From: Gemmatimonadota bacterium | Lineage (GTDB): Bacteria; Gemmatimonadota; Gemmatimonadetes; Longimicrobiales; Gaopeijiaceae | Assembly (NCBI GenBank): GCA_034521595.1 | Contig: JAXHMG010000003.1 | Span: 640,001 to 704,000 of the forward strand | Length of the DNA: 64,000 bases | Reading direction: 5' to 3' | Part shown: positions 1 through 64,000 of the stretch, piece by piece | Numbering within the stretch: position 1 is the first letter of the stretch | Layout of the letters: each line of letters begins with the position of its first letter | Notes under the pieces: generated by a model | Seen by the model: the letters and a program-made list of their open reading frames with translations, nothing else | Told to the model about the DNA's origin: nothing | The model's database searches: none | Program-made: the position numbers and the translations under genes

Positions 1-795
1 AGTGGCCGCCGCCCCCTTGATCACCTCGACACGATCGATGCTCTCGGGATTGATGTTGGCCAAGGGGCTCGCCTGTACGTTGCCGCTCCGCCCTGAATAG
101 CCGATTGGGGGAACGTTCTTCGGATACGCCTCGCTCCGAACCCGAACTCCATCGACGTAGACCAGGGGTTGGTTCGTCATGGCGATGCTGTTGATGCCCC
201 GCAGCCGGATCATGTTTCCCGAGCCGGCCTGGCCCGACACCTCGGTGATGACCGCCCCGGGAACACGGCCGCCCATTATCTCCTCGACGTTCCGATCCGA
301 CAGCTCGAGCTCATCGACATCCAGCTGAGAGACCGCGTTGCCGACCTCTCTTTGTCGAGCCGCGCCCGCCTGACCCGTGACCACGAGCTCGTCAAGGGCG
401 AGAGCCTCCCGCTCCATCTCCAGGCTCACCTGAACAGACGCGCCGGGGTCGACCGAGATCTGCTGCCGCACCGTCCGATGCCCGATCCGCTCAGCGACGA
501 TCTCATGGGTGCCGGCCGGGACGTTGAGGATGAGGAATCGACCGTCCCCTCGGGACAAAGCACCCATGTTGGTGCCCGTCAGGAAGATCTGGGCCTGCCC
601 CAGGGGCGCCCCGGTCGCGGCTTCGACGACCTGTCCCGTGATCTGACCGGTTTCTTGTGCGTGCCCGGCCGACCCGAAGAAGGATGACGCTGCGAAGAAC
701 GCGAAGAATAGGAAGGGCGCCAGGCCGACTCGCCGTCCGAACGGTCGATGCTTGCCCCGGGAAAGAGTTCTCGGATCAGAGTCACGGGTCATCAT
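1..795 (-). CDS. SusC/RagA-family TonB-dependent outer membrane receptor, N-terminal part (runs off window start; not in ORF track)
   Basis: Manual translation from ATG 795 (GGAGG RBS): signal peptide ...SAGHA-QETGQITGQVVEAATGRPL, carboxypeptidase-regulatory-like domain, LDELVVTG, plug motifs IRLRGINS, PLVYVDG, INPESIDRVEVIKGAAAT. Confidence 0.9.
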   Translation of the reverse strand, partial: MMTRDSDPRTLSRGKHRPFGRRVGLAPFLFFAFFAASSFFGSAGHAQETGQITGQVVEAATGAPLGQAQIFLTGTNMGALSRGDGRFLILNVPAGTHEIVAERIGHRTVRQQISVDPGASVQVSLEMEREALALDELVVTGQAGAARQREVGNAVSQLDVDELELSDRNVEEIMGGRVPGAVITEVSGQAGSGNMIRLRGINSIAMTNQPLVYVDGVRVRSEAYPKNVPPIGYSGRSGNVQASPLANINPESIDRVEVIKGAAAT

Positions 796-944
796 GGATG
801 CCTCCTCCACAGAAATTGTAAACGTGAGGCACCGAGAGGGGGTCCGACGCGCCTCCCGGTACGTCGACTCCGCAGGGATCCTTCCAACCTCCCGGATCCT
901 TCCAAACCTGACGAGCTTTCAACCTTCAAACCAATCTCGTGGGC

Positions 945-973
945 ACAGTACGCTTCCCTTCGAGCCATGTCAA
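945..973 (-). promoter_or_regulatory. sigma70-type promoter for the TonB-dependent receptor
   Basis: TTGACA (973-968), 17-nt spacer, TACTGT (950-945). Confidence 0.6.
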
Positions 974-1276
974 ATACGATCCCTTGACAAGCTGCCTTGA
1001 TTGATTAACAGCCCATGCGTAGCACCGTGGCTCGGAGTCGGTCCAGCACGTTCAAACGACCTCCTCTCGGACTCGGCGGATCTCCCCTCCTGGGCGGAGT
1101 CCGAGGGATGAGCATCCGGATTCTGGCCTCTCGGCCGCTCCTTATCAGGTGAAGTGCCAGTCAGCGGCCGGGGGAGGCCCCCGCCCTGTTTCGCTGGCCG
1201 GCTTGCGTTGGTTGGATCAGAGTCCCCTCTTCCAGAATCCATTCCCGGTTCAGTCCTTTCGAGTCAGAGTGTGCGG

Positions 1277-1756
1277 ATGACTATCCGTGGATCCACCATC
1301 GTGTTCTTGTGCTTGCTCCTCGTGGGCTGCCACCGCTACGTCCCGACCCGCCTCGGGTCGGTTCCGTCGGGTGCCGAGGTCCGGCTCCAGCTCTCGGATG
1401 AGGGTACTCGGCGGTTGGAGGCGCTCTCGGGCTCGGATGCGGAAGAGGTGGAGGGCAGACTGTTGAGTTGGGCCGATGAGGTGATCCTGTCTGTGCCCCT
1501 CCCCTCGGTCCCGCGGATGGTGGATCGGGATCTCCGGCGTCGGATCGTGGTGGCGTCAGATGATGTGGTTGGGATCCAGGTCCGGGAGTGGGACCGAACC
1601 CGGACGGCGCTGCTCGTGGGCGGAGTGGCGACCGTGGTCACCACCGCGCTCGTGGCTGCGCTCTCCGGGAGCTTCGGGGGAACCGGCGGACCGGACCGAC
1701 CCCCGATGGAAGAAGAGGGCTCCCTACTGCCCGTGGGGTTCAGGGTGTTTCCCTGA
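1277..1756 (+). CDS. hypothetical lipoprotein with C-terminal hydrophobic segment
   Basis: MTIRGSTIVFLCLLLVGC lipobox; C-terminal TALLVGGVATVVTTALVAAL. Confidence 0.65.
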   Translation: MTIRGSTIVFLCLLLVGCHRYVPTRLGSVPSGAEVRLQLSDEGTRRLEALSGSDAEEVEGRLLSWADEVILSVPLPSVPRMVDRDLRRRIVVASDDVVGIQVREWDRTRTALLVGGVATVVTTALVAALSGSFGGTGGPDRPPMEEEGSLLPVGFRVFP

Positions 1757-1815
1757 GACCGGAAGGGATCCCGCCCACCACCCCTGACCGACACATCCAT
1801 GCCAGGAGACGCGCC

Positions 1816-2868
1816 ATGCATGCCCGACTGAGCCTGACACTCCTGTCCACGACCGTGCTCTTTGCCATTCCTACCGCTGCCCAGGAACCCGCGGCCTGGA
1901 ACGTCGGTGAGGAGCTCGTTTTCCACACCTTCTCCATTGCAGCGGTGGATCCCGAGACTGGAGAGTCCGGGGTGGCGGTGACCACGCGGAACCCCTGCGT
2001 GGGGAACGGGGTGCCGTGGGTCCGGAAAGGGGTGGGCGCGGTGGCGACCCAGGCGGCGACCCGGACCGAATACGGTCACGAGCTTCTGGAGCTCATGGCG
2101 GAGGGCATTTCGCCGGCAGAAGCCCTGGAGCGTCGCCTGGCCGACGACGAGAATGCCCAGCGGCGGCAGATCGGGGTCATCGGGGTGGGCGGCCGCTCGG
2201 CGCAGCACTCGGGCTCCGAGATCAGCGATTGGTCAGGGAGCCGGGCGGGCCCGAACTACGTGACCCAGGGGAACTCGCTGGTCGGTTCAGAGGTGCTAGA
2301 TGCCGTGGCCCGGACTTTCGAGGCCTCGGCGGGTTCCTATCGCCACCTGGCCGACCGACTCATTGAGGCGATGGCCGCGGGCCAGGCGGAGGGTGGGGAC
2401 GCCCGGCACGGAGAGACCCAGTCGGCCGCGGTGATCGTGGCCGACCCCCGACCCGACATGGCCCGGAGGCCAGACGGCCAGACGGTGCACATCAATGTGT
2501 GCGAGCATCCTGCCCCCATCACCGAAATGCGGCGAATCTACGAGACGATCTCCGAGACACTGGGCTTCCGGACGCTCCAGCAGGAGACGGGGCGGGATAT
2601 CCTCCAGCTCAAGCTCATTCTCCACGCCCTGGGCTATTTCCGCCCGGATTTGGAGGAGTTTCCCGAGGAACTCGAGGACGAACGACTCTACACCCAGGAG
2701 GCCGTGAACGCAGTGGACCGATTCCGGGAGGACCAGGGGTGGCGAACTACGGTGCCGGGCTTCGTGGACGCGTTGACCGTCGAGAGGCTTTGGACCGAGC
2801 TGGAGGCGGCCGGAGAGGCCGACGCCCTCCGGCAGCGGCTTCTGGAAATCCTTCGCGTGCGGAGATGA
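1816..2868 (+). CDS. secreted DUF1028 (Ntn-hydrolase-like) protein with C-terminal peptidoglycan-binding-like helical domain
   Basis: Signal peptide, HTFSIAAVDPETGESGVAVTT, VGAVATQA, QGNSL, GGDAR motifs; C-terminal LKLILHALGY...AVDRF...PGFVD; AGGAG RBS. Confidence 0.85.
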   Translation: MHARLSLTLLSTTVLFAIPTAAQEPAAWNVGEELVFHTFSIAAVDPETGESGVAVTTRNPCVGNGVPWVRKGVGAVATQAATRTEYGHELLELMAEGISPAEALERRLADDENAQRRQIGVIGVGGRSAQHSGSEISDWSGSRAGPNYVTQGNSLVGSEVLDAVARTFEASAGSYRHLADRLIEAMAAGQAEGGDARHGETQSAAVIVADPRPDMARRPDGQTVHINVCEHPAPITEMRRIYETISETLGFRTLQQETGRDILQLKLILHALGYFRPDLEEFPEELEDERLYTQEAVNAVDRFREDQGWRTTVPGFVDALTVERLWTELEAAGEADALRQRLLEILRVRR

Positions 2869-2871
2869 GGG

Positions 2872-2903
2872 TCGCGTCCGGGCCGGCGCCGGCCCGGACG
2901 CGA
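2872..2903. repeat. perfect 32-bp palindrome just after the DUF1028 stop
   Basis: TCGCGTCCGGGCCGGCGCCGGCCCGGACGCGA equals its own reverse complement. Confidence 0.85.
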
Positions 2904-3008
2904 AGAGCTTCTGGTGGCTGAGGCCGACTGCCCCCTCTCGCTCCGCGGACCCGAAGAAGACAGTCCGGATGACGCCGCTGCGCGCCAGTCCCGCTGAGTT
3001 CGACCCCC

Positions 3009-3262
3009 TAACAGTCCGTAGAAGTCTGGTGGTCCGCGCGACCACCGCTGCGCGGCGGTGCCCGGGGCGGCACGGCCCGACCCACGCCCTCCGGGCGCGG
3101 GTGCCCCCCGTCGTTGGAGCCCCTCGGACCACGGCCTTCGGCCGCGGTGCCCGCTACGGCTATGCCTTCGGGGCTCCGCCATAGGAGCACGGGCCGTGGC
3201 GCTCCCGGGGCACCCGGGCGCAGCACGGGTCCGGGCCACCAGACTTCTGCCACGGACTGCTA
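3009..3262. mobile_element. MITE-like element copy 1 (254 bp), imperfect ~30-bp terminal inverted repeats, TA at both ends
   Basis: Left TAACAGTCCGT---AGAAGTCTGGTGGTCCG; right CGGGCCACCAGACTTCTGCCACGGACTGCTA; shares TIR and internal motifs with 52274-52550. Confidence 0.75.
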
Positions 3263-3302
3263 AGCGCTGAGAGCCACTGACATCACGTGGGGTGGACGCG
3301 CT

Positions 3303-4280
3303 CTAGGGCGCGCGAGGCGTGGCGGGCCCGGTGTTCTCGGGCGGCGTCGGCTCGTTGGGCTCGACGTGCACGAGCACGTCCAGGATCGGAAGCTCGGAGG
3401 TGATCAGGCGGTCCTTGACGTCGTGACCGATTTGGTGCCCCCGACGGACGGTCAGCGCACCGTCCACCTCCACGTGGATGTCCACGAGGTAGACCAGCCC
3501 GCTTCTGCGTACCCGCACCTCGTCGATGCCGTGAACGTCCGGTGTCCGGGCGGCGATACGGCGGACCTGATCACAGATTTCCTGCGGGGCGGCGGCGTCC
3601 AGAACCTCGCGGAGACCGCTGCGCAGAAGCCGAACGCCGTTCCAGGCGATCACCACGCAGGCGACGAGGGCAGCCCAATCGTCCGCCGATTCCCAGCCTT
3701 CTCCCAGCAGGAGCGCGAGTGAGATGCCAAAGAAGGCCGCGACCGACGTCAGGGCGTCCGCACGGTGGTGCCAGGCGTCGGCGAGCATCGCGCGACTGCC
3801 CACGTCCGTGCCGCTGCGCGTCAGGAATCGGAAGGTGCCTTCCTTCGTGACCACGACGGCTACGAGCACGGCCAGCGTGAACGCAGCGGGGGGGGCGTGC
3901 GGGTTCATGATCTCGCGGACGGCCCCGTACGCGATGCCTGCCGCGGCGCTGAGGAGAACCGTCGCCACGACCAGGGCGGCGAGTGGCTCGGCCTTGCCCC
4001 GCCCGTAGGGAAATTCGGGCGTCTGTGGCGCCGAGCTGGCACGGAGCCCACTCCAGACGAGAAGCGAGCTCGACAGGTCGAGGACCGATTCGACTCCGTC
4101 GGCGACCAGCGCGAACGAGTTCCCGACCAGGCCCGCGGTGATCTTCACCACGCCGAGGAGGGCGCTCACCACCAGCGCCGTGGCCGTGGCCTTGGTTCCG
4201 GTCCGGTAGGCTTCGTCCAACTGGTCGGACGTGGCGCGTGGCTCGGGCGGAGTGGGGGATCGAGGGGGGGTCATCGACAC
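3303..4280 (-). CDS. cation diffusion facilitator (FieF/YiiP-like) transporter
   Basis: TM helices, ALVADGVESVLD, FPYGRGKAEPL, ADAWHHRAD, C-terminal DIHVEVD...HVEP domain. Confidence 0.92.
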   Translation of the reverse strand: MSMTPPRSPTPPEPRATSDQLDEAYRTGTKATATALVVSALLGVVKITAGLVGNSFALVADGVESVLDLSSSLLVWSGLRASSAPQTPEFPYGRGKAEPLAALVVATVLLSAAAGIAYGAVREIMNPHAPPAAFTLAVLVAVVVTKEGTFRFLTRSGTDVGSRAMLADAWHHRADALTSVAAFFGISLALLLGEGWESADDWAALVACVVIAWNGVRLLRSGLREVLDAAAPQEICDQVRRIAARTPDVHGIDEVRVRRSGLVYLVDIHVEVDGALTVRRGHQIGHDVKDRLITSELPILDVLVHVEPNEPTPPENTGPATPRAP

Positions 4281-4292
4281 TTGAGGTCCGTC

Positions 4293-4445
4293 TCAGGGAT
4301 CGGAGCAATCACGCTGGTACCCGCAGGCCCCACATACCAACTTGCAATGGCGATCGACCATGGGTTCGCCGCACAGGTCACACACCGTCCCCGTGGGCGC
4401 CCCGGGCGTCGGACTGGAGCCCCCCGTCCGTTCGTGTTCGGACAC
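4293..4445 (-). CDS. small (~50 aa) Cys-rich zinc-finger protein, HVO_2523-like
   Basis: CDLCGEPMVDRHCKLVCGACGYQRDCSDP; fits between co-oriented genes; GTG start uncertain. Confidence 0.65.
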   Translation of the reverse strand: MSEHERTGGSSPTPGAPTGTVCDLCGEPMVDRHCKLVCGACGYQRDCSDP

Positions 4446-4492
4446 CGTGGATCGCCGGGTACGAGCATCGTCGTATCGACCGGGTCGGCTGC

Positions 4493-5029
4493 TCATTCGG
4501 GAGCCCCGAGCCCCTCGGCCAGGTATTCGCGGCTGAGCTCGACGTAGTGGCTTCCGCCGCCCTCGATCCACCGTGCGGCCGATCCTTCCAGCGTTTTCTT
4601 CACGACACCCGGGATGCCGGCGACGAGGCTCCGCTCGGGGATCCGGGTACCCTCGAGCACCACCGTGTTCGCGGCGAGCAGGCACTCTTCACCGATGACG
4701 GCGTTTTGAAGGATCACGGCATTCATGCCCACGACGGTCCTGTCGCCGATCTCGCAGCTCTCGAACTTCGCGCCGTGGCCCACCGTCACGTCCGAGCCGA
4801 TGACCGTCGGCCCCCATGCACCGACGTGTACGACGCAGTTGTCCTGAACACTCGTGCGCGGCCCGACCACGATTCCGTTGTCCGGGTCATCGCCGCGCAG
4901 CACGGCACCGAACCAGACGCTGCTCTCTTCCTCGACCGTGACGTCGCCGATGAGCACCGCCGTCGGCGCGACGAACGCGGACGGGTGGATGTTCGGGGAC
5001 TTTCCGTTGAACGGTAGTATGACGGCCAT
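4493..5029 (-). CDS. gamma-carbonic anhydrase family (YrdA/PaaY-like) hexapeptide-repeat protein
   Basis: IHPSAFVAPTAVLIGDV, SVWFGAVLRGD, SVQDNCVVH, VTVGHG, LVAGIPG. Confidence 0.9.
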   Translation of the reverse strand: MAVILPFNGKSPNIHPSAFVAPTAVLIGDVTVEEESSVWFGAVLRGDDPDNGIVVGPRTSVQDNCVVHVGAWGPTVIGSDVTVGHGAKFESCEIGDRTVVGMNAVILQNAVIGEECLLAANTVVLEGTRIPERSLVAGIPGVVKKTLEGSAARWIEGGGSHYVELSREYLAEGLGAPE

Positions 5030-5123
5030 GTTTCGTCGGTCCTTGGGTCGCGTGGTCAGTCGTGGGCTCGACAGCCCGTGGCAGAGGTCTTCTGATGGTC
5101 GTCGTCGGGAGCGCCCCGGGCCG

Positions 5124-6380
5124 TCAAGAGTCTTCACGCTCCGCGGGCTGCTGGTCCAGTCGCGTCAGCCTCGCGCGCACGACTTGGGTCTCGGTGGCGT
5201 CGACGATCTCGATCCGCACCCCGGCCCGCTCGAAATCGTCTCCGGTGGCGGGCACGTGGCCGAGCTCTTCCAAGATGAATCCATTGACCGAGCGGTGCTC
5301 CACGTTGGGAAGCTCGACCCCGAGGAGCGCGTTTAGGTCACGTGTGTCCGCGCTTCCGTCACATTCGATGATCGAATGCGAGACGCGCTCGATCCCTTCC
5401 TCCTCGACGTCGGTTTCGTCCTGGATCTCGCCGACGAGCTCTTCGAGCACGTCCTCGAGCGTCACGAGGCCGTCCGTGCCGCCGAACTCGTCCGCGACGA
5501 TGCCCATGTGGATCCGGCGGGCCTGAAAGTCGGTGAGGAGCTGCGTGAGGGAGAGAGAGCCGGGCACGAAGAAGGGGGCACGAGCCAGCTCGCCGAGCGG
5601 GAGGTCGTGCTCCCCTCGTGCGTACCGTTCATAGGCTTCGCGGACGTACACGATTCCGGTCACGTCGTCGATCGAGTCCCTGTAAACCGGAACGCGGCTG
5701 TAGGGGACGTCCGGCAGGTCGTCGATGATTTCGCTCAACGGTGTGTCCTCCGCCCATGCGAACATGTCCACGCGGGGGATCATGACCTCCCAGGCCGTGA
5801 GCTCGTCGAGCCGGAAGGCCCGTTCGACGAGGAGGTTTTCCGAGGCCTCCAGCACGCCTTCTTCACTTCCGATCTCCTGGATCTCGCGGAGCTCCCGCTG
5901 CTCGTTCGAGAGCGTGGGGCCCGAACCCGACCGTAGGCGTTCTTCGAGGCGCTCGACCGGAGACGTGAGGAATCGGGATTGGCGCGCGACGAACAGGAGG
6001 AGCGGGGCGAGGGTGAGGGCGAAGCGCACCGGGTGGCGCGTCGCCAGCATCTGGGGTAGGAGGTCGCCGACGAGGAGCACGGTCAGAACCGCCAGAACGA
6101 CGCCACCGCCCGAGCTCCAGAGCGAGCCGGTAGAGGCGGTGCCCACGGCGGTGATCGCGACCGCCGCGAGGTTCAAGATTCGAGTGAAAAGCCGCACCGC
6201 GAGCTGTACGCCCGCACCCCGGATCCGCACTTCCGTCAGCGCGCCCGAGCCACGAAACCCTTCCGACTCGAGCGTTCGCAGGCGGGAGGTGCCCAGCTGG
6301 AAGGCCGCGGCTTCTCCCAGGGTCAACGTGGCCGAGAGAAGAAGCAGGAGCGCGACGACCGCGACGGTCCCCCAGATCAC
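5124..6380 (-). CDS. hemolysin-family / CNNM (DUF21-CBS-CorC) membrane protein
   Basis: N-terminal TM helices, VMIPRVDM, YSRVPVY, ADEFGGTDGLVTLEDVLEELVGEIQDE. Confidence 0.9.
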   Translation of the reverse strand: MIWGTVAVVALLLLLSATLTLGEAAAFQLGTSRLRTLESEGFRGSGALTEVRIRGAGVQLAVRLFTRILNLAAVAITAVGTASTGSLWSSGGGVVLAVLTVLLVGDLLPQMLATRHPVRFALTLAPLLLFVARQSRFLTSPVERLEERLRSGSGPTLSNEQRELREIQEIGSEEGVLEASENLLVERAFRLDELTAWEVMIPRVDMFAWAEDTPLSEIIDDLPDVPYSRVPVYRDSIDDVTGIVYVREAYERYARGEHDLPLGELARAPFFVPGSLSLTQLLTDFQARRIHMGIVADEFGGTDGLVTLEDVLEELVGEIQDETDVEEEGIERVSHSIIECDGSADTRDLNALLGVELPNVEHRSVNGFILEELGHVPATGDDFERAGVRIEIVDATETQVVRARLTRLDQQPAEREDS

Positions 6381-6450
6381 GTGGTGTCCCTTTCGCGGAA
6401 GGGACTTCTGCTCGTACTCGGAGGGCGATCACCACGTCCGGTACTTCGTG

Positions 6451-7470
6451 CTAGGTCCAACCCTCACTCTCCTTGAGGAGCTCGGCGATCACGTCGCGGG
6501 TCGTGCGCCCGTCCGATTCGGCTTCGAAGTTGAGAACCAACCGATGTGCGAGAACGGCGGGAGCGATCCCTCGTATGTCGTCCAAGGACGGCATCGCCGA
6601 GCCACGTGCCGCCGCGCGAGCCTTCGCGCCCAGGACCAGGAACTGCGACGCACGGGGTCCCGCGCCCCAGGAGACGTACCGTTGGGCGACGGCCCCCGCC
6701 TCCTCGCCCGGCCGCGTCGAGCGCGCGAGGCGAACGGCATAGCGCACCAGCGACGGTGGAGCGGGAATTCGGCGCACCAGGGCTTGGAGCTCGATGAGCT
6801 CCTGCGCGGAGACCACCGGGCTTACTGAAGCGCTGGCTTCCCCCGTGGTCCGCATCGCCACCTCCTCTTCTTCCTCCTTCGAGGGGTAGTAGATCGGCAG
6901 CTCGAGCATGAACCGGTCGAGCTGGGCCTCGGGGAGCGGGTACGTTCCCTCCTGCTCGATGGGGTTTTGCGTGGCGAGGACGAAGAACGGGGGCTCCAGT
7001 GGATACCGCTCACCTGCGGCGGTGACGGCTCGCTCCTGCATGGCTTCGAGCAGCGCCGCCTGCGTCTTGGGGGGGGTGCGGTTGATCTCGTCGGCCAGCA
7101 CCACGTTGGCGAAGATCGGGCCCTTCACGAACCGGAAGATCCTCCGGCCGGTCGACCGGTCTTCTTCGATCACCTCCGTGCCGGTGATGTCGGTCGGCAT
7201 GAGGTCCGGCGTGAACTGGATCCGGCTGAACGCGAGGTCGAGCGTCTGCGCGAGCGTCTGCACGAGCAGCGTCTTGGCGAGACCCGGAACACCGACGAGG
7301 AGCGCGTGCCCGTTGGCGAGGAGCGCGTTCAGGAGCTCGTCCACCACCTCGTGCTGACCGACGATGCGCTTCGCCATCTCGCGGCGCATGCCTTCCGACA
7401 CCTCGGCCACCCGTTCGAGGAGCTCGATGTCCTCGTCCCGTTCCGTGGCCGTATTCGTGGGTGTGTTCAT
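6451..7470 (-). CDS. moxR: MoxR-family AAA+ ATPase
   Basis: GVPGLAKT Walker [55 protein letters not shown]. Confidence 0.95.
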
Positions 7471-7631
7471 CCAGACGTGGTTGTGCGGCGAGCCGCGGTA
7501 AGGGAGTCGCTCGGACCCGAATAGACGACAGCGACGGTCCTTTCGTCAAGCCGTGCCGCGGCCGAGAGCGCTTCCCTGCAAGGTGCGACGTACGGCCCGG
7601 GAAATGGCCCAAATTCCAGCACCACGACCGC

Positions 7632-7660
7632 TTGCGCTTTTTTTCACAAACTTGTATCCT
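7632..7660 (+). promoter_or_regulatory. sigma70-type promoter of the atp operon with overlapping Rex-like operator
   Basis: TTGCGC-17 nt-TATCCT; 7632-7649 reads TTGCGCT-TTTT-TTCACAA versus Rex consensus TTGTGAA-N4-TTCACAA. Confidence 0.55.
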
Positions 7661-7692
7661 TGGTGGGCTCAGGAAGCTGAGGAGCCGACCGA

Positions 7693-7956
7693 ATGTCGCC
7701 AGAGGATCGCCGGAAGAAAGTTCGACTGAACGGGGCGTCGCAGCGTCTTCCGGGGGAAGTCCTCGGGCTCACGCTCAACGTCGTCGTGGCGGCATTTCTT
7801 TTCGGTTTCCTCGGTCGGTGGGTCGGTACGAAGATCGGGGGCCAGGATTACCTGACGCTCCTGGGAGGGTTCATAGGCGCGGTGGCGGGGTTCTACAGTC
7901 TTTACATGCACCTCACCGCGCGATCCGAAGACCGAGAGACGAAGAGCTCCGGATGA
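7693..7956 (+). CDS. atpZ: AtpZ/AtpI-family ATP synthase accessory protein
   Basis: Two TM helices (FGFLGRWV...[13 protein letters not shown]); first gene of the atp operon. Confidence 0.75.
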
Positions 7957-8327
7957 AGGCGCTTTCGCGCTACACCGTCGTATCCAGCCTGATCGTGGCC
8001 CTGATCGCAGGGATCACGGTTCCGTTTCTGGACGCTGCGGGCCGATTGGGGTTCGCGGCGGCGGGCGTGGTGGCGCTGCCGCTACAGGTGGGACTCTTCG
8101 CGCTCCTCGTCCACGCACGCGACGATTCTTCGCGATTCATGACGTGGTGGGGGCTCGGAGTGCTCGGTCGGGTGGTTGCGGTGGCCGCAGTGGGTCTCGG
8201 CGTCCGAAGCTTTCAGGTATTCGACCCGACAGTGACGATGATGGCCACGGTCGGCCTTTTCTACATATTCCTCCTGCTCGAGCCGGTGTTCTTGCGTCGG
8301 GACGGGCGGGCTACCGAGTACGCTTAG
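7953..8327 (+). CDS. atpI: ATP synthase protein I-like 4-TM protein
   Basis: Four hydrophobic helices; ATGA overlap with atpZ; directly before atpB. Confidence 0.6.
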   Translation: MKALSRYTVVSSLIVALIAGITVPFLDAAGRLGFAAAGVVALPLQVGLFALLVHARDDSSRFMTWWGLGVLGRVVAVAAVGLGVRSFQVFDPTVTMMATVGLFYIFLLLEPVFLRRDGRATEYA

Positions 8328-9236
8328 GTGAGCATGCAGGGTTCGGCGCAGGAAACGGCCAGAGGGGTGGCGTCGCAGAGCCAGGACGCAGGCGGTCTCA
8401 ACGAGATCGAGGAGATCCCCGACTACATCACGCACCACCTCGAGGACGCCAGGGAGCTGGAGTTCGGGGGCCTGCACCTCGACCTCGGCCAGTTCGCCTT
8501 CGACCCGATTCACATCGGGGGCGTGGCGATCGACCTGTCGCCCACCCGCCAGTTGATCTTCATCTTCCTGGCCGCGCTCCTCTGCATCGCCGTATTCGTT
8601 CCGGTGGCGAAGGCGCTCAGGCGCTCGGGCACGGCATCGGCGCCGAGTGGCTTCGCGAACGCGGCGGAGGCGTTGATCCTGTACTTCCGGAACGACATCG
8701 TCCGGGCCAACATCGGGGAAGACGGAGACGGCTACACGCCGTTCATTCTCACCATCTTCTTCTTCATCCTGTTCATGAACCTGCTGGGCCTCACTCCCTT
8801 CGGGATCACGGCCACGGCGAACCTCTCGGTCACGGCGGCGCTCGCCGGAATCGCGTTCATCGTGACGGAAGTGGCGGGCATGCGGGAACTCGGGCCGGCT
8901 GGATACGCGCGCACGATCTTCTACCTTCCCCCCGGCCTCCCCGCGCCCATGAAACCGATCATGTTGGTGATCATGGCCCCGGTCGAGTTCCTCGGGAAGC
9001 TCGCGAAGCCGTTCGCGCTGGCCGTTCGTCTGTTCGCCAACCTGATGGCGGGCCACATCCTGATTCTTGCGATCGTGGGCCTGATCCTGGTCAACCAGAG
9101 CCTCCTGGTCGGGGGCTTCTCGGTGGTCGGGATGAGCCTCCTCATGATCCTGGAGCTCTTCGTGGCCTGCTTGCAGGCCTACATTTTCGCCATGCTGACT
9201 TCCGTGTTCATCGGCCTCATCCGACACGCGCACTGA
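8328..9236 (+). CDS. atpB: F0 ATP synthase subunit a
   Basis: FFFILFMNLLGLTP, TATANLSVT, KPFALAVRLFANLMAGH, ELFVACLQAYIFAMLT. Confidence 0.97.
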   Translation: MSMQGSAQETARGVASQSQDAGGLNEIEEIPDYITHHLEDARELEFGGLHLDLGQFAFDPIHIGGVAIDLSPTRQLIFIFLAALLCIAVFVPVAKALRRSGTASAPSGFANAAEALILYFRNDIVRANIGEDGDGYTPFILTIFFFILFMNLLGLTPFGITATANLSVTAALAGIAFIVTEVAGMRELGPAGYARTIFYLPPGLPAPMKPIMLVIMAPVEFLGKLAKPFALAVRLFANLMAGHILILAIVGLILVNQSLLVGGFSVVGMSLLMILELFVACLQAYIFAMLTSVFIGLIRHAH

Positions 9237-9316
9237 GTCACCGATCGCGAGTCGTTCAGTTTTTCACCATGTCCGCGCGGCGGACCTCACACCCTTAACG
9301 TTCAAGGATTTAGATC

Positions 9317-9571
9317 ATGTATCTCATGTTCCAGGCGGTTCAAGACGGAGTTGCCCAGAGTGGCCTCGGCCTCGTGGGCGCCGGGCTCGGAATCGGCCTC
9401 ACCGTGATTGGCGCGGCCATCGGTATCGGGCAGATCGGTGCGCAGATGGCGTCCGGCATCGCGCGTCAGCCTGAAGCGGCGGGTAGCATTCAGACCGCTT
9501 CGATCATTCTCGCTGCCCTCATCGAGGGTGCGGCGCTCTTCGCGCTCGGCCTGGCGTTCCTGAAGTTCTAG
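9317..9571 (+). CDS. atpE: F0 ATP synthase subunit c
   Basis: GAGLGIG...GIARQPEA...AALIEG. Confidence 0.97.
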
Positions 9572-9629
9572 CTTCGCACCGCCTCCGAGCGAGGTGCGAC
9601 GGACGAATGGAACCGCAATGGAGATCGCA

Positions 9630-10223
9630 ATGAGGACGAGCCGAGTCGCTGCCAGCGTCGGAGTCCTGTCTCTAGGACTTCCGGGACAGGCATGGGCCCT
9701 GGCCGGAGCGGGCACGACGCCGCTCTTCACCGTGAACCTCGGTACGACGGTCTGGACGACCATCGTATTCGTGGCGCTTTTGGCCATCCTCTGGCGTTTC
9801 GCTTGGGGACCGATTCTCTCGGCCATCGAATCGCGGGAGGAGGGGATCCAGTCGGCCATCGACGAAGCAACCGCCCGTAATGCCGAGGCGGAGCGTCTGC
9901 TCGCCGAGCACCGGGAGCAGCTCGCCGACGCGCGCCGACAGGCCAACGAGCTGATCGCCGAAGGTAAGGCGGCCGGCGAGAACCTGAGAAAGGAGATCGA
10001 GGAAAAGGCGCGCGAAGAGGCTCAGGCGCTCATCGAGCGTGCGCGGGCCGAAATCGAGCGTGAGCGGGATCAGGCCCTCGACACGCTGCGGAAGGAGTCC
10101 GTCGAGCTGGCACTCGCCGCTGCGTCGCGGCTGCTCGAAGAAAAGCTCGACGCATCGAAAGACCGTGAGCTGGTGGAACGATATCTGGCCGAGCTCACGG
10201 AGACCGAGGAGGTTTCCGCGTGA
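9630..10223 (+). CDS. atpF: F0 ATP synthase subunit b (start uncertain: 9594/9618/9630)
   Basis: [31 protein letters not shown] followed by coiled coil. Confidence 0.93.
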
Positions 10224-10789
10224 GGGGGGAGACCGTCGCGCGGAAGTATGCCGAAACCCTCTTCGAGCTGGGAGTTCGCGCGGGCCGTGCGGAGAAGTAC
10301 GGAGAGCATCTTCGCGAAGTCTCCGACCTGTTGGACACGCAGCCGAAGTTCCGGCTCTTCCTCGAGACGCCGCGGATCGATGACGAGGACCGGAAGCGGC
10401 TGATGCGGGACGTTCTCGGCTCGTCCCTACCGAAAGACGTGATGAGCTTCCTGCTCGTCACGATCGACAAGCGACGGCAACGGTTGCTGCGGGAGATCGC
10501 CACGCAATACCAGTTGCTCGTCGACGAGCACCTCGGGCGACAACACGTCGAAGTGACCGTGGCTCGCCCGCTCGGCGACGACGCGCGAGGCATGATCGCC
10601 GAGCGCCTCTCGCGGGTGCTCGGGAAGGAGGCGATCCCCCACGTCCGGGTGAAGCCGGACATCATCGGCGGGCTCGTTGTTCGAACTGGTGATACGATCT
10701 ATGACGGATCGGTACGGAGACGGCTCGAGGGCATGCGGAGCCGCATGCTCCGAGCCGAGTTGCCCGCCGGGGTGGCGGGTGGACAATGA
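10220..10789 (+). CDS. atpH: F1 ATP synthase subunit delta
   Basis: [34 protein letters not shown]. Confidence 0.95.
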
Positions 10790-10823
10790 TCCGTACGGTC
10801 CCTGAACTCAGGATCCAATAGAG

Positions 10824-12401
10824 ATGGCCAACGATTCCCAACTCCGTGCCGGCGAGATCAAGGACGTGCTGCTCAAGGAGATCGAGCAGTACGAGGAGGA
10901 TCTCCAGGCCGAGGATATCGGTGAAGTCCTGGAGGTGAAGGACGGCATCGCACGCATCTACGGGCTGACGAACGCCATGGCCGCCGAGATGCTCGAGATC
11001 ACCTCTTCGGTGTCGGGCGAGACCGTGACGGCGCTCGCCCTCAACCTCGAAGAGGACAACATCGGCGCGGTCGTGATGGGCGAATGGACTTCGCTCCACG
11101 AGGGTGATCAGGTCCGGTGCACGGGCCGCGTGCTCGACGTCAACGTCGGGGAAGGTTACCTCGGCCGGGTCGTGGATCCGCTGGGGCAGCCGGTGGACGG
11201 GCTCGGGCCGGTGGACGGAGTCGAGGACACCCGTCAGATCGACATCGTGGCCCCGGGTATCGTGCAGCGGCAACCTGTCAATCAGCCGCTGCAAACCGGC
11301 ACCAAGGCCATCGACTCGATGATTCCGATCGGCCGGGGTCAGCGCGAGCTGATCATCGGCGACCGAGGCACGGGTAAGACGGCGGTGGCGGTCGATACGA
11401 TCATCAACCAGAAGGGTCAGGACGTGATCTGCATTTACTGCGCGATCGGACAGCGCGCGGGGAAGGTGCGGAACGTCGTCGAGACGCTACGTGAGCACGG
11501 GGCGCTGGACTACAGCATCGTGGTGACCGCGAACGCGTCGGACCCCGCCCCCATGCAGTACATCGCGCCCTATGCGGCGACCGCGATGGCCGAGCATTTC
11601 ATGTGGCAGGGCAAGGACACCCTGGTTGTCTACGATGACCTGACGAAGCAGGCGCAGGCCTACCGGCAGCTTTCGTTGATTCTGCGGCGGCCACCGGGCC
11701 GGGAAGCCTATCCGGGAGACGTGTTCTACCTGCACTCCCGCTTGCTCGAGCGCGCGGCGAGGCTGTCGGACGAGAATGGCGGCGGATCGCTGACGGCACT
11801 GCCGATTATCGAGACGCAGGCGGGTGATGTGGGTGCTTACATCCCGACCAACGTGATCTCGATCACGGATGGCCAGATCTTCCTGGAGCCCGACCTCTTC
11901 TACTCGGGCGTGCGACCGGCGGTGAACGTCGGAATCTCCGTGTCCCGTGTCGGCGGCGCGGCTCAGATCAAGGCCATGAAGACGGTGGCCGGCCGCCTGC
12001 GGCTGGATCTCGCGCAGTACCGCGAGCTCGAAGCGTTCGCCCAGTTCGGTTCCGACCTGGACGCCGCCACCCAGCGCCAGCTCGCGCGCGGGGCACGCAC
12101 CGTGGAGTTGCTCAAGCAGCCCCAGTATCAGCCGATGCCGGTCGAGAACCAGGTCGCCGTCATCTATGCCGTCACCAACGGCTTCGTGGACGACCTTCCC
12201 GTGGAGCGCATGCGTCAGTGGGAGCACGGCTTCCACGAGGAACTCTCCGCCAAGCACTCCGATCTCCTCGGCGAGATTCGGAGCGGCGGAAAGCTCACCG
12301 ACGAGATCACGGAGAAGCTCGACGCCGCGATCGAGAAATACACCACGGCGTTCAGGGCGGAGCTGTCCGAGTCCGACAGCTCCGCTGCCGCGTCGGCGTA
12401 A
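10824..12401 (+). CDS. atpA: F1 ATP synthase subunit alpha
   Basis: [40 protein letters not shown]. Confidence 0.99.
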
Positions 12402-12416
12402 GGCAGGAGACGACCG

Positions 12417-14716
<2,300 letters not shown>

Positions 14717-14718
14717 TC

Positions 14719-15036
14719 GTGGCGGGTTCGCTTCAGGTCCAAGTGGTCTCGCCGAGCCGGGTCGTGTTCGAAGGTGAGGCCGCGGCGCTCGTCGTCCCCG
14801 CGTGGGACGGGCACGCCGGGGTTCTTCCGGGACATGCCCCGGCGCTCACGCTCCTCGGGGTCGGGCCGCTGAATGTCGAGCGTCCCGGTGGGGGGAGCGA
14901 CACGTTCTATGTCGGCGGGGGCGTCATGAAGGTCGAGCGCGACGTCGTCACGCTCCTCACGGAGTACGCCGGCACGGAGCCCCTCTCGGAGATCCCGGAG
15001 GGGATGCTGGTCGAACCAGAGGAAGTCGGAGCCTGA
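14719..15036 (+). CDS. atpC: F1 ATP synthase subunit epsilon (short form)
   Basis: VVSPSRVVFEGE, GVLPGHAP, YVGGGVMKV. Confidence 0.93.
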   Translation: MAGSLQVQVVSPSRVVFEGEAAALVVPAWDGHAGVLPGHAPALTLLGVGPLNVERPGGGSDTFYVGGGVMKVERDVVTLLTEYAGTEPLSEIPEGMLVEPEEVGA

Positions 15037-15076
15037 AAATCTCCTCCCGGGCGATGTCCTCAGCGAAGAGACTCCG

Positions 15077-15895
15077 GTGAAGCTGGACCTGCACGTCCAT
15101 TCGAACGCCTCCGACGGTGCCTGGGCACCGGCCGACGTGGTCCGGGCGGCCCGGGCGGGCGGGCTGGATGTGCTCGCCATCTCCGACCATGACACGACGG
15201 CCGCGTGTGGGCCGGCGGTGGCGCTCGGTGTCGAGCTGCAAATCCAGGTCGTGCCCGCGATCGAGGTGAGCTCGAGCCACGAGGGACAGGATATCCACGT
15301 GCTCGGCTATTTCGTCGATCCCGAGGCCCCTCGGCTGCGGGACCACGAGCGGCGCGCACTCAGCCGCCGGGAGACGCGAATGCACGAGATGCTCGCGAAG
15401 CTCGCCGACCTGGGTATCGACATTCCTTTCGAGGCCGTGGAACGGGTGGCGGGGCCCGACCGGGTCGCTCTCGGTCGTCCGCACCTCGCCAAGGCGCTGC
15501 TGGAAGCCGGACACGTACCGACGGTGTCGGCCGCGTTCGACACCTTCATCGCGGACGACGGGCCCGCCTTCGTCCCGACGCACATGCTGACCCCCATGGA
15601 AGCGATCGAGATCATCCTCGAGGCGGACGGGCTTCCGGTGTGGGCGCACCCTCCCGGTGGGCTCGTGGACGATCTCCTCCCGCCGATGGTGGAGGCCGGG
15701 TTGCGGGGAATCGAGGTCTACCGGCCCTGGAATCGAAGAGATCACGTGCTCCGTCTGGAACGGGTCTGTCGCTCCACCGGGCTCTTACCGACCGGCGGCT
15801 CCGACTGGCATGGACCCGATGGCGGCACGGCACTGGGAGATTTCTCCGTGACGGCCGACGAGGTCGAAGCATTCCTGGAGGCGGGCGGGCTCTGA
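15077..15895 (+). CDS. PHP-domain phosphoesterase (TrpH/YciV-like)
   Basis: DLHVHSNASDG, ISDHDT, IHVLGY, GRPHLA, WAHP, TGGSDWHG. Confidence 0.93.
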   Translation: MKLDLHVHSNASDGAWAPADVVRAARAGGLDVLAISDHDTTAACGPAVALGVELQIQVVPAIEVSSSHEGQDIHVLGYFVDPEAPRLRDHERRALSRRETRMHEMLAKLADLGIDIPFEAVERVAGPDRVALGRPHLAKALLEAGHVPTVSAAFDTFIADDGPAFVPTHMLTPMEAIEIILEADGLPVWAHPPGGLVDDLLPPMVEAGLRGIEVYRPWNRRDHVLRLERVCRSTGLLPTGGSDWHGPDGGTALGDFSVTADEVEAFLEAGGL

Positions 15896-15939
15896 GGCGA
15901 AGATGGCCGAGGTGGGGGCAACCTCGGTGTCACGGGCCG

Positions 15940-16608
15940 TTAAGCCCAGGGAGCCAGGAGCCTCCGCACCGTCTTCGCCACGTCCGTCGAAGCCATGAGC
16001 GCGCCGATGACCGCAACGCCGGCCGCTCCCGTCTGCGCGACAGCGCCAGAGCGCTCCTCGTCGATGCCGCCGATGCCCACGACCGGCACGGGGACTTCTT
16101 GCACGACCCGAGCGAGGCCGGCCGGTCCGATCACCTGACCGGCGTCGGCCTTGGTGGATGTCGGGAATACCGTGCCACATCCTATGTAGTCGGCTCCGTC
16201 CCTGACGGCGCGTCGGGCCACGGCGGGGTCGTCAGCCGAGCGGCCGATCAGGAAGTGCTTGGGCGCAGCATCGCGGATCGCACGAACAGGAAGATCGTCG
16301 GGGCCCAGATGTACGCCGTCCGCGCCGAGGGCCAGAGCGACATCGAGCCGGTCGTTCACGAACAGGAGCGCCCCCGCCGCGTGCGTGATGCCTCGCAAAG
16401 CTCGCCCGACATCCAGGAGCTCCCGTGCGGACTCACCTTTGTTGCGGAGCTGAACGGCGGGTGCGCCTGCGTCGACCGCTTCCGCTACGACCTCGGTGAC
16501 CGTCCGCGGCACGGCGAGCGAGCCGTCCGTCACGACGATCAGGCGGAGCCGCCGAGCGAGCCGTTCCGGGGCTCGCGAGGGTCGTTCGCTTCCCGCGGGA
16601 GTGGGCAC
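15940..16608 (-). CDS. thiE: thiamine-phosphate synthase
   Basis: VQLRNK, FVNDRLDVA, GVHLG, VFPTSTK, VVGIGGI. Confidence 0.93.
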   Translation of the reverse strand: MPTPAGSERPSRAPERLARRLRLIVVTDGSLAVPRTVTEVVAEAVDAGAPAVQLRNKGESARELLDVGRALRGITHAAGALLFVNDRLDVALALGADGVHLGPDDLPVRAIRDAAPKHFLIGRSADDPAVARRAVRDGADYIGCGTVFPTSTKADAGQVIGPAGLARVVQEVPVPVVGIGGIDEERSGAVAQTGAAGVAVIGALMASTDVAKTVRRLLAPWA

Positions 16609-16614
16609 GGACGG

Positions 16615-17595
16615 TCAGGGGTCGCGAGCGTCACGGAGCCGTTGCGACTCCGCCTTGGCCCGGTTGTGCTCGGCGAGTGATCTCGTGAAGACATGCGAGC
16701 CGTCCGGTCGGGCCACGAAATACAGAAAGTCGCCCTCGGGAGCCAGCGCGGCGTCGACCGCTCGCTCGCCCGGTGCTCCGATGGGTCCGGGGGGGAGGCC
16801 AGGCTGGGTGTACGTGTTGTACGGGTTGTTCTCCACGGAGTCGATCGCCGCGTAGAGGAGCCGCTCCCGCCGGCCTCCGAGGGCGTAGAGAACCGTCGGA
16901 TCGGCCTGTAACAACCAGCCCTGGTCCAACCGCCGGTGATACACGCCGGAGATGAGGGGCATCTCGTCGACCTGTCGCGCTTCGGCCTGGATGATCGACG
17001 CCAGAGTCACGATCTCGCGCTCGGTCATGCCGGTGGCTTCGAGCTGCTCGCGACGTTCCGGTGTCCAGAGGGCGTGGTAGTGCTCCGCCATCGTGCGTAC
17101 AACGGTCGACACCGACGTACCTGGGGTGAAACGGTACGTGTCGGGAAAGAGATAGCCTTCCAGCGTGGGGCCGGGAACATCGAGATCGTCGACGAGCTCG
17201 GGACGCTCGAGATGGGCCATGACCGAGTCCACGTGGATGCCGGAGATGTTCGCGATCCGCGGAGCGATCTGGGAGAGCCGGAACCCTTCCGGTACCGTCA
17301 TGGGAACGGTGAGCACCTCACCCCGCGTCAGCGTTCCGATGACGCGGTTCCAGGAGCTGTGGGGGCGAAGGGCGTACGCGCCCGCTCGGATATCCGAGCC
17401 CGCGCCCCGCATCCGTGCGTAGAGCTCGAACAAGCCAGGGGCGCGCACGATCTCACGGTTGGCGAGCGAATCCACCACGTCCGAGAGGGTGGCGCCCTGG
17501 GGCACGCGCACCTCGACGGGGGGCGCGTCCGTTTCGCAGGCCGGTAGCGCCAGAAGGGCCGCGGCGACGGGCGTCCAACGGAAGCGCTGGTTCAT
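16615..17595 (-). CDS. mltG: endolytic transglycosylase MltG
   Basis: TVPEGF, LEGYLFPDTY, LASIIQAEA, LQADPTV, NPYNTY..PGLPPGPI. Confidence 0.95.
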   Translation of the reverse strand: MNQRFRWTPVAAALLALPACETDAPPVEVRVPQGATLSDVVDSLANREIVRAPGLFELYARMRGAGSDIRAGAYALRPHSSWNRVIGTLTRGEVLTVPMTVPEGFRLSQIAPRIANISGIHVDSVMAHLERPELVDDLDVPGPTLEGYLFPDTYRFTPGTSVSTVVRTMAEHYHALWTPERREQLEATGMTEREIVTLASIIQAEARQVDEMPLISGVYHRRLDQGWLLQADPTVLYALGGRRERLLYAAIDSVENNPYNTYTQPGLPPGPIGAPGERAVDAALAPEGDFLYFVARPDGSHVFTRSLAEHNRAKAESQRLRDARDP

Positions 17596-18017
17596 CGTGT
17601 GTCCTCCCGGTCGAGCCAGGCCTGGAGGATGAGCTGCGCCGCGCCCGCGTCCACCCGACCCTTCTCGCGCCGAGCCCGCTTCGAGAGCCCGACCGCCCGT
17701 ACGGCTCGTTCGGCCCGCACCGACGTCATTCGTTCATCCACGAACGAGACGTCGAGCTCGAGCCTCTTCGCGAGATTGCGGCCCATGGTCCTGACCTCGG
17801 CGCACCACTCGTTCTCCTCGCCGGTGAGGGACAGGGGCAGCCCGACCACGACGTGTCGCACCTCCCACGCCCGAGCCGTGTCGGCGAGGCGGTTGAGCGG
17901 TGGCCGCTTGCCGGCCCGACGCTTCACGGTCTCCAGTGGGGACGCGATGGTGCCCGTGGGATCGCTGACCGCGACCCCGATCCGTTTCTCTCCAAAGTCG
18001 ACCCCGAGCACGCGCAC
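17592..18017 (-). CDS. ruvX: pre-16S rRNA nuclease / Holliday junction resolvase-like YqgF
   Basis: LGVDFGEKRIGVAVSD, VVGLP, VDERMTS, VDAGAAQLILQ. Confidence 0.95.
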   Translation of the reverse strand: MRVLGVDFGEKRIGVAVSDPTGTIASPLETVKRRAGKRPPLNRLADTARAWEVRHVVVGLPLSLTGEENEWCAEVRTMGRNLAKRLELDVSFVDERMTSVRAERAVRAVGLSKRARREKGRVDAGAAQLILQAWLDREDTR

Positions 18018-18024
18018 GACCCGC

Positions 18025-18567
18025 CTATAGCTCCGTCAGGGCTCGTGAGAGATCCGCTCCGTCCAGCATCCGGCCGTAGAGCTCGTGGATCACCGTCTCG
18101 GATCCGAAAGCGAAGCGACACGCGTCGTCGCCCCGGCTGCGGCAGCTCACCTCCAGAACGGCGACGGGCCGGCCGCTGAGCTCGGAGAGCAGTCCCGCCA
18201 GGTAACCGGTGCTGAACGAGCAGCTGCCCTCGGGATCGGGCTCGTCGCCGCGAGCCTCGACCCAGTCCTTCGTCCGGAGGATCCCCACGCCCGGGTGGGC
18301 GTCTTCATGCCCCAACGTCCCCCAGCCGCGCCGTTGGAAGGACCGTTCGACCCGGTCCCAGAACTCCGACGAGGGGAGGTCCGAGAGCTCCCGACCGCCA
18401 TGGCCGACCAAATCCGAGGCTGCGGCCGTGCCGGTCTCGTAGCCCGCGTGATGGAGCGCCCGAACCGCAGGGAGGGTCCCGACTTCCTTTTCCAACTCTC
18501 GCCGGAGTACTCTGAACACCGTGACCGGTACCGCGATCTCCGGAACCTCCCCGTTTCCAATTTTCAC
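18025..18567 (-). CDS. stand-alone V4R (4-vinyl reductase-like) domain protein
   Basis: GWG...E...SCSFSTGYLAGLLS...LEVSCRSRGDDACRF. Confidence 0.8.
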   Translation of the reverse strand: MKIGNGEVPEIAVPVTVFRVLRRELEKEVGTLPAVRALHHAGYETGTAAASDLVGHGGRELSDLPSSEFWDRVERSFQRRGWGTLGHEDAHPGVGILRTKDWVEARGDEPDPEGSCSFSTGYLAGLLSELSGRPVAVLEVSCRSRGDDACRFAFGSETVIHELYGRMLDGADLSRALTEL

Positions 18568-18644
18568 TCTCTCCCCCTGTCTCGTCTTACACGCCGCTTG
18601 TCGCTAATATACACACTGACGGTACCTACCGAACGGGAGAATCC

Positions 18645-18887
18645 ATGGAGCACCAGAACGAAACGCGTATCAGCTTCCTCTCCGGCCTGCTGTTGGGAGC
18701 GGCCATTGGCGCCAGCGTCGCGCTCCTCACCGCTCCGGAACCGGGTCGTCGCACGCGGCGGCGCATCCAGAAGACGGCCGGTGAGTTTCGAGACACGGCG
18801 GGCGACCGGTGGGAGGACCTCGCCGACGACGTCAAGGGAAGGGTCGACGAAGCGTTCAAGGGCGCGCGTGACAAGATCGGCAGTTGA
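18645..18887 (+). CDS. YtxH-domain protein
   Basis: FLSGLLLGAAIGASVALLTAPEPGRRTRRRI. Confidence 0.85.
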   Translation: MEHQNETRISFLSGLLLGAAIGASVALLTAPEPGRRTRRRIQKTAGEFRDTAGDRWEDLADDVKGRVDEAFKGARDKIGS

Positions 18888-18995
18888 GATCGGCGGATCG
18901 GCTCGTGCCGCTCGTCGAGTCGGTTTCTCGGTCCTGGCCATCGGTTGCGGAGCGGGGAGCATGACGGGAGCTTCGCGGTGGCTGCGTGCAGTGAC

Positions 18996-20308
<1,313 letters not shown>

Positions 20309-20312
<4 letters not shown>

Positions 20313-22495
20313 CGCCCGGGAATCCTGAAGCGCCGATTCGAACGGTCGCAGAATTCGGTCGGCTCCGTTCCCGGCACGTAGTATTCCAGGTACTGATGTT
20401 CTTCGTCGCACCACCTCGAAGCGAGCTGTCCCGTTTCCCGGTCCACCAGCACGGCGTTCAGCCCGTCGGGCATCGGCCAGGGCTCCGGGGTAGGGAGCAG
20501 TGGCGAGAAGCCTTCGGCCCCGGCATCGGCATCGGTTTCCATCCCTTCGTAAACACGCCGCATGAACGCGCCCCAAACGGGTGCTGCGAGCCCGCCACCC
20601 GTGGCTTCCCGGGTGCCTCCTTCCTGGCGGAAGATGGGGGCCGGTTCGTCCATGCCGAACCACACGGACGCCACGAGGTTCGGCGTGAAGCCCATGAACC
20701 AGACGTCCGTCCCTTCGTTCGTCGTGCCCGTCTTCCCGGCCGCCGGGACGTCGCGGGAGAGGCCGGCACGCACCCGGACCGCGTTGTGTGCGGTGCCGCG
20801 GACGACCACGTCTTCGAGCATCGACACCATGATCCGAGAGGATAGGCTGTCCAACACCTCGGTCCGTTCGGGTTGGGGTTCCCAGATGACGTTGCCGTTC
20901 CGGTCTTCCACGCGGAGGATGGGGAACGGGCGCACCTTCGTTCCGAGATTCGGAAAGGTCGCGTAAGCCTCCGTCATCTGGAGGGGGATGACCGACGAGG
21001 CTCCGATGGTCGTCGAGGGGAGGCGTCCGATCTCGGTTTGGATCCCCATCCGCCGGGCCGTCTGCGCGACGGACTCGATCCCGACTTCCTCCCAGCCCAG
21101 CTTGATGGCGATCATGTTCTTGGACCGGTAGAGGCCCTCCCGGATGGTCATCGGCCCCTCGAACTCCTGGGTGAAGTTCGAGGGACGCCAATCTTCTCCC
21201 TCGAGCTGGGGATACACGACCGGTCCGTCGACCACGACGTGCGAAGCAGGGATGCCGCTTGCGATCGCGGCGGTGTACACGAAGGGCTTGAACGCGGATC
21301 CCGCCTGCCTGCGCGCCTGCCGAGCACGGTCGAACCGCGAATGCTCGAAGTCTCGCCCTCCGATCAACGCACGCACATGGCCGGTCTCGGGGTCCATGGC
21401 GATGAACGACCCCTGGAGGTAGGGCGTCGAGCTCGGGAACGACGAAACGGTGTCGAACTCGGCATAGTGCGGGTGCTGAAAGTTGGTCGAGTCCGCCTCG
21501 ATCGCTGCCCACCCCTCGTCCATGGTCCGCCGGGCGGCGCGCTGCATTTCGACGTCCAGGGTGGTATGGACCCGGAAGCCGTTCCGGTAGATGGCATCAC
21601 CGAAGCGGGAGTCGAGGATCTGGCGCACCCATTCTTCGAAGTACGGTGCAACGGTTCCGGTCGTGCCTTCGGGTTCCTCGGTCGGGAGGGGCCAGTCCTT
21701 CCAACGTTCCGCTTCCTCCGGTGTGAGGTACTCCTCGTCGGCCATTCTCGTCAGGACCAGGTCCCGTCGGCTCTTGGCCCTTTCGGGATAACGGAACGGG
21801 TTGTATCGGGCGGGGACGTTCAGGATGGCCGCGAGAAGCGCCGCTTCGGCCACGTTGACGTCGGCGAGGTTCTTACCGAAGTAGTTGCGGGCCGCGTTCT
21901 GAAATCCGTACCCGCGGCCCATGTACACTTCGTTCAGATATCCTTCGAGGATCTGGTCCTTGGTATAGGCTTGTTCCAGGTCGAGCGCGACCTGCAGCTC
22001 ACGGAGCTTGCGGAGGTATCGGCGCTCGAACCCGATCTCGTCGAACATGTTGCGGGCGAGCTGTTGGGTGATGGTGCCCCCTCCGAGATTCCGGAACGTC
22101 AGGACGCCGAAGGCCGCTCGAGCGATCCCACGCGGATCGAAGCCACCGTGGTCGTAGAAGCGTGCATCCTCGATCGCGATGACGGCTTGCGGGACGTAGT
22201 CCGGCAAGGCGTGTATCGACACGGGTGTGCGACGTTCGAAGCCGAGTTGTCCCAGCGCTCGGCCGTCGTGCGCGAACAGCTTCGTGGTCTGCTCGTGCTC
22301 GAAGGTCTGGATCTGAGCGATCGACGGGCAGGCGTCCCCCGCGCACAGGTTGAGCCAGCTACCCCAAGCGCCCCCGATGACGAGCGCGACGGCGAACGCG
22401 CCGCCCATGGCCCACGACCGGGGCTCCAACAGCGCACGCATCCATTGACGCGTCGTGTTCTCGCTGTGGCTCGTTCTCGGTCGGGCTCTTGCCAT
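20309..22495 (-). CDS. mrcA: class A penicillin-binding protein 1A (start uncertain)
   Basis: Transglycosylase EDARFYDHGG, GGGTITQQLA, RKLRE; transpeptidase GSAFK, SKN, KTGTT. Confidence 0.93.
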
Positions 22496-22687
22496 GGATC
22501 GTGCAACACTCCGCTTCGTCGTGATCGGTGGGGTGTGGTCCGCTGCCGATGGTAGCGGTGCAAACCCGGTGCCAAGGCTATTATCCACGTGAAGCTAGCA
22601 GGGGTTCCATAGCGGCTTCAACGATGCTTGACCCGATCGTGTGCTCCAGCGAACCTCACCTTCACCCACGATACGCAGGAGAAATGA

Positions 22688-23956
22688 ATGAAGGTGCGCC
22701 AAGGTACCCTTCGTCTCCGACGCCTGTTTGCGCCGGTGCGCACCGGCGTCGCAGGGGCCATGTCTTTCGCATTGCTCACGGGCCTGGTGGCCTGCGGTGG
22801 TGGTGCCCAGGAGCCTTTCGACGGGGCCGTCGTGTCATCGGATCCGGAGCTCCGACGCCTCGCCGGTGAGCTATTGCCGGACGTCGCCGAGCGTGCCGGG
22901 CTCGAGTTGCGGGAGCCGGTCCGCGTCGAGAGGCGGACGCGTGGGGAGCTCGAAGGATATCTGCGGGCCAAGCTGGACGAAGAGCTGCCTCCGGATGAGG
23001 CACAGGCAACAGGGCGGGCCTATGCGATGTTGGGCCTCGTCGAGGAGGACCTGGATCTTCGGGCCCTTCTGCTGGATCTGTACACGGAGCAGGTGGCGGG
23101 GTTTTACGAGCCCGATTCGACCGCGCTCTTCGTGATGGACGACCAACCGCCGGACGCGCTGGAGGCCTTGCTCCTCCATGAGTTGGTGCACGCGGTCCAG
23201 GACCAGACCGTGGACCTGGACGAGCTCACGGACGGAGATCTCGGGAACGACCGGGCAGCGGCGGCGCACGCCGCCATCGAAGGACACGCGACCCTCGTGA
23301 TGCTCGAGTTCATGATGGAGCGGATGACGGGGCGAGCGGTCGACTTGGCGGAGGTTCCCGACTTCGGTGAGCAACTCCTCCCGGCCATAAGGGGAATGCA
23401 GGATCAGTTCCCGGCTCTGGGGAGCGCGCCCGAGGTCATCCAGCGGTCGTTGCTCTTCCCGTATACTCAGGGTGCCGGCTTCGTGCAGCACCTCTGGGCG
23501 TCGGAGGGGCGCGTTCCACCGTTCGGGTCCCGGCTTCCCACCTCGACCGAGCAGGTGTTGGAGCGTGATCTGGACGACGCGCCGGTCGAGGTGACGATCG
23601 ACGTGGAGGGAGGCACGGTCCTCCATGACGGCGTGCTGGGCCGTCTCGAGGTTGGGATTCTCGTCGAGACCCATCTGGGATCGGAGGCGTCCGAGCTGGC
23701 CCATGGATGGGGTGGGGATCGCTATGTGCTCGTCGACGTGCCCGGGAGCGACGATCCCGTCCTCGTGTGGGCCGTAGCCTGGGACAGTGAGGCGGCCCGG
23801 GATCGTTTCCTCACCGGGTTCAATCCCGTGCGCGACCACCTCGGGCCGGGAGCTCGGCTCGAAGCGACCGCGGTATCGGAGCAGCCCGCGGTGCTCCTCG
23901 TCGTCGGGGACGCGTCGTCGCTCGACGTGAGCCTGCGGATCCAGAGCGAGCGGTGA
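22688..23956 (+). CDS. putative lipoprotein zinc metallopeptidase (HExxH...EG motif)
   Basis: LVAC lipobox, VAGFY, HELVHAVQDQ, AIEGHAT, FPYTQG, STEQV, GWGGD. Confidence 0.7.
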   Translation: MKVRQGTLRLRRLFAPVRTGVAGAMSFALLTGLVACGGGAQEPFDGAVVSSDPELRRLAGELLPDVAERAGLELREPVRVERRTRGELEGYLRAKLDEELPPDEAQATGRAYAMLGLVEEDLDLRALLLDLYTEQVAGFYEPDSTALFVMDDQPPDALEALLLHELVHAVQDQTVDLDELTDGDLGNDRAAAAHAAIEGHATLVMLEFMMERMTGRAVDLAEVPDFGEQLLPAIRGMQDQFPALGSAPEVIQRSLLFPYTQGAGFVQHLWASEGRVPPFGSRLPTSTEQVLERDLDDAPVEVTIDVEGGTVLHDGVLGRLEVGILVETHLGSEASELAHGWGGDRYVLVDVPGSDDPVLVWAVAWDSEAARDRFLTGFNPVRDHLGPGARLEATAVSEQPAVLLVVGDASSLDVSLRIQSER

Positions 23957-25062
23957 TGAGGCCCAATGCGTTCCGAGTCGTTCGGGTCTCGGCCGGGGCG
24001 GGAGGGTACGACGTGGTCGTGGGCCAGGGGGCGGTCGAGGAGCTCCCCGATCTACTCGCCGAGCACGCGCCCGCGTACCGGTACGCGGTCGTGTCGGACA
24101 GCCGGGTGGCCGCCCTCCATGGAGAGCGCATCCGCGCTCGCTGTGCCGAGTCCGGGCTCCGGGTGGATCTGTTCTCGTTCCCTGAAGGTGAAGCCTCCAA
24201 GACGCGAGGGCAGTGGATCGAGCTGACCGACACCCTGCTGGAGGCCGGGTGTGGACGGGATACGGTCGTGGTCGCCGTGGGGGGAGGGGTCACGACCGAC
24301 CTGGGAGGGTTCGTGGCGGCCACGTTCCTGCGCGGCGTGCCGGTCGTTCAGGTTCCGACGAGCTATCTCGCCATGATCGATGCCTCGGTAGGGGGGAAGA
24401 CCGGGGTGGACGTGCCGGCGGGAAAAAACCTGGTCGGGGCGTTCCACCCTCCCTCTCTGGTGGTCGCGGACCCGGATGTCCTGGCGACGCTGCCCCGGGA
24501 AGAACGCGCGCAGGGCCTCGTTGAGGCGTTGAAGCACGGTGCGGTGCTGGACGCGGCGTATTTCGAGCGGCTCGAGCAGCTGATGCCCCAGCTGCTCGAG
24601 AGCGATCCGGCAGTGGCGGGCGAGGCCGTCGGGCGTTCCGTGGAGCTGAAGGCGGCGGTCGTGGAAGCGGACGAGCGTGAGGGTGGGTACCGACAGGTCC
24701 TCAACTTCGGTCACACCCTCGGTCACGCCCTGGAAGCGGCCTCCGACTATGAGGTCGGTCACGGTACCGCCGTCGCTGAAGGAATGTTGCTGGAAGCGGA
24801 GGTGGGCGAACGTATCGGAGTAACGGAGGATGGCACGCGCGAGCATCTCGAGGCGGGCCTGGGCGCGCTCGGGCTCCCGCCGCTCCCACGGCTCGACCCG
24901 GAGCGCGTTCAGCGCTACCTGTTGACGGACAAGAAGGCTCGTGACGGGCAACCGAGGTACGTGCTTCTCGGGCGCATCGGCGTGCCGCATCCGGGGGAGG
25001 GCTGGAGCCGTGCCGTTCCCACCGAGTTGGTGAGCGAGGTGCTCGCGACCCGGCTCGGGTAA
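23953..25062 (+). CDS. aroB: 3-dehydroquinate synthase
   Basis: GEASKT, GGGVTTDLGGF, DASVGGKTG, LNFGHTLGHALE. Confidence 0.96.
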   Translation: MMRPNAFRVVRVSAGAGGYDVVVGQGAVEELPDLLAEHAPAYRYAVVSDSRVAALHGERIRARCAESGLRVDLFSFPEGEASKTRGQWIELTDTLLEAGCGRDTVVVAVGGGVTTDLGGFVAATFLRGVPVVQVPTSYLAMIDASVGGKTGVDVPAGKNLVGAFHPPSLVVADPDVLATLPREERAQGLVEALKHGAVLDAAYFERLEQLMPQLLESDPAVAGEAVGRSVELKAAVVEADEREGGYRQVLNFGHTLGHALEAASDYEVGHGTAVAEGMLLEAEVGERIGVTEDGTREHLEAGLGALGLPPLPRLDPERVQRYLLTDKKARDGQPRYVLLGRIGVPHPGEGWSRAVPTELVSEVLATRLG

Positions 25063-25148
25063 GGGGACGGAGGCCGGGTTCGCATTGGCGGGTCCGGCCG
25101 GCCGGTCCTATCTTTGCCCTTTGCCCACGAACGCTGGCCGGAGGTGCT

Positions 25149-26750
25149 ATGGCGCTCAGCGAGCGCATCCGCGGTTCCACCCTCGCGTCCGTCCTCGGTC
25201 GAAGCGCGACCACCGACCCGGGGCGCACGTATCTTCACTTCAAGGACCAGGCGTTTTCGGTCGGGCGCATCGAGTCCGACGCGGAGTCGCTCGCGGCGGC
25301 CCTGGCCAACCTCGGAATTCAGGCGGGGGATCGCATCGCACTGATCTTGCCGCCACGTCCGGAGTTCGCGGTGGCCATGTTCGCGGCGGCAAAGCTCGGC
25401 GCGGTGGCGGTGCCCTTGAACCCGCGGGCGTCCACGGTCGACCTCCAGTACACATTGCGGCAGTCTGGCGCATCATGCGCCGTGACCATAGAGCGAGCCT
25501 TCGGACTGGACTATCTCGAGATCTTCGAAGATCTCATGCCCCAGCTTCCGGAGCTGCAGTACGTGGTGACGGTGGGCGAGGAGGACCTCTGGTACGACGA
25601 CAGGATCTTCCAGTACGAGGACCTGATCTCGGCGGGTGCGGGCCGCGACTACGAGCCGGTGGACGAGCCGCGGGCTCGGGCGCGGGATACCTTCGCGCTC
25701 GTCTACACCTCGGGAACCATGGGGAAGCCGAAGGGGGTGGAGCTGTCGCACGAGAACCTGCTCTCCGCCGCCGCCGGCACCGCCGAGGGCCTCGGACTGG
25801 CCCGTGAGGACAAGGTGCTCGGTGTCTCGGCCCTGTTCCACGTGTTCGGGTTAGGACCGGGCCTGCTCTCGACTCTCCTCGCGGGCGCGTCGCTGGTGCT
25901 CCAGGAGGATGGCGATCCGGGCGCCACGCTCGACGACGTGGAGCGCTTCGCTGCCACCGTGCATTACGGCATTCCGACCCTCTTCGTGGCCGAGATCGAG
26001 GAGCAAAGGCTGCGGCCGCGGGACCTGTCCTCGTTGCGCCTGGCACTCATGGCGGGCGCTCCCGTGGGGGACGAGCTCGTGGACGCCCTCGAGGAAACCT
26101 TCGGCGTCACGGTGCTGACGGCCTACACCATGACGGAAGCCGCATCGACGGTGACCATGACGGTTCCGGGCGATCCGGAAGACAAGCGCCGCTTCACCGT
26201 CGGCAAGGCCTTGGCGGGGACCGAAGTCCGGATCTTGGGGCCGGACGAAGGGGATTTGCCGGTGGAGAGCGTCGGGGAGATCCGGATCAAGGGACCGGGG
26301 GTGATGCGAGGGTACTATCGTCAGCCGCGCGAGACGGCCACGGTCTACGACGACGAAGGATACTTGCTCAGCGGGGACCTCGGGATTCTCGACGAGGACG
26401 GGTATCTCCATTTGGTCGGGCGCAGCAAGGACGTTATCATTCGCTCCAGTTTCAATGTGTATCCGCGGGAAGTGGAGGCTCGGATCGAGTCGCACCCTGC
26501 GGTCAGGGAGGTAGCGGTCCTCGGGGTCGCCGACTCCTTGCTCGGCGAAGCTATTTGTGCCTGCATCGTGCCCGTGGAGGGCGCGATCGTCTCGGAGCCC
26601 GAAATCCTCGACTGGTGTCGCGAAACACTCGCTGAAGCCAGAGTCCCGGATTTCGTGCAGTTTTGGGACGAGCTTCCCCGTACGGATACGGGTAAGCTGC
26701 GAAGGGGTGACCTGACTCGCCGGATCAACACGGAGCGTCAGTCGTCCTGA
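25149..26750 (+). CDS. class I adenylate-forming enzyme (long-chain acyl-CoA ligase-like)
   Basis: YTSGTMGKPKG, LFHVFG, MTEA, SGDLG, GRSKD, LPRTDTGK. Confidence 0.9.
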   Translation: MALSERIRGSTLASVLGRSATTDPGRTYLHFKDQAFSVGRIESDAESLAAALANLGIQAGDRIALILPPRPEFAVAMFAAAKLGAVAVPLNPRASTVDLQYTLRQSGASCAVTIERAFGLDYLEIFEDLMPQLPELQYVVTVGEEDLWYDDRIFQYEDLISAGAGRDYEPVDEPRARARDTFALVYTSGTMGKPKGVELSHENLLSAAAGTAEGLGLAREDKVLGVSALFHVFGLGPGLLSTLLAGASLVLQEDGDPGATLDDVERFAATVHYGIPTLFVAEIEEQRLRPRDLSSLRLALMAGAPVGDELVDALEETFGVTVLTAYTMTEAASTVTMTVPGDPEDKRRFTVGKALAGTEVRILGPDEGDLPVESVGEIRIKGPGVMRGYYRQPRETATVYDDEGYLLSGDLGILDEDGYLHLVGRSKDVIIRSSFNVYPREVEARIESHPAVREVAVLGVADSLLGEAICACIVPVEGAIVSEPEILDWCRETLAEARVPDFVQFWDELPRTDTGKLRRGDLTRRINTERQSS

Positions 26751-26848
26751 ACCTGGGGCCGCCGCGCTCGTGGTGAGCGCGCCGAAGGGCTTCCCCGACC
26801 CGGGCCGTGATCGAAACGGACGTGGTGCGGGTGGGGAGGTCTCGCGGC

Positions 26849-28870
26849 ATGAACCATGTCTACGAGACGAAAACATCTATGATTACACCGTACACGACGG
26901 CCCCCCACCAAGGGGGATCCGCCTTCTCCGGGGCGTCCGCCACGCCTCACGCCGCGCTGCTCATCGACTTCGACAACGTCACGATGGGAATGCGCAGCGA
27001 CCTGTCCAAGGAGATCAAGACGCTCTTGGGCTCCGACGTCATCAAGGGCAAGGTCAGTGTGCAGCGGGCGTATGCCGATTGGCGGCGCTATCCACAGTAT
27101 ATCGTGCCCCTTTCCGAGGCCTCGGTCGACCTGATCTTTGCTCCGGCATACGGGAGCAACAAGAAGAACGCGACCGACATACGCATGGCGATCGACGCCC
27201 TCGAGCTCATCTTCATTCGCCCGGAGATCGGCACGTACATCCTGCTTACGGGTGACTCCGACTTCTCGAGCTTGGTGCTCAAGCTCAAGGAGTACGGCAA
27301 GTACGTCATCGGGGTCGGGATCCAGGAGTCGAGCTCGGACATCCTCGTGCAGAACTGTGACGAATACTATTCGTACACCAGCCTGACGGGCCTCACGAAG
27401 ACGACCGACGTGCCTCAGGGCACGAGCGATCCGTGGGTGCTCGTCAAGGACGCGGTGACGAAGATGGTCCAGCGTGACGACGTCATGCGCTCCGACCGCC
27501 TGAAGCAGGTGATGCAGGAGATCGATTCGAGTTTCGACGAGGGCGCGCTCGGCTTCAGCAAGTTCAGCAAGTTCCTCTCCGAAGCGTCCTCTCGCGGGCT
27601 CGTTAAGCTGCGAAAGCTCGAGAACGGTCAGTACGAGATCGACGCGCCGAAGGGAAAGGGGGGACGCAACGGCGGTGGAGACTCGGATGGAGGTCGGAGT
27701 CGTCGAGACCGGAAGCCCCGAGGCGGAAGCGGACGGCGTGAGCGGCAGGACCGGGACGACGATCGTGCCACCCGAGGACGTGGTTCCGACGCGGGCGAGG
27801 ACGGATCCGCCGGACGCCAAGAGCAAGCGGCCGAGGCGCCCGCCTCGAACGAACAGGCGGTGAGCGAAGCGATCGACGTGCTGACCGGGACGCTGGAGCG
27901 ACTCAGCCGGGACGGGCGGGAGTCGGTTCGGGATTCCGACGTCAAGCGGAAGATCCTCGAGACTCATCCCGATTTCGACGAGGCTGCGCTGGGCTTCAGC
28001 AAGTTCAGCAAGTTCCTGTCGGAAGCGGTCGATCGGGGCGCGGTCGTCATCACGCGCACCGAGAACGGATCGTCGGAGGTGGCGCTCCCGGACCGAGCGG
28101 AAGCCCGATCGGACAACGGTCCGGCCGTGACCTCCGGGGTCGGCTCCGAGGCGGGGAAGCCCGACCGGCCGACCGAGGAGCCGGACACGAGCGACGGGGA
28201 CGGGGGCGACCGTAAGCCGTCGGCCGATTCCGGCGCCGTCGGTGCCGCTGCGAGTCACGACGTAGCCCACGATGTCACAGCCCACGATCAGGATACCGGC
28301 ACGGACGTTGCGGGCGATGGAGGTCCGAAAGTCGTCGAGGTCGAGCCCCCCAAGACCGACCGTGGGCTCAAGCTGGGTCCGCGCGGCGGCTCCACCCGTC
28401 GCCGCTCCAGCACCACGGAAGATACCGTGCCCCTCTTCGAGGGACAGACGGTACCGTCGCCTTCCGCCGGCAAATCCGAGCAGGACCGATCATCCCGGGC
28501 GTCTCCGGCTCCGGAGCGCCAGGAACGTCCGAAGCAAGCCGACGTCCAGCGGAGTGAGCCGGAGAGTTCCGACGCACCGACGGGAGAAGGCGTCGACTTG
28601 AAGGGGCTCGGTCTGCCGACGGATCCGGACGCGATCGTGCGTTACATGACTCACCGGTACAAGGGTGTGGGCGAGAAGACGGCCGAGACGCTCGTGGACC
28701 GGTTCGGGACCGACGTCTTCACGGTGCTTCGGGACGAGCCCGACCGCATCCGTGACGCGGTTCCGGCCCGCCGCGGCGAGCAGGTGCTCGAGGCCTGGAC
28801 TGTCGACTACGAACGGCGTACCGGCCAAGCCGCTTCTCGTGGTGGATCGGGCGGGTCCCACCAGGACTGA
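26849..28870 (+). CDS. NYN-domain RNase with two OST-HTH/LOTUS domains, a long low-complexity linker and a C-terminal RecD2-like HhH module
   Basis: NYN LIDFDN, KNATDIRMAIDA, TGDSDF; two FDExALGFSKFSKFLSEA repeats; C-terminal RYKGVGEKTAETLVDRFG; GGAGG RBS before ATG 26849. Confidence 0.85.
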   Translation: MNHVYETKTSMITPYTTAPHQGGSAFSGASATPHAALLIDFDNVTMGMRSDLSKEIKTLLGSDVIKGKVSVQRAYADWRRYPQYIVPLSEASVDLIFAPAYGSNKKNATDIRMAIDALELIFIRPEIGTYILLTGDSDFSSLVLKLKEYGKYVIGVGIQESSSDILVQNCDEYYSYTSLTGLTKTTDVPQGTSDPWVLVKDAVTKMVQRDDVMRSDRLKQVMQEIDSSFDEGALGFSKFSKFLSEASSRGLVKLRKLENGQYEIDAPKGKGGRNGGGDSDGGRSRRDRKPRGGSGRRERQDRDDDRATRGRGSDAGEDGSAGRQEQAAEAPASNEQAVSEAIDVLTGTLERLSRDGRESVRDSDVKRKILETHPDFDEAALGFSKFSKFLSEAVDRGAVVITRTENGSSEVALPDRAEARSDNGPAVTSGVGSEAGKPDRPTEEPDTSDGDGGDRKPSADSGAVGAAASHDVAHDVTAHDQDTGTDVAGDGGPKVVEVEPPKTDRGLKLGPRGGSTRRRSSTTEDTVPLFEGQTVPSPSAGKSEQDRSSRASPAPERQERPKQADVQRSEPESSDAPTGEGVDLKGLGLPTDPDAIVRYMTHRYKGVGEKTAETLVDRFGTDVFTVLRDEPDRIRDAVPARRGEQVLEAWTVDYERRTGQAASRGGSGGSHQD

Positions 28871-28883
28871 CCGGGTCGACGAA

Positions 28884-29516
28884 ATGTCCGCGCCGGACGG
28901 GGTGCGGACATTTTGTACGCGTGGTCCTCTCGAGTTGGCCCGAGCGCTGCTCGGATGCCGGCTCGTTTCGACCCTGGGGGGCGTCGAGGTTTCGGGTACG
29001 ATCGTCGAGACCGAAGCCTACGGGGGACCGGAGGACCCAGCTTCACACGCCTGTACCGTGTCGGGCGTCACCGATCGAAACCGGGCGATGTTCGGGCCGG
29101 CCGGCTACGCCTACGTGTATCGCAGCTACGGCGTCCACTGGTGCCTCAACGTGGTCTCGGGTCCGGATGGAGTACCCGGAGCCGTGCTTTTACGCGGAAT
29201 CGAACCCGTTTCGGGGATCGATGTCATGCGCGGCAGACGGTCCGGCCGACGCCCCCTGTCCGCGGGACCGGGACGACTCTGTGAAGCGCTCGGTGTGACG
29301 GGCGAGCTCTACGGCCATGACCTCGGACGGCCGCCCCTCCGACTGCACCCGGGGGCGCCTGTTGCTGCCGCTCGGGTGGGGGTATCCGGACGGGTCGGCG
29401 TGCGTGAGGCGGCGGATTGGCCCCACCGGCTCTATGTTCGGGGAGCCGTCGGCGTCTCTCGCCCGGATGGTTGGGATCCCGTGGCTGCTAACTCGAAGCG
29501 GAGAACGCCGGAATGA
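28884..29516 (+). CDS. mpg: DNA-3-methyladenine glycosylase (AAG/MPG family)
   Basis: IVETEAY, DPASH, MFGPAG..YVYRSYGVHWCLNVV, AVLLRG, GPGRLC, RVGV. Confidence 0.93.
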   Translation: MSAPDGVRTFCTRGPLELARALLGCRLVSTLGGVEVSGTIVETEAYGGPEDPASHACTVSGVTDRNRAMFGPAGYAYVYRSYGVHWCLNVVSGPDGVPGAVLLRGIEPVSGIDVMRGRRSGRRPLSAGPGRLCEALGVTGELYGHDLGRPPLRLHPGAPVAAARVGVSGRVGVREAADWPHRLYVRGAVGVSRPDGWDPVAANSKRRTPE

Positions 29517-30925
29517 TCGAACCGGGCTGGATTTCGCTCCTCCCCCCCGTCCTCGCCATCGCGCTCGCCATCTGGAGCCGGCAGGTGTATCTCTCTCTCG
29601 CGGGTGGCATCTGGCTCGGGTGGACCATTCTCGAGGGATGGGATCCTTTGGTCGGGATCGCGGCGACGGTCGAGGGAATCGTGGCTGTCCTGGGGAGCGC
29701 GGGCGATGCGAGGGTGATCCTCTTCACTCTCGTGATCGGTGCGCTGATCGCGACCATCGAAGCGGCAGGCGGCTTCCGGGGCTTCGTGCACGCGCTGGAG
29801 CGGAATCGCTGGGTCGATTCGGCCCGCCGATCGCAACTGCTGGCGTGGGCGACGGGCGTCGTGATCTTCATCGAGTCGAATATCACGGTGTTGGTCGCCG
29901 GCTCGGTCGCTCGACCCCTCTTCGACCGGTATCGATGCTCACGAGAGAAGCTCGCTTATATCATCGATTCCACTTCGGCTCCCATCTGTATCCTGATCCC
30001 GATGAACGCGTGGGGGGCGTACAATTTGGGGATCCTCGAAAGCCTCGGCGTCGAGAACGCATTCGGGGTGTTCCTGAACGCGGTGGTTCTGAACTTCTAC
30101 GCGTTGGCCGCGATCCTGCTCGTGCTCGCCGTCATCGTGTGGAGCATCGACATCGGGCCGATGCGGAAAGCCGAAGAGCGAGCTCGGGGGGGAGAGGTGC
30201 TGTGGCCGGAAGCCACCCCGATGATCGACGAGGACGTGCTCTCCACTGAACCGAAAGAGGATTTCCCCGCCCGTGCCCGGAACATGGTGGTCCCCATCGC
30301 GGCGATGGTGCTCTTCATGCCGGTGGGCCTCTACATCACCGGTGACGGCTCCCTCGTCGAAGGGACGGGCTCGACCAGCGTGCTGTGGTCCGTGCTGTTC
30401 GGGCTCGCCGTCGCGTGGGTCATGCTGCTGGCTCAGCGGGGATTCAGCCAGAACGAGCTCGTGCGGCTCGCGTTGAAGGGGGGAGGGGGGTTGGTGCCGC
30501 TCGCTCTGATCCTGCTTCTCGCGCTCGCTCTGGGGAACGTCGTCGAGGAGCTCGGCACGGGTGTCTATGTTGCGCAGGTCACGGCCGGCACGATGCCGAA
30601 TGCGATCTATCTGCCGCTCGTATTCCTCGTGGCCGGGGGGATCGCCTTCTCGACCGGAACGAGCTGGGGCACGTTCGCCATCATGCTGCCGATCGCCGTG
30701 CCGGCCGCCGAGTCCATGGGGCTTCCGCTCGCCCCCTTCGTCGCGGCTTCGCTGGCCGGTGGGATCTTCGGGGACCACTGCTCTCCGATCAGCGACACGA
30801 CCATCATCTCTTCGATGGCGGCGGCGACGGACCATATCGACCACGTCCGCACGCAGCTTCCCTACGCCCTCCTGGGGGGTGGGTTCGCGACCGTGGCTTT
30901 CAGTATACTTGGAGCTTCCCTGTAG
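29513..30925 (+). CDS. NhaC-family Na+/H+ antiporter-like transporter
   Basis: SREKLAYIIDSTSAP, FSTGTSWGTFAI, GDHCSPISDTTI, HIDHVRTQLPY. Confidence 0.9.
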   Translation: MIEPGWISLLPPVLAIALAIWSRQVYLSLAGGIWLGWTILEGWDPLVGIAATVEGIVAVLGSAGDARVILFTLVIGALIATIEAAGGFRGFVHALERNRWVDSARRSQLLAWATGVVIFIESNITVLVAGSVARPLFDRYRCSREKLAYIIDSTSAPICILIPMNAWGAYNLGILESLGVENAFGVFLNAVVLNFYALAAILLVLAVIVWSIDIGPMRKAEERARGGEVLWPEATPMIDEDVLSTEPKEDFPARARNMVVPIAAMVLFMPVGLYITGDGSLVEGTGSTSVLWSVLFGLAVAWVMLLAQRGFSQNELVRLALKGGGGLVPLALILLLALALGNVVEELGTGVYVAQVTAGTMPNAIYLPLVFLVAGGIAFSTGTSWGTFAIMLPIAVPAAESMGLPLAPFVAASLAGGIFGDHCSPISDTTIISSMAAATDHIDHVRTQLPYALLGGGFATVAFSILGASL

Positions 30926-31047
30926 TCCTCGTAGCGGCCGGGATCCCGGGTCGAAGTGGGGGGTACGCGGGCCGGGCGTCTCTCGGGAGGCGGTATCGTG
31001 AGGACGCGTGAAGCACTGGATCTCATCAGCATATCGGAGAACAAGCG

Positions 31048-31797
31048 TTGAACGTCATCGTGTGTGTAAAGCGGGTACCGGATACCGAAACGCGGATTCG
31101 GGTCGACGACTCGGGGAACGAAATCGATCCGTCCGGCGTCAAGTTCATCATCAGCCCGTACGACGAATTCGCCGTCGAGGCGGGTCTTCGTGCCAAGGAA
31201 GCCGCCGGTGACGGCACCGTCCATCTGGTGAGCTTCGGTGACGCGGCCGCTCAGGAAACGCTACGCTCGGGCCTGGCGATGGGCGCCGACGGGGCCACGC
31301 TCCTGGTCGGAGAGCCCACGGTCGACGGGCTCGCGACCGCGAAGGTGCTCGCGAACGAGTTGGAGGGGGCGGACGCCCCGCTGATCTTGTTCGGGGTCAA
31401 GGCGGCCGACGACGACCAGCAGCAGGTGGGGCCGATGGTGGCCACGCTCTTGGGACGCCCGTGCGTGACCGGTGTGACTTCGTTCGAGGTACAGGACGGC
31501 AAGGCCGTTTGCCACCGTGAAGTCGAGGGCGGAAGCGAGGTGGTGGAGGTGGATCTTCCGGCCGCGCTGACCATCACGAAGGGCGCGTATGAGCCCCGCT
31601 ACGCTTCCCTGAAGGGCATCATGGCGGCGAAGAAGAAGCCGCTCGAGCAGAAGGACGCCGCGGCCGCCGATCCCCAGCTGCGCGTCGTTCGGTTGACCGA
31701 GCCCGCGCCGCGTTCGGCCGGAAGGATCGTCGGCGAGGGTCCGGACGCGGTGCCCGAGCTCGTGCGACTGCTCCGCGAAGAAGCCAACGCGCTCTGA
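31048..31797 (+). CDS. etfB: electron transfer flavoprotein beta subunit
   Basis: IVCVKRVPD, PYDEFAVE, LAMGAD, PRYASLKGIMAAKKK. Confidence 0.95.
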   Translation: MNVIVCVKRVPDTETRIRVDDSGNEIDPSGVKFIISPYDEFAVEAGLRAKEAAGDGTVHLVSFGDAAAQETLRSGLAMGADGATLLVGEPTVDGLATAKVLANELEGADAPLILFGVKAADDDQQQVGPMVATLLGRPCVTGVTSFEVQDGKAVCHREVEGGSEVVEVDLPAALTITKGAYEPRYASLKGIMAAKKKPLEQKDAAAADPQLRVVRLTEPAPRSAGRIVGEGPDAVPELVRLLREEANAL

Positions 31798-31851
31798 GCC
31801 GGATTGGATTTCCACCAACGATATTCCTTGAACAGTTAGTCGGAGATAGAC

Positions 31852-32841
31852 ATGGCGGACGTTCTCGCATTTGCGGAACAGCGTGACGGGCAGATCGGTG
31901 GATCGGCCCGGGAAGCGGTCAGCGCGGCGGCGCGGCTTGCCGGTTCACTCGAGGGGGCCGCGCACGCGCTCGTGCTCGGCGCGCCCGGAATCTCGGAGCA
32001 AGGCGGCGACCTCGGCCGCTTCGGAGCCGAAGTGGTGCACGTGGGAGAGCACGAGGCGCTGGAGGGGTACAATCCAGAAGCGTACGCGGCGGTCGTCGCG
32101 GAGCGTGTTCGCGAAGGTGGATACCATGCGGTCATCTTTCCGGCGACCACGCTCGGCAAGGACCTGGCGCCCAGGGTCGCGGCATCCCTGGATGTGCCGC
32201 TCGCCGCCGACGTGACGGGGCTCGAGGCCGAGGGCGGGAAGATCTCCATCGTGCGGCCCGTGTATTCCGGGAAGGCCTTCGCGCACCTGGAAGCGGAGAC
32301 GACCCCCGTGCTCGTCTCCATTCGCCCCAACGTTTTCCACGCGGCAGAGTTGAACGCGGCCGGTGCGGTCGAGACCTTCACGCCGGAGGTCGATCCGCAG
32401 GCCCTCCGCGTGCGCGTGCTCGAGCGGAAGGGTGCGGGCGATGGGCAGCTCGACGTCTCCGAAGCCGCGATCATCGTCTCGGGTGGGCGTGGCATGAAAG
32501 ATCCGGAGAACTGGGGCCTGCTCGAAGGCCTGCGGGACGCCATCGGATCCGGAGCCGCCCTGGGTGCTTCGCGGGCGGTGGTGGACGCGGGGTGGCGGCC
32601 TCACGGCGAGCAGGTCGGACAGACCGGTAAGACGGTCGCGCCGAAGCTCTACTTCGCGGTCGGAATCTCGGGGGCGATTCAACACCTCGCCGGCATGCGC
32701 ACGTCGCAGACCATCGTGGCGATCAACAAGGATGCGGACGCTCCGATCTTCGGGGTGGCCGACTACGGCATCGTGGGCGACCTCTTCGACGTGCTCCCGC
32801 GACTCACGGAAGAGATCTCGGCCCTGAAGTCCGGGGATTAG
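31852..32841 (+). CDS. etfA: electron transfer flavoprotein alpha subunit
   Basis: VSGGRG, GASRAVVDAGW, QVGQTGK, GISGAIQH, INKDADAPIF. Confidence 0.96.
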   Translation: MADVLAFAEQRDGQIGGSAREAVSAAARLAGSLEGAAHALVLGAPGISEQGGDLGRFGAEVVHVGEHEALEGYNPEAYAAVVAERVREGGYHAVIFPATTLGKDLAPRVAASLDVPLAADVTGLEAEGGKISIVRPVYSGKAFAHLEAETTPVLVSIRPNVFHAAELNAAGAVETFTPEVDPQALRVRVLERKGAGDGQLDVSEAAIIVSGGRGMKDPENWGLLEGLRDAIGSGAALGASRAVVDAGWRPHGEQVGQTGKTVAPKLYFAVGISGAIQHLAGMRTSQTIVAINKDADAPIFGVADYGIVGDLFDVLPRLTEEISALKSGD

Positions 32842-33284
32842 TCTCCGGGTTTCCGCCCCAGCAGGGGGACGGGATCGACCGGGCGGCCCCACCTCCAGAT
32901 TTCGAAATGGAGGTGGGGGGCCGTCACGTCTCCCGACGCACCGCTGTGTCCGATGACGCTCCCTCCCCGGACGAGGCTACCGGCGGCTACGTGGATCTCC
33001 GAAAGGTGGGCGTAGACGCTCAGGACGGAGCCGCCGTGGTCTAGCCAGATCACGTTGCCGTACCCGCGCATCGTGCCGGCGTAGCGCACCTCCGCGTCGG
33101 CCATCGCCCGAACCGGAGTGGCCGGCGGAACGCGCAGATCCACCCCGCGGTGCGTTCCGGGCACGATACCCGAGAACCTCAACCCGTACGGAGAGGTCAT
33201 CGGGGCCTCGACCGGCCAACGGGGGAGTCCACATCCCGTCGTGGTGGCGAGGCATAGCGCCAGGACCACGGCCGGGAGCTTCAT
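32838..33284 (-). CDS. M23-family peptidase lipoprotein
   Basis: TTGC lipobox-like, HRGVD, GYGN, YAHL, PHLHFE. Confidence 0.9.
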   Translation of the reverse strand: MKLPAVVLALCLATTTGCGLPRWPVEAPMTSPYGLRFSGIVPGTHRGVDLRVPPATPVRAMADAEVRYAGTMRGYGNVIWLDHGGSVLSVYAHLSEIHVAAGSLVRGGSVIGHSGASGDVTAPHLHFEIWRWGRPVDPVPLLGRKPGD

Positions 33285-34585
33285 CGGTATTCGTCGGTGG
33301 CGTTTCCGTCCAGAAGCAGGACGTCCACGACCTCTTCCCTACCGATGGAGCCGGTGCCCGGGGGAAGGATGGCAAGGCCGTCGGCGAGCGCCAGGCCGCT
33401 GACCAGGCCGGATCCTTGAGGTCCGGTCAGATGGGCGGTCGGTGGTTCGCTCGTGCGGTCGAGCGAAACCCGCAAGTAGGCGGTGAGGTCGGTCGGGCCG
33501 CGGAGGTCTTCGCCCGCTACGCATCGTAGCCTTGGCCGAAACCGTGCTTCGTGTCCCGCCGAGCTTCGTAGGAAGGGGCGTACGAAGAGCTCGAAGGTGA
33601 CGAACGCAGAAGCGGGATTGCCGGGGAGCCCGAACACGGGCTGCAGCGCATCCTCACGGGGAAGGAGACCGAAGCTGAATGGGCTTCCCGGACGGAGGCG
33701 GACCCGCCAGAAGTCCTGTCGAAAGCCGGCCCGATCCAGCACGCGCTTCACCAGGTCGGCCTCCCCCATCGATGCTCCGCCGATCGTGACGAGCACGTCC
33801 GCGTATGCCGCATCGCTCAGGTGGGCGGCAAGGTCCTCTTCGTCGTCTCCGGCGATCCGTCGCTCCCCGGGGTCCCCTCCTGCGCCGCGCACCATGGCGG
33901 CCAGCATCGGCGTGTTGGACTCCGGGATGCCCTTGCCCTTCACGACGTCGTCGTAACGCTCCGGCGGACGTAGCTCGTCGCCGGTCGCGATGAGAGCCAC
34001 ACGCGGCCTCCGGTGAACCGTCAGCCTGTTTCGGCCGAGCGCGGCCGCGAGCCCGGTGACGCCCGCGGTGACCGTGCGGCCCGCCTCCAGCACCGTTTGC
34101 CCGACACGCATGTCTTCCCCGGCCGGACGCACGTAGCGACCCCTTTCGACGGCGGCGGTGACGAGCACGTGACCCCCATGGGCCTCCTGGTCCGTGTCCT
34201 CGACCTTCACCACGGTATCCGCGCCCGGGGGAAGGGGGGCGCCCGTCATGATCCGGACCGCTCCCCGCGGTGGGACGCGGACGGTTTCGGTGTGGCCGGC
34301 CCAGACACGGCCGGCCACACGCAGGTGTGCCGGGGAGCTGGGTGTCGCTCGAGCGATATCCGCGGCACGGACGGCGTATCCATCCATGGCCGAGTTGCTC
34401 CAGGGCGGGAGCGTGGCGTTCGCCACCAGTGGCTCCGCCAGCACCCGTCCATCGGCTCCGTCGAGCGGCACGGATTCGGCGTCGAGCGGTCGCACGCGTC
34501 GCAGAATCCGCCCCATCGCTTCCTCGACGGAGAGCCAGTCGGCCGCACGGGCCTCGAATTGGGCGCTCCCGTCGGACGTGCTCAT
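33281..34585 (-). CDS. moeA: molybdopterin molybdenumtransferase MoeA
   Basis: SAMDGYA, RIMTGAPLP, TGDEL, GLPGNP, QGSG. Confidence 0.95.
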   Translation of the reverse strand: MSTSDGSAQFEARAADWLSVEEAMGRILRRVRPLDAESVPLDGADGRVLAEPLVANATLPPWSNSAMDGYAVRAADIARATPSSPAHLRVAGRVWAGHTETVRVPPRGAVRIMTGAPLPPGADTVVKVEDTDQEAHGGHVLVTAAVERGRYVRPAGEDMRVGQTVLEAGRTVTAGVTGLAAALGRNRLTVHRRPRVALIATGDELRPPERYDDVVKGKGIPESNTPMLAAMVRGAGGDPGERRIAGDDEEDLAAHLSDAAYADVLVTIGGASMGEADLVKRVLDRAGFRQDFWRVRLRPGSPFSFGLLPREDALQPVFGLPGNPASAFVTFELFVRPFLRSSAGHEARFRPRLRCVAGEDLRGPTDLTAYLRVSLDRTSEPPTAHLTGPQGSGLVSGLALADGLAILPPGTGSIGREEVVDVLLLDGNATDEYR

Positions 34586-34598
34586 CGAACCCGGATAT

Positions 34599-35294
34599 TC
34601 ACCAGCGCACGAGTGTCGAGAGGGTGAGCCCGAGGGAGTGCAGCCATTCGTCCTCTTCGACCGCTTCGAAGCCGTACGCGGGATCACTGAAACCCGGGGG
34701 CGTGCCTGCCTTCCAGAGCGAGAAGGTGCCATCGAGCCGCAGCGCGAAGCGCTCGGTCATGAACCACCGGACGCCCAGGCCGCTCGTCCCATAGAAGCTG
34801 GTGCCGAAGCCGAACCGGTTCTCGGGCTCGAGCGTCCGATCCGTCTCGGTTTCTTCCTCGAGGTCGAAAACGACGCCCCCGCCCGCGACCAAGAACGGGC
34901 TGAGTCGGTGCCACGCGCGGTCTCCGGTGAGGGAGAACTTGAAGCGGGCGTCGACCGTCGTGAGCAGCACGTCCGCTTCCCCGATCACTCGGTCTCCCTC
35001 CACCCGGCCGGGGCTGATGATGTTCCGGGTCCCGTCCATCACCGTCCCCACGCCTTCGAGGGAGAGAGGACCGGATAGCTCGATGCCCCAGCGCCCACCA
35101 TAGATTCGACCCCCTTTCGGGGCGTACTCGAACCGGCCGGTTCCCGCGTCGGCCACCCCGAAGATGGGACCGGCTTCCTGTTTCTTCTCGATGAACGTGA
35201 ACGGGGACGGCACGCTCTGGGCTTCCACCGCGTGGGTGCCGAGGGCGGCGAATCCCATGACCGCCGCGAATGAATGCCAGATTCTGAGCCGCAT
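34599..35294 (-). CDS. probable outer-membrane beta-barrel protein
   Basis: Signal peptide (AVEA-Q), alternating amphipathic strands (SPFLVAGGGV, GLGVRWF, ALRLDG), terminal aromatic W. Confidence 0.65.
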   Translation of the reverse strand: MRLRIWHSFAAVMGFAALGTHAVEAQSVPSPFTFIEKKQEAGPIFGVADAGTGRFEYAPKGGRIYGGRWGIELSGPLSLEGVGTVMDGTRNIISPGRVEGDRVIGEADVLLTTVDARFKFSLTGDRAWHRLSPFLVAGGGVVFDLEEETETDRTLEPENRFGFGTSFYGTSGLGVRWFMTERFALRLDGTFSLWKAGTPPGFSDPAYGFEAVEEDEWLHSLGLTLSTLVRW

Positions 35295-35428
35295 GCGGGT
35301 GCCGCACTCCTCTTCAGGGGCAGGTGTAGAATTGACGCTCTGGTGCGTCTCGGGCAGATTGGGAGGACGAGCGGCCACGCTCGAACGCCCCTTGTAACAC
35401 CGCCCGTCCTGGATCGTTTCAAGACAAT

Positions 35429-36502
35429 ATGACAGGGTCTGCGAGGTCTTGTAGGGGGGGGTCGAGCCTCGGGGTGCGACTCGCCGCGATCGTCGCCGTC
35501 GTCATGGCGACGTGCCCCTTCCGTGCCGGCGCTCAGGAGCCGGTGCGAACACTCGTGGACGAGAACCTCAGGCTGGAGCCGCAGGGCCAGATCCTGGGGC
35601 GGCTCGACGCCGGCGCTCCGCTCACGCGGCGATCGGCTCGCGACTCCTGGGTCGAGGTCACCGTCGAGGGGTGGGTCTGGACCGCATCGCTCCGCACGAC
35701 CGAGCGCAACGGCTTCGATCTCGTCGTGTCCGTCACGGACGGGGAAAACCTCCGGGCCGAGCCTTCAGGGGAGGTTCTGGGGCGGCTGGAAGAGGGCACG
35801 CTCCTCGAGGAGGTGGGACGAGAGACCGGTTGGGTCCGGGTCCGCCGCACGGCGTGGATGTGGTCCGAATCGGTGTCCGAGCCGGCTGAGGTGACCGCGG
35901 ACGAGGCTCGGTCCGAGAGCGATGCGGCATCGCGCTCGGCTTCCGGCGCGGCGCCCTCGGGCGCTGGGGAACCCGACCGCTTCCTTCGAGTGCAGCCGGG
36001 CACGGAGATTCTCGGTGCGCCGGACGGCGACACGCTCGCCGTGACCTCGGGCAACGGGGACGTCGAGGTCTTGGCGAGGGAAGGGAACTGGGCTCGGGTG
36101 CGTCTCGATGGGTGGATGTGGCGACCTCGGAGCGCGGACGAAAGCGACGAGGAGGGAGCGCCTCCCGCGGAGGAGGTCACGCCCGAGACCTTGGCCGAAC
36201 CGACCGGAGAAAGCTACCGAGGACGGCGGGTTCGGTGGACCGTGCAGTTCATCTCACTCGAGCGGGCGGAAGCGATCCGGACGGACTTCTTCGAGGGAGA
36301 GCCATTCATTCTCGGAAGGTTCGGAGGTGGGGACGGGCCCTTCGTGTACGTGGCCGTGCCCCCCGATCGCGTGCCCGAGGTTCAGGGACTCACCCCGCTC
36401 GACCTGGTGACGGTGACCGGACGGGTACGGGAGACGTCGTCGACGCTCACCGGGACGCCCATTCTCGACCTCCTGTCCATCGAGCGAGGCTCCGAGCGGT
36501 GA
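35429..36502 (+). CDS. secreted protein with three SH3b-like repeats and a C-terminal OB-like domain
   Basis: ENLRLEPQGQILGRL...WVEV..GWVW, ENLRAEPSGEVLGRL...WVRV..AWMW, GNWARVRLDGWMW; VTVTGRV. Confidence 0.7.
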   Translation: MTGSARSCRGGSSLGVRLAAIVAVVMATCPFRAGAQEPVRTLVDENLRLEPQGQILGRLDAGAPLTRRSARDSWVEVTVEGWVWTASLRTTERNGFDLVVSVTDGENLRAEPSGEVLGRLEEGTLLEEVGRETGWVRVRRTAWMWSESVSEPAEVTADEARSESDAASRSASGAAPSGAGEPDRFLRVQPGTEILGAPDGDTLAVTSGNGDVEVLAREGNWARVRLDGWMWRPRSADESDEEGAPPAEEVTPETLAEPTGESYRGRRVRWTVQFISLERAEAIRTDFFEGEPFILGRFGGGDGPFVYVAVPPDRVPEVQGLTPLDLVTVTGRVRETSSTLTGTPILDLLSIERGSER

Positions 36503-38691
36503 CCACGCGACGGCGCACGTACGGGAGAGCGGCTTCGAGCGCGCTCTGGTCGTGTGGCATCGCCTTCTTGATCTCGGGATGCTCGGAGAACCCGGTCGAT
36601 CCACGACTCGCTCCGGTGGAGGTGGTCGTGGCCGAGGGGGACGGGCAGTACGGTACGGTCGGGACCGAGCTGGGAGAGCCCCTCCGGGTGGTCGTGCGTG
36701 AAGCGGCGTCGAAGCTTCCGGTCTCGGAGGTGAGCGTCCAGTGGACCGTGACGTCGGGCGACGCATCGTTGTCCGGTCCGGACGTCAGGGTCACGGACGA
36801 GGCGGGCATCGCGGAAACCACCCTTCGTCTCGGGCCGGCGGAAGGAAGGGTCACGGTCTCCGCGACGGTCGCTGATCAACCCGACGCGCACGTCACGCTC
36901 CAAGCGTTCGTGGTTGGCATTCCCCGGATCACGGCGGTCGATCCCGCCGAGGTCGAGGCGGGAGGGACGGTCGTGCTCGAGGGGGAGAACTTCAGTCCGA
37001 CACCGGAGCAGAACCTGGTCCTGTTCGAGGGGCTCCGAGGACGTGTGGAGACCGCGACCCCGACCCGCATGGAGGTCGAGGTTCCCGACTGTATCCCGAG
37101 CCGCTCGACCGTGGAGGTTCGCGCCGGTCTCGGCTCGGTGATGAGCGAAGCGGTGCCGTTGTCCGTGTCCGGGACGGGCGGTAGCCTGCCGCTAGACGTC
37201 GGTGATGTCGTCGACCTCGACGATCCCGACGGTCTGGACTGTGTCCGCCTCTCGGGCGCGGACAGCGCGGCCTACGTCGCGGTCGCGACTTCGGCGAGTA
37301 CGATCGCCGGTGCGACTCATCCGTTCCGTATGACCGGGCTCGCATCCGGGGGAGGGCGAACGACGGCCGGTCGGGCTCGAGACGTCCTGTCGGGGGCGCC
37401 GCCTCGGGGAGACGCCCCGGAGGAGCTCTCGGCGCAGGAGCGGTTCGAGTCGAGCTTGCGTCTCGAGGAGGCCGAGCTGGTCGAGAGGCGCGTCTCCGGA
37501 GCTCATCCGACTCCCGAGGCGTTGCGCGCGCCGGCGGCCGCCCCCTCCACTGGTCAGCACCGCGACTTCTTCGTGTTCAATGGCGGCGACGACGCGGCGG
37601 ATCGCTTCGACCAGGTCCGAGCCACCGTGAGGCACGTGAGTCGGCATGCCGTCATCTACGTGGACGACGAGGCGCCGGAAGGGGGTTTCACCGACGCGGA
37701 CCTCGACAGCATCGGGGAGCGTTTCGACGAAGTGATTCACCCCACCGTGACCGATGTGTTCGGTGCCCCGTCGGACCTGGACGGGAACGAGCGCGTCGCC
37801 ATGCTCTTCACCCCGGTCGTCAACGAGCTCACCGAGCGGGAGTCCGACAGCTTCGTCGGAGGGTTCTTCTACGGTCGCGACCTGATGCCGGAGCTCGCGT
37901 CGAGTAACGGGGGCGAGATCTTCTATGCGTTGGTCCCGGATCCGAACGGTGAGCACGGGGATCCGAGGCAGCTGTCGCAGGTGAGGTCCGTGGTGCCGTC
38001 GATTTTGGCCCACGAGTTCCAGCACATGGTCCACTTCAACCAGCGCGTGTTGCTGCGGGACGCCTCTCAGGACGCGCTCTGGATGTTGGAAGGGTTGGCA
38101 CAAATGGCCGAGGAGCTCGTGGCCCGCGCCTACGAGCGGCGGTCCGCGCCGTCGGACGCGGAGCTCTTCCGCGATGGGAACCGCCGCCGCGCACGGCTCT
38201 ATCTCGACCGCCCCGATTCGGTGAGTCTGATCGTGTCGAGCGGACGGGGCACGCTCGCCGAGCGTGGCGCCGGCTTTCTCTTTCTCTTGTATCTGCACCA
38301 GCAGCACGAAGGCGATCTCCTGTCCCGATTGACCCGTACCCGACGGACGGGGGTAGAGAACGTGGAGGCCGAGACCGGCCGCCAGTGGGGTGACCTCGTG
38401 CCCGAGTGGTCGGCGGCCGCGTTCCTGGACCGTGAGGGTGTTGGACGGGAAACGCTTCGCTACCGGGATTACGACCTTGCCGGCTTCCTGGGCGATCCTT
38501 TCCCGTTGTTCTGGGAGACCGGCGGTGATCGGGACTTCTCACGCTCCTCGAGATTGCCCTCTTCGGCGAGCCGATACTTCGTCCTGGTGCCCGGAGAGAC
38601 CGCCATCTTGAGCGTCGGTTTCGCGGGAGCGGGAGGTGGACGCCACGCGCTGTCCGCTCGGACGGGATTGAGGATCGTGCGGATACGGTGA
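36499..38691 (+). CDS. lipoprotein with Ig-like (Big_1) and IPT/TIG domains and an M30-like zinc peptidase domain
   Basis: ISGC lipobox, GDGQ.G.VG..L..PL.V, PRITAVDP..G..V.LEGENF, AHEFQHMVH...WMLEGLA; GTGA overlap with upstream gene. Confidence 0.75.
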   Translation: MTTRRRTYGRAASSALWSCGIAFLISGCSENPVDPRLAPVEVVVAEGDGQYGTVGTELGEPLRVVVREAASKLPVSEVSVQWTVTSGDASLSGPDVRVTDEAGIAETTLRLGPAEGRVTVSATVADQPDAHVTLQAFVVGIPRITAVDPAEVEAGGTVVLEGENFSPTPEQNLVLFEGLRGRVETATPTRMEVEVPDCIPSRSTVEVRAGLGSVMSEAVPLSVSGTGGSLPLDVGDVVDLDDPDGLDCVRLSGADSAAYVAVATSASTIAGATHPFRMTGLASGGGRTTAGRARDVLSGAPPRGDAPEELSAQERFESSLRLEEAELVERRVSGAHPTPEALRAPAAAPSTGQHRDFFVFNGGDDAADRFDQVRATVRHVSRHAVIYVDDEAPEGGFTDADLDSIGERFDEVIHPTVTDVFGAPSDLDGNERVAMLFTPVVNELTERESDSFVGGFFYGRDLMPELASSNGGEIFYALVPDPNGEHGDPRQLSQVRSVVPSILAHEFQHMVHFNQRVLLRDASQDALWMLEGLAQMAEELVARAYERRSAPSDAELFRDGNRRRARLYLDRPDSVSLIVSSGRGTLAERGAGFLFLLYLHQQHEGDLLSRLTRTRRTGVENVEAETGRQWGDLVPEWSAAAFLDREGVGRETLRYRDYDLAGFLGDPFPLFWETGGDRDFSRSSRLPSSASRYFVLVPGETAILSVGFAGAGGGRHALSARTGLRIVRIR

Positions 38692-38752
38692 GGAGTAGCG
38701 TACCCGGTTCTGAATCTTTGGCGGGATGGCGTCGTAGGGAACGGAGAGGCGT

Positions 38753-39565
38753 ATGCCATCCGATGACTTTCGCACGCTGAGGCCCATGCACTGCACCACC
38801 TGTGGCGAGGCGATCGAGCCTGGTGAGGACCGCTGCACCACCTGCGGTGCGGTCGCGCCCGCGGCGCGGATCGTGGGACATGCGGACCGAGTGCGGGCCT
38901 GCCCTCGCTGCGCGTACCAGGGCGAAGGCGTGCCGTACTTTCGCCGGGCCGGGCACGTGGCTCTGTTGGTCGGGGTGAGCGTCTTTACCTACGGGATCGG
39001 CGGACTCGTATACTGGTTGGTGCGTCGGCACCATCTCGTGTGCCCGCGATGCGGCCTCGGTTGGGAGAATGCGGCCCGCGTGATGTCCGTGGCGGGCCCC
39101 GAGGCCGAGCAACATCTTTCGAACGGGAAGGGAGCGCTCGACGAGCCATTGCCGAGTGCGGGCCTCAAGCGGCGCATCGGTGGGGTGGCGATGGTCCTCT
39201 TGGCCACGCTGCTCGTGCTCGTGGGTATCGTGGAAGGGGAGGCGGCGGCCGTCGCGCTCGGAAGCGTGGTCGGGGTGGGAGGGTCGCTGACGTTCTACTG
39301 GGGCTGGCGGGGTCTTCAGGACCGGCGTCACGCCGTCCTGCGGGGGTTGCAGCGGCGGGTTCTCCACCTCGCGGCGGAGAAAGGGGGCACGCTCACTGTG
39401 ACGGAGGCTGCCGCGGAGTTGAACCTTTCGCTGTCCGCGGCGGAGAGGATCCTCACCGGAATGGACGATGATTTCCGTGTGCGGTCCGAGATCTCGCGGG
39501 AGGGGGTCCTCTACTACGAGTTCCCGGAGCTTCGGCACCGGGGAGACCTCGGGCCCGGGGTCTGA
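38753..39565 (+). CDS. membrane protein with double zinc ribbon, LITAF-like CxxC-hydrophobic-CxxC segment and C-terminal HTH-like domain
   Basis: CTTC..CTTC, CPRC-TM-HHLVCPRC, two more TMs, GTLTVTEAAAELNLSLSAAERIL...YEFPEL. Confidence 0.7.
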   Translation: MPSDDFRTLRPMHCTTCGEAIEPGEDRCTTCGAVAPAARIVGHADRVRACPRCAYQGEGVPYFRRAGHVALLVGVSVFTYGIGGLVYWLVRRHHLVCPRCGLGWENAARVMSVAGPEAEQHLSNGKGALDEPLPSAGLKRRIGGVAMVLLATLLVLVGIVEGEAAAVALGSVVGVGGSLTFYWGWRGLQDRRHAVLRGLQRRVLHLAAEKGGTLTVTEAAAELNLSLSAAERILTGMDDDFRVRSEISREGVLYYEFPELRHRGDLGPGV

Positions 39566-39697
39566 TCCGGAGGGCCCGTCGACTGCACCTACGTCGACGG
39601 CTGCTTTCTCCCGGCCCCTATGTCGATTCGGGACGCATTTCAATCGGCTGGGGGTGAAAATGTTGTGTGTGGGTCCGGGAGGGTACTACCTTGAGGA

Positions 39698-41518
39698 ATG
39701 CTCCCGACACACATCAGTTCGTCCGACCCGATCCGGACCTCTCCGACCCGCGTCGTCGGTCTCTCGGAGCACAGAAGCCGTCGACGACAAAGGCTTGCGC
39801 TCGCGCGCGCGATCTTATCCGGCGACGCGGTGCGCGCCGCTCTCGTGGATCACCTGAGCGAATTCGCCCAGATCACTGGAGCGGACCGTGCCGCGGCCGT
39901 GTGGATCGACGAGTACAGCGAGGGTGGCGTCCATCCGCACGTAGTCCTCGACCTGCTGAGCGACCGTCCTCGCCGTGCATTTCCGCGCGAGCCACTCGAG
40001 CGAGCATGGGAGTTGGGTCTGCCGGGGACGTACGAAGCCGGAAGCTCCTCCAACCGGCATGACGCGGAAGCCTCGAGCTGCTTCGCGGTCGCGCTCGGAA
40101 GCGACGGTGCACGAGCCTGGTTCCTCGTTTCCGACTCGGTCGGTCCCCGGCCGTGGTTGACGGCCAAGGACCGAGAGCGGGCGATGTTCTTGTCCGGAGA
40201 GTGCGCGAGTGCGCTGCTTCACCGGGATCTCGATGAGCTCTCCGAGCAGCCGAAACGGAATGGTCGGGGCTTCGTCGGGCTACCCGTTCTCGACGATTGC
40301 GAGGGCCGGGAGGATCGCCCCGAGGTCACGGCCAAGGTGGAGCAACGCTTCTTGGTGGTCCGGCTCACGCGAGCGTTGATCGACGGCGAGCTCGATGACG
40401 CCCCCGAAGATACGTGGCGTGAACGTCTGGACACGGTACGGGCGGAGGTGGGCAAGCGTGTCGACGACGGGGGAGACGCCGAGGATCGCTGGGCCCCCGT
40501 GTTGGACGCCGTCGCCGGCCGTACTTTTGTAGACTTGGCCGACGCGCTCCTCCATGCCGGAAGATCGGCCGAAACCGAAGGGCACGTTCACGGGGCACTG
40601 GAGCTGTATCGTTGCGCATACGATGCGGCCGCGACCGTAATGCACGCGGGAGCAGCGGTGGATGCGGCTCGCTGCCAGGGAAGGGTTCAGCGCCGCCTTG
40701 CCCGATGGGAGGATTCGGTCCGCCAATACCAGCTGGCGCACGATGTGGCGGTGGCGGCGGAGCTCTGGGAGCGTGCGGCGCGGGTGCTCGTCGGTCTGGC
40801 CTCGGTGCGGCGGGAAGTGGGCAACATCCCCGACGCACGCAGGGAGCACGTACGGGCGCTCGAGTTCGCCGAACGGTGTGGTGATGCCGACACCGTCGCC
40901 ACCGTGCATCACGGCATTCTCACTGTCGAGCACGTGGCCGGCAATCTGGATGTGGCGCTACAGCACGGATGGTCCGCGGTGTCACAGTACGAGGACGAGT
41001 CCGGCAGGATGCGGTGCCTCGCCAGTCTGGCCGGGGTCTTGCTCGAGTTCGGTGATCGGACCGCGTCGGAAGACGCGTGGACCGTAGTCGCGGAACGCAC
41101 CGCTGATCTCTACTATCGGATCTATGCGCGTGATGCGCTCGCGTATTTGGCCGCCCTCCGGGGAGACTTGGAGGGATTCCAGCGACAGGCCGCTTTGTGT
41201 GATGCCCTGGACTGGGAATCGGGACCGCTGTCGGCGAAGGCCGAGATCCTCTATTACCGTGGCAAGAGCTTCCGTGCTCTCGGTCTCCGCGATACCGCGA
41301 AAGCCTGGCTCGAGCGTGCGGTGACGTTCGCGGAGGAGCACGGCTTCAATCGTACGTTGTTCGAGGCTGAGGACGAGTTGAAGATGCTCGAGCAGGAGAA
41401 CGCGGTGCGTAACCGCGCGGCCGAGGACGACGCTGCAAACACGACGCCCGCCGCTCCTCCCGAGATCCGTGACGGACTTCGAGAGATGCGACGGGCGGTC
41501 GCCGCGTCGGGCTCGTGA
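39698..41518 (+). CDS. GAF-like + tetratricopeptide-repeat protein, candidate peptide receptor
   Basis: N-terminal TGADRAAAVW...FAVALG..AWFLV (GAF-like); ~7 TPR-like repeats, e.g. ARVLVGLASVRREVGNIPDARREHVRALEFA and AEILYYRGKSFRALGLRDTAKAWLERAVTFA. Confidence 0.75.
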   Translation: MLPTHISSSDPIRTSPTRVVGLSEHRSRRRQRLALARAILSGDAVRAALVDHLSEFAQITGADRAAAVWIDEYSEGGVHPHVVLDLLSDRPRRAFPREPLERAWELGLPGTYEAGSSSNRHDAEASSCFAVALGSDGARAWFLVSDSVGPRPWLTAKDRERAMFLSGECASALLHRDLDELSEQPKRNGRGFVGLPVLDDCEGREDRPEVTAKVEQRFLVVRLTRALIDGELDDAPEDTWRERLDTVRAEVGKRVDDGGDAEDRWAPVLDAVAGRTFVDLADALLHAGRSAETEGHVHGALELYRCAYDAAATVMHAGAAVDAARCQGRVQRRLARWEDSVRQYQLAHDVAVAAELWERAARVLVGLASVRREVGNIPDARREHVRALEFAERCGDADTVATVHHGILTVEHVAGNLDVALQHGWSAVSQYEDESGRMRCLASLAGVLLEFGDRTASEDAWTVVAERTADLYYRIYARDALAYLAALRGDLEGFQRQAALCDALDWESGPLSAKAEILYYRGKSFRALGLRDTAKAWLERAVTFAEEHGFNRTLFEAEDELKMLEQENAVRNRAAEDDAANTTPAAPPEIRDGLREMRRAVAASGS

Positions 41519-41531
41519 TGAAGAGCGCCGA

Positions 41532-41669
41532 CTACATGCCGGGGTCGGGGCTGTGCTGGAGCTCACCCGGGTCGGGGCTGTGGTCCGGACCAGTGATCGA
41601 CGAGGTGGTGCAGGCGGCGGTTCCAACCGTGAGGAGAAGCACGAGGAGGGAGCGTCGTAGAGTCTTCAT
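41532..41669 (-). CDS. 45-aa exported (pro)peptide with duplicated HSPDPG motif
   Basis: MKTLRRSLLVLLLTVGTAACTTSSITGPDHSPDPGELQHSPDPGM*; AGGA RBS 9 nt upstream; basic n-region, hydrophobic h-region, TAAC; in-frame 27-nt-period repeat. Confidence 0.7.
   Translation of the reverse strand: MKTLRRSLLVLLLTVGTAACTTSSITGPDHSPDPGELQHSPDPGM
41539..41582. repeat. 17-bp near-identical direct repeat (period 27 nt) encoding HSPDPG twice
   Basis: CCGGGGTCGGGGCTGTG (41539-41555) and CCCGGGTCGGGGCTGTG (41566-41582); the single mismatch is synonymous. Confidence 0.85.
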
Positions 41670-41781
41670 TCGAGACAATCCTGAATCTGGAGTGGGCCCG
41701 GTGTGAGGGCAGTTCGTTCTTCCGCTTGATTCAAGTTTTCTCGACCCTGGACTGCGGAAGGTACCTTTTTGCTTCCAAGGT

Positions 41782-42600
41782 ATGTCTTTTACGAAGATCA
41801 TGGCCCTTATCGCGATGTTGACACGGGTGCGCGAGACGAACGAAGCTGTGACCCACGTGCTCGGCCGGGAGCACGAGATCGTCCGGGCGGCCACTTGGTC
41901 GAGGCTGGTCTGGTCGCTTCATGAGCGTCCGGTCACGGTTGCCGTGCTCGACGGTGCGGCGCTCGCTCGCATCCATCCCGAACGGGCGATCGTGGAGCTT
42001 CGGCGACGATATCCGAGCCTGGGGATCGTTGTCTTGGCCCGTGACGTGACCGACGCGGGTACGTGGTTCCGCCTTGGAAGAGCCGGGCTTTCCGACCTCG
42101 TGATTCTGCCGCTCGACGGGATGGCTCCAGCGCTGCCGAGGGCCATCCGGAACGCGCTCGACGGGAGCACGGCCTCGGTCGTGGAACGGGTCGTGAGCCC
42201 TTCGCTTCCCCGGAGGGAACGGAACGCCGTGCGCTGGACGCTCGAGGGGGTGCAGCGGGGGTGGGATACGGACGAAGTCTGCGCGCGCGCGGGGCTCACC
42301 CGACCCCACATGAGCGTCTGTCTGCGCGCGCACGGGCTCCCTTCGGTGGGACGTTTGCTGACGTGGGTCCGGATGCTCCACGCGGGGCGTTGGCTCTCTG
42401 ATCCCGGTCGCACGGGCGAGAGCGTTTCGCGGCAGCTGGGCTACGCCAACGGGGCGACGTTCAGGCGGGCTTTGAGGAACTACGTCGGGGCGACGCCGAG
42501 CGAGGTCGCGGCGCTGGGCGGCTTGCTCCCGGTGCTGGAATGCTTCGTCCAAGCATGCGATCTTGAAGTGCGGCCGCGCGCATTGAGCTCGGTCGCGTGA
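41782..42600 (+). CDS. AraC-family transcriptional regulator with N-terminal degenerate receiver-like domain
   Basis: C-terminal TGESVSRQLGYANGATFRRALRNYVGATPSEV; N-terminal VAVLD...LRRRYPSLGIVVL...RAGLSDLVILP. Confidence 0.85.
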   Translation: MSFTKIMALIAMLTRVRETNEAVTHVLGREHEIVRAATWSRLVWSLHERPVTVAVLDGAALARIHPERAIVELRRRYPSLGIVVLARDVTDAGTWFRLGRAGLSDLVILPLDGMAPALPRAIRNALDGSTASVVERVVSPSLPRRERNAVRWTLEGVQRGWDTDEVCARAGLTRPHMSVCLRAHGLPSVGRLLTWVRMLHAGRWLSDPGRTGESVSRQLGYANGATFRRALRNYVGATPSEVAALGGLLPVLECFVQACDLEVRPRALSSVA

Positions 42601-42624
42601 CGACCACGCCAGCCGGAAGGCGCA

Positions 42625-42879
42625 GTGATGATGAGAGAGTTCACCGATCGCGAAGGACGAACGTGGACCGCCCTCGTGCGCGAGGCACCCGCGACCGATT
42701 ACAAGGGACGCTACCACCTGGTGTTGCGCCCTGCGGATGAACCGGCGCGGGAATATCCGTTGGAGGATATCCGTTGGAACAGCGAGCGGACGGGTCTGCG
42801 AACCATCGAAACCATGTCCGAGGTCGAGTTGCGCCGACGCCTCCGCTCCGCGGTCGGGCGGGGGGCGGAGGTCCGGTGA
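42625..42879 (+). CDS. small hypothetical protein (84 aa)
   Basis: REFTDREGRTWTALV...IRWNSERT..RTIETMSEVELRRRL; compact ORF right after the AraC gene. Confidence 0.65.
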   Translation: MMMREFTDREGRTWTALVREAPATDYKGRYHLVLRPADEPAREYPLEDIRWNSERTGLRTIETMSEVELRRRLRSAVGRGAEVR

Positions 42880-42909
42880 GGTCACCCTGAAGCGACCCCG
42901 GGACCACGC

Positions 42910-44688
42910 TCAGCCTCCTCCGACTCCGACTTCACCTTCGTTACGAGGGATGACCAACCACTGTCCCGCGAGGATGGTGTTGCGATCAACCCGTGGGTTG
43001 GCGTCGAGGAGGTCGGCGAGCGAGATGCCGTACTGGCGGGCGATGACGGTGAGGTTCTCTCCCGGGCCGATGCGGTGACGCTGCGCGCCACTGCTAGCGG
43101 GCGGTGACACTTCGCTGGCCGCGACCTGTTCGTCCGCCGCCCGGGCTTCACCGAGTCCGCGCTCGACACGGGCCAGTCGGGCGCCGATCTGGTTCTCGAC
43201 GGCTTTCGCTCTAGCCACCGAGGGTGTTCCATTGAGCATGATGGCGAACGCTAGCCGCTCGCCGTTCTGGGTACGGACGACGCCGCTGAGCGCGGAAACG
43301 CGCTCGATCGTGCCTGTTTTCGCACGCAGGTTGCCGGCGGCCGCCGTCCGGTACATGCGCGGGAGCTCACGCGCGCGTCCGGCCTCCGGGAGTGTGGCCC
43401 AGTAGGTGTTCCAATGGGGATGCTCCGCCATGCGGTCCAGGACCTCGACGAGTTGGCGCGGAGTGACCCGGTTGCCGACAGAGAGCCCCGAGCCGTCGAG
43501 GAGCTCGATTCCGGCCGTGTCGACCCCGATACGCGCCAGGGCACTCCGGACTGCCCGCGCGCTCGCGGAAGGGGAGCCGACATTCGTCTCGATCCGCCCG
43601 ATGGTTCGGAAGACCAGCTCCGCGAAGAGGTTGTGGCTCTGCTTGTTGATCACTTCCAGATACGCCCGAAGCGGATCGGACGCGTAGCGGGCCAGAACCT
43701 TCGTGCCCCGCGTGCCCGCGAACGGTGCAGACAGCCGTGGCACGCTCGAGCGCCCGGGACGGTCCACGGTTCGCACCGTGCCCGACACCTCGACGCCCCT
43801 GTCCTCGAGCGCCGCGTGGAAAACGGAGGCGGCGAATGTAGCGGGATCCGGGACGGTGAACTGTCGCCACGCGTCTCTGGCTCTGATCCCGATCGTACCC
43901 TCGACGCGAATCGGTGCGAGGGGTTCCTCCCGGAGGATCGCGACCCTTGGTCTCGCTCCAGCTACGGTTTGCGCCAGATTCGAGATATCCAACCCGGCAT
44001 GATCCGGAATCGATTGGACGCGAGGGGGGGCGCCGACCTCCGCTGCCGGGGAGATCCGCATAGAGACGACGTTCTCGTTGAACGACAGGGCCGAGATCGG
44101 CGCGGTGAAATGATCGTTGAGGTCTCGTGGGTCCCATCCCGTTGGGCGCAGTGGCCCCGGCAGAAAGGACGCATCAGCGACCAGATCCCCTCGTACTTCC
44201 CGGATACCCGAAGCCTCGAGTTGGTCGAGCAACTCCTGGAACACGGCATCCCTTCGGTGGTGAAACCGGTTCGACAGGCCCGGATCCCCCGTTCCGTAGA
44301 GGATCAGGTCTCCGTCGAGCACGCCGTCCTCCCGGACCGTGCCGTCCGTCATCAAATAGGTGAGGAAGCGGTAGTCCGGTCCGAGCACCTCGAGCGCTGC
44401 CGCCGTGGTGAGGAGTTTGACGTTGGATGCTGGAGCCAGTGGAACGTCCGGGTTGACGGAATACAGGGTGTCGCCGTGGTCCATGGATACCACGAGCACA
44501 CCTCGATCCGTGTCCTGCCACGAGCGCCCCAGAAGGAGTCGATCCAAGCCCGAGCCCAGGGACTCGATCGCGGTTCCAGTGGACGGTGTGGGCTGAGCGG
44601 ACGCTGTGGTGGGAAGCCCGAGCATGCCGACGAGGGCGGCTCCGGCGAAGACGGCACGGACCCGGGGGCTCCTTGCATCACGGGTCAT
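42910..44688 (-). CDS. dacB: D-alanyl-D-alanine carboxypeptidase/endopeptidase (PBP4, peptidase S13) with C-terminal LysM
   Basis: PASNVK, SHN, DGSGLS, AKTGT; LysM HRIGPGENLTVIARQYGISLADLLDANP. Confidence 0.93.
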   Translation of the reverse strand: MTRDARSPRVRAVFAGAALVGMLGLPTTASAQPTPSTGTAIESLGSGLDRLLLGRSWQDTDRGVLVVSMDHGDTLYSVNPDVPLAPASNVKLLTTAAALEVLGPDYRFLTYLMTDGTVREDGVLDGDLILYGTGDPGLSNRFHHRRDAVFQELLDQLEASGIREVRGDLVADASFLPGPLRPTGWDPRDLNDHFTAPISALSFNENVVSMRISPAAEVGAPPRVQSIPDHAGLDISNLAQTVAGARPRVAILREEPLAPIRVEGTIGIRARDAWRQFTVPDPATFAASVFHAALEDRGVEVSGTVRTVDRPGRSSVPRLSAPFAGTRGTKVLARYASDPLRAYLEVINKQSHNLFAELVFRTIGRIETNVGSPSASARAVRSALARIGVDTAGIELLDGSGLSVGNRVTPRQLVEVLDRMAEHPHWNTYWATLPEAGRARELPRMYRTAAAGNLRAKTGTIERVSALSGVVRTQNGERLAFAIMLNGTPSVARAKAVENQIGARLARVERGLGEARAADEQVAASEVSPPASSGAQRHRIGPGENLTVIARQYGISLADLLDANPRVDRNTILAGQWLVIPRNEGEVGVGGG

Positions 44689-44716
44689 CGGGGTACCCGT
44701 ATGTCGCGAGGGCCGG

Positions 44717-45199
44717 TCAGGCGCTCAGAGGGGTGTGCCCCCCCTCCGGTAGGCAATCCGCGCAATAGCCGGAAAGCTCGAAGCGATATCCGACGACGGT
44801 GAAGCTTCCGGCTCGCTCTCGTAGCTCCTCGAGCTCTCTTTTCGGCAACTCTCCGGGCAGGTCACGCACCTTGCCGCACGCGAGACAGCGGGCGTGATGG
44901 TGCGGGTCGGTGCGACCGTCGTAGCGGGAAGAGTCGTCGGTGTAGTTGAGCTTCAGGGCGAGGCCGCACCCCACCAAGGTTTCCAGGCTCTTGTAGACCG
45001 TGGCCAACGAGATGGTGGGAAGCTCGCCGCGCACGGCCACGAGCACTTCGTCCGCGGTCGGATGCGTGTCGGTGCTGACGAGATAGCGGTACACGGCGGC
45101 ACGCTGTTCCGTGAACCGCTGGCCGCTGGCCTCGAGTGCTTCGCGAAGCTGTGCTTCGCTGGTCTCGGGACTAGTGTCGATGTTCTGTTCGTCCTTCAT
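44717..45199 (-). CDS. Fur-family regulator, PerR-like
   Basis: TEQR, HPTADE, SLATVYKSL, RYD...HHHARCLACG, CADC. Confidence 0.9.
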   Translation of the reverse strand: MKDEQNIDTSPETSEAQLREALEASGQRFTEQRAAVYRYLVSTDTHPTADEVLVAVRGELPTISLATVYKSLETLVGCGLALKLNYTDDSSRYDGRTDPHHHARCLACGKVRDLPGELPKRELEELRERAGSFTVVGYRFELSGYCADCLPEGGHTPLSA

Positions 45200-45234
45200 C
45201 CGCTGCACCCTCGTAACCGGAGCTGGCTGATTGT

Positions 45235-45264
45235 AGTGTACACGGATTCGAGACTGGGTGTCAA
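45235..45264 (-). promoter_or_regulatory. sigma70-type promoter of the Fur/PerR gene
   Basis: TTGACA (45264-45259), 18-nt spacer, TACACT (45240-45235). Confidence 0.55.
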
Positions 45265-45319
45265 CCGAACCGAGCTTTGCGCCGAAGCGCGGAAATGCCG
45301 TCGATAAGCGAATTTAACC

Positions 45320-45877
45320 ATGAACGACCACGATGTTCCCATCCTGACGCTCGAGCCTCTGATCCAGGCGGTTCGGACTGGATTGGAGGGCTCCGGGTGG
45401 ACGCTCTCGGGCCTGCAGAAGACCACCAGCCACGAGTTCGAGGGACGGTGGGCCGGGGAATCCACCCGAAGCGCCTACTTGTTCTTCCACCGGGACGAGC
45501 GTGAAGAGCCGGTCGAGATCGACGTGTACCTCGACGAAACGAGCCGGGGACTCACCGGGACCCTCGCGTTGGTGGTGGATCTCCGTGACCTCGGGGAGGC
45601 AGGGCCCGTCCCCGAGTTGCTCGAGCGGCTCGCGACCCTGGCGGCCGAGCGTCTTCCACGGGGATGCCGGACACCCTTGTCCCTGCGCTTCGGACTGCCT
45701 GATCGGGGGGTGGGGGTCGGTGCCGCCGAGACGGAAGTCCGTTTCAAGCTGCGGATACCTCGCCGATCCATCGAGGAGGGGGCTGCTGCCGTGGTCGACC
45801 TTACGGGGGGTACGGTGTCCGCCTTCGAGCGTCTCCTGGACGAGCCGGAGCTCCATGCGGTGATGGCTCCGGTCTGA
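45320..45877 (+). CDS. hypothetical protein
   Basis: Globular-looking 185-aa ORF ([29 protein letters not shown]) filling the gap between fur and acs. Confidence 0.65.
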
Positions 45878-46013
45878 ATCCTCCTGCCAAGGGCCACATG
45901 CCCCGGATTGCGGCGCGCTCCCTTGCCGATCGGTCCATTGCCCGCAGATTGGGCGGAGTCAGCCGGTTCCGATGGGGACCGGGCAGTTGTGCTCCACATC
46001 CGCGAGGCGTTCG

Positions 46014-47972
46014 ATGAGTGAAGATTCCGCATCCCTCGACGACCTGCTGCACGAGAATCGGCGCTTTCCACCTCCGGAGTCGTTCGCGCATGGAGCCGTG
46101 CTTGCCGACCCCGAGGTGTATGAGCGGGCGGAGCGCGACAGGGAGGCGTATTGGGCCGGGTGGGCTTCGGAGCTCGAGTGGGCCGAACCGTGGGAAACAG
46201 TCCTCGAGTGGACGCCACCCCACGCGAAGTGGTTCGTGGGCGGCAAGCTCAACGTCGCGCGCAACTGTCTGGACCGGCACGTGGACGCGGGCAAGGGTGA
46301 GCGAACCGCGCTGCTTTGGGAAGGCGAGCCCGGCGACCGGCGGAGCTACACCTATCGCGAGCTCCTCGACGAGGTGTGCCGGCTCGCGAACGCGCTTGCC
46401 GAGCTAGGGGTCGGCAAGGGCGACCGGGTGACCATCTACCTCCCGATGATCCCGGAAGCGGCCGTCGCCATGCTCGCGTGCGCGAGGATCGGTGCGATCC
46501 ATTCCGTCGTATTCGGTGGCTTCAGCCCCCATGCTCTCGCCGACCGAAACAACGACGCCGACGCGAAGGTGCTGATCACGGCCGACGGCGGTTGGCGACG
46601 TGGCGAGATCGTGTCCCTGAAGGACAACGCGGACAAGGCACTCGAGACGTCGCCTACCGTTCAACACGTGGTGGTGGTGCACCGGGGCGGAGAGCTCTCG
46701 GAGCAGTCCGCACCCGCGATGGAGGCGGGCCGCGACCACTGGTACGGAGATTTGATCGAGAAGGCTTCGGCCGAGCACGCGGCGCCACCGATGGATGCGG
46801 AGGATCCGCTGTACATCCTGTACACCTCGGGCACGACCGGTAAGCCGAAGGGTGTCGTACATACCACGGGCGGCTATCTGACGCAGGTCTACGCCACCAC
46901 GAAGGCCGTCTTCGATCTGCGCGACGACGACGTCTATTGGTGCACGGCCGACGTCGGGTGGGTGACCGGGCACAGCTACATCGTCTACGGACCACTGGCG
47001 AACGCGGCCACCGTGGTCATGTACGAGGGCGCCCCCGACTGGCCGAACCGAGGGCGGTTCTGGGAGATCTGCGAGCGCTACGGGGTCACGATCTTTTACA
47101 CGGCACCCACCGCGATTCGGGCGTTCATGCGGTGGGGCGAGTCCTGGCCGGCGAAGTTCGATCTAGGGTCCCTCCGCCTGCTGGGCACCGTGGGTGAGCC
47201 GATCAACCCCGAGGCGTGGATGTGGTATCACCGGGTGATCGGCGGCGAACGCTGTCCAATCGTGGACACGTGGTGGCAGACCGAGACCGGGGCGATCATG
47301 ATCACCCCGCTCCCCGCGCTCACCGAAGCCAAGCCGGGCACGGCCACCAAGCCCTTTCCGGGGATCGAAGCGACGATCCTCACCGATGCAGGAGAGGAGA
47401 GCAACGCAGGGTATCTCGCCATCACGTCACCGTGGCCGTCGATGCTTCGCACGATCTGGGGAGACGACGAGCGTTACCGTGCGACGTACTGGGCGAAGTG
47501 GCCCGACACGTATTTTCCTGGCGACGGAGCCAAGCGCGACGCCGACGGATATTTCTGGATCCTCGGTCGTGTGGACGACGTCCTCAACGTGGCGGGACAC
47601 CGCATCGGCACCATGGAGGTGGAGAGCGCGCTGGTCGATCATCCGGCCGTGGTGGAAGCGGCCGTGGTCGGCAAGAAGCATGAGGTGAAGGGGCAGTCGA
47701 TCGCCGCGTTCGTGACGCTCGGTGAAGACCATGAGCCATCCGACGCCCTGACCCGGGAGGTCAGGGACCACGTCGGTACGATGATCGGCGCGATCGCGAA
47801 GCCCGAGATCGTGGTGTTCACGGCGGATCTGCCGAAGACACGGTCGGGCAAGATCATGCGACGGTTGTTGCGCGACATCGCCGACGGCCACGTGGTGGGC
47901 GACACGACGACTCTGGCGGACCCGGCGGTCGTGGAGCGGGTCAAGGCGCATTACGAAGAAGACGGGGTCTGA
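46014..47972 (+). CDS. acs: acetyl-CoA synthetase
   Basis: [46 protein letters not shown]. Confidence 0.98.
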
Positions 47973-47977
47973 CGGCC

Positions 47978-48015
47978 GGCGGAGGGGAGCACCGCGCCGG
48001 GGCCAGCCCTCCGCC
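47978..48015. terminator. hairpin between convergent acs and acyltransferase genes
   Basis: GGCGGAGGG ... CCCTCCGCC; no U-tract. Confidence 0.35.
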
Positions 48016-48837
48016 TCAATCCGCCAGCGGGTCGGGCGTCGATGGGGCCTTGTCGGCCCGCTGCTCCGGCGGCTTCTCCTTGATCTGGCGAGCGGGTACG
48101 CCGACGTAAACCCAGTGTGGCTCGGTATCCCTGGTCAGGATCGAGCCCGCTCCCACCATGGAATCTTCCGCGACCGTAGTGCCTGCCAGGATGGTGGCGT
48201 GATAGGTGATGCGAGCCCCGGGACCGATGCGCGTCCAGGGAAGGTGCACCATCCGCCCGTCCACGATGTCGTGCGAGTGGGAATAGACGTTCGCGAAGTC
48301 CGATACGGAGGCACCCCTTCCGATCTCGATCCCTCCCCGATCGTCCAGGAGCACGTGCCGATGGATCACGACGCCGTCGTCCACGTGGAGGTTGTAGCCG
48401 AAGGAGACACGCACGTGGCAGAATGCCTTGAAGTTCTTGCCGCAGCTGCCGAACACGTGCCGGGCCAGAATCCTTCGGAAGCGCACGCCCAGAGCGACAT
48501 TCTCACCGAGCGGACTACGGTCGAACATCTCCCACAGCCAGATCAGCGGCTTGCGCGGCGTGTACCGCTCGAGGTCGATATCCTCGTAGTACTCGGGCTC
48601 CAAGGTGATGTTGCGAGGATCCATCTGGCTGAGGGCTACCCGGGCTCCGAGCGACAACTCGTTCGGGTCCGCGTTCCGTAGCTCGGGGTAGTAGATACTC
48701 GTCAGCACGTCGCGGCAAAGCTCGTTCCGGTCACAATCGGGATCGTCGAGCGCGTCCGAGATGCTGCCGAGCCAGGAGTCGTAGAGCTCCTCGGCTTCCT
48801 GGGAAACCGGGACGGGGCGCAGAGGATGAAAGGGCAT
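48016..48837 (-). CDS. hexapeptide-repeat acyltransferase
   Basis: Left-handed beta-helix repeats, YSHSH, VGAGSILTRD, YVGVPAR. Confidence 0.85.
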   Translation of the reverse strand: MPFHPLRPVPVSQEAEELYDSWLGSISDALDDPDCDRNELCRDVLTSIYYPELRNADPNELSLGARVALSQMDPRNITLEPEYYEDIDLERYTPRKPLIWLWEMFDRSPLGENVALGVRFRRILARHVFGSCGKNFKAFCHVRVSFGYNLHVDDGVVIHRHVLLDDRGGIEIGRGASVSDFANVYSHSHDIVDGRMVHLPWTRIGPGARITYHATILAGTTVAEDSMVGAGSILTRDTEPHWVYVGVPARQIKEKPPEQRADKAPSTPDPLAD

Positions 48838-48975
48838 GGCAATGAGCTTGAAGTGGTTTCGTGATCGGGGGAGCTCGCCCTCCGAGGCGTCGCTTCAGCC
48901 GGCCCGGTGCGAGGGCGGGCCGCGTCGATTAGACTTGAGCGGCCTCGAAGTTCCCTTCAAAGGTCGAGCGATTCG

Positions 48976-49389
48976 ATGCACGATGTCCTCAGGCAGCGCC
49001 TCCTCCGTCGTATCGAGAGCCTGCCCGACGCGCAGATCTACCAAGTGCTCGACTATGTCGAATTCCTCGAGTCGAAGTACGTCGACGCGGCCCCCGCCCA
49101 GACCACCGGCTTGCAGAAGTTCGCCGAAGGTCTGGAGGACAAGCTGAGGAAGAAGGCGGTGAGCCCGAGCACGATTCGCGAGGCATTCCAGCTGATCGCC
49201 GCGGCGGATCGCGTGCTCTCGGATGTTTCGTCCGCCGGAAAGCAGATCCTGGAGGACCTGAACGAGCCTCCGGGAACGAACGAGATCCCGGAACGGGAGG
49301 GCCCCGCGGAGCACGGTGAGCTACCGGGAAGGGCAAGGGGCACGGAGGACGCGGCCTCCCCGGACGACCCGAGCGAGCCTTCCCGTTGA
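48976..49389 (+). CDS. DUF2281-like small helical protein
   Basis: RIESLPDAQIYQVLDYVEFLESKY. Confidence 0.65.
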   Translation: MHDVLRQRLLRRIESLPDAQIYQVLDYVEFLESKYVDAAPAQTTGLQKFAEGLEDKLRKKAVSPSTIREAFQLIAAADRVLSDVSSAGKQILEDLNEPPGTNEIPEREGPAEHGELPGRARGTEDAASPDDPSEPSR

Positions 49390-49405
49390 CGCTCGGGAAG
49401 GCTCG
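49374..49405 (+). terminator. 12-bp stem-loop over the stop of the DUF2281-like gene
   Basis: CGAGCCTTCCCG-8 nt-CGGGAAGGCTCG. Confidence 0.4.
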
Positions 49406-49527
49406 GCCTATCCTCTCCCATGAAACCGATACGAAAGACGCTTTACGTGAACGCCCGTCCTCGCCCGTGCCGCTTCGGTGGCCTGCGCGGAGGCGGGCGT
49501 TCGCCGTTCTGCGAGGTCGAATAATTG

Positions 49528-51006
49528 ATGAGTGATCAGGCTCCGGGTAGGTCGAAGATCGTCCAGGAAGGGCTCACGTTCGACGACGTGCTCCTCATTC
49601 CGGGTCATTCCGTGGTGCATCCGAAGGACACGGACGTATCGTCCCTGGTGACCCGGGGCATCAGGCTGAACATACCCTTGCTCGCCGCGGCCATGGACAC
49701 GGTGACCGAGTCCGCAATGGCCATCCAAATGGCCCGCGAAGGTGGGATGGGCGTGGTTCACAAGAACCTTCCGGCCGAACGGCAGGCGGAAGAGATCGAC
49801 CGGGTCAAGCGCTCCGAGAGTGGGATGATCCTGAATCCCATCACGCTCGACTCCGATGCCCGGCTTCAGGATGCCCATGACCTCATGGCCCGGTTTTCGA
49901 TCAGTGGCGTCCCGATCGTGGAAGGTGAAGGACGTCTGGTCGGCATCATCACGAATCGCGACATGCAGTTCGAGGTCGATCTTTCGCGATCCATCGCCGA
50001 CGTGATGACGTCCGAGAACCTCGTTACCGTGCCGGTCGGAACGACGCTCGAGGAGGCGCAGGCGATCCTTCACCGGCATCGGATCGAAAAGCTTCCCGTC
50101 GTGGACGAGAACGGGAAGTTGCGCGGCCTGATCACGGTCAAGGACATCTTCAAGCGCCGGAAGTACCCGGACGCGTGCAAGGACGAACACGGGCGACTGC
50201 GGGTAGGGGGAGCCGTCGGTGCCTCCAATGCCGACATGGACCGGGCGGCGCTGCTCGTGGACGCCGGAGTGGACATGCTGGTCGTGGACACCGCGCACGG
50301 CCACTCCGAGGGGGTCCTCAAAGCGGTGGCACGGGTCCGAGAGCGGTTTCCCGACATTCAGCTCGTCGGGGGAAACGTGGGAACCGTCGCAGGAGCCAAG
50401 GCGTTGGTGGAGCGTGGTGTCGACGCCGTCAAGGTCGGGGTCGGACCGGGATCGATCTGTACGACCCGGATCGTGACGGGGGTCGGGCTCCCACAGATCA
50501 CGGCGATCATGGATGCGGTGCAGGGCGTCGACGAGGCCGTTCCGGTCATCGCGGACGGCGGCATCCGCTTTTCCGGGGATATCGTCAAGGCGCTGGCCGC
50601 AGGGGCGCATTGCGTCATGATGGGATCGATGTTCGCGGGCACGGATGAAGCGCCCGGCGAAAGCTTTCTCCTGGAGGGGAGACGCTTCAAGACCGTTCGC
50701 GGAATGGGTTCTTTGTCGGCCATGGAGGAAGGGTCGGCCGACCGGTACTTTCAGGAAAGCTCGGCGGACAAGGCCAAGCTCGTTCCGGAAGGGATCGAAG
50801 CGAGGGTCCCCTACAAGGGTCCGGTATCGGATACGATCTATCAGCTGCTCGGGGGCCTGCGAAGTGGCATGGGGTACTGTGGCGCCGGAACACTCGCCGA
50901 GCTCCGTGACGATGCCCGCTTCAACAGAGTCACCATGGGCGGCCTTCGTGAGTCGCATCCGCACGATGTGACCATCACTCGTGAGGCACCGAACTACCGC
51001 CTCTGA
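49528..51006 (+). CDS. guaB: IMP dehydrogenase
   Basis: [18 protein letters not shown] pair, [18 protein letters not shown]. Confidence 0.98.
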
Positions 51007-51013
51007 TTCGCGC

Positions 51014-52237
51014 GTGCGATGGCGCGCGCGCGCGGCCGCCCGCCGAGCCGGCCCGGGCTCGGGGGTACGGACGTGGTTGCTCGCATCCGTCGGGGGGATC
51101 GTTCTGTCCGGCTGTGCCGGTGGCTCCGGGCCCGCCGTTCCAGGCCCTTACCCGTCACCCGAGCCCGAGATCGAAGCGGTCCTCCCGGAGTCGGTGATCG
51201 ACTCACTGGAGTTCGCGCCTCCGCCCGAGGACGTGTCGACCGATCCTCTCCGCGCGACGAGCATGTTGCGCAACCCCGAGTTCGAAGCCGAAGTGACGCG
51301 TTGGGTCGAGCGTTGGACGGAGATGCCGGCTCCGTGGCTGGCGAGAGAGTTCGAGCGCATGGGGAGTCATGTGGCGGAGGTCGATTCGATGCTGAAGGCG
51401 CGAGACCTCCCTCGTTCGCTTCGCTATCTGCCGATCGTGGAGAGCGGATACAATCCGCGTGCGGTGAGCCCCGCGCGTGCGGTCGGCTTGTGGCAGCTCA
51501 TGGAGGGGACGGCCCGTGACCTCGACGTGCGCGTGTCCCCCCTCATCGACGAGCGAATGCATCCGGGCCGCTCCACGGAGGCCGCTTTGGATTTCCTCGA
51601 GCAGCTTCACGACGACTTCGGGTCGTGGTTCCTGGCCCTCGCCGCCTACAACGCGGGGCCTGCGCGGGTGCGCGGCATATTGCGTCGGCACGCTCCGCTC
51701 GAGCCTCGCTCCGATGCGCTGTTCTGGAAGATCCGCCCCTACCTTCCGAGGGAAACGCGTGACTTCGTGCCCAAGCTCTTCGCCGCGATTCGGATCGCCG
51801 AGCGACCGGAAAACTTCGGACACTCCGGTCCGAGCGTGCGACCTTCGGAGTACGAGGAGATCGAGATCTCGGATCAGGCGACGCTCGACGTCGTGGCCCG
51901 CGCAGCCGGGGTCACCCAGGAGGAGATCGAGCGCCTCAACCCGCACATCGTCCGAGGGCTGACACCGCCGCAAGCGACCGTGCGGCTGAGGGTGCCGGCG
52001 GGAACGGGAGCGCGCTTCCGGGCCCGGTTCGCCGAGATTCCTCCCGAGGAGCGCGTGACCTTCTTGGAGCACCGAGTCGCCGAAGGGGAGACTCTCTCGC
52101 ACATCGCCGTTCGCTACGGCGTGCCCCTCGCGGATCTACGGGCGGCGAACCCGTCGGTGCGGGATCGTTACCTTCGGGTCGGCAGGCTTCTCACGGTGCC
52201 GGTGGCTCCGAGCGTGAGAGCGGGTGGCATGGACTGA
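51014..52237 (+). CDS. MltD-like lytic transglycosylase lipoprotein with LysM (start uncertain)
   Basis: LSGC lipobox, LPIVESGY, AVGLWQLM, LAAYNAG, ETRDFVPK, LysM HRVAEGETLSHIAVRYGV. Confidence 0.88.
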   Translation: MRWRARAAARRAGPGSGVRTWLLASVGGIVLSGCAGGSGPAVPGPYPSPEPEIEAVLPESVIDSLEFAPPPEDVSTDPLRATSMLRNPEFEAEVTRWVERWTEMPAPWLAREFERMGSHVAEVDSMLKARDLPRSLRYLPIVESGYNPRAVSPARAVGLWQLMEGTARDLDVRVSPLIDERMHPGRSTEAALDFLEQLHDDFGSWFLALAAYNAGPARVRGILRRHAPLEPRSDALFWKIRPYLPRETRDFVPKLFAAIRIAERPENFGHSGPSVRPSEYEEIEISDQATLDVVARAAGVTQEEIERLNPHIVRGLTPPQATVRLRVPAGTGARFRARFAEIPPEERVTFLEHRVAEGETLSHIAVRYGVPLADLRAANPSVRDRYLRVGRLLTVPVAPSVRAGGMD

Positions 52238-52273
52238 CACCGGCGTGCCCCGCGAGGGAGCGGCGAGAGGCCC

Positions 52274-52550
52274 TAGCGGCCCGTGGTAGAAGTCTGGTGG
52301 CCCGCGCACGAGGGTCTTGCGTGTCGCAGGCAAGGCGGCTTCTTGAAGGCGATGCCGTAGCATCGGCGAAAGGAGCCAACGCCGCATGCGGCCGCAACCC
52401 CCTCGTGCCCTTCGGGTTGGGGCGGCACGGCCCCATCTCCGTCGTTGCCACTCCTCGACGTAGCTTAGGGCTATGCCTTCGTCGTGGCGCCTAGGATCTG
52501 GGGCCGTGGCGCCCCAACGCGGGCCACCAGACTTCTACCACGGGCCGCTA
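52274..52550. mobile_element. MITE-like element copy 2 (277 bp), perfect 33-bp terminal inverted repeats, TA at both ends
   Basis: TAGCGGCCCGTGGTAGAAGTCTGGTGGCCCGCG ... CGCGGGCCACCAGACTTCTACCACGGGCCGCTA; internal nested hairpins. Confidence 0.82.
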
Positions 52551-53045
52551 AGGGTCGGAAGCCCTCCACGACCCCGACCGCCCTCCGTGCTTCTCGAGTA
52601 ACCGGACTCCTTCGATGCGCATGCCGCGGTCCATCGCCTTGACCATGTCGTAGACGGTGAGCAGAGCGACCGACACGGCCGTCAGCGCTTCCATCTCGAC
52701 CCCCGTCCGCCCGGTCACGGTCGCCTGCGACCGCGCCACGATGCTTGGAGGGGTGTCTTCCGGAGTCAGAGTGACCTCGACGGTCGTACCCGGCAGTGGG
52801 TGACACAGGGGAATGAGGTCGGCGGTCCGCTTGCCTCCCATCACTCCCGCGATCTCCGCGACCTGAATCGGGTCGCCCTTCTCGGTGCGGCCCGCCAGCA
52901 CCGCTTCGAGGGTCTCCTCGGCCATGATGATACGCCCTTCGGCGACCGCCCGGCGGACGGTCTCGCCTTTGCCGGAGACATCGACCATGCGTGCGCGTCC
53001 CTCCGCGTCCAGATGCGTGAGCCCGGTGCGTGTATGGTCGGTCAT
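52548..53045 (-). CDS. moaC: cyclic pyranopterin monophosphate synthase MoaC
   Basis: LTHLD..G.ARMVDVS.K, LIPLCHP, TGVEMEALT, YDMVKA, EKHGGRSG. Confidence 0.96.
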   Translation of the reverse strand: MTDHTRTGLTHLDAEGRARMVDVSGKGETVRRAVAEGRIIMAEETLEAVLAGRTEKGDPIQVAEIAGVMGGKRTADLIPLCHPLPGTTVEVTLTPEDTPPSIVARSQATVTGRTGVEMEALTAVSVALLTVYDMVKAMDRGMRIEGVRLLEKHGGRSGSWRASDP

Positions 53046-54208
53046 GATGCGGAACCCCGGAAGGGGGGAAGGAGGGTGTCTCCCAGCTCCTTGACGAGAC
53101 CTGCGACGACCAGTTGCGGGTTGACGTTTCCACGCGCGAGCTCCCGGGCTTTCTCGACGACCGGTAGGGCGCCGGGTACGGCGGGTGCGTGGACGCCACT
53201 TCTCGAGGCGAGCTTGGCCAGCGGCTCGGCGGCATCGTGGTGAAACACGGGTCCGGAGCTCCCAGCGAGGACCGCGCCGAGGTCCCGAATCCACTCGTCC
53301 AGAACGTCCAGCATGGCCAGAAGCCCTCGGGCTCGGGAGGAAGGGTACGCCAAGGCGACCGTATGCGCGTCCGCTCGCTCCCGGTCGAGCGCCGCACGCA
53401 GGATCGCGAACGCCTCCCGTCGCAGCGCGTTCATCGGCTCGTCGTCTTCGTCCTCGTCTTGGGGTAGAAATCCGAGTGCACGCCCGAGGGACCCTCGTGC
53501 GAGCTTCGCGACCGACCGGGCTCGCTCTTCGTCGACGTCGAGCCGGTCCACGAGCACCGACCGCACGGTTCCGTCCGGGAGCGGTCCCAGGTGGAGCGGC
53601 ACCGTCCGGGAACGTACGGTCGGAAGGAGGCTTCCGGGCACACTGCTGGTGAGGATGAAGCGGGCGGATCCGGGCGGTTCCTCGAGAAGCTTGAGGAGTG
53701 CGTTCGCCGCTTCTTGACTGGCTTCCTGTGGGACGAGAAGCTCGGCGTCCCCGATGATGAACACCGGACCTACGGCCATGGATGCCCGCACGTGGGCGCG
53801 CTTCCGGAGGTTCTTGACCGTCCCGATGTAGAGGCCCGTCACGTCCTGGGCTCGCGTCGGTCGGAGGGGTGTTTCCCGGTAGCGCGCGAGCATGTCGTGC
53901 CGGGCGTCCTCGAGCGCGTCGGCGAGCCGGTCCCCCGTCGCCTTGGGGCGCGCAAGCGGCATGTACCAATGGATGTCGGGGTGCTCGAGAGTCAGCAGGA
54001 GCCGACAGCTCTGGCACGTGCCACACGGCCCTTCGTCGAGATCGGGCTTCTCACAGACCGTCAGTTGCGCGATCCACAACGCGAACCGCTGCTTGCCGAC
54101 CCCTTTCGCGCCGTGCAGCAGGAGTGAAGATGGGAGGCGCCCCGCCCCGTACGAGGTGAGGATGGTCCGGCGGGCGTCCGTGTGTCCGAAGAGTGGATGC
54201 AAGCTCAT
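53042..54208 (-). CDS. holB: DNA polymerase III delta-prime subunit
   Basis: LLHGAKGVGK, PCGTCQSC, HPD, AANALLKLLEEP, LLPTVRSR. Confidence 0.88.
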   Translation of the reverse strand: MSLHPLFGHTDARRTILTSYGAGRLPSSLLLHGAKGVGKQRFALWIAQLTVCEKPDLDEGPCGTCQSCRLLLTLEHPDIHWYMPLARPKATGDRLADALEDARHDMLARYRETPLRPTRAQDVTGLYIGTVKNLRKRAHVRASMAVGPVFIIGDAELLVPQEASQEAANALLKLLEEPPGSARFILTSSVPGSLLPTVRSRTVPLHLGPLPDGTVRSVLVDRLDVDEERARSVAKLARGSLGRALGFLPQDEDEDDEPMNALRREAFAILRAALDRERADAHTVALAYPSSRARGLLAMLDVLDEWIRDLGAVLAGSSGPVFHHDAAEPLAKLASRSGVHAPAVPGALPVVEKARELARGNVNPQLVVAGLVKELGDTLLPPFRGSAS

Positions 54209-55434
54209 CCCGATTCCTTCGGTCGTAGCCAGCCCATGGGGTCCTGCGCCTGGGGAGCTCCGGCGCCGGCCGGGGCGCGGATCTGAAACTCGATGTGAGG
54301 GCCTTCGGGGGTTTCCTCCCCTCCGACCGTTCCGACGACCTGGCCGGCTCCGATGTCCCGGCCCTCGACTACGCCGATCTCTTCCAGGTACAGGTAGAGG
54401 GTGTAGATGCCGTCGCCGTGGCTGATGACCACGGTGGGTCCGTATCCTTCGAACGGGCCGGCCATGACCACGGTGCCGGAGCGTACCGCACGGACGGGCG
54501 TGCCGGTGGGCGCCGCGAGACCGATCCCGTTCCAACGCAGGACCGTTCCGTTCGGCCGTTGGTCACGTCCGAATTGGTAGATGATGTCCCCTTTCACCGG
54601 CCAGTCGAGCTGTCCCGCGTCGGCGGAAGTCAGCGTAGGCTCGTCGACCGGGTCCGCCCGGTTCGCTTCGATTTCGCGTCTGCGTGCTTCGAGATCATCG
54701 ATCAAGCCGGTCAGGCGTGCCTCGTCGGCTTCGAGCTCCTCCAGGCGGCTCGCCGTTCGCTGCTCTCTCGACCGGAACTCCTGCAGGGCGGACTGACGCT
54801 CCGACTCCACGGCCCGTAGCTCGGCAACTTCGGAGAGCCGATCACTGCGCAGCGCTCCGAGTTGGGCCATGCGCTGTTGGAGCTCGGCGTTGACCTCGGC
54901 CAGGTCCGACTCCATCTCCTCTACGCGCTCGACCAAGCTTCGGTCGAACTCCGCGATTCGCTGGAGGTAGCGATACCGGTTCAAGAGGTCGGTGAAGGAC
55001 GACGCGCCCAGCAGGACCTGTACCGTGTGGAGGGGCCCCATCTTGTAGATGTCCCGGAGCCGACGGTGAAGGATCGCTTGGCTTTCGGCCAACCGCTCTC
55101 GCGCACGGAGGAGGTTCCGCGTCGTTTCCTCGATCTGTGCCGACGTGAGCTCCGACTGGAACTCGACCTCGGCCAATACCGACCGGGTCGCGGAGAGCCT
55201 CCGCTCCACGTTCGCGAGCTCGGCGGAGACGTCCCGGACGCGGTTGCGGACGTCGCCCATCTCCCGCTCGAGCTCCTCGCGCTCGGCCCGGATTTGTTCG
55301 AGCCGCCGCTGGCTATCCGCGATCTCCGCTCGCAGGTCGCCGGGCTCTTGAGCGGTGAGGCACGGTGCGTAGAGCACCGCCGTGATCCCGACCAGCGCGA
55401 AGCCGAAGATCTCCGCCCTTCGACGGCTCACCAT
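54205..55434 (-). CDS. envC: murein hydrolase activator EnvC (coiled coil + degenerate M23)
   Basis: Signal peptide, long coiled coil, WPVKG, WNGIGL and LYLYL lacking Zn ligands; follows ftsEX. Confidence 0.88.
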   Translation of the reverse strand: MVSRRRAEIFGFALVGITAVLYAPCLTAQEPGDLRAEIADSQRRLEQIRAEREELEREMGDVRNRVRDVSAELANVERRLSATRSVLAEVEFQSELTSAQIEETTRNLLRARERLAESQAILHRRLRDIYKMGPLHTVQVLLGASSFTDLLNRYRYLQRIAEFDRSLVERVEEMESDLAEVNAELQQRMAQLGALRSDRLSEVAELRAVESERQSALQEFRSREQRTASRLEELEADEARLTGLIDDLEARRREIEANRADPVDEPTLTSADAGQLDWPVKGDIIYQFGRDQRPNGTVLRWNGIGLAAPTGTPVRAVRSGTVVMAGPFEGYGPTVVISHGDGIYTLYLYLEEIGVVEGRDIGAGQVVGTVGGEETPEGPHIEFQIRAPAGAGAPQAQDPMGWLRPKESG

Positions 55435-56288
55435 CAGATCTCCCTCAAGTGCCGCCGGATCGCGAGAGCGCTGGAGACCACTCCTAACGCGACGCCGGAT
55501 CCGACTCCGATCAGGATCCAGCCTTCCGGAATCCAGGCGATCTCGAAGAGGGACACATACACGGCGCGGTAGGTCGCATAGGTGAGCCCCCAGGCGATCA
55601 AGCCTCCGATCAATCCGGTGATCGCCCCTTCCAGGAGGAAAGGGCGGCGGATGAAACCGTTCCGTGCTCCGACCAGGCGCATGACGTAAATCTCGTCCCG
55701 CCGTGCGAAAATCGCGATGCGTAGCGCGGTAGCGATGATGAGCGCCGCGACCGCTGCGAACGTACCACCCAACACGGCGGTTGCTCCGGCGCCGACCCGA
55801 CGCAGCGTGAAGAGCCGGTCCACCCACTCACGCCCATACCGCGCGTCCTCCACGAACGGATACGCCATGGCCGCTTCCGCGATCCGATCCACGGCGTCGG
55901 GGCTTCGCGAGTCCGGCTGTAGCTCCACCTCGAGCGACTGTGGCAGCGGATTCACCGCCAGGTCGGAGAAGAGCTCTCCGAAGTCGGGTAGATCCTCTCG
56001 AGCTCGCTCCAGAGCATCCCGTTTCGAAACGTAGCGCACGGACCTCACACCCTCCGTCGCGGAGAGCTCACGCAACGCCAGATCGATCTCTTCCTGGCGG
56101 GTGTCGTCCCGGAGGTAGGCGACGACCTCCACACGCTCCTCGATGGCGGAGAGGGCCATTTCCAGGTTGTAGGCGGCCAGGCCGAAGAGTCCGACGACCA
56201 GGAGGGCGAGCCCCACCATGGCGGACGAAAGCCCGGTGAGCAGGGGCGCGCGTCGGAACGCGGCGATGGCTTCCCTCAGGGCGTGCAC
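55434..56288 (-). CDS. ftsX: cell division permease FtsX
   Basis: YVSKRDAL, NPLP, ARRDEIYVMRLVGA...IRRPFLLEG. Confidence 0.93.
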   Translation of the reverse strand: MHALREAIAAFRRAPLLTGLSSAMVGLALLVVGLFGLAAYNLEMALSAIEERVEVVAYLRDDTRQEEIDLALRELSATEGVRSVRYVSKRDALERAREDLPDFGELFSDLAVNPLPQSLEVELQPDSRSPDAVDRIAEAAMAYPFVEDARYGREWVDRLFTLRRVGAGATAVLGGTFAAVAALIIATALRIAIFARRDEIYVMRLVGARNGFIRRPFLLEGAITGLIGGLIAWGLTYATYRAVYVSLFEIAWIPEGWILIGVGSGVALGVVSSALAIRRHLREI

Positions 56289-56291
56289 GCC

Positions 56292-56969
56292 TCAGCTCTC
56301 GGACGGGTGGGAGTCGTACACCAGCCGGCCGTCGTCCAGCTCGGCCACACGCGCATGATCGTACCTTCCCACGACCCCCATGTCGTGGGTGGCCATGACG
56401 ACCGCGGTGCCGCTCGTGTTGATCTCCCAGAACAGATCCAGGATCCCACGGGTGGCACGATCGTCGAGGTTTCCGGTCGGCTCGTCCGCGAGCAGCACGT
56501 AGGGTTCGTTGGCGAGCGCTCGAGCGATCGCGACTCGCTGTTGCTCTCCTCCCGAGAGCTCGTGCACGAGTGCCCCCAGCTTGGGGGACAATCCAACCTG
56601 TGAGAGAAGGCGTTGGGCGCGTGGCACGATCTCGCTGCGCTTCGTGCCGGTCACCTCGAGGGCGAACGCGACGTTCTCCATCGCGGTTCGTCCCGGAAGG
56701 AGCCGGAAATCCTGGAAGACGAAGCCCACTCGCCGGCGCACCTTCCAGATCTCCCGGTCGCTGATACGCTCCGACGAGTAGCCGCCCACGCGCACCTCAC
56801 CTTCGGAGGGCCGGGTCGCCATGTGGATCAACCGCATGGTCGTGGATTTCCCCGAGCCGGAGTGACCCGTGAGGAACACGAACTCACCCTTCTTCACGTG
56901 AAGGGATACGTCGCGGAGCGCGTAGCCACGCTTGGCGTACTCCTTCGAGACGTTCGTGAGCTTGATCAC
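56292..56969 (-). CDS. ftsE: cell division ATP-binding protein FtsE
   Basis: GHSGSGKST, VFQDFRLL, LSGGEQQRVAIARA, ADEPTGNLD. Confidence 0.95.
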   Translation of the reverse strand: MIKLTNVSKEYAKRGYALRDVSLHVKKGEFVFLTGHSGSGKSTTMRLIHMATRPSEGEVRVGGYSSERISDREIWKVRRRVGFVFQDFRLLPGRTAMENVAFALEVTGTKRSEIVPRAQRLLSQVGLSPKLGALVHELSGGEQQRVAIARALANEPYVLLADEPTGNLDDRATRGILDLFWEINTSGTAVVMATHDMGVVGRYDHARVAELDDGRLVYDSHPSES

Positions 56970-57017
56970 CGGATCGGGCTGGAGGCGGGCGTGAGCACCT
57001 TGTTCCGGGACGGAAGA

Positions 57018-57986
57018 TTAGACATGCCCGGAACCCCTGTCAAAACGGAACCGAGTTCGCGCCAGCCGCACGGCGAGGCGCATCGCCTCCTCCATGGACG
57101 AGGAATCGGCCCGTCCGGAGCCCGCGATGTCGAATGCCGTGCCGTGGTCGGGTGACGTGCGCACGAAGGGGAGTCCCAGCGTCACGTTCACGCCCGTTCC
57201 GAAGCAGACCGTCTTGAAGGCTGCCATTCCGACGTCGTGATAGGGGGCCACCACCGCGTCGAAGCTCCCCGCGAGCGCTCGCTGGAACACGGTGTCCGCA
57301 GGCACGGGGCCAGTGACGTCGACCCGATCGGTCCGGAGTCGCTCCAGCGCGGGTGCGTAGACGCGAGCCTCTTCATCCCCGAACAGCCCCCCGTCCGACG
57401 CGTGCGGGTTCATGGCGCACAGGGCGATTCGGGGTTCCGGAATGCCCCAGTCTTCCCGGAGCCCCCTTGCGAGCAGGTTCGCTTGCTCCACGAGGAGATC
57501 CTCGGTGAGGTGCGCCGGTACCTCGGCGAGCCCGATGTGCGTGGTCGCCAGCAGGACTCGGAGCGGTGCATCGAGCCGCGTCTTCTCGGCGGCCATGAGC
57601 ATTCCGACGTGGGGGACCCCGGCGAGATCCCTCAGCATCTCGGTGTGACCGGGGACCGTGCGACCGGCCGCGTGGAGCGACGGTTTGTGCAGGGGAGCCG
57701 TGACGATTCCATGGATCTCCCCCTTCAGGGCCAGGGACACCGCGTATTCGATCGCTTCCGCGGCGATGCGGCCTGCAGCTCGGTCGTCCTCGACCGACTC
57801 GGGTAGCCATGCTCCAGAGTCTGCTTCCGAGTCCGACCAAGCCGGATCGACGAGCGTCTGTTCGGGCCCGATCAACACCGGCGCGAAATCCAGCTCCTCC
57901 CGCATCAACGTTCTCAGCGCTTTGCGGGTTACCTCCGGGCCGATCCCTCGAGGGTCACCCGGGGTGATGGCGATCCGCGGCCGCAT
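57018..57986 (-). CDS. pdxA: 4-hydroxythreonine-4-phosphate dehydrogenase
   Basis: GDPRGIGPE, PGHTE, TTHI, NPHA, YHD, RTSPDHGTAFDIAG. Confidence 0.95.
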   Translation of the reverse strand: MRPRIAITPGDPRGIGPEVTRKALRTLMREELDFAPVLIGPEQTLVDPAWSDSEADSGAWLPESVEDDRAAGRIAAEAIEYAVSLALKGEIHGIVTAPLHKPSLHAAGRTVPGHTEMLRDLAGVPHVGMLMAAEKTRLDAPLRVLLATTHIGLAEVPAHLTEDLLVEQANLLARGLREDWGIPEPRIALCAMNPHASDGGLFGDEEARVYAPALERLRTDRVDVTGPVPADTVFQRALAGSFDAVVAPYHDVGMAAFKTVCFGTGVNVTLGLPFVRTSPDHGTAFDIAGSGRADSSSMEEAMRLAVRLARTRFRFDRGSGHV

Positions 57987-58002
57987 GGGAGGCTCTACGA
58001 CG

Positions 58003-59310
58003 CTACCTCAGGATCTCGATATGGGTCCGCTGCCGCAGCTCTTCGATGACGCGGTCGAGCCGCCGCTCCTGTTGCACCTGGCTCGCGATCTGACCGCGGA
58101 CGTCCTCGAAGGTGTAGGTTCCCGCCTCACGGATCCGCTCCACCTTGATCACGGCGAACCGGGTGTCGGCTTGGCCTTCGTACTCCACCGGGCCCAACAC
58201 CTCGCCCTCGCTGGCGCCGCGAAGGACCTCGTATTCGGGGGGAAGCTCCCCGAGTTGATCGAACGAGACGGTCAGGGAATCGGGTGCTGCGGGGTCGGAA
58301 TACTCCTGGTAGAGGGAATCCATCGACGCCCCTGCCTGGGCATCGGTGGTGATCGATTCGGCAAGCGTGCGCGCCCGCTCTATATCGCGGTCGGTCTTCT
58401 CGGGCACGATCAGGATGTGCCGCCCCTGACGCTCACCGGGTCGGGTGCGTTCCACCTTGATGATGTGGAATCCGAACTCCGTCTCCACGACCTGGCTCAC
58501 CGCCCCTGCGGGAAGGGAGAACGCCGCGTCTTCGAACTCCTGCACCATCCGTCCGCGCCGGAACCACCCGAGGTCGCCTCCGAGCTCGGCCGATCCCGGG
58601 TCGTCCGAGTACCGGCGCGCGAGTTGGGCGAAATCCTCCCCATCCCGAATCCGCTGGAGAAGATCCTCGGCGAGGGCTTCCGCTTCCGCACGAGCTTCCT
58701 CGGAGGCCTCCGGAATGATCACTACCTGGTGGAACGTCAGCGAGCGGGGCCGCTGCTGCATCTGTGTCCGGGCTTGCTCGAACCGTGCCCGGAGCTCGTC
58801 GTCGGAGACGTCCACGGGCCTCGAGTCCTGCATTTGACGCTGCATGAACATCTGCTGGATCTGCTGCTGACGCGCCTGGGTCGTGAGGATGTCACGGTAT
58901 TCGGCGAGCGTCAGGCCCTCCGAAGCCAGGGCTTGGGTGAGTGCGCCGCGTCCGCCCATCGACTCGATCACCTGGTTGATCTGCTGGGAGACCCTTTGAT
59001 CGATGGTCGCGTCGTCCGGAGCGATCAACGTGTCGCGGGCCGCCGCCTGCAGCACCAGCACCCGGTTGATCCAGGAGTCGAGGATCCCGTCGAAGAAATC
59101 TTCGTAGGCCGGATCGCTCTCGTCGGGCACTGGAGCGTCCTGGAGGCGCATCCGTTGGATCTCTTCCTCGATCTGGGATTGGAGGACGACCGAATCCCCC
59201 ACGATCGCGAGCACTCGGTCCACGACGGCGTCGCCGGACGCGAGTTGGGACGTGGCGGGCGTCGCCACGAGGGCGAGCAACAGGACGGTAAAAAGCGAGC
59301 GTTTCAACAT
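58003..59310 (-). CDS. surA: SurA-like periplasmic chaperone/PPIase
   Basis: Signal peptide, [11 protein letters not shown], parvulin [24 protein letters not shown]...FGFHIIKV; upstream of pdxA. Confidence 0.9.
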
Positions 59311-59362
59311 GGCGACTCGTAACCCTTCGCGAACGGAGGTGTTCCGGCTGAGACGTTTCGGC

Positions 59363-60445
59363 TCATGAGCTGATCGAATCCACTTCGGACGGAGCCTCGA
59401 TGGGTGGGTTGCCCTCGGAGGAGGTACCGCGACCCGCGCGGATGCGACCGAGCTCGAGCACCGCGCGACCGACCCCGGCGTTGAGGATGGCGTGGGCCGC
59501 GTCGGACCGCAGTTGGTAGGAGAGGGGGCCGAGTGCAAGCGCCGGGGCGGCGCCCGAGAGGTTCCTGCCCAGCGCTTCCCGGACGGCTCTCGCGATAGCC
59601 GACTCCAGGTCCTCGCCGGGTGCCCGGTCGAGAGGGAGCAGGCCGAGACGCCGCGCCGAGGTCTCGATCTCCTCCGCGAAGGAGGCCGCGAGGGAGTCGG
59701 CGTGCCCGGCCGGGGGCTCGAAGCCGGACGCCCGGGCCTCGGCGAGTAGGAGCTCGCGTCGCGCGAGAGACATCAAGAACGTCTCGAGCGTCTCCACCTG
59801 ACTCCCTGCGACCTGCTCACGCAACGATTCGGGCTCCTGCTGGAGGAGCGTCAGCAGGCGCGCGGCCGTGAGGCCGCCCGTATCCCACTCGACCAGCGTT
59901 CTCCGGGCGGCCCGTCCGGAGAGGCGACCGGACGGGTTCGCCGCGAGCTCACGGGCGAGGCTCGGGGCATCCTCGGACATGGTCAACCCGCCGGCTCGGG
60001 CCTCCACATCGGACACGAACGTAGATTCGGCCTCTTGGAGGCGCTCTCGTTGTAGTTGCGCACGGAGTTGGGGCGCGATCTCGTCGTCCGTCACCGCCGT
60101 ATCGGCCATCATCGCCGAATCGCGAAGCGTGACGAGCATGTCCCGATCCATGCGAGCACGGACCATCGGGGCGAAATCGAGGAAGGCGAGGGTCGAGTCT
60201 TCCGCTGCTGCGCGCGCCAGCAGTGTGTAGTCGATCCACAAGTCGGCGACTGCTTCCACCACGTCGGCGCTCGCCGGCATGTCCTCGTGGTCGGCAAGGA
60301 GCGCGACCAGGTCTTCGGCGGAAAGCGCGGTACCGTTCACGCGAGCCACGACGTCGCCGCCGTTGGAGGGCTGATCACCCGAGCAGGCGCCGAGGACGAA
60401 GACGAGGAGGATCCGGAAGGAGGATCGTCGGGAGAGGAGGCTCAT
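59363..60445 (-). CDS. PrsA/SurA_N-like lipoprotein apparently lacking the parvulin domain
   Basis: LGAC lipobox, [29 protein letters not shown]; no GGDLG/FG.H motifs. Confidence 0.6.
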
Positions 60446-60475
60446 GGACGGACGACTCGATGCTCGTGGTTCGGT

Positions 60476-63400
60476 TCAGGCGGCCGCGGACCGGGCCGAG
60501 CGAAGGGTCTCGAGCGCGATCGTGACGGTTTCCATGATGGGTTCCGAGCCGACGCGCTCGAGCTGCACGGACAACGGGCTCATCCGGAGCACCTCGGCGT
60601 GGGCCTGGCGTTTCCGAAGCGGGCCTTCGAGCACCGTCAGCTTCGGGACCACCCCCTCGCGGAAGGTGATCCGCGCGGAACCCTCGCGAACGAGGATCCG
60701 TTCCACGCCCAACGTGCGTCCGAGCACCCGGAGTAGGGTTGCATCGAGCATCCGGACGGCTTCGTCCGGGAGGGCGCCGAAGCGGTCCGCCAACTCCTCG
60801 CGTACGGCTTCGACTTCGTCCGGTCGCTCCACTTTCGAGAGGCGGCGATACAGGTGCAGCTTCTGACTCTCGTCGGCGATGTAGTCGTCGGGCAGGAGCG
60901 TCGCACCGGGCAACGACACGTCCGGATCCGACCAGCTCTCGGTGGACTCTCCGCTCTTGAGGCGATCGACCGTCTTGTGGAGCAGCCGCATGTACGCGTC
61001 GAGGCCGATCTGGTTCGCGAACCCGGACTGGTCCGCCCCCAGCAGGTTTCCCGCGCCGCGGAGCTCCAAGTCACGAAGCGCCACCGCATACCCCGAGCCG
61101 AGCTCCGTGTAGTGCTCGAGGACTCGAAGGCGACGCTCGGCGTCGTCCGTGACGTTCTCCGGGACGATGAGGTAACAGTACGCGCGCCGGTCCGAGCGTC
61201 CGACGCGGCCTCGGATCTGGTAGAGCTGTGAGAGCCCGAATCGGTCGGCGGCGTCCACGATGAGCGTGTTGGCGTTCGGCACGTCGAGGCCGTTCTCGAT
61301 GATCGACGAGCAGACGAGGATGTCCAGCTCTCCGTCGACGAAGGCGCGCATGACCTCGTCCAACTCGCCGCTCGCCATCTGTCCGTGGGCTACCCCCGTG
61401 CGCGCTTCGGGCACCAGGGCACGGATCTCTTCGGCGATCGTGTAGATCGTCTCGATCCGGTTGTGGAGGAAGAAGGCTTGTCCGCCACGGTCGAGCTCCC
61501 GGTGCAGCGCTTCGGCGAGGAGGTGGTCGGACCACGGGAGCACGTGCGTGAAGACGGGCATGCGGTCCCGTGGCGGCGTGCGGATGAGGGAGAGGTCTCG
61601 AATCCCCGACAGGGAGAGATAGAGCGTCCTCGGAATGGGTGTCGCCGTGAGAGTCAGGACGTCGATGGAGGAGCGAAGCTTCTTGAGGCGCTCCTTGTGC
61701 TTCACACCGAACCTCTGCTCCTCGTCCACGATGAGGAGGCCGAGGTCGCGGAAGACGACATCCTCGGAGAGCAATCGATGGGTCCCGATGACGATGTCGA
61801 GTGACCCTTCGGCTGCGGCGGCCAACAGGTCCCGTCGTTCCGCCGCCGAGCGAAAGCGGCTCAACGACCCGATGCGGACCGGGTAATCGGCGAGGCGCTC
61901 CTCGAACGTGTGCCGGTGCTGCTCCGCCAGGATCGTCGTCGGCGCCAGCACGGCGACCTGCTTGCCGTCCTGGACCGCCTTGAACGCGGCTCGGATGGCG
62001 ACCTCCGTCTTCCCGTAGCCCACGTCTCCGCAGACCAGCCGGTCCATCGGCTTCGCGGACTCCATGTCCCGCTTCACGTCTTCCGCCGCCTGCCGTTGAT
62101 CCGGGGTGTCCTCGTAGAGAAACGAGGATTCCATTTCCATCTGCCAACGGGTGTCGGGAGAGAAGGCGTAGCCCGAAGCGTCCTCACGCTGAGCATAGAG
62201 CTCCAGGAGCTCGGTCGTCATCTGTTCGATGACCTGTTCGGTCTTGCGCCGCAGCGTCTTCCATCGCTTCCCGCCGATACGGTGGAGCGCCGCCGGACGG
62301 GCATCGTCTGTGGCGCCCACCCACCGTTCGATGAGATCGAGCCGGTAGACCGGGAGGCGGAGGACCTCGCCTCCCGCGTACTCGATGGCAAGGACCTCGA
62401 TCTCTTCCCCGGCGACGTCGATATGCTCGAGGCCGACGAAGCGTCCGATGCCGTGGTCCATGTGGACTACATGGTCGCCGGGAGTGAGCTGTGCCAAGCT
62501 CTCGAGCGCGACCGCTCCGCGGAACCGGCGGCTCCGGCGCACGCGCCGGGGCCGCCGGAAGATCTCGTGATCGTTGAGCACACGGAGGGGCGAGGCGCCA
62601 CAGCGGAGCTCGAAGCCCTCCTGGAGCGAGCCGAGGGCCACCCTGGTGCCCTCCGGGATACGCTCGACTCCGCCCAGGATCTCCTCCAGGCGTTGGAGCT
62701 GGCCGTCGTTGTCACAGAGCAGAAGCGTTTCCGCGTCGTCGCGGGCGCCGTCCGTCAGGTACGACTCCAGTCGACCCATGTCCCGATCGATCGCCGGTGG
62801 TGCGGAAGATGGCAGGACGTGCTCGGCGCTCTCGTTCTCGCTGAGCACCAGGCGGGGCATGGCGTCCATCAAGCGTGCCATCTCTTCCGGCGGCACGAAC
62901 AGAGTCTCGGGACGGGGGACGGCGGCACCGGACTCGACCAGATCGTCATGGAGCGTGTTGACGCGTCCCCACGTTTGACCGGCTTCCTCGGTGAGCGTCC
63001 AATCACCGTGTCTCGTCAGAACCGCATCGCCGGGCAGAAGCTCGAGGAGCGAGCGGGTCACGGTATGTTCGCCTTCCGTTTCGGATCGGCGGAAGTCCAC
63101 GGGGAGCACGTGGGCCTCGCTCAGCGTTCCGGTCGAGCGCTGATCGAGCAGATCGAAGGTCCGGATGGATGCGATCTGATCCCCCCAGAACTCGAAGCGG
63201 ACCGGCTCGCCGGCCGCTACCGAAAAGAGGTCGAGAATCCCTCCCCGGACCGCGAACTGGCCCACTTCCTCCACGAGCGGAACGCGCTCGAATCCCCAGG
63301 ACTCGAGCTGCTCCAGCAATTCCGTGAAGTCGATTTCGTCTTCGAGGCGAAGCGTCCGGCGCACGTCCGCGAGGTCCGAGGGGACCGGCATGCGTTCCTG

Positions 63401-63790
63401 GAGCCCGCGCGGCGTGGTGACCAGGATCCGGGCGCGCCCGGAGAAGACGGCCTCCACCGCTTCGACGCGTAGCCCGCCGATTTCGAGGTGGGGCTCCGCC
63501 TCTTCGTAGGGGAGGGCTTCCTTCTGGGGGAAGAGGTGAGTGGTCGTGTCCGAGCCGAGAAGCACCTCGAAGTCGGCGACCACTCCGGTCGCCGACTGTG
63601 GATCCGGTGTGACGAATACGAAGATTCGCTGCGGGTGCGCTCGATGGAGGGCCGCAACGACGGCGGGGCCGAGGGACCCGTGCGCACCGCCCAGAGTGAC
63701 GGCCGCTCCGGGTCGGGGCGGGGCCGACGCGACCGCCCGTAGGGCGGGACACGCGGCAACCGTGGTGAGGATTGGATCAGGGAGCGCCAT
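60476..63790 (-). CDS. mfd: transcription-repair coupling factor Mfd
   Basis: VRGGILD, VHMDHGIGRF, CGDVGYGKTEVA, DEEQRFGV, TATPIPRT, QIRGRVGR, DLELRGAGNLLG. Confidence 0.98.
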   Translation of the reverse strand: MALPDPILTTVAACPALRAVASAPPRPGAAVTLGGAHGSLGPAVVAALHRAHPQRIFVFVTPDPQSATGVVADFEVLLGSDTTTHLFPQKEALPYEEAEPHLEIGGLRVEAVEAVFSGRARILVTTPRGLQERMPVPSDLADVRRTLRLEDEIDFTELLEQLESWGFERVPLVEEVGQFAVRGGILDLFSVAAGEPVRFEFWGDQIASIRTFDLLDQRSTGTLSEAHVLPVDFRRSETEGEHTVTRSLLELLPGDAVLTRHGDWTLTEEAGQTWGRVNTLHDDLVESGAAVPRPETLFVPPEEMARLMDAMPRLVLSENESAEHVLPSSAPPAIDRDMGRLESYLTDGARDDAETLLLCDNDGQLQRLEEILGGVERIPEGTRVALGSLQEGFELRCGASPLRVLNDHEIFRRPRRVRRSRRFRGAVALESLAQLTPGDHVVHMDHGIGRFVGLEHIDVAGEEIEVLAIEYAGGEVLRLPVYRLDLIERWVGATDDARPAALHRIGGKRWKTLRRKTEQVIEQMTTELLELYAQREDASGYAFSPDTRWQMEMESSFLYEDTPDQRQAAEDVKRDMESAKPMDRLVCGDVGYGKTEVAIRAAFKAVQDGKQVAVLAPTTILAEQHRHTFEERLADYPVRIGSLSRFRSAAERRDLLAAAAEGSLDIVIGTHRLLSEDVVFRDLGLLIVDEEQRFGVKHKERLKKLRSSIDVLTLTATPIPRTLYLSLSGIRDLSLIRTPPRDRMPVFTHVLPWSDHLLAEALHRELDRGGQAFFLHNRIETIYTIAEEIRALVPEARTGVAHGQMASGELDEVMRAFVDGELDILVCSSIIENGLDVPNANTLIVDAADRFGLSQLYQIRGRVGRSDRRAYCYLIVPENVTDDAERRLRVLEHYTELGSGYAVALRDLELRGAGNLLGADQSGFANQIGLDAYMRLLHKTVDRLKSGESTESWSDPDVSLPGATLLPDDYIADESQKLHLYRRLSKVERPDEVEAVREELADRFGALPDEAVRMLDATLLRVLGRTLGVERILVREGSARITFREGVVPKLTVLEGPLRKRQAHAEVLRMSPLSVQLERVGSEPIMETVTIALETLRSARSAAA

Positions 63791-64000
63791 GAGGTGCCGG
63801 CATGTGGTTTCGGTTGGCTTGCTTCGGGATGCGGACCCGTCCCGCGGCCGCGAGCACGGGCTCGGCGAGGAGGACGAAGACGGCGAGCAGGAGCAACACC
63901 CACCAGAGCTCGGGCCCACGTCGGTCGTGGAAGATCTCGTCCGACCACGCTTCGAGGTCCGAGGCGACCCTGACGTCGCGGGCGATGCGCTCTCGGGCCA
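63777..64000 (-). CDS. C-terminal end of a probable BatA/vWA-type membrane-anchored protein (partial; not in ORF track)
   Basis: Manual translation ...WSDEIFHDRRGPELWWVLLLLAVFVLLAEPVLAA...HGAP*; ELW..LL.....LL.E tail; overlaps mfd start. Confidence 0.5.
   Translation of the reverse strand, partial: ARERIARDVRVASDLEAWSDEIFHDRRGPELWWVLLLLAVFVLLAEPVLAAAGRVRIPKQANRNHMPAPHGAP

Follow-up and report, generated by a model that had tools for sequence, protein, structure and literature searches.

A TPR protein, a repeat-bearing lipopeptide and a receiver-like AraC regulator form a conserved cassette that looks like a peptide signalling system in Gemmatimonadota

We describe, in two-membrane bacteria, a three-gene cassette with the appearance of a new peptide signalling system. 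It lies in a 64,000-nucleotide stretch of a Gemmatimonadota genome (the window) and combines a TPR protein, a lipoprotein-type micropeptide with identical repeat units and an AraC-family regulator. Ribosomally made peptide signals read by cytoplasmic receptors are regarded as a hallmark trait of the Bacillota, and signalling in diderm bacteria is usually credited to small molecules; PatX-HetR is a rare exception. The Gemmatimonadota are an abundant, barely studied phylum of soil and sediment. If the signalling reading is true, a cassette of TPR protein, multi-copy lipopeptide and regulator would extend peptide-signalling logic to diderms, and its more than 25 units would provide a natural series of receptor-peptide pairs for specificity studies. 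Even if that reading fails, the identity of units within a protein, despite DNA diverged to saturation, would still need explaining.

The locus comprises the following features:

39698-41518, plus strand: gene of the GAF-like and TPR protein (606 aa; ORF, stop codon TGA at 41516-41518)
39761-40222: N-terminal alpha/beta domain of the 606-aa protein, about residues 22-175 (topology predicted from the AF2 model)
40319-41407: TPR superhelix of the 606-aa protein, about residues 208-570
residues 588-605 of the 606-aa protein: C-terminal helix
41532-41669, minus strand: gene of the lipoprotein-type micropeptide precursor (45 aa; ORF)
41565-41582: unit 1 of the micropeptide, HSPDPG
41538-41555: unit 2 of the micropeptide, HSPDPG
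41670-41799, no strand: divergent control region between the micropeptide and AraC genes (alignment of 24 orthologous intergenic regions)
41782-42600, plus strand: gene of the AraC/XylS-family regulator with a REC-like N-terminal domain (ORF; likely true start 41800, 266 aa)
about 41806-42159: REC-like N-terminal domain of the AraC protein
about 42280-42507: HTH_18 DNA-binding domain of the AraC protein
42625-42879: 84-aa ORF, fourth gene of the interval, a neighbour only

All genes described in the window are present at these coordinates. The original prediction had named the 606-aa ORF, a convergent 45-aa ORF with two HSPDPG copies and a gap of 13 nt between the two stop codons (41519-41531), and each was recovered in place. 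Its divergent region of about 110 bp agrees with the 112 nt that separate the micropeptide gene from the AraC ORF start at 41782. However, the alignment of orthologues puts the AraC start at 41800, which is probably the true one, so the intergenic region would measure 130 nt. The interval originally marked extends to 42879 and also contains the 84-aa ORF, which does not belong to the system; TPR protein, lipopeptide and AraC regulator alone are gained and lost together.

As judged by genome comparison, these three genes are present or absent as one block at one chromosomal site in Longimicrobiales-type Gemmatimonadota. Orthologues of the TPR and AraC genes were both detected in 16 genomes of the same family, and neither was found in 16 others, in line with the predicted association of the two. 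In six cassette-less genomes the flanking genes are retained, and TPR, lipopeptide and AraC genes are all missing. The sister family carries the AraC gene and a GAF-less TPR gene as adjacent, co-directional genes. Within the window's family the cassette is single-copy and chromosomal, and no second repeat-bearing lipopeptide was found there. A Zn-ribbon gene lies upstream of the cassette in 66 of 70 loci. Since this neighbourhood is widely syntenic and the cassette single-copy, we give local synteny alone little weight.

The micropeptide does have the predicted signal peptide, but its type had to be corrected. Its leader ends in a lipobox (TAA/C, with Cys20 at 41610-41612), the consensus for Lgt/LspA substrates, and on this motif the signal peptide is of the lipoprotein type. 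The linker TTSSITGPD follows, then the two HSPDPG units, which are separated by the spacer ELQ and differ by two synonymous bases; Met is the last residue. An SD-like AGGA precedes the ATG, and SD-like motifs were found upstream of 47 of 57 micropeptide genes. The gene is also predicted by public gene callers; one public annotation pipeline labels 2 of 17 matching protein clusters 'predicted small lipoprotein YifL'. Among the 60 loci with a complete TPR-AraC interval, the micropeptide ORF is intact in 58, as the flank check of the original prediction had anticipated for TPR homologues; one further locus contains an assembly gap inside the repeats, and one an in-frame stop. Because the ORF and its architecture recur in these 58 loci, the 45-aa ORF goes beyond chance and, on this conservation, is a real gene.

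In orthologous micropeptides the lipobox is followed by a short linker and then by 1-9 species-specific heptads, which reach the C-terminus; most of these proteins terminate at a unit boundary. Single-unit forms measure 41-45 aa. The lipobox Cys is invariant: all 55 distinct peptides have it at residue 18-23, always directly after A, G or S. Additional Cys residues number zero in 31 peptides and two in 24, and never form an odd count. The window's genome encodes matches to Lgt (LGT, E 9.1e-52) and LspA (Peptidase_A8, E 2.1e-32), and has one gene for an Opp/Dpp-type binding protein (SBP_bac_5).

We then compared adjacent repeat units in 45 genes (200 units). Between neighbouring units, 351 codon changes are synonymous and 10 nonsynonymous (pS 0.45, pN/pS about 0.009), counts drawn from related genomes and hence not independent events; base differences at the three codon positions number 16, 8 and 353. 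The units are therefore old copies, each kept to one peptide, and at the codon level strong selection is shown to keep each unit identical. As predicted, the repeated C-terminal motif varies between species, with more than 25 different units observed. The first residue of the units is conserved as aromatic, His or hydrophobic, and the core is rich in Pro and Gly. No single cleavage rule was found at unit boundaries (N/H, S/Y, Q/Y, A/Y, G/H, E/H and others), and the units do not evolve conspicuously faster than the surrounding proteins.

The 606-aa protein had been proposed to be a cytoplasmic TPR protein. Both parts of this proposal agree with our results: Pfam reports TPR_12 (E 2.2e-9), and hydropathy found no membrane-like segment (maximum KD(19) 1.14) and none in the AraC protein either, so that by this measure both proteins are cytoplasmic. 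Orthologues are 33-63% identical. The AF2 model (pLDDT 87) places about 17 helices in the stretch from residue 195 to 570, and the protein has about eight TPR repeats. A GAF-like N-terminus, also part of the original prediction, is retained at lead level: the domain has a predicted alpha/beta topology and matches GAF clusters at 0.97-0.98 in the ESM Atlas (feature scores, lead level). An orthologue matches Pfam GAF_2 (E 0.12, covering 12-134 of 136 positions). Neither Pfam, where the domain was examined within the full-length protein of the window, nor a profile search of PDB sequences gave a GAF match. No HTH was found by Pfam, and the RRNPP models of Pfam and NCBIfam do not match the protein. 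In fold comparison the model scored Z 16.8 with RapH, 15.9 with Rap phi105, 14.9 with NprR and 13.1 with PlcR, yet LGN (Z 19.4) and designed TPRs outrank all four, and Rap of pLS20 takes rank 23 in the Foldseek list. At the level of models, the TPR fold is thus generic: its similarity to Rap, NprR and PlcR does not exceed that to LGN or designed TPRs.

For the regulator, the predicted combination of an AraC-type HTH with a degenerate receiver was borne out. HTH_18 matches the C-terminus above the curated cut-off (E 1.8e-12). The AF2 model (pLDDT 90) shows an N-terminal (beta-alpha)5 fold of five strands and five helices, which matches FixJ (E 1.2e-5), PleD, NarL and 2qxy (TMt 0.82, rmsd 2.2 over 122 columns). 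In canonical CheY-type receivers, strands 1, 3, 4 and 5 are followed by an acidic pair, Asp, Thr/Ser and Lys, respectively. In alignment A2 the strand-3 Asp (D57) is the only phosphorylation-site residue kept. The window's protein has T-R in place of the acidic pair, A for Thr/Ser and L/P for Lys, and orthologues do not conserve these three positions. Across the 24 orthologous intergenic regions the element GGTATRTCTTTTYCGAAGATC (41779-41799) is strongly conserved and touches the conserved AraC ATG at 41800. It occurs once in the genome at up to two mismatches, besides two weaker sites. A sigma-70 consensus or intrinsic terminator was not found in the control region.

Two comparisons concern the lipopeptide and the TPR protein together. 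We divided the divergence of the TPR domain by the mean divergence of the GAF domain and the AraC protein in 16 mutually nearest pairs. The median ratio was 1.40 in pairs with different units (n=8) versus 1.08 in pairs that share one unit (n=8; one-sided Mann-Whitney p = 0.0035, from 16 pairs only). Thus divergence of the TPR domain is faster in pairs with unlike motifs, as the original prediction of a co-varying motif would have it, and at sequence level TPR domain and peptide unit are shown to diverge together. The other comparison concerns paralogues. Larger related Gemmatimonadota genomes encode several paralogous TPR-lipopeptide pairs, and in 12 of the 14 paralogous loci retrieved a small lipobox ORF adjoins the TPR gene; 10 of these 12 ORFs have a G-[SG]-G-[NGH]-like C-terminus. 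Four loci (L104, L108, L110 and L113) encode two copies of one short peptide, identical or one residue apart, with an unrelated spacer between them. Some pairs have a GAF histidine kinase in place of the AraC regulator, and L104, L108 and L113 show the gene string GAF histidine kinase, TPR, lipopeptide. Across paralogues the constant partner of the lipopeptide is the TPR protein, and the output module switches between AraC and GAF histidine kinase.

Our preferred reading, held tentatively and at somewhat less than an even chance, is that of an RRNPP-like system outside the RRNPP family, in which an exported multi-copy peptide signal is sensed by a TPR protein that acts on a receiver-like AraC regulator. 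The 45-aa product would be exported through Sec, lipidated and cut at Cys20 by Lgt and LspA. An envelope protease would clip its tail (two HSPDPG units here, up to nine identical heptads in relatives) to short peptides, which would build up extracellularly and then be taken up again. Inside the cell their target would be the TPR superhelix of the GAF-TPR protein. This protein may in turn modulate the neighbouring receiver-like AraC regulator, as Rap does with response regulators, and the AraC regulator might govern at least the cassette's own divergent promoter region. We infer lipidation, unit release, uptake, TPR binding, TPR-AraC contact and the regulon alike. From the RRNPP-like circuit originally proposed we keep the adjacent exported-peptide gene, the varying motif and the AraC co-occurrence, and regard RRNPP membership as doubtful in view of the generic TPR fold, the GAF-like effector domain and the lipoprotein leader; the RRNPP analogy serves as a working model. 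Several observations speak against a signal. A lipid anchor is odd for a diffusible molecule and requires an extra cleavage step, no candidate protease tied to the cassette was found, the TPR fold is generic, the unit boundaries follow no single cleavage rule and the units show no conspicuously faster evolution than neighbouring proteins. Moreover, the cassette is single-copy and chromosomal in the window's family, unlike the mobile, multi-copy Rap-Phr systems. A broader claim, possible but rather doubtful in our eyes, is that Gemmatimonadota possess a phylum-wide, unrecognised class of peptide pheromones. Lipoprotein-route precursors would carry 1-9 identical heptapeptides, which after release and re-import would be sensed by cytoplasmic TPR receptors wired to receiver-like AraC regulators or GAF histidine kinases. 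Such a class would be an independent diderm counterpart of Bacillota RRNPP, with paralogue-specific peptides as private channels within one cell.

The cassette might instead serve an envelope lipoprotein, which we regard as unlikely. The repeat tail would work in the periplasm or outer membrane, perhaps serving as tether, surface determinant or multivalent ligand, and the GAF-TPR and AraC proteins would merely control its transcription on an intracellular cue and never contact the peptide. The lipoprotein leader, the invariant Cys, the disulfide-like Cys pair in some peptides and the conserved cis element within the divergent region fit such a product; AraC regulators commonly control their divergent neighbour, and the YifL label from one public pipeline (2 of 17 matching protein clusters) points in the same direction. 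But strict unit identity with saturated synonymous divergence is the pattern of a precursor of one peptide and is not needed by a structural repeat. Single-unit forms (41-45 aa) would also leave a very small mature product. Two further points speak against this reading: TPR-domain divergence is faster in pairs with different units, and the TPR protein stays the lipopeptide's partner across paralogues while the output module changes. Very improbable, in our judgement, is a lipidated RiPP precursor whose units are core peptides, modified by enzymes encoded elsewhere, of a membrane-bound or released natural product. The conserved first residue of the units (aromatic, His or hydrophobic) and their Pro/Gly-rich core would suit it, and multi-core as well as lipobox-bearing precursors exist: the available text on DAG-RiPPs, reported there as widespread, describes short precursors that likewise have a lipoprotein signal peptide and take the Lgt and LspA route (PMC13056109). 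However, DAG-RiPP precursors undergo modification by MNIO-type enzymes from nearby genes, and neither these nor any other modifying enzyme was found in the cassette or among its Pfam-assigned neighbours (36112-52237 and two ETF genes, 31048-32841). The block gained and lost holds TPR, lipopeptide and AraC only, and the paralogous loci bring a kinase or AraC and no enzyme.

A secretion-coupled partner switch, quite unlikely in our estimate, would have the TPR protein bind the repeat tail of the precursor in the cytoplasm before export. The tail would titrate the TPR protein off or onto the AraC regulator, and the readout would be the flux of export and lipoprotein maturation rather than cell density. 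All sensors being cytoplasmic, such a switch needs no re-import step. The genes for TPR protein, AraC regulator and small exported product are co-inherited as a single cassette, several TPR molecules could be titrated by one multi-unit precursor, and the co-divergence of TPR domain and unit fits as well as it does the peptide-signal model. The logic has a precedent in Shigella. There the AraC-family activator MxiE is reported to work together with IpgC, a chaperone, in response to secretion activity (PMC3299695), and IpgC itself is described as a TPR protein (PMC10701871); TPR protein, activator and secreted protein form one regulatory unit with free TPR protein as its signal. In contrast, the cassette has no type III system: its exporter is the constitutive Sec pathway, not a gated machine, and what it secretes is a repeat-bearing 45-aa substrate of the Sec/lipoprotein route. 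Its TPR protein is four times larger than an IpgC-type chaperone and has about eight repeats and a fused GAF-like domain, versus 3.5 repeats in type III chaperones. SicA-InvF is a further TPR chaperone/AraC co-activator pair of type III secretion. The invariant lipobox Cys and the paired Cys suggest a function after export. Furthermore, several paralogous TPR-lipopeptide pairs with distinct peptides in related genomes speak for signal discrimination, which a flux sensor would not need.

To place the peptide-signal reading, we compared the cassette with known systems. Rap proteins have no HTH and act on receiver domains, and the cassette's TPR gene neighbours a receiver-like AraC gene. In RRNPP(A) systems a mature peptide of 5-10 residues is set free, enters the cell through Opp and binds its receptor; for the cassette, unit-level selection, co-divergence with the TPR domain and the single SBP_bac_5 gene bear on such a route indirectly. 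Like Rap-Phr and other RRNPP(A) systems of Bacillota and phages, the cassette sets the gene of a cytoplasmic TPR protein beside that of a small exported propeptide whose active part is expected at the C-terminus and which is sometimes multi-copy. The available text of PMC11343458 gives 1-4 identical pheromone copies for some RRNPPA propeptides, with tandem copies in Phr, and export by Sec/SPase I. In contrast, the cassette resides in a diderm phylum, has a lipoprotein (SPase II) leader instead of a type I signal, reaches nine identical units and carries a GAF-like domain where RRNPP(A) proteins have an HTH or the Rap helical bundle. Its genes are convergent, with stops that often abut or overlap, and in the window's family they are single-copy, chromosomal and vertically inherited. 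The yeast alpha-factor precursor, a signal peptide followed by tandem identical peptide copies, resembles the cassette in its variable copy number and in synonymous differences between copies. It is, however, a eukaryotic precursor whose copies are set apart by Kex2-type dibasic spacers and whose receptor lies at the cell surface, whereas the cassette's units are mostly contiguous and without a dibasic site. Finally, the original prediction had held such systems to be essentially confined to Firmicutes, which overlooks PatX-HetR, a diderm system in which, as the available text describes, a small exported precursor is cut by a peptidase and the short peptide HRGTGR directly targets a transcription regulator in the cytoplasm (PMC12756182). 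PatX/PatS-HetR of filamentous cyanobacteria thus shares with the cassette a diderm host, a small exported precursor and a Gly-rich active motif. It differs in that HetR is not a TPR protein, tandem identical units are lacking and the same text reports no lipobox for PatX; its role is developmental patterning within the filament.

The three cassette genes lie within 39698-42600 of the window according to the ORF listing, and they are followed by a small ORF that the original prediction had included in its cassette interval:

39698-41518, + strand, GAF-TPR gene (606 aa)
41532-41669, - strand, micropeptide gene (45 aa), convergent with the GAF-TPR gene
41782-42600, + strand, AraC-family ORF as listed (likely start at 41800)
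42625-42879, + strand, 84-aa ORF

The G+C content of the window is 64-70%, and the source genome comprises 3.49 Mb in three contigs. Only 13 nt (41519-41531) separate the stop codons of the 606-aa and 45-aa genes. Across loci, the stop-stop distance of the convergent TPR and micropeptide genes has a median of 13.5 nt, with a 4-nt overlap in 9 of 54 loci. Since these stops are so close or overlap, the two transcripts must overlap or terminate inside each other; antisense or interference effects between the genes are possible. Scanning 41200-42000 for terminators and for promoters, the latter with the sigma-70 consensus as the only model, revealed none, and an Rfam scan of 39000-43500 (E up to 1) gave no match. 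Among sequencing runs, four DNA entries contained all or part of the stretch and no RNA entry did.

The 45-aa product reads MKTLRRSLLVLLLTVGTAAC, TTSSITGPD, HSPDPG, ELQ, HSPDPG and a final M, with a lipobox at the end of the leader. With each species represented by one genome, 70 loci were found to carry a GAF-TPR orthologue, and all of them belong to Gemmatimonadota. Sequence was complete between the TPR stop and AraC in 60, of which 58 contained an intact lipobox ORF (40-87 aa) in convergent orientation, so that the small exported-peptide ORF expected beside TPR homologues is indeed there. The lipobox Cys is found at residue 18-23 in all 55 distinct peptides. Beyond it, a peptide has either no further Cys (31 peptides) or two (24 peptides) and never an odd count, which fits disulfide formation outside the cytoplasm. 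An SD-like motif precedes 47 of 57 micropeptide genes, and the source genome encodes both LspA and Lgt. Public gene callers also predict the ORF, with source names on 5 of 17 matching clusters (three 'hypothetical protein', two 'predicted small lipoprotein YifL'); NCBIfam gave no match for the TPR protein, the micropeptide or the 84-aa protein. Judged by this conservation, the small ORF is a genuine gene. No second repeat-bearing lipopeptide was found in the source genome. Of the two other complete loci, L037 has an assembly gap within the repeat array (about 4273-4770), showing that such arrays break assemblies, and L039, from the same genome as L006, has an in-frame stop where the His/Tyr codon of the first unit is expected (about 4357-4446). 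In L079 the micropeptide gene is present twice in tandem, and the two tails are related (..IIPGPNT; 4331-4635).

Beyond the lipobox and a short linker, frequently with [GA]-P and sometimes with a C-x-D-P-x-x-C loop, the tail consists of 1-9 copies of one unit of 6-8 residues, which extend to the final residue in most orthologues. The unit is species-specific (HTPDPGL, HNPDAGN, HNPDSGS, YNPDPGQ, YTPDPGA, YVPDPGN, YQPGPNN, YTPGPNS, IQPGTGN, VQPGTGN, HSPGSGN, HNPNVG, HTLGSGN, HTIGSGN, GTLGSGN, YDIGSNS, YDLGSDN), and single-copy tails such as ..CEGFPTTGN also occur. Within one protein the units are nearly always identical, yet their DNA has diverged: adjacent units (200 units in 45 genes) differ by 351 synonymous versus 10 nonsynonymous codons, counts that come from related genomes and are thus not independent events, so that the ratio is what matters. 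Base differences at codon positions 1/2/3 amount to 16/8/353, with a pS of 0.45 and a pN/pS of 0.009. This pattern indicates that the units are old copies, each kept to the same peptide, rather than recent slippage products. Mixed arrays are few and look like turnover in progress; in locus L085, for instance, a single Y-unit stands among six H-units. Three other roles for the unit were considered and rejected: metal binding by its His (other units start with Y, I, V or G), an N-glycosylation sequon (only some unit types have one) and a C-terminal sorting tag (no hydrophobic stretch follows).

Synteny extends over the entire neighbourhood throughout the order, with a Zn-ribbon gene upstream in 66 of 70 loci and an S13 peptidase downstream in 35 of 70. 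Conserved gene order alone therefore says little for the cassette, and the phyletic pattern says more. Of 36 same-family genomes, 16 yielded orthologues of both TPR and AraC and 16 yielded neither, the others being interrupted by contig ends or ambiguous; the AraC link that the original prediction proposed to check is thus upheld by joint presence and absence. Six cassette-less genomes retain the flanks (Zn-ribbon gene, 84-aa gene, S13 peptidase, Fur) and lack TPR, lipopeptide and AraC altogether. By this gene content, the three genes form one unit. The tallies for TPR, AraC and the 84-aa gene include two unpublished genomes (G037 and G056), on which no claim rests.

The 606-aa protein matches TPR_12 (E 2.2e-9) and has no membrane-like segment. 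In its AlphaFold2 model (pLDDT 87), an alpha/beta N-terminal domain (22-175) is followed by about 17 helices that form a superhelix (195-570), and by a last helix at the terminus. Many TPR proteins resemble this superhelix, LGN best of all (Foldseek E 1.7e-7; VIA Z 19.4), and scores against RRNPP receptors were Z 16.8 for RapH, 15.9 for Rap of phage phi105, 14.9 for NprR and 13.1 for PlcR. As modelled, the TPR fold is generic and gives no evidence of RRNPP ancestry. The N-terminal domain we tentatively call GAF-like; a PDB sequence profile search with it returned a single chance-level hit (E 0.63). Named homologues of the protein all stem from Gemmatimonadota/Longimicrobiales metagenome-assembled genomes and are labelled 'TPR repeat protein' or hypothetical. 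A public protein set lists a 557-aa form (92% of the query), which implies a start 49 codons downstream, at 39845 instead of 39698; the orthologue alignment, with conservation from about residue 19, favours the longer form.

The AraC protein contains HTH_18, and its model (pLDDT 90) has a receiver fold in the N-terminal domain, where the strand-3 Asp is kept and the other canonical phosphorylation-site residues are absent. Directly adjoining the conserved AraC ATG is a conserved 21-nt element, GGTATRTCTTTTYCGAAGATC (41779-41799), with a short inverted repeat, ATCTT..AAGAT. As the element ends exactly at 41799 and orthologues align accordingly, AraC likely starts at 41800; the ATG at 41782 chosen originally falls inside the element. 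The element may serve as a promoter core, as an operator or as a leader. Searching the genome for further copies, to find a regulon, revealed no close second copy and two weak sites with 2 mismatches.

In a test fixed before it was run, we chose mutually nearest pairs by GAF-domain plus AraC distance and related the divergence of their TPR domains to the average for GAF domain and AraC. The median ratio was 1.40 for pairs with different units (n=8) versus 1.08 for pairs with the same unit (n=8; one-sided Mann-Whitney, p = 0.0035). This co-variation, of a kind that the original prediction proposed to test for, is suggestive in a small sample of 16 pairs and fits direct contact of the TPR domain with the unit. 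Mean column identity was 0.48 for the N-terminal domain and 0.38 for the TPR domain, and this domain-wise comparison is uninformative. Complex prediction with the full TPR alignment and micropeptide residues 16-45 scored 0.02 (mark 0.32), which is evidence in neither direction.

Related pairs occur elsewhere. In a sister family, a GAF-less TPR gene directly follows AraC, with a convergent lipobox ORF next in two of five such loci. In a third family with larger genomes, 12 of 14 fetched paralogous TPR loci had an adjacent small lipobox ORF, as had two of five in a first set of loci. In ten of the 12 the tail is G-[SG]-G-[NGH]-like (..YVIGSGN, ..LTLGSGN, ..YMGSGG, ..HLGSGG, ..LLVGGN), and four hold one short peptide in two copies, identical or one residue apart, around an unrelated spacer. 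Three loci repeat the window layout with AraC. Three others (L104, L108 and L113, in genomes G051, G039 and G043) form co-directional strings of a soluble GAF-HisKA-HATPase kinase, a TPR protein of 341-371 aa and a lipobox protein of 74-91 aa that contains a short peptide twice, with a Thr/Ser-rich spacer between. No clear membrane segments were found in the paralogous TPR proteins and kinases. BLASTP of the window's N-terminal domain against these GAF kinases was not significant (E 9.4 and 0.085) and does not support a common origin of fused and separate GAF modules. By gene content, TPR and lipopeptide are the constant pair and the output module is exchangeable.

What the pair does can be read in several ways. 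The micropeptide may be exported and its units released as a multi-copy peptide signal, which would be taken up again and bind the TPR domain; the target of the TPR protein would in turn be the receiver-like AraC, by analogy with Rap proteins and response regulators. Precedents are Phr propeptides with 1-4 pheromone copies (PMC11343458) and the PatX peptide of a diderm, which is exported, matured by a peptidase and inhibits HetR in the cytoplasm (PMC12756182). We favour this signal reading as a serious possibility, somewhat short of an even chance. The lipid anchor is one weak point; others are that the cassette has no linked protease or importer and that no cleavage rule emerged at the unit boundaries. 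The same anchor would suit an envelope lipoprotein that is regulated but has no contact with the TPR protein, which we consider unlikely; the co-divergence of TPR domain and unit, which fits contact, speaks for an encounter. A partner switch coupled to secretion, as in IpgC-MxiE, appears distinctly improbable, and a lipidated RiPP precursor we regard as very improbable indeed.

On paper, the cassette works like RRNPP pairs, and to that extent the originally proposed analogy stands. Membership does not follow: effector domain and leader type differ, the superhelix matches Rap, NprR and PlcR no better than LGN, and we do not file the cassette as an RRNPP member. Under the signal reading, sensing of an exported ribosomal peptide by a cytoplasmic TPR protein, a known kind of system, would be new here in its phylum and its parts. 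No description of this cassette was found in the main text of open-access papers.

Of the flanking genes, the 84-aa one is kept in 33 of the 36 same-family genomes and in 53 of 61 related genomes, cassette-less ones included in both cases, and is therefore a neighbour, which excludes it from the originally drawn cassette. Its product belongs to a Gemmatimonadota-only hypothetical family without a Pfam or NCBIfam match (Atlas model pTM 0.74). Likewise, a large ORF at 36112-38691 (+ strand, 859 aa as listed, real start probably later, near a ..ISGC lipobox-like site) keeps its place in 53 of 70 loci and occurs in cassette-less genomes as well, and is thus not tied to the cassette; Big_1 and TIG domains were recognised in it, and its HEFQH motif suggests that it is a zinc metalloprotease. 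The gene at 38753-39565 (+ strand, 270 aa), upstream of the TPR gene in those 66 loci, encodes a protein with a double zinc ribbon at its N-terminus, a strongly hydrophobic segment around residue 142 (KD 2.77) and, towards the C-terminus, a weak HTH-like match. In about half of the 66 an extra gene of ~1 kb lies between it and the TPR gene.

Follow-up and report, generated by a model that had tools for sequence, protein, structure and literature searches.

A conserved family of small lipoprotein-type genes in Gemmatimonadota maintains identical tandem peptide cores and may encode a peptide signal

This locus raises the question of whether a short minus-strand frame between two larger genes is itself a gene and, if so, what a product ending in two copies of the hexamer HSPDPG might do. 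In the window (the whole stretch of DNA analysed, 64,000 nucleotides) the small ORF occupies most of the 263-nt gap between the gene of a 606-residue TPR protein and an AraC-type gene. The list of open reading frames shows it only as the tail of a 120-residue frame with a GTG start (41894..41532), which runs antisense into the AraC-type gene at 41782..42600. The original prediction had picked a hidden gene out of this tail, and its particulars (the ATG at 41669, the AGGA 9 nt before it, the reading frame and the overlap of the 120-residue frame with the AraC gene) were all confirmed on the sequence. From that ATG the small ORF reads on the minus strand to a TAG at 41534..41532 and its translation is MKTLRRSLLVLLLTVGTAACTTSSITGPDHSPDPGELQHSPDPGM. 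The parts of the gene are as follows.

41532..41669, minus strand: small ORF of 45 codons plus TAG, a lipoprotein-type precursor with two HSPDPG cores (translation, same-frame orthologues, codon-position test)
41679..41682, minus strand: Shine-Dalgarno sequence AGGA, 9 nt 5' of the small-ORF ATG (distance, and the consensus aGGa kept in a 29-locus alignment)
41613..41669, minus strand: signal peptide, residues 1-19, with n-region MKTLRR, h-region SLLVLLLTVG and T-A-A preceding the Cys
41610..41612, minus strand: Cys20, the presumed site of lipidation and LspA cleavage (+1) (family alignments)
41583..41609, minus strand: linker T-T-S-S-I-T-G-P-D (consensus G-S/T-S-S-I-x-A/G-P-D/E in family alignments)
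41562..41582, minus strand: core 1, HSPDPG(E)
41556..41561, minus strand: spacer L-Q separating cores 1 and 2 (F, L, FH, FR or D in close relatives)
41535..41555, minus strand: core 2, HSPDPG(M), C-terminal, with the stop codon next

The two hexamers lie at 41582..41565 and 41555..41538. They had been said to differ by one synonymous base; the actual number is two (CCG/CCC and GGT/GGC). The GC content of the small ORF at codon positions 1, 2 and 3 is 0.64, 0.56 and 0.80, and the long genes of the window share this pattern by codon position (GC3 0.80-0.86). An Rfam scan of 40500-43000 gave no match, and a scan of 41400-41900 for sigma-70 promoter and intrinsic terminator consensus sequences found none.

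As judged from its sequence and that of its relatives, the small ORF is a real gene. It has no paralogue in its own genome (3.49 Mb, three contigs) by tblastn, where the next best match has an E of 0.1, and a genome-wide pattern scan for a signal peptide followed by a tandem repeat returned one further match only, which is low-complexity junk. The search for similar micro-ORFs suggested at the outset thus found none elsewhere in this genome. In relatives it did. Clear matches occur in five genomes among 40 relatives (three congeneric, two from other genera), and in all five the small ORF has the same gene neighbours; one further relative (G025) gave a match at chance level only (E 0.08).

Many more examples came from loci anchored on the neighbouring genes. 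With the AraC-type protein as anchor, 37 loci were collected from public genomes. The small ORF is present in 28 of them, about 110-130 nt upstream of the AraC gene and on the other strand. Eight of the other nine have at most 277 nt of upstream DNA before the contig ends, and the ninth (L052) has a transposase-like insertion at the expected place of the TPR gene and small ORF. Used as anchor within the window's own taxonomic family, the TPR protein turned up in 33 of 81 genera (44 of 121 genomes). Of the fetched loci, 29 of 29 (own excluded) hold a similarly built small ORF, tail-to-tail with the TPR gene and 9-148 nt past its stop codon; diverged small ORFs missed by sequence search are among them. 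The AraC-type gene is found in 30 of 30 such loci, own included, and one locus (L075) holds two small ORFs in tandem. Start, Shine-Dalgarno box and frame are conserved across at least 33 genera, and with them the architecture, far more than chance would allow.

Frame disruption is confined to a single case among the orthologues seen. In one of them (L034, the same as L062) an in-frame TAA replaces the first residue of the first core; P0108, a database protein almost identical to it, has Tyr there. Another locus (L027) has an assembly gap of Ns within its repeat array. Orthologues differ in repeat number by insertions or deletions of whole units. A profile search of 401 Gemmatimonadota genomes gave at least five with E<=1e-5, two of which (G180 and G314) are other, larger lipoproteins; this search scored 15 candidates per genome and is an undercount, as the TPR-anchored search showed. 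The tally stands at 49 distinct small-ORF genes in the fetched loci and about 209 small proteins in public protein sets. The small gene is vertically inherited and single-copy.

Standard annotation passes the family by. A profile search of 5.8 billion proteins returned 102 family members of 40-113 residues, in which no Pfam domain was found and which are named 'hypothetical', except for two of the 102 that carry the JGI name 'predicted small lipoprotein YifL'. When 1.84 billion cluster representatives were searched with HMMER without filters, 227 matched at E<=0.001 and 57 at E<=1e-10; among the 150 matches listed, 30 are long proteins aligned only via unrelated low-complexity repeats. Gene callers predicted the family in about 200 public protein clusters. 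No family in Pfam or NCBIfam covers these proteins and a limited literature search found no report on them. The nearest clusters in a protein atlas are labelled 'hypothetical protein', and a colicin lysis-protein cluster (score 0.85) is a weak lead only.

The core copies themselves carry the clearest mark of selection. For each of the 41 distinct genes that hold two or more cores, the copies were aligned with one another. Of the 149 nucleotide columns that vary between copies, 139 fall at codon position 3, seven at position 1 and three at position 2, and the residue is changed in only 5 of 246 codon columns. The binomial p for the third-position excess against one third is about 1e-53, a value in which kinship of the genes overstates independence, though each comparison is internal to one gene. 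In several genes the copies differ at each third position of the core, yet the encoded peptide is unchanged. It follows that the repeats have existed long enough to diverge, with each copy held to the same peptide. The original prediction had offered protein-level constraint or recent duplication as the source of the near-identical copies; constraint stands, and recent duplication is contradicted for the family by the divergence at synonymous sites. On these comparisons, selection keeps the one to seven core copies identical within each gene, and the family is an unusually clean signature of selection of this kind.

Two other sources of conservation were considered. A non-coding repeat is ruled out by the divergence of core copies chiefly at third positions, and the same pattern rules out overlapping plus-strand frames as the cause.

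The family follows a common plan: a basic N-terminus, a hydrophobic core, an invariant [A/S/G]-Cys, a linker G-S-S-I-x-A/G-P-D, often a C-x-D-P-x-x-C loop, and then one to seven copies of a 6-7-residue unit, Y/H/I/V - x - P - D/G - x - G/N - x, with which the protein usually ends. The export signal is the most constant part. All 209 small family proteins have an [AGS]-Cys behind a basic n-region and an h-region (207 recognised by pattern, two by eye). The Cys20 column is invariant in alignments A2 and A6, and in A6 it is the only invariant column; P28 is likewise invariant in A2. The host genome encodes both Lgt (PF01790, 176 bits) and LspA (PF01252, 113 bits). The original prediction of a secreted or lipo-peptide signal is borne out. 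The precursor is predicted to be exported by Sec with a lipoprotein-type (signal peptidase II) signal and is probably lipidated at Cys20.

The description of the lipobox (TAAC) as non-canonical needs to be softened. The window protein does have T at position -3 and so lacks the canonical Leu (or V/I), but it departs only mildly from its surroundings: of 118 family precursors, 77 have A at position -3, 19 have T, 16 have V and 2 have L. A crude census of the genome with a permissive lipobox pattern, which the window protein itself fits, gave 197 candidate lipoproteins, and among these L takes the same position 70 times, A 47 times, V 31 times and T 14 times. By this count relaxed lipoboxes are common in the host organism, and that of the small ORF is relaxed, not aberrant.

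Core statistics were taken from 118 distinct precursors. Two have no core, 20 have one, 33 two, 22 three, 21 four, ten five, nine six and one seven. All cores are identical in 89 of the 96 multi-core precursors; the remaining seven are 'mixed' and, from their sequences, seem to be in transition from one core type to another. Of the 209 small family proteins, 160 contain a 5-7-mer in two or more exact copies. The 118 precursors hold 47 distinct 6-mer cores that share one pattern: Y or H at position 1 in 42, P at position 3 in 42, G or D at position 4 in all (Asp in 22) and G or N at position 6 in all. A C-x(4-8)-C loop stands between linker and cores in 72 of 118 precursors, and the protein ends exactly one residue past the last 6-mer core in 88 of the 116 that bear cores. 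Spacers of differing length (MDG, FD, LNGQAEA, EFH/EFR) part identical cores; members from the window's own genus have H-S/T-P-D-P-G-x as their unit, with a spacer of 0-2 residues. Some members add a Gly-rich tail, and a few have a single core inside a Cys...Cys loop. No conserved cleavage residue was seen between cores across the family sequences, nor were dibasic sites: the junctions (N|Y, S|H, G|Y, E|H etc., or short uncharged spacers) contain no K/R pairs. The functional unit is the C-terminal 6-7-residue core, HSPDPG-x in the window protein. The strict identity of copies, the variable spacers, the single-core members, the protein end after the core and the mixed precursors lead us to read the cores as independent units and not as a structural tail.

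What such units might act upon is suggested by the genes around them. The conserved cluster includes the following members.

39698..41518, plus strand: convergent neighbour, 606 residues, with a GAF-like alpha/beta domain, a TPR superhelix and a C-terminal helix (Pfam TPR_12, AF2, Foldseek)
41782..42600, plus strand: divergent neighbour, with a receiver-like (beta/alpha)5 domain and an AraC-type HTH (Pfam HTH_18, AF2, Foldseek)
38753..39565, plus strand: upstream member, 270 residues, with zinc ribbons, hydrophobic segments and an HTH-like C-terminus (weak Pfam DZR and HTH_IclR)
42625..42879, plus strand: downstream member, 84 residues, without known family in Pfam or NCBIfam, present in 37 of 37 AraC-anchored loci

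The small gene is locked into this conserved cluster with the GAF-like/TPR protein and the receiver-like AraC regulator. The stop codons of the TPR gene and the small ORF are 13 nt apart. The Zn-ribbon membrane protein occurs in 28 of the 30 loci anchored on the TPR gene. Also conserved nearby are a membrane protein and a periplasmic S13 peptidase. As the whole five-gene neighbourhood is syntenic across the group, the adjacency of the small ORF to regulators may in part be conserved gene order.

The AF2 model of the 606-residue protein (pLDDT 84.8) places the GAF-like alpha/beta domain at residues 22-175, the TPR superhelix at 208-566 and the terminal helix at 588-604. Foldseek matches this model to the peptide-binding TPRs of LGN/Pins (E about 5e-7) and, from rank 32 downward, to Rap proteins (E about 1e-4), including the Rap-peptide complexes 4gyo, 6t46 and 8rte. 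The likeness of the modelled fold to Rap and LGN is generic to TPRs. Searches of Pfam and NCBIfam returned no RRNPPA family match for the TPR protein. Complex prediction with its residues 195-606 and residues 16-45 of the precursor gave a score of 0.29 against a mark of 0.32, which is neutral as to binding.

The regulator was modelled with a pLDDT of 88.8, with the (beta/alpha)5 domain predicted at residues 8-125 and an AraC-type double HTH at 130-260. Its best Foldseek matches are the response regulators NarL, RcsB and DesR, isolated receiver domains, and SoxS. D57, an Asp at the end of strand 3, is invariant in the alignment. The acidic pair past strand 1 and the Lys past strand 5 are, as we read the alignment, absent, which makes this an atypical-looking receiver. 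Neither the TPR protein nor the regulator gave anything informative in sequence searches of the PDB. The models of the two proteins show no signal peptide or evident membrane segment, and both are predicted to be cytoplasmic.

Core types follow the genes beside them. In a quick maximum-likelihood tree of 49 TPR proteins (reduced from 56 by leaving out those with a best match below 450 residues and identical duplicates), the core classes H/Y-x-P-D-x-G, Y/I/V-Q-P-G-x-G/N, H-T-I/L-G-S-G and H-N-P-N-V/I-G follow the clades. This implies that peptide and neighbours were inherited together and changed slowly. It does not prove co-evolution, as such labels are common to kin.

We propose, by analogy with Rap-Phr and NprR-NprX, that the small gene encodes a multi-copy pro-peptide that takes the lipoprotein route and whose heptads, released or displayed, would serve the neighbouring regulators as ligands. 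This reading, which we hold tentatively and judge to fall just short of probable, is ranked first since the core features match those of multi-copy signal precursors and since the RRNPPA systems provide precedents. The precursor would be exported via Sec by its lipoprotein-type signal and then lipidated at Cys20. The heptads would either be clipped off as free heptapeptides, several per precursor, or be displayed on a lipid-anchored stub. They would be perceived via the GAF-TPR protein, the receiver-AraC regulator or both. Re-import of heptapeptides might occur via an OppA-type protein; the genome has one gene for an SBP_bac_5 (OppA-type) binding protein.

The precedents are close in some respects and distant in others. 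In enterococcal sex pheromones a short peptide is cut from the signal peptide of a lipoprotein precursor. The small-ORF precursor is likewise of lipoprotein type but carries its repeated unit in the mature C-terminal part, so that the difference from these pheromones drawn at the outset stands. Rap proteins act on response regulators, and the small-ORF locus has a receiver-like regulator beside the pair. According to an excerpt of PMC11343458, RRNPPA pro-peptides are exported by Sec and encoded beside the receptor gene, with a mature peptide of 5-10 residues that is usually C-terminal and occurs in 1-4 copies; an excerpt of PMC9765709 counts 211 of 2,734 RRNPPA pro-peptides with a predicted Sec/SPII signal. 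As in Rap-Phr and other RRNPPA systems of Bacillota and their phages, so far as these excerpts describe them, a gene for a small exported pro-peptide adjoins that of a TPR protein (29 of 29 loci here), the short active unit lies near the C-terminus in identical or near-identical copies, and lipoprotein-type signals exist there too as a minority. Unlike those systems, the small-ORF family belongs to diderm Gemmatimonadota, has an invariant lipobox Cys and reaches seven copies, and its gene is convergent to that of a TPR protein of about 600 residues with a GAF-like N-domain and without sequence-level membership of RRNPPA.

In the NprR-NprX system of the Bacillus cereus group, the signal bound by the NprR TPR is a heptapeptide with P-D at positions 3-4, as given in an excerpt of PMC3763537. 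H-S-P-D-P-G-E resembles it in having Pro-Asp at positions 3-4 and Gly near the end, a pattern of 2-3 residues only. The co-variation of receptor and peptide classes between lineages, also reported in that excerpt, is a further likeness. The systems differ in that NprX is present once, behind an SPI-type signal, and that NprR has its own HTH (PMC3763537). Fungal Kex2-processed repeat proteins and precursors of the alpha-factor type, as covered by an excerpt of PMC7329392, share with the small-ORF family a signal peptide, tandem identical cores and a copy number that varies between relatives; they are eukaryotic and have dibasic Kex2 sites between cores (PMC7329392), whereas the small-ORF family shows neither dibasic nor other conserved junctions.

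A number of observations run against the proposed pro-peptide: (i) the five-gene synteny and the want of a conserved cleavage residue between cores; (ii) the convergent orientation to the TPR gene, which differs from the usual RRNPPA layout; (iii) the N-domain of the TPR protein, which is GAF-like and neither an HTH nor a Rap-type helical bundle; (iv) the generic nature of the TPR fold matches, with Rap from rank 32 down; (v) the slow, clade-wise change of the cores, which are not hypervariable as in pherotype systems; (vi) the use of core-like repeats as plain linkers in larger lipoproteins; and (vii) the single core in a Cys...Cys loop of a few members, which misfits a linear released heptapeptide.

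Diderm bacteria are thought to depend on small molecules for signalling. TPR-sensed ribosomal oligopeptide signals are considered a hallmark of Bacillota in excerpts of PMC10075063 and PMC9765709. The small gene may encode a type of peptide signal that has until now been described chiefly in Gram-positive bacteria. Relative to known multi-copy precursors linked to TPR regulators, the new elements, as deduced from the genes, would be the phylum, the export route, the receptor architecture and the gene orientation. The boldest version would make this the first Rap-Phr-like genetically encoded peptide signalling module beyond Gram-positives: a lipoprotein-anchored pro-pheromone with up to seven heptapeptide copies whose released cores act through the GAF-TPR receptor on a phosphorylation-independent receiver-AraC regulator, under long vertical inheritance in one Longimicrobiales family of the Gemmatimonadota. 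We consider that version doubtful. For a phylum of soils and sediments that has received little study, the locus provides a compact candidate open to testing, with a defined precursor, predicted heptapeptides that lend themselves to synthesis and two confidently modelled candidate receptors or regulators.

The most serious alternative is a tethered small lipoprotein, in which the 26-residue mature lipopeptide would stay uncleaved, the turn-rich repeats (P-D/G-x-G/N) would form a recognised tail that binds an envelope partner, and repeat number would set valency or reach. Candidate partners would be an outer-membrane machine, an enzyme of the periplasm, or a membrane sensor, for which the cluster's own Zn-ribbon membrane protein is an example. 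The invariant Cys and conserved linker suggest that the lipid anchor itself matters, and the membrane protein and periplasmic S13 peptidase conserved nearby would suit an envelope role. The unconserved inter-core cleavage site and the core held within a disulfide loop in some members are also in keeping with a tether. Repeats rich in P, D, S and G that resemble the cores serve as plain linkers in larger lipoproteins of other genomes, and larger lipoproteins of related genomes place P/G/D repeats after the Cys (L059, L061, P0185, P0232). Against this, the small-ORF 'linker' is followed by no domain, the protein ending at the core in most core-bearing precursors. Copy identity despite synonymous divergence, together with variable spacers, fits independent units better than a ruler or tether, and the two most tightly linked regulators are predicted to be cytoplasmic. 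A tether is possible, though on this balance we think it unlikely. Even then, a conserved family of genes of 40-90 codons would have been left unnamed by standard annotation.

The other explanations fare much worse. The two JGI names suggest a member or analogue of LptM (YifL), a small lipoprotein that aids maturation of the LPS translocon, and the small-ORF proteins do resemble LptM in size and lipoprotein signal. Pfam LptM_cons (PF13627) matches 2 of 25 members (best E 0.075) and NCBIfam NF047847 gives weak matches (best 20.5 bits). The latter all fall below the cut-off of 27.7 bits and cover model positions 1-20/21 of 31, which is the signal peptide up to the Cys and not the mature motif. 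The genomic context differs from that of LptM, and to our knowledge tandem identical cores and regulator-linked surroundings are foreign to it. An LptM relationship is very improbable.

The His and Asp of H-x-P-D-x-G could suit a periplasmic metal-binding peptide or metallochaperone, and His or Tyr comes first in 42 of the 47 distinct cores, with Asp fourth in 22. Whole clades with the same architecture and context have ligand-free cores (IQPGTGN, VQPGTGN, GTLGSGN), however, and the conserved cluster lacks genes for metal transport or resistance, so we give metal binding scant credence.

Multi-core precursors are typical of some RiPP classes. That build, along with the colicin lysis-protein lead from the atlas, would be shared by the precursor of a modified peptide natural product (a multi-core RiPP or bacteriocin) or, for the lead, by a small lytic lipoprotein. 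Such an identity is hardly to be expected of a single-copy, vertically inherited gene with no paralogue in its genome, with a Sec lipoprotein signal instead of a leader peptide, and in a conserved cluster without modifying enzyme, dedicated exporter, immunity gene or colicin gene. Finally, a chance open frame or non-coding intergenic repeat, suggested by the shortness of the frame and its absence from ORF tracks, can to all intents be dismissed given the codon-position statistics, the start, Shine-Dalgarno box and frame kept across genera, and the calls in public protein clusters.

The intergenic region between the small gene and the regulator has features of its own. RNAalifold found no consensus structure there. 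A hairpin proposed from one sequence pairs in only 56.5% of alignment cells, which confines it to a subgroup. The ATG at 41782, from which the regulator gene is read in the window, is ATA or GTA in many loci, and the ATG at 41800 is conserved. The latter is probably the conserved start of the regulator, to judge from the alignment, and the columns directly before it form a further feature.

41782..41799, plus strand: AT-rich block ATGTCTTTTACGAAGATC directly 5' of the regulator ATG at 41800, with columns invariant or nearly so in 26-29 loci

This block is probably non-coding, and its conservation would suit a promoter, operator or leader.

The region ahead of the AraC-type regulator gene holds a short element that has hardly changed among the relatives.

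41782-41799, + strand: AT-rich block ATGTCTTTTACGAAGATC, near-invariant across 26-29 loci

Almost no variation is seen at the equivalent site of loci L018-L050, fetched from relatives, and the block contains an imperfect palindrome, ATCTT-N5-AAGAT. Directly 3' of it, at position 41800, stands a conserved ATG; the AraC-type gene probably has its real start here. Since the block is better conserved than the flanking coding DNA, it may represent an operator, a promoter or a leader. A second element, a GC-rich inverted repeat of the type GCGACGCCCC..GGGGCGTCGC, lies in the gap separating small ORF and regulator in L021, L023, L024, L026, L027, L031-L033 and L039. Some two-sided changes occur among these loci and 56.5% of the cells pair; the copy in the window is weak, and RNAalifold found no structure in the intergenic region between small ORF and regulator. 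The repeat is therefore not general and belongs to a subgroup of loci.

At its other end the small gene (41532-41669, - strand) faces the TPR gene, with only 13 nt (41519-41531) between the two ends in the window and with the ends coinciding at L029:2758. As no terminator-like site was found at this junction, the convergent transcripts of the two genes would overlap.

The conserved neighbourhood extends beyond the small gene and its two immediate neighbours to three further genes, counted in loci collected through either neighbour protein:

38753-39565, + strand: 270-aa cluster protein combining zinc ribbons and hydrophobic segments with an HTH-like C-terminus (in 28 of 30 TPR-anchored loci)
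42625-42879, + strand: 84-aa cluster protein without any family (37 of 37 AraC-anchored loci)
42910-44688, - strand: S13 D-Ala-D-Ala carboxypeptidase with a C-terminal LysM domain, at this place in 36 of 37 AraC-anchored loci and convergent to the cluster

Several relatives carry altered copies. In one MAG a transposase/integrase-like ORF (L052:1700-2900) occupies the place where the TPR gene and small ORF would stand, and the AraC-type gene there breaks off near residue 62. In L034 (= L062, genome G429) an in-frame TAA takes the place of the residue that would open the first core, and the repeat array stays in frame beyond it; the near-identical database protein P0108 has Tyr at this position, and the TAA in that MAG reflects either a nonsense mutation or an error of sequencing. 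Within the repeat array of another copy (L027:2500-2780) the assembler placed a run of Ns, and repeat numbers may be under-called in MAGs generally. Two tandem paralogues of the small gene occur in L075 (genome G441), 64 and 234 nt past the TPR stop, one of them with a single core between two Cys (…C-Y-I-I-P-G-P-N-T-Y-T-C-E).

Larger lipoproteins with P-G-P-V-D-P-G tandem repeats are encoded in another Gemmatimonadota family (L059 and L061, genome G180). Their repeats start right behind the lipobox Cys and are followed by a folded domain; such proteins are a possible evolutionary source of the small family, or a parallel to it.
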